Source: Marsupella aquatica (taxonomy: Eukaryota > Plantae > Marchantiophyta). Taken from it: 64,000 nucleotides of DNA. Positions 1 to 64,000 of this stretch are shown in pieces. A program made the position numbers and the translations under genes. Positions within the stretch are counted from its first letter, which is position 1; each line of letters begins with the position of its first letter. The DNA lies in contig OZ316892.1 in NCBI GenBank assembly GCA_973895155.1, positions 7,423,251-7,487,250 on the forward strand, given 5' to 3'. The notes beneath the pieces are model-generated. The model ran no database searches, was not told the DNA's origin, and saw nothing but the letters and a program-made list of their open reading frames with translations.

Positions 1-511
1 AGCCACACACTGAGAACGATGTGCGAGCTATTTGCTTGTTTTCTACTTCACAATTACCTTGACACCTAGGCAGTAGTGATCTAGAAATATACTGATTGCA
101 GAAACTATTAGTCTCTCCTACTTACCGAAGAAGCCATAACAATCACTAACCCTGCTGGGCAAAAGCATTTCTCACGCCATACAGGAGCGATATCGATGAT
201 GATCTCCGGAACATCAAAACCTATATTTTAGGCTTCACAAATAAGGGCTACACGTCTCCTCGCTTGCGGAGTAAACCCTCGACTCATGTTTGGATTTTTC
301 GTTCACTACTTGTCGAAGGGACCATCCTTTAAAGACCGGCTGAAGAGGATAGCAATACCACTCGGTGCTCGGTCCAGGTTGCACATAGGCATTCTTCAGT
401 TTCAAAGACGGGCAAACTAATCGCGACCAACCTACCTCACCACAAGCACAGTGCAACCTCGAGATACATCTACGGGATTGAAAAGAAACATAGAAACCGT
501 GAGAAACTCAC

Positions 512-664
512 TTGTCGCAGCTCCACCAAAACACTTTCATCGACACCTTCGCTTTGGAATTCATCCCGCACGCTCTGAATCACGTCCTCCACAACATGCA
601 AATACACATTCGTTACGCTCACCGGCGGCTCCTTTTCCTTCGCCTGTCCCTTCAGTTGCGCCAT
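512..664 (-). CDS. Transcription initiation factor IIA large subunit (alpha/beta), first coding exon; the gene continues off the left edge
   Basis: Translation MAQLKG...VTNVYLHVVEDVIQSVRDEFQSEGVDESVLVELRQ matches the TFIIA N-terminal helix motif (VYxxVIxDVIxxVRxxFxxxGVDExVLxEL). It is followed by a GTGAGT splice donor at 511 on the minus strand. Confidence 0.9.
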
Positions 665-1028
665 CTGATCCTTCCCTAATTCCTTTCAGAAGTAATCCCG
701 ATGGGGAAGTGCTTTCTTCCGTTCGTTCCCTTATGCTCTGTTGCGTGCCTTCACTCCTCGAATTAGGTGCCGCAGCTCGTTACAATTGTGGGGCAATCTT
801 ACTACTACAGCAACTGCTCCTCGACACCGTTCTCGTGTCGTGTCTTACGGCTCTGCCGCACTCATGACAGGTAAAGGGACTGAATGTGAAGCGACCCAGT
901 GCCAGTGCCAGAAGGGCCACTCCATGGAGGGGCCGGGGGCCACGAAGGGCCATGGAGGGCCGTGGAGTGCCGTGGCTTCGGGACGTCTCGGCCCCGGCTT
1001 TGGCTCCCTCCTCGGCTCTCTGTTCAGC

Positions 1029-1395
1029 TTTTACTTTCTATACATTGACCTCTGCTTAAGTGTGCAGCTCCTTGGCATAAAGGCCCCATGGTGCACTTAC
1101 ATGGGTATTGCACTACGCTGTGTCACCATAAAGTGACCTTTTGCTTCAGTGCAAATCTTGGGATGACAGCCCCAAGGTGCACTTCCATGGGGATTGCACT
1201 TTTACTTTCTATACATTGACCTTTGCTTAAGTGCAGCTCCTTGGCACAACATGCACTTACATGGGGATTGCACTACGTTGTGTCACCATAAAGTGACCTT
1301 TGCTTAAGTCCAAGTCTTGGGATGACAGCCCCAAGGTGCACTTCCATGGGGATTGCACTATGTCATATTACCATAAAGTGACCTTTCCATAAGTG
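1029..1395. repeat. Imperfect tandem duplication (about 170-190 bp unit)
   Basis: 'ttttactttctatacattgacct..gcttaagtg', 'gtcaccataaagtgacctt' and 'gatgacagccccaaggtgcacttccatggggattgcact' each occur two to three times. Confidence 0.8.
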
Positions 1396-1777
1396 CAATT
1401 GCTAGAGACAAAAGATATCTCACATCGGAGTGCCAAAGAATAAAATTAGTGTGAGAACCCTCAGTTATGTAAGCTTGATGTTATCCAACTAGTTTGAAGG
1501 TTGAAGAGTTACAGAGTGGAATAAGTTTGAATGTGGAAATGAGTGGACAAAGATTAAATAGAGTATTTTGAATGAAGTGGGTTTGAAAGTAGTTAGGACG
1601 TTCAATTTAATAAGACAAAGAGTAGATTATTCATGGTAACAGTTCATGAAAAGGGGTTCATTTGGTATCTTTATGTCCAAGGAGTCTATGGAACATTCTT
1701 TTCAGCCCATGTGAAAGGTCCTCCTAGCTCTTGTAGCTCAAGGGGTTTTAACATTTCCTTGGTATTTTTCTATCCAC

Positions 1778-1902
1778 AGTAGTTGAATGATTTCTTTTGA
1801 TCCCTTGTTATTCCTCTGTTTATGGTAGTTGAAGGATTTCTTATATTCCCTTGTTACTCCCTTGTCCATAGTAGTTAAAGGGTTTCATAGGTTCTCTTGT
1901 TA
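1778..1902. repeat. Short tandem repeat, about 46 bp x 3
   Basis: The unit 'gtagttgaa..atttct....tcccttgtta' occurs three times. Confidence 0.6.
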
Positions 1903-4771
1903 CGGACCCCACTAGAGGTCCCTTCCAAAATTCGAGACTCCACAACGCGCCACATCATTGAGATGCACTGCAAACATGTACGGATTGGTTTACAAAATAA
2001 AATTGCATGAACATTCGTGTCTGTGGCATGATTTTGGTAGAATTGTGGACGCCATGCCGTAAACCTTGATGTAAAACTGTTTGAAAAATAACCATTTCAT
2101 TTACCCTAGGTAACAGAATGTTCAATTAGAAGTAGACCTGTAAACCAGTTTTTTTACCCCGAGTAACCAACTGCCCACCCTCTTTCTAGTTCAATTCCCC
2201 AACCAATAATAATAAGTAATTAAATCTTGCGGCCCTTCTGGACAGAACGAGAACCTAGAAACAATCTACTCTCCAAACTGAAAGCCAATGTATTCAAATG
2301 CCCTCATTCCACCCACAGAATCTGAGGTCAACCCTAAACCCTAAATCCAATTTTGGCAAACAGATCTGCTGAGTGTAGAAAGCCTCTGCAAAGGAGTCTG
2401 GTCGGGAAGGAGTATGATGTATGATGCAAAAAAATTGACTAGTCCCAATAAAGATACCCATTGTCCAACAAATATCAATTTATCTATATCAATAACTATC
2501 TACTTTTCAATCTCAATCAAATCAAAACAGGTGGGGGTCCACGAACTAATTACTCCTCTATCCATAGACAGTAGCCCAAGTGTTTCTTATGCTACCTTGG
2601 TAAAATGTTCCTACTCATGGTGATTTCAAAATTTGTCAATTAAATAAAAAATTCAAACAATTAATTCTACCAAAATACAATGATATGTTAATCATAGCCC
2701 ATCCAAAGATTCTCTTTCACAGTTTTTTACCTGGAAATATTTACTTGAAATATTATTTTTCAATGTTCCATTGTTTTTAGACTTACAAGTTCTAATTGTT
2801 TTTCTTTGCCTTGCCTCAACCACAAATAATCACAGGTGGTTTTTCTTGCATTAATAATAAACTCTTGTTTGTGACCAATAGTGTTGATGTGGATGCACGT
2901 GCTATCAAGGATTTGGAAGGATTCTTATGGGGGAGACAAAACTTAGAGTCAAATGGGGAGACAATATCTCAAACGCAAGAGACATTGCGTACAACAGCCG
3001 CATGGTGCTCTTACAAGGGGCTTGCACTATGTTACAAGTACACTTTGCACTTAATATCCACACATCTATAAGTGAAAATGGGAAGGTTTCAAAAAATATT
3101 GCAATTAGTACCAAATTTAATAGCAGTAATGTTTAAGGAATGATGTCCAATATGCACATTTCTTGACAATACAATCATCTTGCTTATAAAGCGCGAACCT
3201 CAAGCTAGAGTTGGGGTCTATGCTTCTAGAGTAAAGCCTCTGACTAGACAGTAATTCTATGGCCCAACATGTGCAAGGGAAGACTCTTGGGTATAATGTA
3301 TGTCAAATGATGATCATACATGCTTTTTGTCATGGTTTCCATTTACATTCAAAAGAATGGGCATCCAGGCTCGTGCTATGGAATTTTTTGCAAAGGGAGT
3401 TTGAGTGACAAACACTGCCCTAAGGGATTACAGTCAATAAGAGCATTCCCAGTGGTCTCGCCATTCACGACTCAGTAAAAGCATGAGCGACAAGTTGAAT
3501 GGCGGATCAGTTTGTCAGTGACATACTTGCAATCTACTGTCATGGTCTTCTGTCAATTCCATTTACGCTGCTGCCGACCACATGTGTCGCAATGGGTTTA
3601 TTTGTGTTATCCACATCCTTGGCAATGGTGGGCAGACAATTCTCCTGCCAGCCCAAACTTGCCTGTGCTGGCTGAAGGAGGCAACCTTTGGCAGGCCAAG
3701 CTCAGGGTTTTAATTTTGCAAGCCAGGCTCTATGGGGATTGAAGAGTTGGTTTCCCAAGCGAGTCACTCTAAAGTTTCCTTGGCTGGCATTCCCCAAAAC
3801 CAACGGGAAGTGGTCTAACCCGCTCCAGCCATGGGTTACCCTACACGGAAACCTGAGTTGTGGGTTATCTTTGTGATATAAGATTTGGGGCAGAACCCCA
3901 CAGTCACGCCATAGAACCCCATGCCAGTCTGGCCTGGGGGTTCCCAAATTTGAATGTTTGGAACGTTCACTTGGGGACTTACGGTAGCATTCAAGCCCTA
4001 CTCTAAACCCTGTCAGGAATTTTTGTTTATTACTCTGTCTAAGGTATGCCACAGTAGCTGGGGATTCTTAAATTAGAACTAGAATGCATTTTAATAGGCT
4101 ACAGTATCTAGTAACGTGCAAGTGGCAAACAGTCTCGCAGACAGTTTTGTAATGTGAAAGTGAACTCAATGTTTCTAAAAGTCCCTTGGGTTGATAAGCT
4201 AGGTAGCTCATCCTCACTTGGAGCTAATGGGATGGAACCCCCTAAGGCTCACTGTTCACTCTATGTGATTGGGCGTGTCAAAGTTCTCTCATAATCAAAG
4301 TGTTAAGGCTTTATTTTTGGGACATAGAACCCTTGTGGGATACATATTTTGGTAGCCCATAGAGATTTTGTCCCGACCTTAACAACATTTTATGTCCTGA
4401 ACCTATTTTATGTCCGAACCGCTGTCCTGAAAGATATGTTTTGACAAGCCCTATTACATCTCTTCACCCTATCTTGGGGATAGAATACCCTACACGGTAA
4501 ACCCGTCCCACCCCCAAAACCCTACAGAAGAGTGGAATTGTTTGCAAACGAAGTTCGAGTGACGAAGAAGGATCGTGGAATTGCGTGCAAACGAAGTTCG
4601 AGTGACGAAGAAGGATCAGACAGACATACAACAGTGCAGTGCAAGTAATACGAGGAAGGCGTTCGAGAGCCCCAGTGCTCTTCTGCTGCCTACGGGACCG
4701 ATCAGCCAACCCACCCACATCGGCGTCCACATCTGCGGAGGAGGAAGGGAAAGAATTCGCAGTCGGCCACG

Positions 4772-5999
4772 ATGAGGTCCGAATTGCTTTGTCGAGTGCC
4801 TCTTTTCTGGAGAATGATTCGTTGTGGGGACTTTTCGTTTGGAAGTCACTGTGCATTTCTTGCTTTCTTCTTTTCTTTTGCTCTTTGCGGCTGTCTGACT
4901 TTTTGGTGGGTTGTGTTTTCCTTCTTTTTCTTCTTCTTGAAGCGCCAGACCCATGGACGTCGAGGAGACAGTACGTGTTTCGGAACTTACGCCTGCTCTT
5001 GCTGTGTTTTGAGGTTTTGATGCTGGTTCCGTTCCGTTCCGTTTTTAGGGTTGGAGGAGGTTGTGGCTTGTGTTTCGCCCGCCTGGAGAGCTGCTTTTTG
5101 GCTTCACTTTGTTCGAATTGGAATGCTTTTATGAGGAGACATGGAATGCTTTGTCAGTACCGAGATAGTGCAACGGTGGCTGTAAAGTGAGAGTTCCAAC
5201 TCGAACGGAGTGGAAGCCAAAAAACAACTCTTCTCCTGTTGTGGTGGACGTGTCAAATGCTCTGCGGCCCTGTAACGAATGTTTCTGTAGCTTGAGGGAG
5301 TTTAGATACCATGGAAATTTTTTGATGTAATAATCGGCTGATTTCATCTTGTGCGTGCATCAGGAGAAGACAGAGGAGGAGGAGTTCTCCACTGGACCCC
5401 TCTCGGTATTGACAATGTCCGTCAAGAACAATACGCAGGTTACTCTCACTTGTCTCTATCTTTGCTATGGATCATCTCTGCAATTAATGTGTTGAAAGCG
5501 TGAGAAATGAGGCATTGCTTTGCCAGATTGCGCACGAACATGGTTGGTTTATTTCTCTCTTTACGTGAAGTAGCTGCACACATTTGAGTACTATCTGTTT
5601 TCCTGACTCGCCACCGTTTGGACAGGTTCTCATTAATTGTAGGAACAACAAGAAATTGCTAGGTCGAGTAAAAGCTTTTGATCGGCATTGCAACATGGTC
5701 TTGGAGAACGTGAAAGAAATGTGGACTGAGGTAAGTATCTAGTTCGTCTTCGTGTCACAACTCAATGGCAAATCCATTTTCAATTACTGTGACTCAGCGA
5801 TATCTTCGAGGTGATTGTGGATTTGTAGACTTGTTGGATTGGGGTGGATTTTTGTATCATTAAGCTCGGTTGTTCTGTGCAGGTTCCTAAGACGGGGAAG
5901 GGGAAGAAAAAAGCCAAGCCTGTCAACAAAGATCGATTTATCAGCAAGATGTTTCTCAGAGGCGATTCAGTCATCATCGTGCTCAGAAATCCTAAGTAA
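4772..5999 (+). CDS. SmD2: Small nuclear ribonucleoprotein Sm D2; exons 4772-4776, 4943-4970, 5364-5438, 5626-5730, 5883-5999 (109 aa)
   Basis: Manual splicing through GT-AG introns gives [109 protein letters not shown], the canonical plant Sm D2. Confidence 0.96.
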
Positions 6000-8759
6000 T
6001 GGTTCCAAGTTGGTAGATAGTTTTAGGTGATCAGTTCTCTACCTGGGAAAACTTGTTCTAGAAATTTCGAAGCTCAGAAGGAAGCTACATTGCAGAGCTG
6101 ACATACGTCCCAGATGGTTCGTTCTTGTCTCGATCCTCCGAACCCAAATTTTGTAGGAAATATACCTCGCTTTCTGTGTGCAAAGTTGTCACAACGCGGT
6201 TGCTGTGCTCTACTTAGTGAGGTATCTGACCGCTTGTAGGCGAAGAAGCTGGATAAGTCTTACCTACACCAAGCGTGAATTGGGTGAAATTGTAGGGAGA
6301 TGGATAGTTTTTTCCCCATGAAGTTTAAAGCATCCATGGTTTACCACCATTTGACGAAGGTACGGAAATCAATCTTGTATTTCTACCTGAATTCTGAAAG
6401 CCCCACAGGACACTGGCAGCTTTAATGAGACAAGTCTGAGTTCCCTTCTTTCCTTTGTGGTGCTGCTCTTGGACAATGATTTTACGAGAAAGAGACTACT
6501 AAGGGGTACTTGGAGCATTCTGGGACACTGACAGTAAAACTGAAGTTCCAAGAGGTGCCCATGAAATCCTGAGAGCCTATTCCATCCATGCTCACCCCCA
6601 TGAAGGCAGCCCCATCTGCGATACAAACCAATCTTCAGCATCGTTGAATGGCCCTTAATTCTGCCCCTGAAAGCCTGTGCACCCCCAAAAGTTATGCATA
6701 TGCTCAAGTCTTTGAACCCTGTGAGCAATCCCTTTTAGAATGAACCTCATCAATGCACGTGCTTTGCATCTTGATTCCAAAGTGCCTCTCCTTGGTTACG
6801 CCTCTTTTGCACCCAAATTTGTGGTCACGGCCCTTGCACATTGTTTGGCTTTGAGCTTGATGTATACATGGATAGATGAACTTCCCTTACATGACCCTCT
6901 GCCTCACCATTTCTGCCATAAAGGGATAAAGGGGTGGAAAATGGCTTTAGTAACCTGGTCATCTGTGTCTCTCATGGGTGAGTGGAAAATGGCCCTAGTT
7001 ACATGGTCACCTGTGTGTCTCAGCTGAACTAATTGTCATCATCAGTCTTCTTCACCTGTGGGCGTATCTTTTGGTTTACAGTCACCACTATCTAAGTGCA
7101 CACTCTTGGGGAGAACCCGGGCCCTACACTTGTTCTTCATCCCTCAAACGAGAATTAAGGTCGGGTACACCAGGCCAGGGAAATTTTAATTAACTCACCA
7201 CTCGGTTACTCATTTAATGGTACGAGAAGTGTTTCCATTCACGCCATTTTCTCAAGGTGGATGAGTCACATTCGTAGTCACCTTCAGGCAATCGCGTCGC
7301 TCAGGTCCAACAGATTCTTTGTGAGTCTCATTTTCGCTCTCAATTCAAACTCTCTGTTCCTCAGTTCTCCACTCTGCCCACCTCTGCATCCAGGCATCCC
7401 TGCTCCAGCAGATTCGTCCTTGGTCCCATCTTTGCCTTGAGTTAAGGTCTCTGAGCATGCGCTAGAGTAGACGTCTGACGAGCATGTGTTTGCTCAGACT
7501 CCATATTCCATGAGGAGGGTACGGGGATTCTCTTCGCGAACTTCAAATAGGTGGGCTCTAACTGGGGAGGTAATATGGAGCGAATGCGTGTAAATCCAAA
7601 AGTGCGTGAGTCGTTGAAAATGATCGATGGGTATCAGGAGAGTTTGGTTCCAGGCACTGTCGCTCGGAGGCCGGGGAGCCCAGCCGGTGGAACGATTTGG
7701 AGGTCTTTTATTATGACGGTGCAGCACAGTAGTGGACCATTGTGAACGAATGCCCACTCCTTCACCTACTCTTTTTTCTTTGTCGTCACAATGTCGGTTG
7801 TCCTACTTTCTACCTTGTCAAAAGTAGGTATTGTTTCCAACTTCTAGTTTCTCAGCTGAAAACATACACGAGAATGGAAATGTAAAACACATTATCCTTC
7901 CTCTTGCAAAAGACATTTCAACAATGTCGTCACCATTTACTTTGTATTAGGGAAGACCATTATACTAGTTCGGAAAGTGCAAATCTCAGCCTGACTGGCA
8001 CACCATTCACCGTAGTGAATACGAGGACAGTCCGCAAGTACTATTTCGGACAGTTGAAACCACATAGCTTACAAGTCTCAATCGGACTGGGAGTCACGTG
8101 ACATCCTGATTTTTCCTCCATGAATCCGATCGACGTCTTTCTGTATCCATCAAGTTCTCAGAATTTTTTGAGAAATGCATTTTCCGTCCAAACTTCATGT
8201 TCAGATATCCATTGATGTGACTCTGCAAAATCACAAACGCCAGTGTCCCAAGATTCACGGGAGCATTCACTTACGTTCCAGCATTGCTCCCAGTCCCGTT
8301 CACAAAGTGATGTCCACACAATACATTCTAATTTGATCTAGAACAGAAGACCAATCGCTGACAGAACTGCACCAATTCTTTACTAGCGGGATACAAACCA
8401 CTCTTGCAAACCGCTCAGTTCTTACGTAGAAAGACCTAAAAAGGCGTACTCAGATCCAAGCTCTTCCGCAGTGCTTGTAATTGCCAGAAATCGTGGCTAT
8501 AGACTAAAATATTGAAATTTAGATTGTATCCTTAAAACTCCTAAAAATCCCTACATTCAGGAGACGTAGAAGCTACTTTACGATTTGAGTTCTATCTACA
8601 AATACTATACAATATCTTTAGAATTGTGTATCACAGACGCCTTTGGCTCCACGAGAATGGAAAATGAAGACATGCTAAAGAACCACTACAATAAATTCGT
8701 ATTGGATGCTCATGTACATACGTTACACAGTTTCGAATTGGTGAAAAAAAGGGATCCAC

Positions 8760-11700
8760 TTATTTGTGGAATGACGGGAATAATAATTTAGATGGTAATT
8801 GGGCAGGCAACTTGGGTGGCATTTTCAGAGCCTGAGGTGGAGTGATAGCCATCGCGTCAAAAGAATTTTGGAACGAGTCTATGAAACCGTCATCACTATA
8901 AGGGCTATTTGCCAGGTAGCAACTGTCTAATCCAAACGCGTCACCCAATTTTTCAGTATTTCGAGTACTGGATTTTACGCAGTGGGAGTGATGATCATCA
9001 ACGAGATCATTATCAATCGGGTCTTCGACTTGACTTTCATCTCGCTGGCAGCTTGGGGACACATGTTGGTACTCGGCATCTGATGAGATGTCACTTTCAG
9101 CGTCATTATAGTCCTCCTCGAAATCTGATACATCGTGCTCACCGAGAGGCTGAACCATGTACCAGAAATTGAAATTTGGCCTTATGAACCTGAACCAAAC
9201 AGTTGATCATGTCAATCAGTATGACCAAACTAGATTGTAACCGTTTGGCCTAACCTTTTCAAGCACAAGCAAGAAAGATATACTTCCTCACATGGGCAGC
9301 ATCATTTCTTGTAAGATCGATCGTCCTCCAGCTACTTTACTCAATCACACAAATCAAGCCTAGAAACAGTAAATGGTCTCCTGTTCAATACCAGGCCAGG
9401 AATGGCATCATACCTATCTGATTGTCTGAGAAGGTAAGGATCAAACGGGAAAAACATGTCAAATCGAACATCTCCACCAGTATTTCTATCTCTCCGTTCC
9501 TTCGTCAGGAACCATTGTCTTTGATCCACCAGCTGTAACTTGCTTGCTTTTCTCAAGAATTCTTCCACCACGGACGACAAGCACACCTGGTTCATGAGGA
9601 ACAGGAAATGTGTTACACAGATTAAATGGAAAATGGCATCTCAATGCCTGACAAATATACCCAAAGAAACGGTGGCTGACACGAGCTACACATTGCCGTC
9701 GCATATCAAATATTCACATGAACAACTTCGGAAGTTTCCAGCTAACTTGTGTTGCACCTCAAACACGATGACGAATAACAAGTGCCGCCACAATGCACTC
9801 ATCTCAAAGCTGGGACCTGCAATGAGGATATTTGTCCACCATATGTACCTTCATGGGGTTCAGTCGATGATTCAATAATTGCTGTAATGGGAGTCCTCGC
9901 AAAACTCGTCTTCCCTCCGGATCATCGACAAGCATTTTGAATCTAAAACACAGTGAATACATAACAGCCTGCGACCAAAAGTGGAAAATGCCGCAACGGC
10001 AAATTAGTCGCAAGTTGATTCTTCTATAATTAGATTTCTACAACCGAAATCTCAACACGGATTTACCTGAGCACTGGTGCCTCCCGAATTTACTAGATAT
10101 TGTATATTCAGGGCACTGTCTGAGTGACTGACATACCTGACAGACACAGAAGAAAACCCCATGGAGGAGTGCATCTGGCGCAGTTGGGGCAGAGTTATCA
10201 ACCTCATTGCCACCATAGGCAATGCACCAGCTCACCATCCTGTCCACGAGCACACCAAACAATTAGGCAGCATACACAAAAATCGTGCTATTCATATCCG
10301 GCTTCGTAATGACTAATGATAAAATATTCTGACTTCAACAGCTGAGAAAAAGGAATGAGCATGTCCCAAAACAGGCAAAACAGCCGTGAAGTAGGATACA
10401 AGTCAGCATACCTTTTCAAAGAGGTGCATATCACATCTGCAGAAAGATATTTCGCCCGCGCCAGATAACTCGCCAGATATGCAGCAGCGGAAATTCTGAA
10501 TCGCAAACCCGGTAGCTGTTAATTTTCAACAGAATGTAGATGAGGATAGTTGTGAGCTCGAACTGACATATTCACTGTATTGCATTTAAAGTTGTGGTAC
10601 TTCAAACCTGACTTTTCTGCTCAAAGCCTAACTCAGTGACTCAAGCAGCCATTTAAAAAATACCTTGTGGTAGGGGGCCGGGTTCTAGAGGAGAACATAT
10701 CACACAGAAAGGAGGCAAAACGGCTTCCACAGGCGCTGGGCTCCAGAGCACATAAGTAGAATATCAAGAACTGCCACCAACCAAGAACTTCGATGTCAGA
10801 AAGGAGAGGGTCATGCAGCATGTGTACAACGGATCCGATAATGTGGAAGAGAAGACTATGCCGCGTCCAGTGAAAGTGGCATCAAGTTCCACGTCCAGGT
10901 AAGCGTCGGCTCTTGGGTTCAGAACTGATATAAATAGCTTTTGACCGACACAATTCGGTGTTCCCTAAATTTACATATACAAGGTAAGGAAGACAGATAG
11001 CATCATAGTCCGATCTCAGAGCATGATCATTTCCACCACCCACATAAATGAAAACTAGAAATTTTAGGCCATGCAGTCCATTGATACTAGAGTCACAAAA
11101 GAATAATGATGAAACTACAATCAGAAATCTGAAGAACATGAAGGTAGTAACCAGCAGTTTCATTTTGGAGGCAAAGAGAGCCAGACCCATAGCTTTCTAA
11201 CTCCATGATAATATCTCAGGATCTAGGAGACAGTCAAGCAGTCCCCGAAGCTTCCACTGGCCATGAGAGAGTACTGCTATCCATGAATCATACAGAACGT
11301 CATCAAATTGTATCGTAGGCGTTGATGGCTACATAAGAACTTCAACAGAATCTAGCCAATTTGGCACAGAAATAGTTCACTGCAGCACTTGTGCTTAGAG
11401 TTTGAATCATTTCCGCGTTTCGTCACTTTCTTCCTAAATGTAAGATGCGCAATGCGAGGCTGTCAGTGCCTGTCTTGGCTGATCAGGGGAAATTAGCCCA
11501 AATTGCATTAGGTTGCCCCGCTTTGGATCTTCATTTGCCAAAATAGACCTTCATTGAAGACCTCAACCAGAAGACCTTCACCTTCTACAGACAATGTCGT
11601 CTAATTGTGAGGATAGATGAGCGACATACCTGTGTAAACTTTGACTTGTGTGTATGAAGAATAGTCGATTGAAAAGACTTCATGAGTATGCTATATAACT

Positions 11701-13994
11701 GAAGTGACCAAAAAAAATAGTTACATATCAGTGATTGCATAGGAGAATCAAGAATACCGCACGGTAGCATGTAGCAACATATGATCTTACTCTAGATCCA
11801 AAACAAGGGTTATAAGTGTGAGTAGAACGACAGAAAATGAGGTCCCGGGGCCTACCTGAGAGGATTGACCCCTCTGGACAGAACTCCGCAGGTGGTCCAA
11901 CGTCATGTCCATCATGGCGTCCATCTTATCCGCCATTTCATCGAGAGTCGCAACTTTGTTTGGGGAGGAGGATCTTTTCATCAGTCCGTGTAGATTCTTA
12001 CCCTACAAATAGTAAATACACCCCTGTGTTAGTGACTTTACCTGAAGGAAGACATATTCAACACAACACAATATAAAAAAAAAAGAGGGGGCTTGAGAGG
12101 GAGCATTGATTTACCTCCATTCCAGGACCCACTTCATCCCCGGCTTCAGGCCCTGCCTCACTCCCATTACGTTCGCAGCCTTCTGTCTCCTCTTCAACAT
12201 CCATAAGGAACATATAAACTTTGCCAGTATCATCATCGCTCAGTATATCCTCCCACCTTATCTCTACCTTCACATCGTTAAGGCAAAATAATTTAGCTTA
12301 TGACTACTAGAGAGCACATCAACAACTAAGCAAACGTGGACGATTTCACATAGATGACTAACAGAGTTGAATTCTTACATCAATTTGTATAAGCTGATCG
12401 ACAATTGCTAGGAGCATTTGATTAGCGAGATACTGCCCTCCCGAACTTTCCAGCCGCAGCATGTTCTCTAGGAACAAGAGAATCCACTGAAATGCAAGGG
12501 CCACTTCTATTAGTAACGCAGTGGTTGGAAATTCTTGCGTTGGAAGAAATGAAGTGTCTCAACAGTTTAAGATCCCCGCTTGTAGAACAGAAACTAACCT
12601 CTTTCGCGGTAGACCTGTGAGGCATCCTCTTGAAGATGAGAGGCTGCATCCTTAACGGAGTTGTCGGCACTAGAGAAACTAGTTGCTTAATTGCTGCATG
12701 CAAGCGATTCAGGACGTCGTCCTTTCTTGCCATGTGAATATTTTCCATGCTGCGAAGTTGCTCCATAGACAACCAACCGTGCATAAGTCCTGCTTTATTG
12801 TATGTATCAAGAAATGATGCTAGACCGCAAGAGGGTGGCAGGAAGTTCCGAACAAGCATGTCCATACACTGCCCCACGCAGGCGCCATTCGCACTCGCCT
12901 ATTCATGCAGTGCAAGCACCAACTTAGGACGAATTGCGAGTGCACAATTTTAACATCGTCGACAAACAAAACTCATCATTACTACATCGAATAAGTCGAC
13001 CACTGATACTGCGGGAAAGAGGTACGTACCAAATTTACAACGAAAGCTAGCAAAGAATCTGTGACGTCTCCTTCGTAGGTCCAGATACTCATTCCAAGCA
13101 GCTGAACAAGATATCAATTCAAAAACGAAAGGGCTTCAGGAAACAGGTTAAGGAATTCGCGCGAAAGGGACGTGATAGAAACCACGCACTCCGATTGAGA
13201 AAGTGTAATAATTTGAAGTCGGACTTTATGGCCTAAACCCTAAACCCTAAACCCTAAAGTCAGAGGCACTGATAAGTATTCACACCCACTAAAGCAATTC
13301 ACAATTTTACGAATTCTCGAGAAGGAAAAGAGTTAGATATCTACGTGATCGATAAGCGCTTGATGATAATTCTCACTGATGAAGTAGACGCTCTGAGAAA
13401 GAGCCCTCAAACGAAGCTGCAAAGAGAACATGCATATGAGCAGCTGCAACATATATATGACTCAGACCGACAAACACAATTCTGATTCCCACTGCTGAGA
13501 ACAACAGTTTTCGGGGACCAGAACAAGTAACAACAGTTCTAGACAATAACGTCCTCAAGTCCTGGCTCAAATTGCTCCTCCAAATCAGCCACGAACCTGT
13601 AAAGCACTCATACTGGCAGCATCCTCAGCTCGGACGTCCCTCAAATCCGTCAGCATCTTTCTGTAGAACCCAGAATCTCCCTGCAATGAAACCTCCAGAA
13701 TTACCGATAGAACCCCACAAAAGCAGTGGCAGCAGAGCTTCCACCATCGATAATCTAGAAGCTTGTGAACGCCATAGACAAAAACACGTCCGACGGGAAC
13801 CCAAAAGTCCATTCTTATAATCAGACACAAGCGCCTGGAGGAAGTCCTCCACAATCAACATCGCTTGTAGTAAGATATACCTGGGCTACAGAAGAGAGAG
13901 CACGCTGCATCCATGCTTTCGCGAGAGCGAGGACATCGTCACTTGTAGTGCCTACTCCAGCTTCTGGAAAATCTCCTGGAATGTCCATTCCCAT
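8760..13994 (-). CDS. RRN3: RNA polymerase I transcription initiation factor RRN3 (TIF-IA), multi-exon; internal exon boundaries not all resolved
   Basis: Exon translations carry RRN3 hallmarks: 'AAAYLASYLARAKYL', 'ADKMDAMM', 'QFLIFYLCAL', 'VFFCVCQ/AVMYSLCFR...LNPMK' and 'DMFFPFDPYLLRQSDR', plus an acidic tail. The putative start is MGMDIPGDF at 13994. Confidence 0.9.
13234..13258. repeat. Short interstitial plant telomere repeat (CCCTAAA)n in an RRN3 intron
   Basis: Sequence 'taaaccctaaaccctaaaccctaaa'. Confidence 0.7.
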
Positions 13995-14165
13995 ACTTCT
14001 TGCTCGCCACAGCACTTGGGAGCCCAAAACAGTGTGCAAAATGTGCAAAGAAACACTCGGGCCGGGGCGAACGCCTAATGCCTTCGTCTACCCCAGCGGT
14101 CACAGCCGCGCATCCACTTCGTTTTCTGCCCTGTTGCGTTTCGATCGACATCCAGGAGCCAATCC

Positions 14166-14176
14166 GTTTAGGGTTT
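14166..14176 (-). promoter_or_regulatory. Telo-box (AAACCCTAA) upstream of RRN3
   Basis: 'gtttagggttt' lies about 170 bp upstream of the putative ATG. Telo-boxes are typical of plant ribosome-biogenesis genes. Confidence 0.45.
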
Positions 14177-14227
14177 GCTATTACACGAGCTCCTAAGCCT
14201 CAAAGATGCCTATAGAGCTCTCTAACT

Positions 14228-14418
14228 ACACTCTTTAGAGTATTTTGTCGCACACAATCTAATTTATCTCTCATATTGATTTGGGTACTATACTCTATAG
14301 AGTATTTAGTCACACACAATCTAATTTACCTCTCATATTGATTTGGGTACTATATTGTATTTCGTCGCACACAATCTAATTTATCTCTCATATTGATTTG
14401 GGTAGTACTGGAGTATTT
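14228..14418. repeat. Tandem repeat, about 60 bp x 3
   Basis: 'gtcgcacacaatctaatttatctctcatattgatttgggta' occurs three times. Confidence 0.85.
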
Positions 14419-14477
14419 AGGGTATAGCTGGCCCATTATATGACACTGGCTCAATACCTGTGCGTTGCACAATAGAA

Positions 14478-15120
14478 GTCATGTCGGCCAACATGCCATT
14501 GAGAAAAAATGATGTAGTGTCAGCCAAGAGGTCGTGGAGAAAAAAGATGTAGTGTTGCCTAGGAGGTCGTGGAGAGAAAGATGTCGTGTTGCCCAAGAGG
14601 TTGTGGAGAGAAAAGATGTCATGTTGCCCAAGAGGTCGTTGAGAGAAACGATGTCGTGTCGCCCAAGAGGTCGTTGAGAGTAAAGATGTCGTGTCGCCCA
14701 AGAGGTCATTGAGAGAAAAGAAGTTGTGTTGGTCAAGATGTCGTTGAGAAAAAAAGATATTGTATTGGCCAAGAGGTCATTGAAAGAAAATATGTAGTGT
14801 CAACCAAGAGGTCGTGGAGAAAAAATTTGTCTTGTCGCCCAAGAGGTCATTGAGAAAAAAAGATGTTGTGTCGGCCAAGAAGATGTTGAGAAAAAAAGAT
14901 GTTGTGTTAGCCAAGAGATCATTGAGCAAAAAAATGTCATGTCGGCCAAGGAGTCGTTGAGAAAAAAGACGTTGTGTCAGCCAAGATGTCGTTGAGAAAA
15001 AATTGTCATGTTGGCGAAGATGTTGTTGAGAAAAAAATGTTGTGTCGACCAAGACATTGCTCACGGAAAATACCCATGCGTTGCACAAAAGATGTTGTTA
15101 AGAAATAAGATGTCGTGTTT
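14478..15120. repeat. Minisatellite, about 33-34 bp unit, roughly 18-19 copies
   Basis: Consensus approximately 'gccaagaggtcgttgagaaaaaagatgtcgtgtc'. It accounts for the spurious repetitive ORFs at 14417-15088. Confidence 0.9.
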
Positions 15121-16199
15121 AAATCAAGGAAACTAAGAAGGAGTGAGTCTTTTTCTTTGTTTTGTTTTTTTACCCAAAATGCCCATGCATTTGAATGGCG
15201 ACCACTATAAATTGGAGCAACGCTATATTATCGGTTTCAGGTTTAGTGTTTTATGGTTTAGCAAAGATGACCATTCTCTCGATATCCTTTCAATCCCCGT
15301 GCGTTGCATAATAGATGTTGTTTGGTTAAAGATGTTGTTGAGAAATAGATCGTACGTGGTGCAAAAGATAATCGTTGAATAAAAATAATAATTGTTAAAA
15401 TACATTATTACGCAAAAACTTTTGTTGAGTGAAAAATATCATTATGCAAAATAGAAATTGGGGTCCATGCAAGATAACTAAAAATTAAATAACTTCCAAA
15501 GAGTTAAATCTCCTTTTTAAGAGCAAAAGCCAAAATAATATAATGTCAACCTACTCTCTTCCCCTTAGTGCTCGCTCCCTACCAAAACCATTATCTCAAG
15601 TAAATCTTTTCACTTTCATGCCCCATGCCAAATGTACTCTAAATTTAATAGACCATAAAATAATTAAATAATATACTTACACTTTAATGCTCCATGCCAA
15701 AAAGTATTATACGCAAGTTACAAAATAACTACAGTAACACATGCAAGTACTTTATGACATATTATATTTACCTTGTCTACCTTGTACTATAACTTACATA
15801 TCTATCTTGTACTATAACTTACAGCCAATTTTAGGTTCCCATCTCACTCAATTCAAGAGCCATAAATAATTCTAGAAAATATCTTATGGCTTAGCTTTGT
15901 TCCCTCCTTTTTCATTTTTGTAATGGGATAAAGGACTAAAACTGGCGAGATTTGTTATTATAGTAGTAGATGTCTATTTTAACTTATTCAAAATTAAAGT
16001 CACACATATAACTGGCCCATTATATCATATGTTTATTTTAATTTATTAAAAATTAAAGAAATTTAGAGTTATCTCATGCATCTAGAAAGTAATTTACTAT
16101 GTTGCTATTGTAAAGTGTGCTTGAATTAAATCAATTGTTTAAAATACTTGGTGAGAGATAAAATGAATGAAGTGGGAGAGTAATTTGTTGAACTATGAA

Positions 16200-17503
16200 G
16201 TCGTTCTTTAAAATATGATCATGACTCATCCAACGTACACCTAAGTCCCTAACTGTGGTTAGTCACAAGACTAAGAGCAATTTTTAACAAACTTTTCCTT
16301 GACTTTTAAGTACTACAATTTCTACTATCCATATGAAATACTCAATGAGAAATTCTAGACAATCACCTAAAACCATAGGTGTCTCCCTAAAAACCATTTA
16401 AGGTTAACAAAGGGTTAACTAGAATTAAGTTGTAGACATAATAGAATTGAATAATTCATATACAAAAATTATATATGGTTAAGTTACTCTACTAGTACTG
16501 CAAATGCAAAACTTGCAAAGTAGCACGATGTCTTGAGTAACTCTTCAAAAGAATCACTTTAGTAAAGTATCAGTTGGGTTGAGCTTTCCATCAATCTTGA
16601 CTAGCTCAAACATCTTATCAAACACTGTTTGCCTAATAAAATGGTATCTGATATCTATGTGTTTCACCCTACTATCCATGATCTGGTTAATAGCTAGGTG
16701 AAACGCACTTTGGCTGTCACAATGAAGAGTCATTTTTCCATGCTCCAATCTCATCTCAGTGACCAACCTATCCAACCAAATTGTCTCATTTGTTGCTTCT
16801 ACTACTACAACATATTTTGTTTTTGTAGTAGATTGAGATACACATTTCTACAAGGTAGACCTCCAACTTATGCATCCTCCTCCAAGAGTAAATACATACC
16901 CAATCGTTGACCTCCTTGTTGCCAAACAACCTTCGTAGTCAGAATCTACATAGTCAACCAAAGATTTAGTTTGGTTGATCTACTATCAAACAATAGACCA
17001 TTGTGCCTTAAGGTATCTGAGAATCCACTTCACAACCTCCCAGTATATCTTCTTTGGATTTGATATGAATCTATTCACTTTGCCCATTGCTAGGGTTAGA
17101 TCAAGTCTGGTAGACGTCATCAAAATACATTAGACTATCCATTGCCTTCTCATGAAAAACCTTAGTCATCAAGCCTCTCTCCACTGGATCCGTGGGGCAA
17201 AAAACTGATGAGAACTTGAAGTATGGAACCAAAGGAATATTTACTGGTTTACAATTCTCCTTTTTAGCATATTTGTCTTGATTCAGTCACAACTGTCGAG
17301 TCTCAAAGTTTCTTGTAATCTCCATTCCTAAGATCCTTCATTCAAAATTTAGAACTCAATTTTTCTTTTGAGTTCTTGAAATTGATCCTTAGCCACAATA
17401 AACATGTCATCCCCATAAAGCACTAGAATAAGTAAACCAAACACATTATTTTTGACCAATTTTGTATACACACAAGGATCATACATCATTCTAGTAAATC
17501 CGT
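16200..17503 (-). mobile_element. Degenerate Ty1/Copia element A, 3' part (RT/RNase H remnant, PPT, start of 3' LTR)
   Basis: ORF 16554-16775 'LHCDSQSAFHLA...RVKHIDIRYHFIR' is Copia RNase H. A PPT-like aaggaaaag is followed by TGTTAAAAATTGCTCTTAG at 16289. The element is interrupted at 17503 by element B. Confidence 0.85.
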
Positions 17504-17867
17504 TGTTGGGATATGATCTAGACCAAATGAGACAGCGTCAACACATGTGAACAACATCCATAGACTCCGACACTGAAAGTACGTAGTTCACCCCGTTTGG
17601 GCTACGTCCATGGTCGTGAGAGAAATCCAATAATACACACCGATCACATCCGCCATAGCCAATGTGCTAGAGCTCCTCCTCTCACTCTCTTACTCTGTCT
17701 CTTAAAGAGTGAACCTTCAAATGTGAGCACAAGTTTGTGTTCCCCTTGAGTATACCCCCTCCCATGGTCTATGGGAACCTGGAACTCAAACTAGTGCTAT
17801 CCTAGTATAGTGAAGTCTAGCTAGTACTATAGAAGTATATAGGTTATACTAGAGGCATAACCTAACA
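17504..17867 (-). repeat. 3' LTR of Copia element B (364 bp)
   Basis: TGTT...AACA termini, with the PPT immediately internal at about 17870-17878. Confidence 0.8.
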
Positions 17868-20800
17868 AACTCCCCCTTAACTCTAGTCCTCAGATAACTA
17901 CCTGGTAGTGTTACTTCTAACTATCCGTATGAATCTCCTCGGGAAGTTCTAGAAGGTAAAACCAATGAGTTTTCCCTCTATACCGGAGAGTTAACTATAA
18001 TTAAACCGTAGCTGACAAAGAGTCAGATAGAGCAGACATACTTAGAAATAAACTACCTACCTAGTACTAGCTCTTGTTACCCATATGTATCTCCTCGGGA
18101 AATTCTAGACAGAAAACCTGAGAGAAAACCTATGTTCCCCCCTTCTCCATGAGGGTTAACTAGAATTAGACCGTAGCCGATACATACCGGATAGAGAATA
18201 CATACAAGAAAAACTAACCCTAAGCATCCTTGTGCAAAATTTGAAGCCTTGCACAATGCTCCGTGAAATTAGCCAAAGAAATGACTTTGGTTAACATATC
18301 AACAGGATTTAGTTTTCCATCAATCTTGATTAACTCAATCTCTTTCTCAGCAACAACTTGCCTGAGAAAATGATACTTGATATCAATGTGCTTTACCCTG
18401 CCATGCGTTACTTGGTTTGCCGCAATATGTATAGCACTCTTGCTATCACAATGAAGATCCACCTGTTCTTGTAGAATCCCCAAATCATGAGCCAACTTCC
18501 CCAACCAAATAGCCTCATTTGCTGCCTCTGCTGTTGCTACATACTCAGCTTCAGTAGATGACTGAGATATGCACTTCTGCTTCATGGATCTCCAAATTAT
18601 ACATCCTCTTGCCAACGTGAAAGAATACCATATAGTAGACTTTCGCTGATCCAAATCACCACCGTAGTCTAAATCCACATCTCCAACAAGAGACATCGCA
18701 TTGTTTGAATGTGCATCAAACAACAAACCAACCTTAGATGTGTCGTGTAAGTACCTTAGAATCCATTTGATTGCTTTCCAATGTACCTTCCCTGGGTTAA
18801 CCATGTACCTACTCACCACACCCACAACATGCGATATGTCTGGTCGAGTACTAACCATAAGATACATCAAACTGCCCACTGCACTGCGTAGGGAACCTTA
18901 GACATCAACCCCTTTTCAATTGCATTTGTGAAACAAGATGCGGCCAAAAGCTTGAAATGTGTTGCCAGAGGAGTAGTTACAGCCTTAGCACTTGCCATGT
19001 TGAACTTAGCAAGTACCTTCTTCGTATACTTACTCTATGTCAGCCACAATTTCCTCTTCTTTCTGTCTCTATGAATCTCCATCCCAAGTATACGTCTGGT
19101 TGATCATAAATCCTTCATACTAAACTCTGAGCTCAACTGAGTCTTGAGTTTAATAATCTCTGTCATATCCTTGGCAAAAATGAGCATATCATCCACATAA
19201 AGGACTAGAACAATGAAACCAAACACTGCATTGCTCACCTTCTTCATGTAGACACAACAGTCATATTCACTCTCAACAAAACCCAATGACAACATAAAGG
19301 TATAGAACCTCTTGTTTCACTGCCTTGGACTTTGTTTCAGACCATAAAGCGACTTCAACAGCTTACACACCAAATGCTCCCTACCCTTAGCCACAAATCC
19401 TTGTGGCTGCCTCATGATCCATGAATATCAATTCATCTAGTAGTCCATACAAAAAAGCTGTGACTACATCCATCTGCTCCATGCACAGATCAAATAGAAC
19501 AACCAATGCCATAATCAAACGCAAATTAGCCATCGCTACTACTGGAGAGAAGACCCCATTATAGTCCACACCCTTCCTTTGGGTGAATCCCTTGGCCACA
19601 AGCCTGGCCTTGTAGATCTTCTCTGCATGTTCAGAAGCGTCATCCTTCTTCTTGAACACCCACTTGCTATCAATGACCTGTTTACCTTCAGAAAGCTCAA
19701 CCAACTCCCAAGTCTTGTTCTTATGCAGTGACTGCATCTCTATTTGCATGGCAGCACTCCATTGTGCTTTATCCATAGAAGACATGGCTTCATCATATGT
19801 AGATGGATCACCATCTTCTGTAAGCATAACGGCTCCAGAATTATCAATATCATCATCACTATCCAACTGGTCTGAGAAAAACCATGTACCATACCTTTTT
19901 GGAGCTTGAACTGGTCGTGAAGATGACCGCCTAGATGACTCACCCACACCAGGAGCAACTAATTCTCCACTAACTATAGCTGCTGGTACTGGTGCCAATG
20001 GTACCGTCGGCGCTGGTGTTGGTCCATGAGCATACTCATGCTCAATCTCCCCCTCAATCATGTCAGCATCAGGAGTATATGACATTTCTTCCCCCTCCTT
20101 CAATGATGGACCTTCATTGAAGGAAATATCCCTGCTGACTACCAACTTTTGTGCCTCTAGGTCCCAAAGACGATACCCTTTTACTCCCTTCTGGTAGCCA
20201 AAAAACACACATTTCACAAACTTTGGGTCAAGCTTATTTCGTGAAACTGGAGGCAACAATGCATATGCCTCACATCCAAACACACGCAACCTCGTGTAAT
20301 CTACAGGTCTCTTGTGCCACATCTCAAACGGAGTCTTAAGTTCAATACTGCTAATTGGAGACAATGTTAGTAGGTAAGCTACTGTGTTGATAGCTTCAGC
20401 CAAATCTTTGATAGACCTGCTTGGCTCAACATACTTCTGTACCTCTCCAATAGTGTCTTGTTCAGCCTCTCAGAAACACCATTCTGGTGAGGAGTATATG
20501 CATTGGTCAAATGTTGGGTAATGCCTTCATGTTCTAAATAGAGATGAAACTCATTAGAGATATACTCATCTCCATTGTCGGAACGAAGAAATTTCACTTT
20601 CTTCCCTAGTTGTGTCTCAACCTGCATCTTCCACTTCTTGAAGATTGAGAACACCTCAGACTTCTCATGCATAAAGTACACCCAGATCATCCTCAAATAA
20701 TCATCAATAAAAGATACGTAATACTTCATTCCTGACATTGAGAGCTCAGGTGATTCTCACACATCAGAATGAATATAATCCAAAATATCTTTAGAGGTAT

Positions 20801-22860
20801 GACTGGCTGTTGAAAAACTTACACGATGCTGCTTACCAAGGACATAGTGCTGACAAAACCCCAACTTGCACAATTTTGCACTTGGCAAGAGATTCTGTTT
20901 GCACAACACATTCAGCCCTTTCTCACTCATGTGACCCAACCGTGCATGCCACAATCGTGTCTGATCCACCTCTGATGAAATTGCATTGGCACTACCAAGA
21001 ATTGTGGTGCCTATCAGGATATATAGATTACCCTGTTTCCTACCTTCCATCACCGCTAGAGGACCATGTGTGACCCTCAAAACTCCATTGGTTGTATTCC
21101 ATTGATAACCAGATGTGTCCAATGCTCCCAAAGAGATCAAATTCCGCTTCAAATCTGGAATGTGACAAACATTTGTCAACGTACGCACAACTCCATCAAA
21201 CATTTGAATGCGCATTGTACCTATATCAATGACTTGACAGAGTTGATCATTCCCCATCAAGATATTTCCTGATTTTGGCTCATAGGTGCAGAAGACCTCC
21301 TTGTCATGGCACATATGAAAGAAACATGTAGAATCTAAAATCCAGTCCGATTCCCCACCCTGGGAACCGGTACATAAGGCAAAACTAGCATCATCATTAG
21401 AAGTAACAAAACTCGCCTGACTTTGAATCCTACCACCACTCCTGCAATTCCTCTTAATGTGGCCCTTCTGACCACATTTCCAGCACTCAGCACCCTTCGA
21501 GTCACGTGACTTCGATCTAGCCTTGGTTTTACTAAAGGAGCCTGTAAAACGCTCTCGTGACATGCCCCTGATAACTGCTAGTGCTGATCCAGATGAAGAA
21601 GCTGTGTATCTTTTTTCGCATTTTGTTTGACAGCAGAGTGTTCATTGTCTCATCATAGGTCAACGTTTTCTTGCCATACAAGATTGTCTGGACCAGGTTC
21701 TCATATGAGCGTGGCAAGGAAGTAAGCAAATGAAGGGTCTTCTTCTCATCCTCCACCTTCTCATTGAGACTCGCCAACTCTGCAATGATTAAATTAAAAC
21801 CATCAATATGTTCGTGCATAGTTTCACCTTCAGCCATCTTGAAGTTCATTAACTTCAAGCTCGTGTATAGTCAATTTGTCAATGACTTCTTCTCATACAT
21901 CAGCTTTGGTCGATCCCACAGCTTTGTAATTGTGTCCTCCTTCATAACCTGAAGTAAAACTTCAGGTGCCAAGTGGAGCCTAATCAAACTTAGAGCACGA
22001 TTGCCAATGTCTTTCCACTCCTCATCGGTCATGGAGGATGGCTTGGTGCTTAATGCTAAACCCAAGCCATGGGAAACAAGAACGTCCTTCATTTGTACTT
22101 TCCATAACGTGAAGTTATTGCGCTCGATGAATTTCTCCACTTCATACTTTGCACTGGTCACCTTTCGGGATGCCATGACAATGTCCCCTACTCTTACATG
22201 CAATGTATTCAATGTAAGCTACCAAGGTACTTGTAAGGCTGCCAAACCGTATCGGACCCTCCAAGCAGCCTCACCCAAAAAATCACCAAAAAATGAAAGG
22301 GATCTAAATCAATAACTGACTTCACCTTCCTGTAGCCTGGAAGATAACCTTTTCAGAACACCAAACAACTTTGCAACCGGACACTCGAGCCGAGAGTTAT
22401 TAACTGCTGATGGCAAGGGGGTCAAAATGTCATTTCAGACCCCCTCAAGGAATTTTTTAATAAAAAATTCCACGCACCTTCGTTTCCTAAACCGATTTTT
22501 CAGACCCTTCCCTAACTCCCCCGGGAGCACACCTGCAAAAAATCTCGGAAAACAGAACCCGTTTGCCTTGCCGAATTGCTAATTTACCATTGAATTTTAA
22601 CATTCTAGAAATTGAGAATAAAAATACAGGAGGCGTTTGGCCCTGCGTAGGGGGCGAAATGCCCTGTGGCACTTGCCACAAATAGGACAACACCTGTTTG
22701 CGTCACGCCTCACCACCCCAAGCGCCCTGCCGCTCCCCCTTCCGCCCTGTCACCCTTCTCGTACTCGGCCAAACGCCCTTCCCGCGCCTTGCCACGCGGC
22801 CAAAGTCAAACCCGCCTTGACTGCCCGTATCTCGGCCGTCCGATGTACGATCGATCTATA
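17504..22860 (-). mobile_element. Ty1/Copia element B: gag-protease-integrase-RT-RNase H with frameshifts; 3' LTR 17504-17867; 5' LTR disrupted
   Basis: Motifs in Copia order: gag 'KYEVEKF..RNNFTLWK', zinc knuckle 'CWKCGQKGHIKRNC', protease 'WILDS', 'LWHARLGHMS', rve 'LRSDNGDEY...QNGVSER', RT 'YKARLVAKGF/YVDDML', RNase H 'KHIDIKYHF'. The PPT AAGGGGGAG lies next to a TG...CA LTR. Confidence 0.93.
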
Positions 22861-22958
22861 ATTTATATGGTTGGAACAAGCGCAACGAGATCTTTCCAAC
22901 AAGCCTATGGGCAACCCAAGATCATGACTATCAACAATCGACCTAAATTTATATCATC

Positions 22959-25324
22959 TATTAAGGATTGCTCTTAGTCTTGTGACTCAAAGGTTACGGC
23001 ACTTAGGCTAACCACAGTTAGAGTCTTAGCTGAGGTTAGGTTAGTCGTGTGTGACCTTGTATATACCAGGGCTAGTGTAAGCCATTGGTGTGGTGTGCTT
23101 ACTCATTTGTAAAGGAGCAACTTGAGGAAGAGGGAGAAAATATGTGTTCATCTACTCTTGAAGTAAAACTTGAGTGTTCGTGTGGACGTAGCCTTGGAGA
23201 AGAGGTGAACCACGTAAAGATTGTATTGACTACGTGTGCATGGAATGACTCATGGTTGTATGGTCATTGCGAATGACGTCTTAGTTCAACAATTGGTATC
23301 AGAGCAAGCGTGGGAGGTGACATTGAGGTGATCAAAATTTTTGTGACGTGTTGGTAACGGTTTTTCTAGCGGTTAGAGTCGGTGGATTTCATGGAGTTCT
23401 GTCGCATGGAACTTGAAGGTGTTGGGCTTAACAGATAGATCGAGGCAAGGGCTTTCCGATGGTGCAAAGAAATCTCTGAACGGAGTTTGTGGTGTAGAGA
23501 AATTCATGTTTCCGTCGTTCTGGATTTTTTGTGATTCGTGTTCGACGGTTTTCTTCGACAGTTCTTTTGGGGGGGACCTGAGATTGTTTTTTGTACGGTG
23601 TGAGCTTGCGGTGCGTGAGACATTGCATACTATAGCTCAAATCGTAGATCAGGGAAAGCTGGTCATTTCGGTATTTGGTTTGTTGCTGAGGGTGAACCGA
23701 GTGCGGCACAACAAGCGAAAGAGACGTTTCTAAATTTTTTCATGGCTATGAAGACATAGTCTTGGCTGAAGCAGATTTCTCGATGTCACACTCGGCTCGG
23801 GGGAGAAACGAAAAGTGCAACGGCTCAACAGAGAGATCGTGGTGCGGTGGTCGTTTTGAGTCCGGGATTGGCACTTGACGCGGAGTGAAGGAGTCAAAAT
23901 GAGAAGTTTTTACTTTGCTGGAGTTGCGGATGGCGCCGGCGAAATTTAGAAACATTTCTCGTCGGTGACGTGCACTTTTCTTGTGTGAAACGGCGACATT
24001 TTTTAGTAAGTAACATGACAAATTTTTTTTAGGCAATATTGTGCGTTTGAAAGGGGTTTTAATCCCTTATGTGTATACATGTGCACCCCCTAGGCATACG
24101 ATAACCCCTGGGCGCGCATATAGCGTCGTATTTTTGCGCGTATATTGTGCCCCCTTCCCCCTCCTCCCCCCCTCCTTAAAGCCACATAGGGCCTTGTGCC
24201 TTGGACATCCCCCACCCTCCCCCCTTCGCTAGCCCTCCTCCCATCTCAGCATAGGGCCTTGTGCCCTGGACATCTCACCCCCCCTTCCCCCCTCATTCAA
24301 GCCACATAGGGCCTTGTGCCCTATTTATTAACTCCCTCCCCTCCCCCTTTTCTGCACGATTCCCCTCCACAATAGGACCTTGTGTAACAATTAAAGAGGG
24401 GGAGCTAGGCCAGGAGGGCACGCTGCCCTATGAGCCATTAAGGCAGAGCACCCCCCTCCCTCCCACCCCCATACGTATACGCACAGTACCCCCTCAATGT
24501 ACCCGTGTACAACTGGCGCTTAATACACTATATTTTTTGAAAAGGGATTCAACCCCCCCTTTAGGGCCATTTTCTTTTTTCTCCTCTTTCTCCCATTGAC
24601 TAGGCGGCATCCAGGGCCCAATGACCCAACGATTTAATCGCTTCGACAGGGGGAACGGCCCCCTGTGAGTCCTGCCGCAGTCCAAGGAATATTCCAAAAA
24701 AATAGAGAGCTATTTTTTGACCTTTAGTCAAAGATTCCAAGGTCCGAACGGTAACTTTTTGGATCTTTTTTGGCGAGGACGTAGCCACTGAAGCTAGCAA
24801 CGCGGTGCACCACTCAATTTGCATTTCCGACGACGGGTGGTACTTGGAATTTTTCTTATTCCCCGAGGTGGCCAAAACAGGGGAGAATTTTTGAGTTTTA
24901 CCCACCCCGACCGAAATGTGAAAAAGTTTTTCGTCAGAACTCGGTTTTAATTTTGGATTTCAGCGTTGGCTTGCTAGGTTGGTGGGCTAAGTGGCGGTGA
25001 CAAGTTTCAAGTTTTTTTGAAAGTTACAAAAAATGACATTTTTTTGTGATTTGGATTTGCGTCAACAAGAAGGAAGGTAAAAAACAACAAAAGCATATAG
25101 GGAGCAGCACAGCAATAACACTTGGAGAACGTTGGGAGGGCAATAATGGCATCCAAGTTTGGAGGTGTCAAGTTTGAGGTAGAAAAGTATGATGAGCACA
25201 CGGATTATTTGCTATGGGAGAAGCAGGTTAAGGGAATTCTTCATGCTATGGGCCTAGATTATCTCCTTTTGACTCGGGAGGAGTCTAGTAGTGAGGAGGA
25301 CATCCCGTTGAGGAAATGGAGGCT
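22959..25324 (+). mobile_element. Ty1/Copia element C, 5' part: LTR 22959-23291, PBS, long leader, truncated gag
   Basis: The LTR ends ...TTCAACA and is followed by PBS TGGTATCAGAGC (23294-23305, complementary to initiator tRNA-Met). Gag begins MASKFGGVKFEVEKYDEHTDYLLWEKQVK. The LTR start resembles the 3' LTR start of element A. Confidence 0.88.
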
Positions 25325-25401
25325 GGAACTCAAACTAATGCTATCCTAGTATAATGAAATCTAGCTAGTACTATGGAAGTATATAGGTTATATTAGAGGC
25401 A
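25325..25401 (-). repeat. Fragment of the Copia B LTR (probable remnant of its 5' LTR)
   Basis: 'ggaactcaaactaatgctatcctagtataatgaaatctagctagtactatggaagtatataggttatattagaggca' matches 17781-17857 with few mismatches. Confidence 0.8.
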
Positions 25402-26390
25402 AGACTGGCCTTCTAAATTACACACCACTGTATAATGGTCTCTCGAAGAGGCTGCGGAATCTGTAATGGAATTGTTTAATTGCACAATGATGTGCTATTT
25501 CATTGATCGGGCCCCGATGCTACCCACCTTCAAATTTTGGGTTAATAAAACTTTCGTGCAAGAGATGGACTAGTTGGTCACCCAGGTAAAATTTGTGGGA
25601 AAGAGCTTCTACATGGTGACTTTCAAATCACTTGAGCACCGGGATTTTGCGCTTGCTAATGCGTCATGGTTTTTGGAACGCAAATTTATTTTTACGTTCC
25701 CCTGAGACCCCTTCTTGACATCCGGAGCGACTCTTACACTATGATTTCGGTCTGGATTGAAATTCTTTTCCGAGCTTTGATTCTGGAGCCGTGCCGTCGC
25801 AAGCTTGCTGCCTCCCTTGGTGACATATTACATTATATTCAAGGTGATGACTTAAGCTCTTACCCACACAATCGTCCGTGCGTCTTATGGGACACTCAAC
25901 GTGAGGTCCCTCATAGCATTGAAGTTCAGATTCAATCTGGCCTTTCGATCTGGCAACCGGTTATCTTCAGATGGTGCAACTACTCAACTGGATGCTACGG
26001 GAATTATTGGTGCTGAGGGGCTACCTATTCCGGTGCAAATGACGAACACTAAACCCTATGAACTTTGTGTTCCTGATCCAACTCCTATTGCAAATCCTGA
26101 GGTCCCACCTTCTGCTCCTGGGATTATAACATGCGACCCCGCTTACATTAGTGAGAAGGGGCTTTGGACTGAAAACATTCTTGAGTTTAAGCATGACAGA
26201 TCATTTGCCCTCTCGGACCATGATCCTGTTCTCATTTCTTTTAGACTCACATCCATCCGCTCGGCTGCATCGGGTTGCAAAAGAGCTACCTACTTTAAGG
26301 CCAATCCTGCGATGCTCAGGGACACGAGTAATTTGGATTTGTTGGCTGCTGCTTGGCTGGGGGATTTCGATCCCCCTCTCGATCCTAAAT
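25402..26390 (+). mobile_element. L1-type LINE relic (ORF1-like RRM region and C-terminal end of the AP endonuclease)
   Basis: A decayed frame 'VKFVGKSFYMVTFKSLEHRDFALANASWFLERKFIF...' resembles plant L1 ORF1. 'ALSDHDPVLISF...YFKAN....D......W' is the endonuclease SDH motif with the usual downstream FKxN. Confidence 0.65.
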
Positions 26391-26614
26391 GAATTATCCA
26401 ATATATATTTAATATATAAATGATATTATAATTTGATATTTAGATGCTAATATTCATAATGATGAGATCCATAAACATTGATTATTATTTTAGAATAAGG
26501 AGAATGAGGGTCTCTCTCTCTTTCTCTCTCTCTCAAAGGCTCCTCAACCTATTGAGCTCCTTCTCCGTGGTTGTTTTGGTGTCATTAATGTGTCCAAGTG
26601 CTAGGAGCAGTCCA

Positions 26615-27376
26615 TCAATGACACTCACAATTTTTCAGTCCACCAATGACATCCTCACGCACTTTCACTTGATCTATCAACACCCACTTCACTCTAGGGG
26701 AGCTCTCACTGATCTCCACCTTCCCCGACTTGCTAGAGGAGCTCTCACTGATCTTCAGGTTGGCCAAACCTCTTGAAATTTCTCTAGGGACGGCGGCTGG
26801 CTGCTGACTGTGAACAAAGGTAACCACGACTTGCCACGATGTCTGGAAATAACTCACATACACATCCAAATCCAAAACTACCCCCAACTTTAAAAACAAG
26901 ATGTTAGCCTGGTTCTTTCTGTTCAACTGAGCAAAATCCCTTGCCCAGAGGGGCTTATTGCTTGTGCCAAGAATGTAAGTTGCTGGATGGAGGGTCAAGA
27001 CCTCCAAATGACCATTGTGGTCACACAATCCTAAGATCAGGCACCAAAATGGCATGTTCCACTTGCATTCCCCATCATGGATCTTATCTTCTTCGGATTC
27101 ACTTCTACAGTAATGTTTATCATCCGTGCAATACACACTGCAACCCTCATACCACAACTTGTCACTAATTTTTGGCTCTACTTTAGTAATCTCGGTTCGG
27201 ATTCGTCGAATTCCACCTTCCTCTTTCGACGCCTCTCGTGCGACCCTTGCAGCTTCGGCCTTTAACACCTTTATTGAGCAAGTCATCGAACACCCTAATT
27301 CTGTTAGGAAGAGAAGCAATAAGGGGCGCTCACCATTCAGAAGCAACTTCACATCGGAGTCATTCTTCACATTCAT
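26615..27376 (-). CDS. RPA70 C-terminal-like OB-fold/zinc-ribbon ORF (253 aa), probably Helitron cargo
   Basis: Intronless ORF with 'LWYEGC..YC...KHYC...C.W...FWCLILGLCDHNGHLEVLTLHPATYILG', resembling the RPA1 DBD-C pattern WYxAC..C...L.L.D.TG......A..ILG. Confidence 0.55.
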   Translation of the reverse strand: MNVKNDSDVKLLLNGERPLLLLFLTELGCSMTCSIKVLKAEAARVAREASKEEGGIRRIRTEITKVEPKISDKLWYEGCSVYCTDDKHYCRSESEEDKIHDGECKWNMPFWCLILGLCDHNGHLEVLTLHPATYILGTSNKPLWARDFAQLNRKNQANILFLKLGVVLDLDVYVSYFQTSWQVVVTFVHSQQPAAVPREISRGLANLKISESSSSKSGKVEISESSPRVKWVLIDQVKVREDVIGGLKNCECH

Positions 27377-27469
27377 AACTCATCATGGACTGCAGATAGT
27401 GTAGCTAGTTCAATAGAAATGAGAGCATCTTCCTTAGGTGCAGTACCACAAACTGACACTTAAAGTGGG

Positions 27470-28140
27470 TGGGAACTGGAACTGGAACTGACTTCTTCGG
27501 TTCGTCGCCAATGCTTCTCGCTGGTTCTAGAGTCTTAAAGTGGACGGGAACTGGAACTGAAACTGACTTCTTCGGTTCGTCGCCAATGTTTCTCGCTAGA
27601 CATCTTGGATGACCCTTGCAGTTTATTGCTAAAATGCTTCTCGCTAGACATCTCGGCTCGGATTCGACACCTTCCTCTTTCGACGCCTCTTCTGGAGTGA
27701 GGTAGCCCTTTAGAGTACCTAGGTAAACTCAAACTATCGGTTCAACTGATTGGAAGCAATGGATTGGCAGCCATCGATTCTCGGCCATCCATCAGTGTAC
27801 AGGTTTTGGGTTTATAGCTCGGGTTAATATAAATGTACGTTGACACTCAAACTATCCGTTAAACCGATTGGAAGCGATGGATTGGCAGCCATCGATCCTC
27901 GGACATCTATCAATATAGCGTTAACATAAAGTAGACACTCAAACTATCCATTCAACCAATTGGCACCGATGGATTGGCAGCCATTGATGGACTCACGACC
28001 ATCCATCGGTGTATGGTTTGGGGTTTAGGGTTGGATTAACATAAATTCCCGTCGACACTCCCCTTGTAAAGTCACTAGAAGGCAAGATTGGATTAACATA
28101 AATTCTTGTTGACACTCCCCTTGTAAAGTCACTAGAAGGC
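27470..28140. repeat. Cluster of local direct duplications
   Basis: 'ggaactggaactga..cttcttcggttcgtcgccaatg' x2, 'actcaaactatc.gttcaac.gattgg....atggattggcagccat' x3 and 'gacactccccttgtaaagtcactagaaggcaa' x2. Confidence 0.75.
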
Positions 28141-28429
28141 AACGAATGTGGGTTAAAAACAGGTTAAATATACAACTAGGAGCCCACCATTGTGATTGAA
28201 ACAAAAAAGACATTCTAAAATAAGAAGGAGAATATTTGTGTATTTTAAACTTTCGTTTTCCTTCACATGTCGGATAGTCATACAAAAGAGATGATTTTAC
28301 TAAAAATGACTGTTAGATAATCTTCATCAATATTAGAGATTTACTATATAAGTGAGTACAATATATTACAAATGATTGTGGACTCATTACGTAAGAGAGT
28401 AGTGTCTACATTCTGATCTTCATGGAAAA

Positions 28430-29190
28430 TATATGATTAATCATGCAATTTAATTTAAATTATGAATGATTAAATTATGAATGATTAAATCATGCAATAT
28501 AAAAATTAATGTCTAGAATTTACCATAGTAAAAAAATAAATTCTAGAATTTATTGTGGTAAAAAATTTAACTCTAGTAAGTTTAAATAATTTCTAGTATC
28601 TTCTAGGATACTCTAGTAAATGAACCAGCGTGGTCTGACTTCAACTATAAATAAGAGGGAGGCTCACTTTCCCAAGGAAGTCCATTTTCTAGTATTTCAA
28701 ACGTATGAGTGCGATGATAGAAAGTCCATAAAGTGTATATTGTGTACATTAGATTTGCATTGGAGGAATGTTTGAACATCAATTTTAGGACTAAATAAAA
28801 TGGCTATGCCGCCGGTGTCCTGATAATTCAATTATTCATGATGAAATCACTATCACTAGGTATATTATTAATTATATAGATTAGGTTTTCTATTTTGTTA
28901 CGAGATAACTAAATAGTTTGACTATTATTTATGTGCATGCCAGGTAAGCAACTATGCAAGCCACAATATGCATGTTTAGATGCATGTACAAATTATTTTA
29001 TTTGCATGCATTAGTTACTTTATGTGCAAGCCACAAGGTGCATGCACAAGTAATTTAGATGCATGCAAATTAGATGGTAAAGTAGGGTTTAATAGTATAT
29101 TAGTTTTATCTAAACTTTTATTAATACCCGATACCTTTATTATTAGAGTTATCATTTTGATTTTAGTGTAAAACTTGTGGGTGTTGTCTT
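28430..29190 (+). mobile_element. Degenerate LTR-like fragment related to the 32266-33442 repeat
   Basis: Contains a TATAAATA box. 29080-29180 matches 43018-43117 directly and 32330-32430 in inverted orientation. Confidence 0.5.
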
Positions 29191-29399
29191 GGGAATAGTA
29201 AACTCTCAAAAACACGTCGGGTACCTGGTTGCATGTGCTAATTAGGCTATTTATCACTTGTAAGAGACCTCATGACTATAGATCGTGCACTATAGCATGC
29301 ACACTATAGATTGCATATTATGCAAGAATTCAAATTACTATCCTATACTACTAAGTTATACTTAGAAGGAACTTACTAAACAAAGAATCCCCACGACAA

Positions 29400-31065
29400 C
29401 GTGCTATTGTTGTGTTGCTCCCTATATATTTTTGTTGCTTTTTCCTTCCTTCTTTCTCGTTGACTCAAATCTAAATCACAAAAGATGTCGTTTTTTGTAA
29501 CTTTCCAAAAAACTTGAAACTTGTAACCACCACATAGCCCACCAGCCTAGCAAGCCAACCCTGAAATCCGAAATTAAAATTGAATTTTGACGAAAAACTT
29601 TTTCAAGTTTCGGTCAGGGTGGATAAAATTCAAAAATTCTCCCCAGTTTTGATCACCCCGGGGAATAACAAAAATTCCAAGTAGCACCCGTTGTCCAAAA
29701 TGCAAATCAATTGGTGCACCACATTGCTAACTTCAGTGGCTATGTCCTCGCCGAAAAAGATCCAAAAAAAAGTTACCATTCAGACCTCGGAAATTTTGAC
29801 TAAAGGCTAAAAAATAGCTCTTTGTTTTTTTCGGAATATTCTTTGGACTGTGCGACAGGTTTCACAGGGGGCCGTTCCCCTTGTCGGAGCGATTAAATTG
29901 CGGTCTAAAGCGGTCTAAAGCGGTCTAAAGCGGTTCTTAAAGCGGTCTAAAGGGCCATTTATAAAAAAAACAGGAGTATGAGGGAGGGAGTATACAAGGC
30001 CTATATAGGGCATATAGAAGGCTGACATATAGAGGTATACCTAGGGGCTCCTCCTTCAATGTAGTTTGGGACTCGTGCCCTGGCTAGAGGACTCCTCCTT
30101 TAACTCTCCTCTTAATGATGCATAGGGCTGCGTGCCCTCTTCCTTGCTTGTACTATGGGGATAATAAAAAAAAATCTACTCCCAAGAGAAGGGAGTCGCT
30201 CCCTCTCCTTGGCAAGGGGCACGATGCCCTATGCAATGGGCACAATGCTCTATGGGGAGGGGTATACACAAGTGCCCTAAAATCTCCTTAAAAAAAACTT
30301 TGACCCAAAGAAAAAGGGTTCGTATAGGGGGGAAGGAGGGCATGAGTACAAGGCAATATACAGGGCAGGGATAAGTACCAAGAACCCACTTAAAAGCAAA
30401 AATTTGACCCCCCAAAAACATTTTCTCTTTTCTAGACACCTTGCCACTTGATCCAAAAAGGTGTCACCGATAGGAAATATTATTTCCGGATTTTGCCTCT
30501 TTCGCATCAGCAGGTTCAGCAGCGCAAAATCTCCGATGTGTCTCCCCCGCTGCACGTCATGTGCCAATCCCAAACTCAGAACGATCACCTCGTCGTGATC
30601 TCTCCGTTAAGCCATAGCACTTCGCGATTCTTCCCCCGAGTCGAGCGTGACGTCGAGAAACCCATTTTAGTCAAGGGCTATGTCTCCATAGCCATGGAAA
30701 AACCAGAAATGACTTCGTCATTCATTGCGTTGCACTCGGTTTACCCTCGACAACAAACTAGATACGAAAATGACCAGCTTTGCCCGATCTACGATTTGAG
30801 CTATAGTATGCAACGTCTCACGTATCGCAAAGTTCAATCTCAGGTCTCTCCTCTGTCGAAGAAACCGTCATAACAAATCTTTTTTCACAAAAAATTCTAG
30901 AATGACAAGAACTTTGATTCCTCCACACCACAAAGTCCGATCAGTGATTTCTTTGTACCGTTAGATAGCCCTTGCCCCGATCTATCCGTTGAGCCCAACA
31001 CCTCCAAGTTCCATGTGACAGAACTCCGTGAAATCCACCAACTCTAACCGCTGGAAAAACCGTTG
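29400..31065 (-). mobile_element. Copia 5' leader, inverted copy of about 23355-25120 (probable 5' portion of element A)
   Basis: Collinear reverse-complement similarity at both ends, e.g. 29461-29880 vs 24640-25070 and 30500-31065 vs 23355-23950. Confidence 0.8.
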
Positions 31066-32265
31066 TTGTAAATAAATAAGTTTTGGAGTTAAAATACCTC
31101 ACATAGAGTTTCTCACTCCATTAGAAAATATTATTAAAAAATTAATAAAAATAAATAAATAAAAATAGTATGACTTAGAGTAGTCATTTATAAATTATTA
31201 GATATAATAGACCAAAATTATAGAATAGATAAAAATAAAATAATATACCAAAATAATAGTAGACCAAATGAGTATAATAGGCCAAGATAATAGAATAGGA
31301 CAAAATAAAATAATGTGCCAAAAAAGTGGGCTAGAAAATTGTGGATAGTCCACTTTACAAAATAGTGGGCTAAGATAGTGGGCAAAAAAAGTGGGCTACC
31401 AAATTAAGGGTAGTCCACTTTACAATATAGTGTGCTAAGATAGTGGGCAAAATAGTTGGCTATCAAATTATGGGTGGTCAACATTTCCAAGTATAAATAG
31501 AAGGAAACTTGCTTCCCGTAGGATATTGTGTTCCCACTAGTGAGAGTTGAGTCCATGGTTTGCCTTGATGTAACGGAGGGCTATGTCGCTATTTTCATGA
31601 TGAAAGGACTTGAGAATTTTTCTTATGGTCATGGAGGGCTATGCCACCACTTGAGCACCTTAAGTTAAAATCTCAATCTGGCAAGGACGGCTATATCGCC
31701 TATATCAAGAATATATTATCAAAGGTTAATTTATACTATAGGTTTTAGCTATTCCTATAGATTGTAAATGATGTTGCATGGGGTTGCCAAAAGTGCATAG
31801 ACCGCCATGAATGATTGTCAACCTATTTTTGATTAGATTACATTGTTTAGATAAAAATGTAATGCGTCAAACGCTTATGTATCAATTTGGTATAGATTTC
31901 ACCACCATGATCATGAATTCAAACATTTCACTCATATATCCCGTAGTTACTTATGAAGAAGAGTGGGTGTGTAAGAACCGAATGTAGATACTTCGTGATC
32001 CTACCAAGCAACTCCTTCTCCTTGTTCACCTTCATCTTCTTCTCTTTCATTCCATGTAAGTAAGCAGCAATCAAGGATGAAAACCTCTCCATGTCAATTG
32101 GATTTATTTCAGTTTCCATGATTGCAATTCTTCCCTCTTGACTGAATAATATAAACAAGTTAAGAACTCAAAGTTCCAAAACCATATCTCTCTCCATCCA
32201 TTAGAACTCAAACATGCACAAGCTAACTTCCAAATCCAGCGGTTCCCCAGTATGGTCACCACTTA

Positions 32266-33442
32266 TGTCCGGATGACCGTGTTTTCTGGTAAGAGCATGT
32301 TGGCTCTTACGAAGTTAACTTTGCATGCCCATAAGTTCTACACTAAAACCAAAATGATAATTCTAGTAACAAGGGTAGTGGGTATTAAGAAAGGTTCAGG
32401 TGAAATTAAAATACTGTTAAACCCTACTTCATCATACTTGCGGACCAACATATCACGGAAATTAGTTTTCTTACGACATATGATCCTAATATCTTCAAGA
32501 GAAAATGAAACAGGAATATCATCTGGACTCCTATTCAAATCCATGACTTCAATAAAGGACAAAGATAATGCATTCTCACTCCTCACGGTATGACACTACT
32601 GGGTATATTATCGGCTCGTTAGAAACCATAACAGCAGTTGCAAACTGAGCTCCAAAATGATAGGTTAAATGTTGTCTCATAGATGGTTTGTCTAAAAGAT
32701 GGACTCTAATCAAAAATGGATTACTAAGGGAAAGATCAGGGATAATTCTCTCTCCTGGATTCATGATGCCTCTTCTATTCCTTTGCTATCGGGGCCAAAG
32801 GACGCCCCACCCCTAAATTCCAAAAAAAAACCTTATTCCCTAAGGTCTCATCTATAAGTCTATCGCTCATTCCTTTGCTATTCGGGCCAAAGGACGCCCC
32901 ACTACTATGTTTAAGGCACAAAGAGCTTCACAACCTTGAATGAAAAACACTACGGAATAAGGGGAGAGTGCCTCCTCACCACTTTATTTATAGTGCACAC
33001 CAAGAGGGCATGGATCCAGCCCAAGCACTTGGATGAAGGCCAAGTGTCAAACATCTAATACCTAAGAGTGTGCTAGTACTGTTCATAGTTGGTGAAACTA
33101 CTTTTAGTAGGTGGAACTACCATGCGTTGGTGGAACTACTATGCGTTGGTGGAACTACTATGCGTTGGTAAAACTACTGTAGTTGATAGAACTACTATGT
33201 GCTGATGGACCTACTGTGCGTTGGTAGAACTATTGTGCGTTGGTAGAACTATTGTGCGTTGGTGAATATTATTGTAGTTGGTGAAACTACTCATATGCAT
33301 TGGTGGAACTACTATAGTCCGTTAATATAGCTAAATAAATTTAATAAAGTCTAAATTTAATAATCTAACTACTAAATTACTTATATAATCTATAGCATAT
33401 TAAAATAAACAATTTTTTATAACTTAAGAGAAAATCACGACA
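32266..33442 (-). mobile_element. Solo-LTR-like repeat (about 1.18 kb) with an internal 19-bp minisatellite at about 33085-33315
   Basis: TGTC...GACA termini, a TATAAATA box on the minus strand and 'gttggtggaactactatgc' repeats. A second partial copy lies in opposite orientation at 33458-33792 plus 42965-43179. I see no matching TSD. Confidence 0.6.
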
Positions 33443-33792
33443 ATGTCTCTTTAAAAACTTAAGGGTGGGGCATCCTTTGGCCCGGATAGCAAAAGAACAA
33501 GGGAGTCATTATGAACCCAAGAAGGAGAGATATCCTTAATCTTTCCCTTCGTAACCCATTTTTGGTTAGAGTCCATCTTTGAGACAAGCCATCTATGAGG
33601 CAACATTTAACCTATCACTTTGGAACTCAATTTGCAGCTGCTGTTATGAGTTCTAATGAGCCAATAGTATACCCGGTAGTGTCTTATCGAGAGTGAGAGT
33701 GCATTATCTTTGTCCTCTATTAAAAGTCATGGATCTAAATAGGAGTTTAGATGACATTCCTATTTCATTTTCTCTTGGAGATGTAAGGATCA

Positions 33793-34080
33793 TGTCACCT
33801 CATGTTGCATTTGAGTTGCAACTTTGTTGGTTGCACATGTGTTGTGAGTTTGAGAGGGTGACCTGGCATAGCAGGTCACCTGGTAGGGGTGACCTCTTCA
33901 TCCAGGTTACCATGTCTTTGTGCCATGGGGTATACCTTGGAGAATGATGGATTAGCTCCTCATTCTTCCAAGTTGAGCCTCCCGGCACTAATAGAGCTCC
34001 TGTGAGTCCCACATGGCTAGCGAGTAAGTTTGGCTCGACTTAGTGATATCTTGCAGCGGGGTCCCGTTTTGCAAGAGATT
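33793..34080 (+). repeat. Terminal repeat A1 of the Gypsy-MTase element
   Basis: Direct repeat of 42480-42852 (A2), lacking an internal segment of about 83 bp bounded by GAGT microhomology. Confidence 0.9.
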
Positions 34081-36420
34081 ACTTGGAAGAATATGAAGGA
34101 GGAGAGCAGATGCTTTCAGTTTTTCTGAACTGTGCGGACCAGCGGAGGTGTTCGGTGGAGCTCGGTGATTCATCCATTCGTTCGTTGTTCGTTGGTGCCA
34201 ATCGTTGGTGGGCATTTGCTGATCGTTGGTTGATGTTGCTGGTTGGCAACACGTATCTGGACGTGAAAGTGCTGTCAAAAATTAGTGAGAGTATTCTGAT
34301 TTCAACTCAATTTCCTAAAATCTGGTTACATTTTCATCGCAAATCGTTGATGCGAAGAAGCTATGCTCATTGTATGCACCAATTGAATGGTTGTGCGAAA
34401 AGCTCTATTCGTTGCTGGTTAGAGAGGAAGGCTTGCTGCAGATTTTTGTATGCACAAAGGATGTGCGAAAGCCATGTCCAAATTTTGATAGAAACTCTGT
34501 TGGATGGATAACCACTAGAAATTTTATTGTGATTTCGGATGGAGCATACCGATGCGATTGCATTGGTGAAGTTTGAGTGAAAAATAGCTTGAGAGGTGGA
34601 CATTATGTGCTTCAAACATTTGCTAGAATTTTGTTTGTTGTCGATGGTTTTTTCGACGGTATTTTGTCACGGAATTTGTGACAAGATTTCAATGCAAATT
34701 GTGGTGCAAATGGTTACTTTGTGAAGTTGTATTGTGCACATATTTTGTGCCTACCTTAGGGGTTCATAAAAAACTAAAAAGAATATATGTTTAGAGCCTA
34801 AGCTAGCTTGGAGAAGGGAGGAATTCCAAGGCCTGACTTAGTTGGTGGCATTTGGGAAATAAAATCCACTTTAGAGGGGTTCAAGATATTTTGACTCTTA
34901 TGTTTAGTGGCTCAAAACCTGCACACTACCTTCCATCTTTTATCCCTACTTGGTTGCTTCTACTTTTTGTCCCCTTTGACACTTTATTTGTTATCCTCCT
35001 ACTAGTGTAACCATATGCTGCACTTTTATCTCATCCGTGTCCACTTTATTTTGTGCTCTCTTTTTAAGTGATTACCCTTTCTTCTTTGTTATTTGGGTAT
35101 TTTGGTGGGCCTTTTAGTGCTACCCTTTTTGTTACCCAAGGGAATCATATTTAAAAAGAAATAGGGTAGGGACCCAAGGTAAAAGCGGCTCCCCACGGAA
35201 GCCAAGGCTGGAGTTAAAGGGGGCCAGTTGGGCTCCCAAGGAGCCAGGCGGCCCCTTCTCGAACATTGAGGAGGGGGGAGGGCCCAAGGTGGTCTGTCAC
35301 CTTTTTTTGTTAAAGGATGGAAGGACCAGGTGTGCAACGCCTCCCCAAGGAGGTCCAGGTACAAGGAGGGGAGGGAGGATTTGCAGCTCCTTCCAGGTGG
35401 CCCAAGGCATTTAATAAGGAGGGCCCGCAGCCCTATGAATTGGTTTTAAAGAGGGGTGAGGAGCGAAGGAGGCAGGGGGAGGGGCATTCCAAGCTCCCTC
35501 CTCTTGGGAGCATTCAAGGAGGAGGGCTCCTAGCCCTATGGAGTGTCATTAAGGAGAGGCCCGAGGTGGCAGGAGGTCCCCCACAAGGACAGGAGCGAGC
35601 CCATTGGCCCCAGATGCCAGGAGATCTCCCAACACTTAGGAGCGAATTGGGAGAGGGTGCGGCAGGCGAGGGGTGGCAGGGCACTAATGCAAGGCAGGGC
35701 CCGAGGCCGGCAGGTGTCCACGCCTCATTAGCTATATTTTTTTGGCCGTATCCTACCGTGTCCCAGCCCATTTCTTCGTATTTAACAATTGTTTCCCGTA
35801 TTTGTGCCGTATTTTTGTAATTTGGGTTGTTTCCGCACAATTGCCACTGCGGGAAGCTTCCTCTATACTTGGTGCAGCAGAAAATCCGAGACCTCATTTC
35901 TGCACTTTGCCCGACACCATTGTGACCCCCCCGTAGTTGCACCACCATAGCTCGGTCATCTGAAGTCCATTTTGCTCATCGATTATAGGGTTGGATGCGG
36001 TGGCTCGTTGGCTATCAGGATCAGTTATCTACACACAATTTTGACACATTTCATTTTTTGGCCATTTTGCGGTGGTCTTGTTGTAGTCGTTGGCAGTAGT
36101 TGCTGCCAAGTGATTGTTGTGCCACAGGAGTGCTATAGTTAGTTGCATAGCCACACTGGAGATAGGAGTGACTCGCAGTGGTGCCCGATTTCGACCGTTG
36201 GAGGTAGATCGATCGTCTGCGCGGCACTGGCACCGACCCTGCCGTGGAGGAGGCGACGCAATTACTATCCTGATTGTCACTGTATTCACGCATTAGTCCC
36301 TACAATTGGGACATGGAGCATTCCATGGATAGTCGGATTTAGAGGTTTTTGGGAGATGTTGGCACCATGGAGTTGCCACATTTCATTATGGAGTTTGAGC
36401 GGTGGTGTGATCAATAAAAG

Positions 36421-37287
36421 TTGCGCAGCACGGCATTCTCCCCTTTCATGGCATGGCAGGCATTGTTCCAGCACTTGGAGGGGCCACCCATGCATGACTA
36501 TGAGGAGTTCCAGACGATGTATGCTGAGCACATTGAGTCTTGGAGACGCAAGTGGTCTCCAGATTACGTCTCACTCACAAGTGAAGATGTGTCCCCGAAG
36601 GAGGAAGAGGGTGTTAGCAGCTCTAGCACATCGTTGCCAATCCCCAGGTTCAACTCGATGGTGAAGTTCTTCAAGGTGTTGAAAAAGAATTACCAGGGTG
36701 TCCGCGTGGATAAGTTGTTGAGCCTCCAGACATTCAGCAGGATGAAGGGTGAGAGTTTGCACAAGGCGTACACGCGCATGAGGCGGTTGATCAGTATCAC
36801 GGAGGGCATTATTGATGCTCAGGCTATCAAGATTTGGTACCAAGCCCTGGATAAGGATTTGAGGAATCGGGTTTGGTTTTTGGCGTTGGCCACTGATGAG
36901 AAATTGACACTGGAGAAAGTTTTCCTACTTTCTAATACCATTGACATGAACCGGTCAGAGGAGAAGGTTGTCACCCTTGGATTTGGCAAGGAGTCCCCTG
37001 GAGGCAGTGCTGCTAGTCCATCTGGTGGGCAGCAGCCACATCGATTGGGGAATGTGCCAGGGAGGGCACAGCCCAATGCTCCCGGTGGTGCTGTTGCTGG
37101 TGGCAGGAGAGCAACAGCACCCCAACGTCCCTTTCAGCCCTCTTATGCCACTCAGGTGGAGTGCTGGAGCTGTAAGGGACCTCATAACCAGTGTGATTGC
37201 CCTGATCGGAAGGGTCCACCACGTGCAAAGCCGGGCGGAGCTGCCCCTAGACAACCTGATCTTAAGCTGTCTAGGGCTTGGGATTGA
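36421..37287 (+). CDS. gag: Gag (capsid plus CCHC zinc knuckle) of the Gypsy-MTase element
   Basis: Gag motif 'LQTFSRMKGESLHKAYTRMRRL' and knuckle 'CWSCKGPHNQCDC'. Confidence 0.8.
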   Translation: MRSTAFSPFMAWQALFQHLEGPPMHDYEEFQTMYAEHIESWRRKWSPDYVSLTSEDVSPKEEEGVSSSSTSLPIPRFNSMVKFFKVLKKNYQGVRVDKLLSLQTFSRMKGESLHKAYTRMRRLISITEGIIDAQAIKIWYQALDKDLRNRVWFLALATDEKLTLEKVFLLSNTIDMNRSEEKVVTLGFGKESPGGSAASPSGGQQPHRLGNVPGRAQPNAPGGAVAGGRRATAPQRPFQPSYATQVECWSCKGPHNQCDCPDRKGPPRAKPGGAAPRQPDLKLSRAWD

Positions 37288-37560
37288 AAAAGGCTGAGGT
37301 AGAGCCTTGCCCATCTCAGATTCATACATCTCTTGGTGTCCAAGAGAAGGCACATCACATGATGCAAGATAACCATACTGTGAGGTTTCCCCACCGCACT
37401 GGAGATGACTCTGCCTTGAAGGTGAAAGCCGTTGTCACACCTGTAGAGTCTTATGATGTTTTGGTAGGGAAGCCATACTCTACCCCATGGGCTTTGTGTT
37501 GGATTACTGGCAGGAGACTGTTCACTATCGACCAGGATGGCAGTCTGGTGATGGTAGGAA
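37278..37560 (+). pseudogene. Aspartic protease remnant (C-terminal half)
   Basis: 'VKAVVTPVESYDVLVG' matches the retropepsin C-terminal (Y)D(V/I)LLG motif. The catalytic D-S/T-G segment is not visible and appears deleted. Confidence 0.55.
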
Positions 37561-37929
37561 GTGTGAGTTACCAGTCCACTACTTTCTGCGTCGGACTGAG
37601 CGGTCACCAAAGTAGATGATTAGTTTGTCAGCTTGTGCTGGAGCTATCACCTGGCCAGGTGATCTCTTGGAGGGTAATGCCCATGCTGCAGACATCCCCG
37701 TAGCAGAGCAGTTGCACGACTCCTCAGGTAACTGCAGCATTTCCATTGTCCCACAGGTATGGGGTTCCACTCCTGAGTTATAGCAACATGCTGATTCATA
37801 TATACAGGCAGCATGGCGTGCACCATTTGCCCCTTTAGCGGAGCCACCTGTGGTAGATTGCATTCCCAGGTTGATCATTGTGTCCCCGTTGGACACCACT
37901 CCCATTTTGTGGACATACCCTACTGAGGG

Positions 37930-38880
37930 TATTCGCTTGTTGGAATTGTTTGGTGGCATGAGCACTGGTTTAGCTGCTATCTTACATGCTGGCATTAGAG
38001 TGCAACAGTATCTCTATGTGGAGCGCGATGACACAGCCCGACATGTCTCATTGCGTTATATTGCTCAATTACATCAGCAGTTCCCTGATTTATTGCTTCT
38101 ATCAGCTATCAGAGATTATCAGCACGTTTTGCCAGTAAACATCTCACTTTTGGGGGCATCGGATTTAGTACGCATTGGTGCGATTCACCTTGTCATTGCT
38201 GGTTGGCCATGCCAGGGCCATTCCTCTACTGGGACAGGATCTGGTCTCAAAGACCATTGTTCTCACATGTTTTGGGAGATGCTGTGTGTCATGAGGTTTT
38301 TGCAGGTGCAGCAGCATGTCTCTCCTGCCTACATTCTAGAGAATGTTCCCTTGTTGGGTGATACTCGGTCACAGATGGTGGCTAGTATGCACCAAGTGAG
38401 GTCCTGGTTAGGACCTGCTGTTTTTTAGATGCTGCTAGTGTCGGATCGACAGCACATCATCCACGATTATGGTGGACCAACTTGATGCCACCTGAGATTT
38501 TGCGGAGGGCATATCAGCATATTATGCGGCCTGTTGGGCTCACTATGGACCGCATTTTGGATGTTGGACGACATGCACAATTGGTGCATCACGATGATCG
38601 CTCCCCATTGGCAGTGGTGAACCGGGTTGGTCAACCCCGTGCAGCACTACCCATTTTGGTGAGTTTTCCCTCATCGTATGCTTACCGTAATGGTGGACCA
38701 GGGTTAATTTGGGATTCCCACCACAAAGAGCTGACGGAACCTACTACTGATGAGCATGAGTGTGCTATGGGATTTCAGACTCGTCCCACAGTAGTACCCT
38801 TAGTGATTGAAGCAGCACGCCGTCACATTTAGGGTCAGGCTATGGATCTTAATTGTTTGACTTGGATTGTGAGCTTAGCC
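37930..38880 (+). pseudogene. DNMT3-type DNA (cytosine-5)-methyltransferase domain within pol (frameshift at about 38425, stop at about 38830)
   Basis: Motif I 'IRLLELFGGMSTG', II 'YLYVE', IV 'LVIAGWPCQG', VI 'YILENV', VIII 'LDAASVGSTAHHPRLWWTNL', IX 'EHECAMGF', X 'ARRHI*GQAMD'. They are in canonical, non-permuted order and collinear with DNMT3A. Confidence 0.93.
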
Positions 38881-39090
38881 TTGGCAGAGCAGTGCCAGTT
38901 ACAATCATCTATGACACCTTCACATGGATGCTCTTTCTCTCTTGGGTCCTTAGCGTTCAGAGCAGGGGGCGACAGTGCCACAGATTGTCATCCCTGGACT
39001 TCATGGGGAGTCAGTGGAGAGGCCAATGGGCTTTCTTTTTTGCAGCAACATGGTATTGTTGCTCGTGAGGTTGCAGCATAGCAACCACAG

Positions 39091-40560
39091 TTGGCACTCT
39101 CTGCACCTTCTGCCGAGGTTACCATTGACAGTTGGGAGCCAACTACTGGCCCCAAGATCACTGGAGGTGAGAGACGATGTGTACGACAGTTTCTACGGAG
39201 TTATGGAAGTTGTTTTGCTTTCAGCATGCAGGATTTGGGCATGTTAAAGGGACCAGACATCCGGATAGATTTGGCAGTTGATGCTCCCATCTTTCGAAGA
39301 CCATATCGGTATTCAGATATGGAGAGGGCATTGATTCAGGCAAGGTGCCAGGATTTGTTGGCAGCAGGACTTGTGGAGAAGTCATTTGGTGAGTATGCTT
39401 CTGCCACTATGATGCCAGCAAAGAAGGATATGCATGGCAATTGGACTGACAGGAGGATGTGTGGAGACTATCATCCAATTTATCGGCAGACTAAGTCTGA
39501 CAGGTATGCCATGCCCACACCGGAGGAAATATTTGATGTCATTGGGCATGCGAGAGTGTTCAGCACATTGGATCTCAGGGCTGGATATCACCAGCTGCTT
39601 ATCAGGATTGGTGATAGGCAGAAGACAACATTCTGGGGGATTGATGCTCATGGGAAGGATGTGTTGTATTAGTGGCTATTCTTACCGTTTGGATTGAAGA
39701 ATGCACCAACTGAGTTTCAAAGGGTCATGGATCGGATTTTGGCAGACCTGGATTTGCCAAATGTTATATCGATGACATTATTGTCTACAGTGACATTGTG
39801 GAGGAGCATGCTATACATTTGCAGCAGGTGTTTGAGCGGCTGAGAGAACATGGATTGAAGCTGCATCCTGGCAAATGTAAGTTCTTCCATGACCAGATTG
39901 CATATTTAGGGCATACCATTTATCCAAGTGGATTGGGTGTGTAGCAGACAAAGGTGGAGGCAATTGCTGGCATCCCTCAACCTACAAATGTGAGTAGAGT
40001 CCGAGCATTTTTGGGGCTTGCAAACTTCTACCGAATGTATGTGAAAGGATTCAGTGCAATTGCAAAACCTTTGATACTTACGAGACTGGACCATGAGTGG
40101 CAGTGGGGTGATGATCAAGATAGAGCTTTCCATCAGTTGAAGGAGAAGCTCACATCAGCGCCCATCTTGAGGAGACCTATCAGGGGGCGTCCATTTAGGT
40201 TGCATACTGATTGGAGCATGTTGGGACTTGGGGCAGTGCTCACTCAGCAAGATGATGAGGAAAGGGAGTTTGTGGTAGCATATGCCAGTCGATCAAATAA
40301 CACTGCAGAATCAAAGTATGGCTCCTATGAGGGAGAATGCTTGGCTGCAGTGTGGGCAGTGGCTCATTTTTTATGTTACTTGTTTGGTAACCCCTTCACT
40401 CTTGTTATGGATCATCAACCACTCAAATGGTTGATGGAGTCAGACAAGCTTACTAGTAAGCTTGCTCGTTGGGCACTCATACTTCAGGAGTATGATTTTG
40501 AGGTCTTGCATAGACCTGGTCACTTACATCAGGATGCTGATGGATTAAGTCGCAATCCCT
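39091..40560 (+). pseudogene. pol: Gypsy reverse transcriptase and RNase H
   Basis: 'PIFRRPYRYS', 'RMCGDY', 'FSTLDLRAGYHQ', 'LPFGLKNAP', 'YIDDIIV', 'LHTDWSMLGLGAVLTQ', 'VVAYASR', 'DHQPLKWL', 'ADGLSR'; several stops and frameshifts. Confidence 0.95.
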
Positions 40561-40899
40561 GCCCGAGCCAGAGGGATTTGATAGGAGCACGTTGGCATGA
40601 TAAGGCAGACGAGGAGATGGTGCCAGGTTGGCATCCTTCTGCTTATTTGTGCTTTGTTGCAAAGTGTGGATGGTCTTGGTGCAGTGACATCATTGGAGAG
40701 GCCCAATGCATACTTTGTGGATCCAGAGATTTCTAGTGAGGAGTCTGTTGGCCATGATATTCATGATGATGTAGATGTTGTGATATATCTGCGCACGGGC
40801 AGCATGCCAGGCATGGTAACTGCCAAGGAGAGAGATCGGATCCTACAATGAGCTAAGAGGTTTAGATGGGAAGGATCTCACTTGTTGAGAGTTTGGGAT

Positions 40900-42050
40900 G
40901 ATGGCAGGGTGCGATTGGTACCTCCTTTATCCCAGCGTGCATGATTGGTGCAACATGCTCATGAAGAGCTTGGACATTTCGGAATGAAGCGGACCTACAG
41001 CTTATCCCAGATCCAGTATTGGTGGCACTGAATGCATGCTGAGGTGCAGCAATTTATGACGCGGTGTACTGTGTGTGACAGAGTGAGAGCATCATTTAAT
41101 GCTCCTACCCCGCAGCTGCATCCCTTGCCAATTATGGGCTTGGGATATCGTTGGAGTTTAGATTGTGCTGGACCCTTACCATTGACTAGACGTCACAACC
41201 GTTATGCCTTAGTGATGGTGGAGCACTTTTCTAAATGGATTGAGTTGGTTGCATTGCCAGATAAAGGTAGTGAAGGAGTTGCCTATGCTTTTCTGGACCG
41301 TGTATTGAGCCATTTTAGTGCTCCTGCTGAGGTTTTGACTGACCAGGGGACTAAATTTCGTGGAGATTTTCAGACCTTGTGTGATCAAGCATTGATTGAT
41401 CACCGTACGACATCTAGGGATCATCCACAGGCAGATGGATTGGCAGAGAGAGTTGTCCAGACAATAAAGAGAGGATTGCGGAAGTATGGCTTGCAGAAGA
41501 GTCACGTGAATGATTGGAATATCCAGCTACCATGGTTGCGATGGGATATCGATTTAGTAGGCAAACATCTCTTGCATCATTTTCACCATATTTGCTGCTC
41601 TATGGTAGGGAGCCAGTGTTGCCAGCAGCCATTCAAAGGGAGGTTGTTGAGGTATTGCAGTTGGATGACCCTGACATGTGGATGCAAGCTTGTTCTCAAC
41701 GGGCAGACTTGTTTTGGAGAGTGATGCCCATGGCATTTGAGAACTTAGCTATTGCGCAGCATCGGGATACTTTGAGGTATGCCACTATTTGGAGGAGGAT
41801 GTCGCCCTAGCATCAGGCGATTTCATTATGGAGACTATGTGTATCTACAACAGACAGCACCTACTACTTTGGATGTCACTGCCGGACGTACTATTCTACG
41901 AGTGTAGAAGGTTTTGCCATCATGCATTCTGGTTTTAGAAGGTCGTGATGGTATGGTTTGGAAGGATCATGTGCGCAACTGTGCACCTTGTCACCTTCCA
42001 AACATTGATGATAGCATAGATCCTAGTCTAGTAGTGATACCTGCAAGCTT
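40900..42050 (+). pseudogene. DDE integrase (HHCC zinc finger, rve core, C-terminal beta domain)
   Basis: 'HEELGHFG...CTVC', 'WSLDCAGPLP', 'VLTDQGTKF', 'HPQADGLAERVVQTIK', 'SPYLLLYGREP', 'GDYVYL'. Confidence 0.93.
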
Positions 42051-42054
42051 ATGA

Positions 42055-42195
42055 TGTATGTTGTGTGGATCCGCCCGTGGAGCTGCAACCATGTTGATTT
42101 GTGATGGTTGCTCAAGAGATTGGCATTTAGCGTGTTTGATGCCACCTCTTGATTCAGTCCCTGAAGGACGGTGGTTGTGTCCCAATTATAGATAG
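42055..42195 (+). pseudogene. PHD finger at the integrase C-terminus
   Basis: Manual translation CMLCGSARGAATMLICDGCSRDWHLACLMPPLDSVPEGRWLCPNYR* is a C4-H-C3 PHD with the last Cys changed TGT>TAT. It is absent from the ORF track. Confidence 0.9.
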
Positions 42196-42369
42196 AGAGT
42201 GACTTTAGTTAGCACAAAACTCATTGGGCAGTATAGATTGCAGGCAGGTGATTAACGATGGGGCTCCTTTGCATCCGGCCTCTTGATCTGTGCACCCAAA
42301 AGGTGTATACTTCCTTCTAGTTTTTGGGCTAGCTATAGTTAGCGGGACCTAACCACCAACTAGGGGGGC

Positions 42370-42960
42370 GATTATGGATTTCAGCGTACATGTGTTGTGT
42401 GTCGTGTGATTATTTGTTTTCTTGTTTACATGGTGTGCCGCAATGTGAGTTGTGTATGAATGTGTGTCCGCACGACAGCTATCACCCCATGTTGCATTTG
42501 AGTTGCAACTTTGTTGGTTGCACATGTGTTGTGAGTTTGGGAGGGTGACCTGGCATAGCAGATCACCTGGTAGGGGTGACCTCTTCACCCAGGTTACCAT
42601 GCCTTTGTGCCATGGGGGTATACCTTGGAGAATAAGAGATTAGCTCCTCATTCTTCCAAGTTGAGCCTCCCAGCACTAGTAGAGCTCCTGTGAGTGTGGC
42701 TATGGTGAGAGAGAGAGTATATGCCGGTTGGCATGAAGAGCGACATTGACAGGGTTTTGCTATGTGTATAGACTTGGAGTCCCGCATGGCTAGCGGATGA
42801 GTTTGCCTTGACTTACTGATACCTTGTAGTGGGGTCCCATTTCGCAAGAGATTGTTATGGATTTTGGTATACATGTGTTGTGTGTCGTGTGATTATTTGT
42901 TTTCTTATTTACATGGTGTGTCGCGATGTGAGTTGTGTATGGATGTGTGTCCGCACGACA
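42370..42960 (+). repeat. 3' terminal repeat block B1 (42370-42477), A2 (42480-42852), B2 (42853-42960), preceded by a PPT
   Basis: PPT-like AGGGGGG at 42362-42368. B1 and B2 are direct repeats of about 108 bp, both ending GTGTCCGCACGACA. Confidence 0.9.
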
Positions 42961-43179
42961 ATCATATGTTGTAAAAAAATTAATTTCCGAGAGGTGTTGG
43001 TCCGCAAATATAACGAAGTAGGGTTTAATAGTATATTAGTTTCACCTGAACCTTTCTTAATACCCACTACCCTTCTTACTAGAGTTATCATTTTGGTTTT
43101 AGTGTAGAATTTATGGGCATGCAAGGTTGACTTCATAAGAGCCAACATACTCTTACCAGAAAACATGATCACCCGGACA

Positions 43180-45700
43180 CCGATCGAGTAGCTTGTCCTG
43201 CTTTCTCTTGGAGTCCGCCAAGACTTTATCAGTCTTAGTGAGTTGCTCCTCAACCTTTGATCTGAGTCTCTCGACTTGCCGAGTAAGGTCTTGTACTTTT
43301 TCCTTTATATCGGCTAACTCCAGCTGTACCTTGATCAATTTTTCCTTGATCCGCTAGTTGTCCAATTGGTAACTTTCCAACCTGTTTGCAACCTCCAACT
43401 CTTGTTGCTTAGCCAACAGATCTTGCTAAACCTGCTTATCAAACCCCTTCTTAGCAGTTTCGGCTTCCATCTTGTGAAGCCGATCGATTATTTCCTCCTT
43501 CTTCAGTCGCTCCAACGTCATTGCCTCCTCCAACCTCTTTTGATCAGCCATTTTCTTTCTAAGAAATGACCCGGATTCTAACTCATTGCCAAACATTTCT
43601 AAGGCTAATAATCCACACTTGTCTCCATACTTCTTAGCCTGTTCTTTTGCGTAATTTGACCTCCTAGGTGATACTGGCATCTGCCATCGAGGTTGTTTTT
43701 TCCAAGCCTCCGCCTGTAGCTGATCAAAGTCAGTGAGAGGCTCGGCCTGCTTCTCACTAAGCCATTTTATTTCCTCTTGCCAATCTCCTTCTGATAGTTG
43801 TCATTCCTGCATTTTGGGCCTCCCACTCCTTGAGTTTCTTCTGCAGTCCTGCCTGGCCTCCTTCATTCTGTCAAACTCCCTTGGTGCCACATCTGGTGGA
43901 GGAGACTCTGGGGTTTTCTGGCCTTTTGGCCTGCCATAGAAGACCGATGGAAGTCTTCTATAAAATCTTCCCAACGTCCTAACATCTAGCACCGGCCTCT
44001 CCCCATGACCGACATATTCTTCATCCGAGTCCTCCACATTAACCTGACTAGTGTGTATGTCTGCTTTTTCTACAAAGCCCCCAATCTCCTCCTCCAAGTA
44101 TTACCTGGCTGCCTCTAGTTGACTTTCTTCCACATATTTTTTTACTTGAACCCGGCCAAAAGCTCTAAGTATCGGCCTCTCTTGGCTTCCGCCTTGGCTT
44201 CCGTCTTGGCTTCCTTCCTCTGACTCCAAATCCATCTGCTCGTCACGCTTCTTTCTCTCTTCGGCAGTCATCTTCCTCTCGATCAGGTAAATGCCTCCGT
44301 ATGGGTTATTTCGAGTAGGCCGTCGCAATGGATTCCTCACCATATTTAGTGTTACCACCTTTGGCTCTGTGATAGGTGAATTCTCCCTTTCTTGTATTAC
44401 CGGCTTTTTCTCCCGCCTCCTTCTATGCATGGGTTCTTCATCCTTTTCCTCAATTATTGGTGCTACAATCGGCAGCCGTTCCTGTAAAGGTTAAACTGGT
44501 GCAAAAGACTGGCTCGCATAACGATAAATTAACTACAGATGGTATCCTAGTTTGGATATCATTCCCTCCCCAATGCTCTGCTTCTCCTCATATAAGCCAC
44601 ATAAATAGTTTGATGTGTTTATCAACATCTTTTTCAATTGCATTAACAGATAGCCATTGTAATCACGGCTTGAGTCAACATTCTCGACTAAAAATACCTG
44701 GGCCTTGCCAATTTCTGCTCTCAACAATGTGTAGTGTAGCGTCACTCTTAGAAAATCAATCAACTGCCCCATATGTGGATTAGTACATTGATTTCTAAAG
44801 AACCCGTTCTTAGTGGAGGGCCCTGGAAATGATCAAAATTGATTATCCAATAATGTCTTCCTTTGTTCCACCTTGCTCTTGTTTCCTTGTGGTAAAGCGA
44901 AGACGACTTCGATCAGTGCTGGTGTTAGTTCTAAAATCTTCCCATACAGCAGCGTCATGTTGGAAGAAATCTCCCAACATCCCACAAAGTCTAACAGATT
45001 TTCGTCTGGTATATCAACTAACCTCCAAGGCAACCGGACGAATCTCTCCAAACCAGTGTTATTCATATATTCAGAATATTTGTTATCCTGGATAGCACTG
45101 AAGACATCATCCTCCTCCCATGCAAATTGTAGTTGTAAATCGACAAGTAACCTATTTGCCCAACCTACCGTGAACTTATCCTCAAGTGTCCTATCCCAGA
45201 CTAGGACGGCTTCAATCCTGGCTAATCTTTCAGACCCTAGTTCGCTTTGCCGGTGTGGAGGATGCCAAACTCTCCTTCCACTTCATATATTCTGAACCCA
45301 AATACTCTCCAAGAATAGCTCCTTAGTTCACGCCGTAGTGTGACTTTTTAATTCTCACACTGGCTGTCCTGCATTCTTGATTGCCTCATGAATTCCAACA
45401 ACCCGATTCTCCCTAATCAACAATTCATCAAGCTTGGCACTGGTGGGTATCCACAAAACTTTTCCAACACCTCCTCAGTGCCTACGAATGTTGTCTTATG
45501 AATCCCCCACAATCATGCAAGCTCTGCTTGTTCTATAGTTGCGCATTCCAACTCTACGTCTTTGTAAGTGGGTATGAACTGCCGTACTTCTTCAAGCAAA
45601 CAACCCCAAATTTTTCTTGCCTGATTCATAGTGTTCATTCCACCGATTGAAATGAGCTTACGCAATCTTCCTACCCACCACCTTCAATCGACTGACAGTC
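43180..45700 (-). pseudogene. Decayed TE-associated ORF (plant-transposon-protein-like N-terminus, charged coiled-coil C-terminus)
   Basis: Chain of same-strand ORF fragments ('GLERFVRLPW...LLDFVGCWE...LYGKILELTPALIEVVFALP', then E/K/R-rich heptads). No introns; many stops. Confidence 0.5.
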
Positions 45701-46039
45701 GCTCCGCCTCACAAGGTTGAGACAGCGTACTCAAAAATACGTGATTGACAGAGTATCGGTCCCCTCCCTTGCGAAGCTTCTACTTAGTGGCTTGCGTAAT
45801 CTGGCCTGGATTAGGTTATAACCCTAATCCTGCTTACTGCCGTCCGTTGGATCTTGTATTATCACCTTCAACCCCCCTAGCCTATTGTAATCGGCTTCGG
45901 AGTCGTTATTGCTACCTTACTTACAATATAATATATGTATAATACTATTTTCCACATATTTTAGGCCTAATTAATACTAAATGATTCTTGGCAAGACATC
46001 ATAGTTCACTTCACACTTACACAACTAGATTCATCGTCA

Positions 46040-48450
46040 AAATGAATTCAACAGGAACATGGAGGGCAAAGATTCTCCCCGTTAAGAACAAGAAAGGAAC
46101 TCCATCTTCGGAGGAGAAGATCTGCAACTCCATTACGGAGGTGCAGTGCATTGAGGAGAGTTAAGCAATCCTCGATAGGGACAGACTTTATAGCATGGTC
46201 CAAATGGACCGTTACCTATCGACCGCTCGAGCAAGAGAGATTTGATCACAGATTACTAAGGCGATAATGTCATCCGATGCTATGTTCATCACGTATAGGG
46301 AGAAAATATATACTTTCTCCAATCAGAAGCTGTGTGAAATATTTGAGCTACTCGGAGTGGGAGGGTTGTCACTTTTGTACCAAGTATACCCGATCAAAGT
46401 ACAAGGCATGACATCCTTCTTACAGCAACCAAAGATTTGGATGACAAGGGGGAATATACAATATGGAGCCATTCGCTAGAAGAAGTATTAGAATTTTATA
46501 GAGTTTTGAATCTAGTGGGTGATAGTTAAAAGTGGATACCATCAAGCCACATTGCCAAAAATTGCAATTGTGAGTACTTTATTCAAGGGGAGTTTGCATC
46601 CCTTCCAATCATGGAAAGCTAGTGTGCCCGCCATGATTGATTCAAAGGGCTCTTCAAAGTTCCTATTGCTCATAGCTTATGAGATAAGAGTAGTTGTGCC
46701 AAATGTATTCAGGGTCCAGGAGTCAACCAGTAGAGCTCTATCGGATAACTCAGACTTAGAAGAATTAAAAAAAGATCACGTAGAAGCTCAATGGATAGCA
46801 CAAGTTGGGACTACATCGGGATCCATAGCCAAAGTCAATGTGGATGAACCAAAGTATGATGATGAGGATGAAGAGGATGAAGAGGAAGAAAGAGGAGGAC
46901 TTATCCCAAAATTTAGATGCAAAAAGCAAAGGAGAACCAGAAGCTCTACGAGCCTTGAGTAAAAGAGCTGAGCAATGCCAAAAGAGTCTCAAGAAAAAGA
47001 GAAGAAAAATAAATCTATCGGACGAAGATGGGAAGAGGAAGGGGAAGAAGAAGAAGAAGAGAGAGAGAGGCTACCTTTCACAGTCCACGCTGTCCAAATT
47101 TCCGGACACCATCAATCGGGCAGAGCTAGTGATTTTTGCACAACGCCTAGCTTTTGTAGGGAAACTAATTCCCAACATTAAGGACCTACGCTACTGGTTA
47201 AGGGATTTGAAGGAAACCAGGGCGTTGGCAAAATGCACGACTCAAAGAAGCTAAGGATTGCATAGGAAAAGGTTGAGCAACTCCTTACAAACTTAAATGA
47301 GAAGGCTTTGGCCAACAAGGAGACATGGAAGTAGCTGACAAAAATAGAAGAAGCACTAGACAGAGAGAAGAAGGAGAACGAGGAGGCAAAGTCAGTCCTT
47401 TAGCAAGCTTAGGAAGAGGTCAGGACAGAGAAGGCCAAGGTACTACAAGAATTGCGGTCCGAGCTAGGGAAGATTCAACAAGAGAAGGAGAAGCTACAAG
47501 AACTATTGTCCGACAAAGAAGAAGAATGAGGTATGCGTCTGGTGGCCACCAAAGAAGAGGAGGTGGATTTACAAACTCAGCTTTTGGTAACTAAGGCAAC
47601 TATCGAGCAGATGGACTAGCTGATGCGGTATTAGCAGAATGTCTGGCGGAAGCTCGGTAAAGAGTTGAAAGACGAGACAACCCAACATGCGTTGTGTGGT
47701 TCTATCTCCCAACAAAAGACGGACGAACTGCAGAAGGAGATAGAAGGGTTAGAACAAAAGGTAGGATAGGGAGAACAACTAGCGATCCATCTGTCCAAAC
47801 AATTAGCACAATGAGGGAAATCTGCAAAGGTACTCGCCAAAAAAGAAACTCTGGAAAATTGGAGACTTTGGAGTATGAGGAAAAGTTCCAAGAAGCTGAG
47901 AGGACCAACCATGAGTTATGGAAGCTATTAGAAGAGAAGCAAGCATACGCCGTTGCATTGGAAGAAGAAGAAGAGAGAAGGGATAGGGAGAGGAAGAAAT
48001 GGTTACAGGACTAGTTGGTAAAAAGCTTATTCAACAATGCAATAAAGTGGTCTGGATTCCAAATGATACGTATGAGCTCTAAGATTTAGAAGTGCAGAGT
48101 TTGCGGGATGAAGCTGTCATGACAACTAAGTTATTAAAGGAGGCACTAGCAGACCCTCTGCACAAGACAAAGTTGGAGCAGCTCAAGAAGATGAGCTTAA
48201 ACTCATGGAAGATATTCATGGGACAGAAGGTAACCTCCCGGAATGCTATAGAAGTAGATGAAACAATGAGTTTAGAAACACTTCGTATTATTTTGGTGTT
48301 AGCTGGGATCAACAAAAGGGACATTCATTCAAAATGTGATAAGATTTGACACGACATCCTAGTATGCATCAGATTTATCATGCCATTCTTTGAGTGGTCA
48401 GGGGCCATAGGATTCACCCAACCCGAGGACTTATAATTTAGATTAGGAGG
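46040..48450 (+). pseudogene. Second decayed TE-associated ORF of similar architecture, divergent from the first
   Basis: 'AMFITYREKIYTFSNQKLCEIFEL', then an acidic tract, a basic NLS-like tract and a long coiled-coil; many stops and frameshifts. Confidence 0.5.
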
Positions 48451-49659
48451 GAGGGCCAATAGTAGAGTCACAAAAATCTTGCTATCCGAATTGGAAAGTG
48501 AACATAATTAGATGCGGAGGACATTTTTGAAAATTTTGCAAAAAAAAACTTGTAGTCCGGTATTGCATGCAAAAAAAGTAACAACGAGCAAAGTTGCATA
48601 AGAAATAACACACAACAAAAACATGCGTAAAAAAACACGCAACAACATTGGCAACAAAGCAACATATTGCAAAAAGATTTAGCGACGTTGGGACACATTG
48701 AAAACACGGAGCAAGATAATGGTGCAAAAAAATACACACGTTTCACATTAAAAAATGGGTAGCAAAAGAAGAAATACACACCACATATTGGAAAAGAAAA
48801 AATATATCCCTATGATAAAAAGTTTTTTCCATTATACATGTGCACTCAAATTTATTTGTTTAATTTTAGTTTGAGAGAAGTATTTTCAATTTATGTCAAG
48901 TACATTATTTGTGGTCACTTGGAGGAGTGATTTCTGTTTTACCATCAGGAATGAAGTAACATTGTTTTTTCACTATCATGTTAGTGCAATTTTCTATTTG
49001 CAAAGGGCTTGTGTATAAAAAATTTAAGGTAATGAGAGTCATACATTGTTTGCAATAAAAAGTAGTTATTGTGTATGAATATGATATGGGTGACTAAAAA
49101 AAACACAAAATTGACAAAAATTCACAAAAAAAACTGGTGTGTATATATTGTATTCTTTAGTACGAGCCCAATGCCAGTGCGTTGCACTGTGCAAGGAGGG
49201 TCCCATAGGGAGAAAGCGCATGGAATGTAAACGTGGGAAGGGAGGCGAGCGAGGTAGGCAGCCAGGAGGGCACGAAGCCCTATGCACGGAAGGGAGGCGT
49301 GGCGAGGCAGGGCCCGAAGCCCTATGCACGAATGGGAGCAATTACGTGGGCCTGCGCCTGCCTGCGTGCGTCGTTCCTGGCATGCGTGTCTCGTTAACCG
49401 ATCGAACGGATACAAAAAAAGAGATGCTTTAATCTGACGGTTCAGTTTCATTCCCGCTGATATTCAAATTCATAACGGGACGACGAACGAAAGTGGCCAA
49501 CTGGGCGGGATTGCCTATTATAGTGTTAGATGATAAAGTATATCTCTTTCATTTCTTGTTAGACAAAACCATTAATTTTTTCACTTGGCCCCTTCCCCCC
49601 TTCCTGAGCACTCAATTATTTTTGTACTTCATGGTACTTGGCCCCACATTTCGCCCCCC

Positions 49660-49790
49660 AACTTTTACTAGCCATGATTGCTTTGGGGCGAAACTTTTAC
49701 TCGCAATCATTGCTTTGGGGGAAACTTTTTACTCACAGTCATTGCTTTACTGGTAAAGGTTTTTACTCGCAATCATTGCTTTCGGGGGAC
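49660..49790. repeat. Tandem repeat, about 32 bp x 4
   Basis: Unit approximately 'acttttactcgcaatcattgctttggggg'. Confidence 0.75.
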
Positions 49791-50258
49791 ACGTTGAGTA
49801 CTTTTATCATTGGGCCCACTTTTTCTCTTGAGGTACACAGCTATGGCGTGATTGTCGTCAGAGGCGAGCACGAAGAGGAGATTGATTCACCTCGAAAGGA
49901 TCGTGGAGGGCGCTGGCTACTATTTCTTTGAAGAATTGCAAGCGCAGGGACAATCAGATTTAGGACAAGGAGTTTGTCGGGGAGACAAGGAGTGCTCCAC
50001 TATTTGTCTGATGTTCTCCTCAGCCGATCCTTCTCCAATCTTTCAAGGCAAAAACACACTTGCAGCGACGAATTGCTCACTTGTTCTCCGTTTGCTGCTC
50101 AGTCGAATATAATCTTTGAGTAGTTTTCATCGTCTTCCCAATTGTCCTCAAATTCTCTCTTAGGAGAAGGTCGGATTGATAAGAACGTATTCATTCTGCA
50201 GCGGTGATTACTCTACCCTCCACACTGGAGAGGTCATATCAGATTATGGATCAACAAC

Positions 50259-50700
50259 ATGGTAGCGGTGGCATATCAGAACGCTACACCAGCACATAAC
50301 CTTTCAATATCGGCACGGGCTGAAGCTCAAGGCAAAACAGTTAGCCCTGCCGAGTCGTTGCTGAGCATCCCTCGCGGAGATGTCACCGCCAGCTTGAACT
50401 TCTACAGGTCCGTTCCGCTCAATTACGTTGAGACACCTCCGGCGGGTCAGCCTAAGAGCAACTAAGGTGAGTTCATAACCCGGTGACTATTTGTGACATC
50501 CGGGGCCACAACGATGAGTACGGCCTGGACAACAATGCGTTCGCAGTGGTTCGCAACGTGCCTGATTCTGCAGAAAAAGGATTTCACATCCGGCGAATCG
50601 ATTAAGCAGAACTACTACCCCGAGGGTTGAAAAAGTGCTGCTTGAAAACGTCCCCGGCAGCCACATAGTATTCATCTTTGACCACACCAGCCGCCGCCCG
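50259..50700 (+). pseudogene. Truncated pseudogene of a CmcJ/asaB/NvfI-family oxygenase, fungal-like
   Basis: Reading across one stop and about three frameshifts gives ...IPRGDVTASLNFY..PLNYVETPPAGQPKSN*GE/HNPVTICDIRGHNDEYGLDNNAFAVVRNVPDSAEK/DFTSGESIKQNYYPE/VEKVLLENVPGSHIVFIFDHTSRR. This contains the family motifs DIRG, LDxxxF, YYPEVE and FDHTxRR. Confidence 0.8.
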
Positions 50701-53049
50701 GTCAAAGGCGGTGCTGGGTAGGAGAATAATTTGTGAATTTTAGATAAACAATATCCCTAACATTCTTCAGACACCTGAACTTCGCCTCTCTGGCTAATAA
50801 GGAAAAACCTCAAAGATTACACTGGGAATGAGGCTAAAGAAACGGGATGCGTGGCCGCATGCAGGAAAGAGGGAAGGAATATAACGAATCAGGAAAGCAA
50901 TCGATGAGCAATTGAACTTCAATCTACTTGGATGGCAATTCGTGTACAATCGTTGGATGAATGTGGTGCTCATCATCTTCCTGAGTACGCATGCAATTTG
51001 GATGTAATACTCTATGTCCCAGCTTCTCACCGTATCGTTGATAGAGCTTCTTCTGTGATCACATGGGGACCGACAGTATAGTATACTCTGTGAGCTCTCT
51101 GCTTCCTTGAACTGTCTATTCCTTTGCAAGTACAGTAGTAGGTTGAAGCAATTTGTTGCATCTCCCTGCGGCAATCTGAGCTCTGTTAATATTAATTAAC
51201 ACTGAGTTCCCAACCAGGTCGAAGCATTTTCTCAAGCTCCCACAAAGAGATCTTAACTCGATCTACTCGCCCTCGCCCTCTCTCTCGGTCTCGTTGCTAC
51301 TACAATGTAACCAATGAACTATTAATATTGGCTAAACCCTCGAAGGTCCGGAGGCAGCTGCAGGGTTTCAGGTGGAATTGACGACATCTACCTAAAATTC
51401 CCTTTAACTTGTTCTTTTGATTTTCTTGATCGACGAAATCTCGCCAGTTCGGTCATCAAAGGATGCGAATCGACCTTAGAGTGAAGCCAACAACTAACGT
51501 CCAGCTTCTGACATGACCGCAGTGCTTGTGCAGATACGTCGGGGTAGATACTCCTGTACCTTCCAGCTGCTTCAACTAGAAGTTGCAGATCCACAGTCTC
51601 TGCCTTGCCAACTTACAGGTCCCGTGTTCCGAAATCATGCATGCTCTCCCTCACTCACAGGCATTTCGGTGACACCCGGACGTTTCATCACCAGAATGGC
51701 GTGTAATCCGTAGGCACAAAAGGAAACCGTTCTCTTGGGAAATTGAACTCGGCGATGCGCTCTGGATTAAGAAGCCCGACAAGTCACCTAGAAAGAATCT
51801 ACCATTGCTCCTCCACGTAAGTGGTGGTTATTTTGACCACAGGAAATCAAGTCTTTGCACCAATTCAGCAGCTCTAGTTGTGGTGTTTGGCCAAACTTGC
51901 GTTTTACAGACTTGCACAGCCGCCGCCGAAAGTAGCTACTTCACTTCGTGAAATCTTGTTCAGCAGGGCGTGTGTGTTTTTGAGAACTACTTTTTGACTA
52001 ATGAAGGCAATGCACCTGTTGTGCAGGGATGGATTGTGGCAATTGGTCAGAAACTGGACTCTACCCTTGCTGACACCATATGCTTTGGGATCGAGAATTG
52101 TTTCTGGCTTAGAATCAAAGGAAGCCCTGCGAGACAAACACCTCCAAGATGACGCAGTAGCACCAGACAGCTACATGTATAAATGCGCACGGTAAACATG
52201 TCTAAATGCGCACAACAATAACACTGGTTGATCCACTTCTTAACAGGCACAAAGCTGGGTATGATCTGCAATCCAAACCCCAGACCATGTACCAGAGTAT
52301 TAATTGGGTTCGAGGATGAATGATTAATTAAAAGAATTCTGGCGCCCAGAACACACATTCGACAGTTTGGAAGACATGGTGGCCGTTTTGGGAAATTGGG
52401 AAGAAATCAAAATCCAGACGCAACAGCAAAAAAAGGGGCAAACGGCTCTGGAAAGCATATTTTTTTGGTGAAAAAGTCTCCGAACACATGTTTTGGCTAG
52501 GAGGCAGCGAATACCATAAAACTATACTCAGAAAAAGTCTCGGCTGGAACAAATTGAAGTGGCCAATCGTGAGGGTAGGATGCAATATAAATAACTTTTC
52601 GAATAAGCATTGGAAACCAGGGTATGACTCTGGTACCATAGTGCTAGATGACACTGCCCTACACACTGCGTGAAAGTAAATTACTCGGGGTGCGACAACC
52701 CACAAATGAGCTCAAAAAATTTGCTCTCTAAATTTCCCGTTCCTCCTGATCTGGGCCTTGATGCCACCTGTCCATGTACCAAAATAAATAGAACAAAACA
52801 ACAACGTTTCATGGCTGCGTCCAAATCCATTCTGCCCATCTTTAATCTTATCCCTTGCTAGTGCTGCACTTGTGGGGTTCTCATTCTGTGCTTTAAACCT
52901 TCGATAGTGCAAACCCGGGTGTTGTTATTCTCCGATGTAATTCCCACAAGCACCCAGGTATTGGTGTTCAATGCATCCAAGGACTATGCATCAAAGGACT
53001 TGGTGTCGTTATAAAATGCATCCAAGGACCTAAGCATCAAATTGATTGG

Positions 53050-53285
53050 AAAGACTGTTTGGTACATAAAAGCGATTTCGTTGATTCGCTTGTCTTATGA
53101 CGAGTAGTATATCTAAGTCGATTGGGAGGAAAGTCGTATGATTCAAATATTAAGACTGTTTGGTACATAAAAACGATTTCGTTGATTCACTTATCGAATG
53201 ACGAGTAGTATGTGTAAGGCGATGGGGAGGAAAGTAGTTTGATTCAAATATATGATGACGTCGTAGTATGTCTAGTGCGTGAGGA
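53050..53285. repeat. Tandem duplication of about 100 bp
   Basis: 'aagactgtttggtacataaaa.cgatttcgttgattc.ctt...gacgagtagtat' occurs twice, plus a partial third copy. Confidence 0.8.
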
Positions 53286-53662
53286 GGAAATTAGTATACT
53301 TCGTCTCATCGAAAGGCCACACGAAACAGCTCCTTGTTTGTAACAGTTGAATTTTGGTATCTATCTTCGTCATCTCAAATTGCCCACTGGCAATGGGTTA
53401 TTTCCTAGACTTCAAGCACATTACTCTCGTTCGAATTGACAAACACATATGATTCATTACTCAAGTTCACTGCAGTTGGGCAAAAAGACTCCTTGCTCTC
53501 AGTTGAGTTGACAAGTATGCGTGAATATTCCTTCAGCGCAATGCAGAGAGTCAAAACACAGGCTCGATGAAATGTTTACAATTTTTTTATTATAAAGAGG
53601 CTTTAACTTGAAGTTTACATATGGAACATCAATCGGAAGAATGAAAATGAAATGGGAAAACT

Positions 53663-56600
53663 TCATCTTCTGCTGGCATTTCGTCTGGGTCCAGGTGAGC
53701 GCCTGCTTGACTCCAAAGAGGCTCCAGTTTTTGCCCCGTTTCCAGCTACATGTCTCTCGGCTGGTTTAGAGGTTGTTACTGAGGCTACTACTTTCATTCT
53801 GCGTTGAACATCTTCAGCGTACCTGCGCCACCAAGACTCACGATCTCGCCTTGGCATTTTTGTGTAACGCGGATCGGGCTTAAGGAGGATTTTAGCCTCC
53901 GACCAAGACGTCAGAATCAGCTTCCCCTCTTCGCCATTCTTTGTCGCTGCCTCCACTGTTATCACATCTGCAAGTAACCCTCTGTACTCTCGAACGCAAC
54001 GCTGCAAAACAATAATATGGACCACCTTACAAACGTCAAGATCGCACTGGGAATCCGCAATGTTGATCCAACTAACTCTTTAGGTCCCTTGTCTTTCCAA
54101 CAGTGAGAAAAACATAGGAATAATGTCTTCAGATTGACTCAGAATTGAGATTAAATCAGCTATTTTGCAGTAGAGAGAATCAAGAGATATACCTCAAAAA
54201 GCTCATTTATATGTTCACGGAAAAATCTTTCACGATCGGCAGGTTCAAGCTCAGGATTTGTGGCACGACCAACTGGGTCCTTTTCCAACTTTGGACGAGC
54301 TTCAGTCCAGGAAGCCTGCAAGAACAACATTCAATTAACAAAACTCAAGTCCTAGAAAGCTCTTCCAGACATGCGTAGCTTCAACAAAGGCCATGGGCTA
54401 ATAACATACCTCTGGATCTTTGATTTTTTCAGTCAAGAGTGCTTGATAGGCAGTCACAGCATCCTTGCGCCTGGCTTTCATTCTAACTCTCTCCATTTCT
54501 AGCTCCTCTCTCTCTTTCCGTTTACGCATTTCCCGTTCCCTCTCTTTCAACTTTTCCTGCGGATACACCAGAAAATTACTCACATCTCGAGTATAAACCT
54601 CTTTAAGGCATCAAGGCTTGTTTGGGCTACCATTCAACACGTAAGACATATGTGACGTACCACTCACATCCAGACGTGCGTAGAATATGAACGATTTATC
54701 TTCATATAGAAAGTAACAACAGTCCTTGAGGAAAATACAGGAGTTGAACGTCTACCTCTTCATCTCTCTTGGCCTTGGCTGCCCTCTCTGCTTCTTGTTC
54801 TGCCGATACCAATTCAGCTATGTATGCATTGAACAACCCTTCTCGTTCCTCGCGTTTTACTATGATATACCTAGGATCACTCCGGAAGCCTTCCCTGACC
54901 TGACATACACACGAACAACAATCTAGCATAATCAGCAATAATAGCACCGAAGAATATATTCCAAGAGGACATTTGTTTCCAGATAATATGACATGTAGAT
55001 AGCTGACACCAACTCAGCGTAGCTTTAGTGCGTACCTTCGACCATCGGGTGGCGATGTTGATATCAGTTCTCTCTGCTAGCATTGCTCTGAAACCTCCGA
55101 CAGCTGCTTCATGCTCCGATCTTACCCTCTCCTCCTCTGCTTTCCTCAGTGGCAGAACTCTGCATTCAATAAGAGGAGAAATGAGGGTATGTAACTGACC
55201 CACTCGGAAGAGTGATTTAATGTGCGATTCGCTCTTGAACAGTGAAGTGTAACTCCGAAACTTCGGGATACAACCAGGATTTGACTTGTAGAAGAGTCAG
55301 CACTCAATCAATCAAATAAATACAGAACTGGCTGAGAATTATGAAGGGACATCTTGTGTGGAGATCTGCAATGGCTATTGTCCAGTACTTGACAAACAGT
55401 CCACAGGATACTTTGCCAAACATGGAAGGCAAAAGTTTACCTTTACAGTCAAACCCAACCAAACACTACGAAAATCACAAAGAAAATCTACAAAAGAAAT
55501 GCCAGCATTGTTTCCACAATGATCTAAGGCAAGCACTAAGGTAATCTATGACGAAGTGTTGATACTCCATACGTCGGAGTCATCTGGAGGCAATAGGCTC
55601 CAGAGAAAAAAATAGCAGGAGGGGTTCACCGAGAAACTGCACTCATCGGTAAGGTCATGGCATGGTGTCAGTGGTACGCGATTGGTGAACTGCTAGCAGG
55701 AGGGCAGTAAAAAAAGAAACTATACCTGTAGCCAATTATGCCTCGGCGTACCGCAAAAGTGAGACAGGGTTCATCACCTTGGTATCCGAAAAATGTCTTA
55801 TCAACCACATGGACATTAAGCAACACCGATGTCAGCCATCCACACAACTATGGCCGCTCATTAATCAATTTCAATGATATTGCTTCACTGTTGCTTCCCG
55901 TGTCAGCTAACTCACTTATCAGCTCTCTTCACAGAAAAAACCCCAACATACGACTTACCGGACAGCCATGAAATATGGCATATTCAATCCGGGCTTAGCT
56001 TTAACCCTACTCCAAGCTCTCAGGCTTGATTTCTCTTTAGGGGAACTTAAAGACGTTTCAAAAGGTAAAAACCTTCCCCACAGGAGGCATAATTCAATTC
56101 CTTTATCTGCCCACAAAAGAGCTCTCATGTCCTGCTTGTCAAGTCCAAAGCCCATGCATACCTTTCATTCAAAAGTGCCTCCCGGTCCTTGCGATCCAGA
56201 GCCTCAAATCGAGAATCTTCTCCCCACGTCCTTGCAAAATGCTCGTATGTTGTGTGGAATGAGATATCCTGCAAAGTGTTACAACACTTTAGCAGTTAAT
56301 ATATCGGATGATTTCCAACTAGTTAGTCTAAATGCTAATCGATCGCACCAGCAAATATGGTCTGAAGAGAGTAGTCTGTAAGATTTTGAAGGGATATATG
56401 AAACTGATTCCCCCTAAAGACCAGGGATCTGAATCAGAGTACAGTGCTTTGTCTAGGGGAATGCAACCTACCAGATTTTGGCAGTAAGCAGACAACTGTG
56501 GTTAAACCTGGGAAGCCATCTCTGCATTTGCTGACAGACCAATAGACGGATAAGATGAGGCATGGCTGCACCAATCAGCCCGGCAAATGAGAGACCCTAA

Positions 56601-59600
56601 ATCACTGTTCCTCCTTCCACAAATCAAGGGGAGCTCATCATGTTCATGTTTCATGAGGCAGCTACTAGAATGAAATAGACACCGTAGAATGTGTATGTAG
56701 TGGACGGCGTTGGCAGCGTTCTGGAGAAACTCTCAGCTAGTACAAAACTAATAGTGAGCAATGCATAAGCAAAAGTTGCTGCTAGGTCATAACAAGGACG
56801 GAAAGTCTAAGGAGTGAGGCCAAGCTGGAAGACATCCACCTTGCTATCCTGCAAAACCTAAGATCAAGGAACATCTCGCACGTAAACCACAAGACATGTG
56901 TAAGACCTTTGTTGCCCCGTCCAGCAGTTGCTTGAATCCCTCAACGGCAGCTTTTTGTGCAGCACGCTTTTCCTTTCGCTCCTCGTCTGCTCGGGTTCGG
57001 ACATAGTGCTCAAAAATGGCTCGTCGTTCAGTGTGGCTCGGAATGGCCTATAACACATAAAACCAATCCATGTTTACAACCTTTCATAAAGGGCACACTC
57101 TTACACCTGCTAAAGAGCACACACAGTCAAGCCTTGACAACAAGGTCAGCCAAATCTTTATGCAAATTACTCTACGTCTACAGCTCCGTTACTTCCAAAA
57201 TGTTGTAAGTCATACAAAAATACTTCCATATTCACGTGCATATTCTTTCACCTTGAAACGGAGGTCAAAAATAATCTTTGGGAGCTCTTTCTCCCACTTG
57301 GAAAATGGCGCAATACCCTTCTCCTTCAGCATCTCCTGCACACATCACATCCTTCATTAGACATTATGGATGAAATAACAATTCCTGGACAGACCGAACA
57401 TGAACACAGCATTCAGGCCTGGTATGTTCACTATCGAGAAGCACTCCTTAGCTGTTAACAAATATGTCCTGGCAACGAGGTTGATGATAGTAACTTGTTG
57501 ATGTTGACTTACCCACATCCTAAGATCTATTATTTATGGAACACCACTCCAGTAGACCACGGGTTGTTGGGAAGCAGAGCGGTGGATTTATGCAAACTAA
57601 AATCAGACCAAAGGACCAACCTAGATAGCTACCATCACATGAAGCCAAGTATTTTGGCACGGAAGGGCTACGTTCTCCGTTACCTTGAATTGACCAATCC
57701 GTTCTTCTTTTGATGGTCCTGGATCCTCTTCATCACTTTCTGAGGAAGACTCCGAGGAGACTGCATCAATGGTATTTCCCTTGAGTTTCTCTTTGCCACT
57801 CTCTAACTTGTTACTGATGGCATCTGTGATTAGACCAGGGTTTCCTGTGGGACTTACACCTGGAGGTGCGGGGGATGACGAAGTGGGAGTACCAGAATCT
57901 TGAAGTTTCCTTTTAATCAAATCTAGGGCAGTATTGGTCACGAGAACTTTGTGACCTGCCGCTTCTCGTCCTCCAGTTGCAGCTGCAGGTACATTCAAAC
58001 TGAATGAAATTGTGCTCTTTTCAGCCAAGGTACCAGGTGCAGCTACATCAGCGGTAGGTTTCGCTAGTGGTTCTCCAGCTTGTGTCTTTCTATGTTCTAG
58101 AACTTCCAGGGGAACTTGCCAGCTAGTAGCCTGTCAAAAGTAAATCACAGCACCACAATCAGGCATAGTCCAGTATGACAACACTGACTAGTGCCAGGGG
58201 TAATCAGATAAAGGAACTTCTGGACATTGTCCATCATATCAGGTCACATTTATAATGCTTGGCCTCGACTGAAAACAACAAAAAAAATACGCCAAACACC
58301 TTTCGGATTCGTCAGAATGCGTAGCTAGAGAATGGGCATGATATAAATTCTTGCTATGGTAATAGCTTCTACGAAAGCTCTTAACTGTATGCTAATAACT
58401 GATGTAGTGCTATGAAATGATTTGTGATTGGGATAGGAAATAAAGGCCCAATGTTGTACCAAAATGTGGACAATCACGGTTCATATTATAGAAACTCAGT
58501 ATCAAGGTAAGTATCAAAGATCAGCTGGAAGTTTATTTAGATCAACCACCTACCTGAGATTTTGTGTTGTAATAATACTTTTTCCCATCATTTGTGGTGA
58601 CTAAAGCCCAATCAGTTCCATTTAGTCGCTCCCTGTGACAGACAAAAGGATGCTTGAGAATTCCTACTGTGCATGTCACAGTATAGATACTATTCTCCAC
58701 GAAGATTCCGGGCTTTGGACCTTTCTAATATGGTACAACATGTGATGTTTGGATCAGAAGTTCAGTATATCTTAAACTTACAAATTGACAACGACAAAAT
58801 CAACCCAGAAACGTGATGACAATGTCAAGGGTTGTGTAATGACCGTGACATACCATGAAACCGGGGTTGGTTGAGAGGTTACTTTCTCTGCCTGCAGTCC
58901 CAAAAACGCAAATTTTTTTCAGAGGGATAAGCGACAAAACGTTTCCGATCCAGATAGGATGACTTTGAATTCGTAAGACCCTTTAGAAGCTCAAAATTTT
59001 TACGAAGATCCCAAATGCGATGGTTCCTTTTAGTAGAGATCAGATCACTTAAATACCTTTCAAAAGAAAAATGTCCTCTCCAATAAAATAGACTTGTCTT
59101 AAGGGCAGAATTTACGGTTCCTTCTCAATCCCTTCCTATCAGAACGATCCTAAGGACATAAATGAGTGATGCAGAAAAGGCTAAGTGAATCAAAACATTG
59201 ATGCAATACTTGTCCTTTGAAGCCCGCAGGTTTCTCATATGTTGACTGTCCCTTGATGGAATTGTAGTAATATACTGCACCATCCGCTGTCTTGTGGGCT
59301 GTCCAGGCATCTGGAACTTCAGTAGCTTCTCCTTTCAAAGAGCTGGCGGTCGTTCTACTTGATCCGTTATCGTCTCCAGCGCCAGTGACACCAGGCTTCG
59401 GCTGAGTCAAGTCCGGAACAGCTAGCCTCCCATTGGGTTCAAAAGACACATCTCTGGGCGGGTGGGAGAACGACGGGGGCATGCCAAAAGGAGGCTGATT
59501 ACCCCAACCGCTAGCTTGTGGGTTCACCATTCCTTTCGGAAGAGATGGGTCTCTTCCAGGTCCATAAGGTCCACCGGGAGGTCCTGTTCCTGCCATGTCT

Positions 59601-61127
59601 TGCGGAGGATGAAGATGGGCAGCATACGATACTTGGAAATTACTAGGAAAATTTGAGAAGGGGGGGCGTTGCTGCATTTGGCTACCTTGCTGAGGTGCAA
59701 GCATCCAAGGTCCTAGTGATTGAGGACCTGGTACTGGACCAGAAGGATACAGTTGATACGGGGGAGGCTGTACCGGTGCAGCCGAAACAGCCGGTGGCCC
59801 GGCAGCCTGAGAAGCTCCTGGGGGTGGAGGGCCCGGTGGTGGGGGAGGTCTTGTGGACCCCAAGTGTGTACCTTCTGATGTGACTCTGCCGGTAACTGGT
59901 TGAGGTAGAGGTGCCGAGGTAGAGCCCGGGGCAGGAGGCTGCCACCTAGAAGCTGGAAAGGAGCTCATTGAAGGTCCATATGATTGAAGCGGTTGCATAG
60001 ATGAAGGTGGGGCATAAGGCCCTGCTTGCACCATACCCGAGGAGGAACCCTGAAAACCAGAAGCTAACATGTCAGGGATTTCTTCGGTTGACTAATGAGA
60101 CGTCTTATTTCCAGACGGCCATCGCATCAATGATCTTCAGAGACATCCAAACAATAACTCATCATAAGACTTGCCCCCACCATCATCATTTCAATCTTCA
60201 CAGAGTCTTTACATTACTCAGAGCTAAAAATTGAGAAAAAAAGAATGACAAACAGCAAATTCTGAATTACTTTCTCTCATTTCATCTCTCTTCTCATGTA
60301 AAATCCCAGTCTTCACCATTTCTTCTCTTGATCCTCAAAAATAAAAATATAATCATCTTTCAATCACTTGTCAACTTCCGTCCTTATACATTCCACGACG
60401 CTCTTCCTCAATGTTCTTCAGTATTGTTCCATCCCGCTCATTTCTTCCTCAGAATGCACTTAAGGAATGGAGTTTCTCGCACAGTTATGACCTGACTGTC
60501 TCAGTGGGTTTTTCTAGCTTCCTGGTCACATTGAAGAAAACACTGATCGTGCTTCTCTCTGGCACATTGGTTTCTCTCACTGGCCACAAGCAGTTACCCC
60601 CAAGGTTTCAATTTGTAAAAGATTTTCTTTGATTGGTGCACTGTTCTCTCTCCTTTGTATTGGTTTCTTCCTTGCGCTACGTGCGCTTGTACCTCACTTG
60701 TCGGCAGTTAATAAAACTTCTGATTTCACCAAAAACTAGTTCTACACGCAAAATTAATTCAGTTCATTAAGTGCCTTGGCATACAATTGAATGACAAAAA
60801 ACTCGAAGACTACAGCCCGAGACTGCAGTATATATGCAGCAAGGAAAACACACAGGAGCTTACCGGAGGAAGTGGTGGCGGAGGCGGCAGTGGTCCTCCC
60901 CCCGAATTCGCTTGACTAGGGCCCCTGTAAGGGAGTGCAGAACCGGGGGACTGGCCATAATTCGGAGGAGGTCCGGGAGGTGGACCATAGGGTTGTCGAG
61001 GAGGACCTTGAGCCTGACTGGTGCTAGTACCAGGTGCACCCCAGTGACTTTGAGGCCCAACTAGCGGTAGTTGAGGAATACCACCTCCAGGCTGCACCGG
61101 TCTTGTCTGCCATGCTTGGGTTGCCAT
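53663..61127 (-). CDS. PRP40C: Pre-mRNA-processing protein 40C (TCERG1/CA150-like; Pro-rich region, two WW domains, FF repeats), multi-exon
   Basis: Start MATQAWQ at 61127. WW1 'DAWTAHKTADGAVYYYNSIKGQSTYEKP', WW2 'GTDWALVTTNDGKKYYYN', FF motifs 'MLKEKGIAPFSKWEKELPKIIFDLRF' and 'SWSEAKILLKPDPRY'. GT-AG introns. Confidence 0.93.
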
Positions 61128-62234
61128 CCCTGGCAAGAACAACGTCGAGATGATAAGAATTACTTGCCCCGATTCCCCAAGCCAGTTAGTGTGGGATGGA
61201 ATAGGCAGCGAAGGGCACAGCATATGCATAAACCCCTGTTGCTTCGTGCAATATTGCTCAACTCGTTTCTCTCCACAGCAGATCGAGCTAGCTGGCAGCA
61301 CGTTGTGGATCATTCGAGATGGGTAGAAGTAGAATGCTTGTTAGCTAGGGCGAAGAGAGCATGAAACGAACACGGCGATGGTGGACGTGATAAGGAAACG
61401 GATAGGGCATCTCAATCCGAACGCCGTCCTGTTTTTAACGGTGAAAATTACAAATTCCACCGTACAGGGTTCCGTGCAAATTGTTTATGTGAAGACTTGC
61501 CAGTTGCGGGGACGATCTAGGGGTCCTGTTTAGAACAACGAAGAATAGTGTGACAGACAACAACAAACAATTGAACGACGCGGATAAACCAGCAAAAGGA
61601 ATTGCGTGAAGTGCTCGGATTGCACCTCCTCTCCGTTAGATTTAGAAGTCTTCCCAGATGTTGCTTGATCGACTGTCGAACCTTTGAAATCTGGAGTAGA
61701 TATAAGCCGGCATTAGCTGCGAAAAGGAACCTGAGATTGGGATCAAGCTGCACCCTATCTCTTGCAAAGCCATGAACGGCGTTCTCGTCGACTGCTGTAC
61801 ATCCCTATATGTCACAAGCTTTGCAAACTTCTAGGAGTTCCTCAGTAGAGTATCACATCACAAGTCTTGGGTGGCAAAGAAGCGCTGTCTGCTGCATTGG
61901 AGGGCCTCTGGAGGTCGCGATCTCGCTGGCCTTCGACAACCGGCAATGTGTGGGGTGTGACCATGACTCTGGGCCACACTGAGTGGAAATCGGAAATCGG
62001 AAATCAAAGACGAGGGCACAAATTCCGTTTTTGCACGACCATAAACCCGAAACGAACTTGCTCACAATTCTTCGTCGAGTCGAAGGAAACAAAAGCAAAA
62101 CGCCTAAACTTGCGGATTGCCACGCCCTAATAGGCCGATGGTGGTAGGGTCAAGGCGCCATATGTTGGAACAAACTACAGTTAAGTTGGAGCCTACTCTA
62201 GTCACATTGCACGCCTGCAGAGTCGGCCACGTGG

Positions 62235-62420
62235 TCATAATGACTTTAATATGGCCAATTTTTATTTCACTAGCCACTATAGTGACTTTCATATGGCCAA
62301 TATTTATGGCATAGTGTCACTAGCTACTATAGTGACTTTAATATGGCCAATTTTTATGGCATAGTTTTTTTCACATGGTTGTTTAAATTTTTAATTTGTT
62401 ATTGACTAGCTACTATAGTG
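62235..62420. repeat. Short tandem duplication
   Basis: 'tgactttaatatggccaattttt' and 'actagctactatagtga' occur three times each. Confidence 0.65.
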
Positions 62421-63257
62421 AATTAATGACATACAAACCGGTTTTTATGGCAAACAGTCATGAATTTGGTGGTCTATACTTCTTTTTTTGTTTGTAACAT
62501 TAAATACCAAATTAGGATATATCAAAATTGTGACGTTTCAATACCTTCTGTCAAGTACTAACCAGAGTTAGAGAAACGGTGTCTGTACGACTTCACATCG
62601 AACTATCGAAGGGGGAATATTGACCGTTGATCGAAATGTCCTCCACGACAGCCTCCTGCATCGCCCAATTACAGAGCGCCACGCGTTCCACCAGTGCCCA
62701 ACAGCACCCTCCGGGTTCCATGGAGTTGAGACGGCTAGGTGGGCTGAGGGCCCTGTCAATGGAGGATTGGAGTTTGGAGAGTGCCAACGCAAGAGTGTCG
62801 ATGACTTAAACAAATTCCTTATTCCTAGCTTTGAGATCCAAATCTGGATCACTTCAACGAAAACACTCGCACGAGAATTGGACTTGCGAGCTTTTCGAGG
62901 AGAAACTGTCTGATTTGAACAAATTACTAGGACTGGAGTTGTGTAGTTCCGAATCGGTTGGAGCCAGGCAGCCGTTCAGGAACCCTCAGTCTTCGATTTT
63001 TCATTGCTTCTCGGAAGAAATTTATGTGTCTCGGAAGACTTCTGCATGCAGTCGAGTGCCAATTGGTTGACCGATACATGTCAGGCAGATGTGTCTTTCG
63101 CAAGGCAACTAGTGCGTGCGTGTGACTGGGGACGCGCGTTGAGCAAGAGGGGAAATTCTGCGTCAGTTGGAACGTTTTTATCACTTTGCAGGGAATTTGG
63201 AGAGAAGGTTTTTGCGTCAATTTGAACTGAGTCAGAGAGAGAGAGAGAGCGAGAGAG

Positions 63258-63503
63258 ATGGCGGAGAAATCGGCGGCGTGGAGCAAGCCGAAGGAGACGA
63301 CACCGTTGCTGGTGAATGATCTCGAGAACGCCTATGGTACTACCACAAAGGCCGCTACTCCGACCGAGAAGAAGCCACCGCAGACGCTGTGGGAGTGGAC
63401 GAAGGCCGAAACGGCTTGCTACTCAAAGTATATTTGCCCTGTCATCTTAGTTAACTCGATAATTGTCATTATCCTTCTAGCTTACTTCGGCGTTCTGTCG
63501 TAG
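63258..63503 (+). CDS. Putative 81-aa tail-anchored/single-pass membrane protein, function unknown
   Basis: The ATG directly follows a (GA)n tract typical of plant 5' UTRs. The protein has an N-terminal 'ETTPLL' dileucine-like motif and one C-terminal hydrophobic helix (ICPVILVNSIIVIILLAYFGVL). Confidence 0.55.
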   Translation: MAEKSAAWSKPKETTPLLVNDLENAYGTTTKAATPTEKKPPQTLWEWTKAETACYSKYICPVILVNSIIVIILLAYFGVLS

Positions 63504-64000
63504 ACTGCTTAGCACATGAGCCGCACTATTTAGAAGAAGAACGCGCAATTGTGCCGACTTACACTATCAAGGTACCCTTGCCATGTCCACCTCAATAGAG
63601 TTCGGACTAGCAACTGGGGGCAGTTCCATGTTGACTCCCTTGTCCCTATCCTACGTCTGTAAATGTCCATCACAGGTTTTCTCTGGTGAGTATGGAGAGT
63701 TTACCTCCAACCTCAGAATTAGGAAGGGCTATTGTAGATGTGTGTGCGAAGGTCCGCTATGCTTGTAGAATCATGAAAGATATGCTGGGGTTCCAAAGAT
63801 CTGCTGTGCTTGCAGATTGGAAATTCCAATCGACCTTACCGCCAAGGTCACTTAAGACGGTGTGTTGTAGCGATCACTGCACTGCCCTATACATGCAGAG
63901 GCATTTGGAGGGATGGCTCTGGGGTTTCAAAGCTTTCCCATTCTTGCTGATTGTAAATTCCAATTGAGCCGACTTCCAACGTCGTTAAGAAGAGCTTTTG

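Follow-up and report, generated by a model that had tools for sequence, protein, structure and literature searches.

A Ty3/Gypsy retrotransposon with a DNMT3-like methyltransferase domain and an A-coding-B-A-B repeat layout in the liverwort Marsupella aquatica

The window analyzed here is a 64,000-nucleotide stretch of the Marsupella aquatica genome (GenBank assembly GCA_973895155.1, contig OZ316892.1, positions 7,423,251 to 7,487,250 of the forward strand). Its minus strand carries the exons of an RRN3 gene (8763-12898), whose frame at 12425-12898 matches Calypogeia fissa at 88% over the matched part, Marchantia at 50%, and the other plants listed at 43 to 56%, a pattern that most likely indicates a leafy liverwort as host. 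The same strand holds WW- and FF-domain exons, likely from a gene for a PRP40/TCERG1-like splicing factor (53666-60091), and a Copia element with gag knuckle, protease, integrase, and reverse transcriptase (RT) (17774-25401), which served as a composition control. A tandem array of about 17 copies of a 35-bp unit occupies 14467-15071. Two pairs of long inverted repeats, one nested in the other (24632-25121 with 29401-29898 and 23356-23738 with 30698-31064), are probably DNA transposons.

On the plus strand, a Ty3/Gypsy element of 9,168 bp with TGTC...GACA ends lies at 33793..42960, as delimited by repeat comparison and by an empty-site joint of 33788 to 42961 in sequencing runs X1 and X2. The target-site duplication ATCA flanks it on the left (33789..33792) and right (42961..42964), and ATCA occurs once at the empty site, which is preserved in the partner arm of the inverted-repeat element that the insertion interrupts. 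The interrupted element (32266-43179) is non-coding, its inverted arms are about 554 bp long, and it likewise has TGTC at its start and GACA at its end; a further partial copy of it is found at 29074-29181, and a target duplication for it was sought and none was found. Many diverged copies spanning the whole methyltransferase element are present in contigs of runs X1 and X2.

The coding part of the window element is ordered gag, protease, DNMT, RT, RNase H, integrase, and PHD finger, all on the plus strand. The gag region (36343..37215), with a zinc-knuckle-like motif at 37162-37200 and one stop at 36415, matches residues 13-319 of the Marchantia protein P0009 at 44% and gave no Pfam match. 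The original prediction, made from the letters alone, had placed a methyltransferase between protease and RT. The position is right, but of the protease itself only the C-terminal half is left in this copy (37278..37594, with a frameshift near 37469): a deletion of about 330 reference residues (P0009 residues about 320-653) runs from the zinc knuckle to mid-protease and includes the catalytic D-S-G, which is kept in 31 of 40 related loci. The DNMT3-like C5-cytosine methyltransferase domain (37904..38895) is broken, with a frameshift near 38425 and an internal stop at 38830. Behind it, an in-frame stop with a TMV-type context, TAG CAA CCA (39079..39087), is conserved in the family and closes the Gag-PR-DNMT open reading frame (ORF). 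RT follows in frame (39127..39938; stop at 39670, frameshift near 39753), then RT thumb/connection and RNase H (39945..40565; Pfam RT_RNaseH, E = 5.5e-34), a DDE integrase with HHCC, core, and C-terminal part, interrupted by stops and frameshifts (40936..42051; Pfam rve, E = 1.2e-11), and a PHD finger closing pol (42058..42186; PF00628, E = 1.1e-10). In the Pfam search it was this PHD finger, and not a chromodomain, that lay downstream of the integrase; the element's frames contained the rve integrase and no match to a tyrosine recombinase. With lesions in DNMT, gag, RT, and integrase, the window copy is dead, as had been claimed.

All of the C5-methyltransferase motifs named by the original prediction are present on the plus strand: IRLLELFGGMSTG (37931-37969), AGWPCQG (38198-38218), ENV (38339-38347), DAASVGSTAHHPRLWWTNL (38428-38484), EHECAMGF (38752-38775), and GQAMD (38833-38847). 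They follow the order I-IV-VI-VIII-IX-X. Because this order is not circularly permuted, identity with a DRM methyltransferase was rejected, in agreement with the earlier reading. The claimed absence of introns is likewise supported, the domain being collinear with a 1278-aa Marchantia protein. Searches with the window DNMT recovered 50 related proteins (E = 5e-72 to 1e-19). Its N-terminal half passed the Pfam cut-off for DNA_methylase (E = 2.7e-6) and matched the DNMT3A structure weakly (E = 0.005), and its C-terminal half matched no PDB chain. The suggested likeness to DNMT3A was clearer in the intact relative at locus L007, which matched DNMT3A at E = 1e-11, compared with 3.6e-5 for a DRM and 1.4e-4 for M.HaeIII. 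For a model of the domain from locus L052 (pLDDT 81), DNMT3A/B/C were the only proteins among the Foldseek matches listed (best E = 2.4e-18, TM 0.70). Though broken, the window copy retains P-C and E-N-V; the conserved arginines of motifs VIII and IX are lost.

Relatives bearing the DNMT occur in Marchantia (with intact ORFs), Calypogeia, Sphagnum, Closterium, Klebsormidium, and chlorophytes, and the DNMT half matches named proteins of Marchantia, Calypogeia, and Sphagnum with identities reaching 63%. A DNMT profile recovered 479 clusters at E up to 1e-30. Among 66 metagenome loci, retroelement domains were found on both sides of the DNMT in 38, on one side in 20, and on neither side in 8, these last being contigs of 1.1 to 3.7 kb. 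Other members therefore do carry the domain, which stands beside retroelement domains in 58 of the 66 loci. Apart from one eukaryotic element in a metagenome-assembled genome (L073), scans of IMG/VR and GTDB returned only distant methylases of phages and bacteria; an Atlas search returned generic DNA_methylase clusters only. The L073 element is of chlorophyte type and was binned in a cyanobacterial genome; it has a single polyprotein frame of 3265 codons and an extra ORF of 713 codons (10033-12171) upstream of its polypurine tract (PPT). In Marchantia, intact Gag-PR-DNMT ORFs are annotated as hypothetical proteins (P0196, P0197, P0203, P0204, and P0009; models Mp_Vg00370, Mp_Vg00540, Mp_5g06330, Mp_5g06860, and Mp_4g09160).

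The position of the domain differs among groups. In bryophytes and some further contigs, Gag-PR-DNMT is followed by a stop and then by RT, RNase H, integrase, and PHD finger (layout 1); Closterium and some other sequences have PR-DNMT-RT in a single ORF (layout 2); and in the chlorophytes Monoraphidium, Haematococcus, and Hariotina the DNMT sits between RNase H and integrase, in the order RT-RH-DNMT-IN-PHD (layout 3). DNMT trees, built from subsets of 77 and 48 rows with partial domains excluded and rooted on three distant phage enzymes, placed each layout on one side of a supported branch. The window DNMT grouped with Marchantia, Calypogeia, and moss-like copies (support 99/100). An RT tree of 29 rows split layouts 1 and 3 as the DNMT tree did (96 and 99 SH-aLRT), with a root that is unsure because there is a single, very distant outgroup. 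Between families, dN/dS of the DNMT was 0.11 to 0.20 in five pairs, with dS near saturation in most of them; among decayed moss-like copies it was 0.73 to 0.95. The catalytic cysteine is kept in 39 of 41 and 117 of 118 rows (156 of 159 domains in all) and the E-N of motif VI in all 159, so that the catalytic residues are near-invariant, exceeding the surrounding surface. Motif IV frequently reads E-C for P-C, in 53 of the 118 chlorophyte-type rows and in the Closterium proteins too. Judged from these alignments, the DNMT domain is integral to the element family, is under purifying selection, and tracks the RT tree.

The original prediction had proposed a search for intact copies with one continuous frame through protease, methyltransferase, and RT. 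The land-plant copies are organized differently: the ORF that begins with Gag and protease ends with the DNMT, and a conserved stop of the leaky type follows. A shared ORF for DNMT and RT was seen only in the forms of the Closterium-like and chlorophyte type. Among 46 loci, consisting of the window and those with a DNMT end and an RT start in that order, and including many near-copies or one insertion in several samples, 43 had TAG or TAA followed by CARYYN 15 to 22 codons upstream of RT, across five distinct families. The motif was absent from L058, L063, and L067, and the full CARYYA was present in five loci (the window, L007, L052, L053, and L055). In L052, 1369 aa, TAG CAG TTA, and 1047 aa form one frame throughout; five Marchantia ORFs of 1278 to 1281 aa stop 92 residues past motif X with no RT inside. 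Across the host copies in four runs, there were zero contig variants at 39082-39087 and TAG differed in at most 7% of depth, while the bases neighboring 39079-39087 did vary. A reading of the 39079 stop as damage was rejected on account of its conservation across the family.

SIRE1 uses a TMV-type leaky stop for its env-like ORF. In the window family, the stop is placed after protease and DNMT and not between gag and protease. It resembles the TMV-type UAG CAR YYA signal in having CAR-YYA after the stop; CAR YYA is the TMV readthrough consensus, and in the available part of the source two type I signals gave 32% and 11% readthrough in a plant reporter (PMC2754532). In the moss-like family the stop is followed by CAA CCC, which departs from that consensus at one base; an ATG comes next, so that reinitiation is possible there. 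The stop is likely a TMV-type leaky signal, and because it parts DNMT from RT, the DNMT is likely made at the level of Gag, with Pol produced via readthrough.

The ends of the window element depart from the canonical layout of two terminal LTRs: the left end is a repeat A and the right end a repeat B, in the order A1, coding part, B1, A2, B2. Repeat A1 (33793..34080), the predicted promoter, R, and U5 part of an LTR, is without 85 bp that are present in A2 (42480..42853) and differs from it at 23 of 288 aligned bases. Repeat B1 (42372..42477), which ends in GACA, has 8 differences in 106 bases from B2 (42855..42960), the right end of the element. Transitions account for 28 of the 31 changes in the two comparisons. 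Within A1, we located an inferred TATA-like box, TATACC (33931..33936), found at the same place in A in two other families, and a predicted transcript 5' end (33962..33973) that would act as a self-primer, being complementary to a predicted primer-binding site (34081..34092) that begins at the first base past A1. The PPT, AGGGGGG (42362..42368), is 3 bases upstream of B1; it thus lies 105 nt upstream of the internal B-A joint and not directly before the TG of a 3' LTR. These features are all on the plus strand. The B1-A2 joint GACAGCTATC (42474..42483, no strand assigned), a predicted pair of integrase attachment sites, is one transition off the family palindrome GACAGCTGTC. TG...CA ends, a short target duplication, and a DDE integrase are all present in the element.

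Other copies have similar ends. The full A-coding-B-A-B arrangement was found in L025, L038, and L044, and in L017, L052, and L053 repeat B runs into A up to the contig end. Six loci lack A2-B2 and terminate at B1 with unique flank; one of these has a clean duplication. An origin of B-A-B from nested solo LTRs was rejected, the same layout being present in L025, L038, L044, and Chlamydomonas. Both ends are visible in five copies, and each of these is flanked by a 4-bp duplication (ATCA, TCTC, AAGG, CACA, and TACA), the last belonging to a short-form copy. In each of the eight junction-bearing sequences that were checked, a G-run is directly upstream of B1, and B and A meet at GACA-GC-TGTC or a transition variant of this sequence. 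The exact 10-mer occurs four times in the 483 kb of L007-L073, always at the B-A joint, 104 to 236 nt past the PPT, one of the four being in the chlorophyte-type L073; the four variants carry C-T or G-A changes only. In the part of the Chlamydomonas repeat library that was searched, 9 of 11 palindrome occurrences lie about 50 to 70 nt past a G-run, and Gypsy-14a, Gypsy-14b, and Gypsy-22_cRei have TGTC at the start and GACA at the end. The A2-B2 joint varies among copies and may hold one additional base, a filler of 18 bases, or 9 primer-site bases with filler; Tf1 cDNA is known to retain primer-site bases, as described in the available portion of PMC11042837. A mirror form, A-B-A-coding-B, was found at none of 15 loci (13 sites) and is also absent from the window.

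Self-priming complements of 12, 14, and 13 nt, differing in sequence, were found in three families, each directly past A, and the predicted transcript start lies 28 to 31 nt past the TATA box (31 in the window, 28 in two other families). The self-priming fold had a z score of -2.3, with 3 of 200 shuffles equally good. At the chlorophyte-type locus L073, the sequence after the palindrome gave no self-priming complement. In repeat A of L016 and L052, the predicted transcript start is part of a perfect hairpin, and the upstream arm of this hairpin has the sequence of the primer-binding site; L042 has a deletion between the hairpin-arm copy and the primer-binding site, repeats like those in L016 and L052. 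Because the PPT precedes B and the primer site follows A, B-A is likely the working LTR, with predicted integrase sites internal to it. Integrase sites inside the LTR would in turn mean integration by cutting a circle.

We consider it probable that these observations reflect a Gypsy-Dnmt3 element that has a leaky stop, primes itself, integrates from a circle, and methylates its own new cDNA. Transcription would start about 30 nt past the TATA box in A1 and end in A2. Most ribosomes would very probably halt after the DNMT, so that Gag-PR-DNMT outnumbers Pol, and we are just as confident that the RNA 5' end would pair with the site past A1 and prime synthesis as in Tf1. Ordinary LTR reverse transcription would yield B-A-coding-B-A, with free ends that lack attachment sites. 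Host end-joining would then probably make a two-LTR circle, in which integrase would cleave both strands of the 5' LTR palindrome at CA and insert the circle, thereby producing A-coding-B-A-B. The short form, A-coding-B, would arise from a one-LTR circle, from cutting of both palindromes, or from later B-B recombination, three routes that are indistinguishable here and that share in the same degree of confidence. The B1-A2 joint would be precise because the 5' palindrome is what is cut, and the A2-B2 joint imprecise because the cDNA ends are joined. This model does not account for the missing mirror form, which would be expected if integrase could cut either palindrome. Circle integration is usually seen as a dead end for LTR elements. 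The available part of Delelis et al. 2005 (PMC1180852) describes how foamy virus integrase cuts a palindrome of two head-to-head attachment sites in two-LTR circles; there, the palindrome comes from joined linear ends and the product is a normal provirus, whereas in the window family the palindrome would be built into the LTR and the product permuted.

The last step concerns the enzyme. Freed by protease in the particle, the DNMT may methylate the cDNA, likely long-lived and circular, so that it passes as host chromatin; we judge the chances of this to be about even, which still makes methylation of the element's own cDNA the most likely role for the DNMT. The suggestion is based on the DNMT traveling with Gag, on the conservation of its catalytic residues, and on the activity of a related DIRS enzyme on CG. 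In the available part of PMC5890265, the Klebsormidium enzyme gave no methylation in yeast, a result that its authors call inconclusive. A compositional footprint was also sought. CpG observed/expected was 0.37 in the window element, no stronger a depletion than the 0.32 of the Copia element in the same window, and CpG and CHG depletion as a mark of self-methylation did not differ between the two.

Alternatively, the domain could be a DNA-binding or scaffold module, or could act at the level of Gag to damp element activity or host silencing in trans. We regard this as unlikely on the whole, and it draws on several observations: the position of the DNMT varies (after protease and before a stop, after protease in one ORF, or between RNase H and integrase), motif IV reads E-C for P-C in some relatives, and in one Chlamydomonas family the domain looks dead. 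In that family, Gypsy-14b_cRei has, by eye, a degenerate DNMT-like stretch in the gap between RNase H and integrase that is without the catalytic Cys or ENV; since its ends are the same, catalysis may be dispensable. Six guessed codon patterns for motif IV were found nowhere in the Chlamydomonas library, which is a weak test. The near-invariance of the catalytic residues in 159 domains, above that of the surrounding surface, argues against a non-catalytic role.

The repeat layout raises a different alternative, that the element replicates like DIRS or Ngaro, with an RNA from A1 to B2, split repeats that are inherited, a circle formed via strand transfers, and an integrase in place of the tyrosine recombinase. 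As de Mendoza et al. noted for KnitGypsy-Dnmt3 (PMC5890265, available part), split-direct-repeat DIRS elements have this same layout, and one A2-B2 joint is common to L044 and L038. The likeness to SymbioDIRS-Dnmt3 extends to a DNMT3-like domain, which in SymbioDIRS was active on CG in yeast. On the other hand, the PPT directly before B1 and the primer site directly past A1 define B-A as an ordinary LTR, the A2-B2 joint is variable within one family, and six copies end at B1 without A2-B2, one of which has a clean duplication. We therefore find DIRS-like replication quite unlikely. Identity with DIRS itself was rejected: SymbioDIRS and DIRS have a tyrosine recombinase, and the window element has a DDE integrase, TG...CA ends, and 4-bp duplications.

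In a third alternative, the enzyme and the palindrome would work as a restriction-modification pair, the DNMT methylating the 3' LTR palindrome and those in resident copies, which would leave the 5' palindrome as the only one open to integrase. This would explain why the mirror form is missing from all 15 loci and why DNMT and palindrome co-occur from chlorophytes to liverworts. The palindrome holds symmetric CAG/CTG cytosines, and its four variants are transitions at its cytosines. Yet host CHG methylation would give the same decay, Gypsy-14_cRei retains the layout with a domain that is degenerate by eye, and, in the available part of PMC5890265, retrotransposon DNMT3-type enzymes methylated CG with no sequence preference in yeast. 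Such a pairing seems improbable to us, and so does the whole reading of a green-lineage LTR clade with an internal integrase palindrome, circle-only integration, and a DNMT that guards the second palindrome; the circle route by itself we hold to be fairly likely. One-off capture of a host DNMT3 gene by a single copy or family is extremely improbable, and chance capture was rejected on the distribution of the domain, which occupies the same place in dozens of copies from liverworts, mosses, and algae, has no insertion boundaries and no introns, is under purifying selection, and in trees of element-borne domains gives a topology congruent with that of RT.

The closest described system is KnitGypsy-Dnmt3 of Klebsormidium nitens, a DNMT3-bearing Gypsy element with split repeats (de Mendoza et al. 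2018, PMC5890265). As described in the available text, it shares with the window element the Gypsy domains, an intronless, non-rearranged Dnmt3-like domain, and a DIRS-like repeat layout. The K. nitens protein GAQ93235.1 (P0459) has zinc knuckle, protease, and a partial DNMT in the same order and is 31 to 39% identical to the window DNMT; it matched at E = 1.6e-71 and fell among element-borne domains in trees whose outgroup was three phage enzymes only. The original prediction thus holds in its main point, a Gypsy element with an integral DNMT3-like domain, kin of the Klebsormidium element, in a land plant; the split repeats, the internal palindrome, and the self-priming site had not been part of it. 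De Mendoza et al. place the DNMT of KnitGypsy-Dnmt3 in the RT ORF (PMC5890265, available part), whereas a conserved leaky-type stop splits the two in the window family; because of this split, the window element is a variant of the KnitGypsy-Dnmt3 lineage and not the same family. The available part of PMC5890265 describes no PPT, primer site, palindrome, target duplication, or mechanism and does not mention a PHD finger. KnitGypsy-Dnmt3 is taken there as an acquisition in the K. nitens lineage, whereas the relatives found here span chlorophytes to bryophytes.

Other known elements share parts of the architecture. Gypsy-14a, Gypsy-14b, and Gypsy-22_cRei (Craig et al. 2023, PMC9940879, available part) have PPT, B, GACAGCTGTC, A, and B as in the window family, and Gypsy-14 has an integrase with a PHD finger, as in the window element. 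They are library entries only, with no mention of split direct repeats in the available part of the PMC9940879 supplement; Craig's 2021 thesis may describe them. The chromoviruses Tf1/Sushi and Tcn1 likewise lack a tRNA site and have a stretch after the 5' repeat that is complementary to the predicted transcript start, but they have ordinary TG...CA LTRs and a chromodomain where the window element has a PHD finger, a DNMT, and permuted ends (Neumann et al. 2019, PMC6317226, available part). The same portion of that paper mentions no methyltransferase in Phygy or Selgy. In what is available of PMC8557442 and PMC6673714, PHD fingers in retrotransposons are the only feature in common.

The DNMT itself is the 2018 finding extended to land plants; the permuted LTR with internal sites is the more surprising part. 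Later papers cite the DNMT3-Gypsy as "streptophyte" with no further data in their available parts (PMC12344493; bioRxiv 10.64898/2026.05.21.726589), and a 2019 opinion piece has methylase transposons in green algae and charophytes and absent from land plants "such as tracheophytes" (PMC6338049). Two liverwort papers mention no DNMT-bearing element in their available parts (PMC5784723, PMC9985172). Searches of freely readable papers and preprints found no description of the bryophyte occurrence, the leaky stop, the self-priming site, the palindrome, or the implied route.

The end structure points to an LTR element for which a circle is the normal integration route. LTR finders that require an LTR at each terminus would likely overlook such ends, a possible reason why the family is absent from plant classifications. 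The permuted LTR with its predicted internal attachment sites is conserved from Chlamydomonas to liverworts and is testable in Marchantia. The role of retrotransposon DNMTs was left open by the 2018 paper, as far as its available text goes (PMC5890265). In the model plant Marchantia polymorpha, for which genetics and methylomes exist, several near-identical Gag-PR-DNMT ORFs are intact. That role is therefore directly testable there, and these unnoticed Marchantia enzymes could bear on the methylome of the plant.
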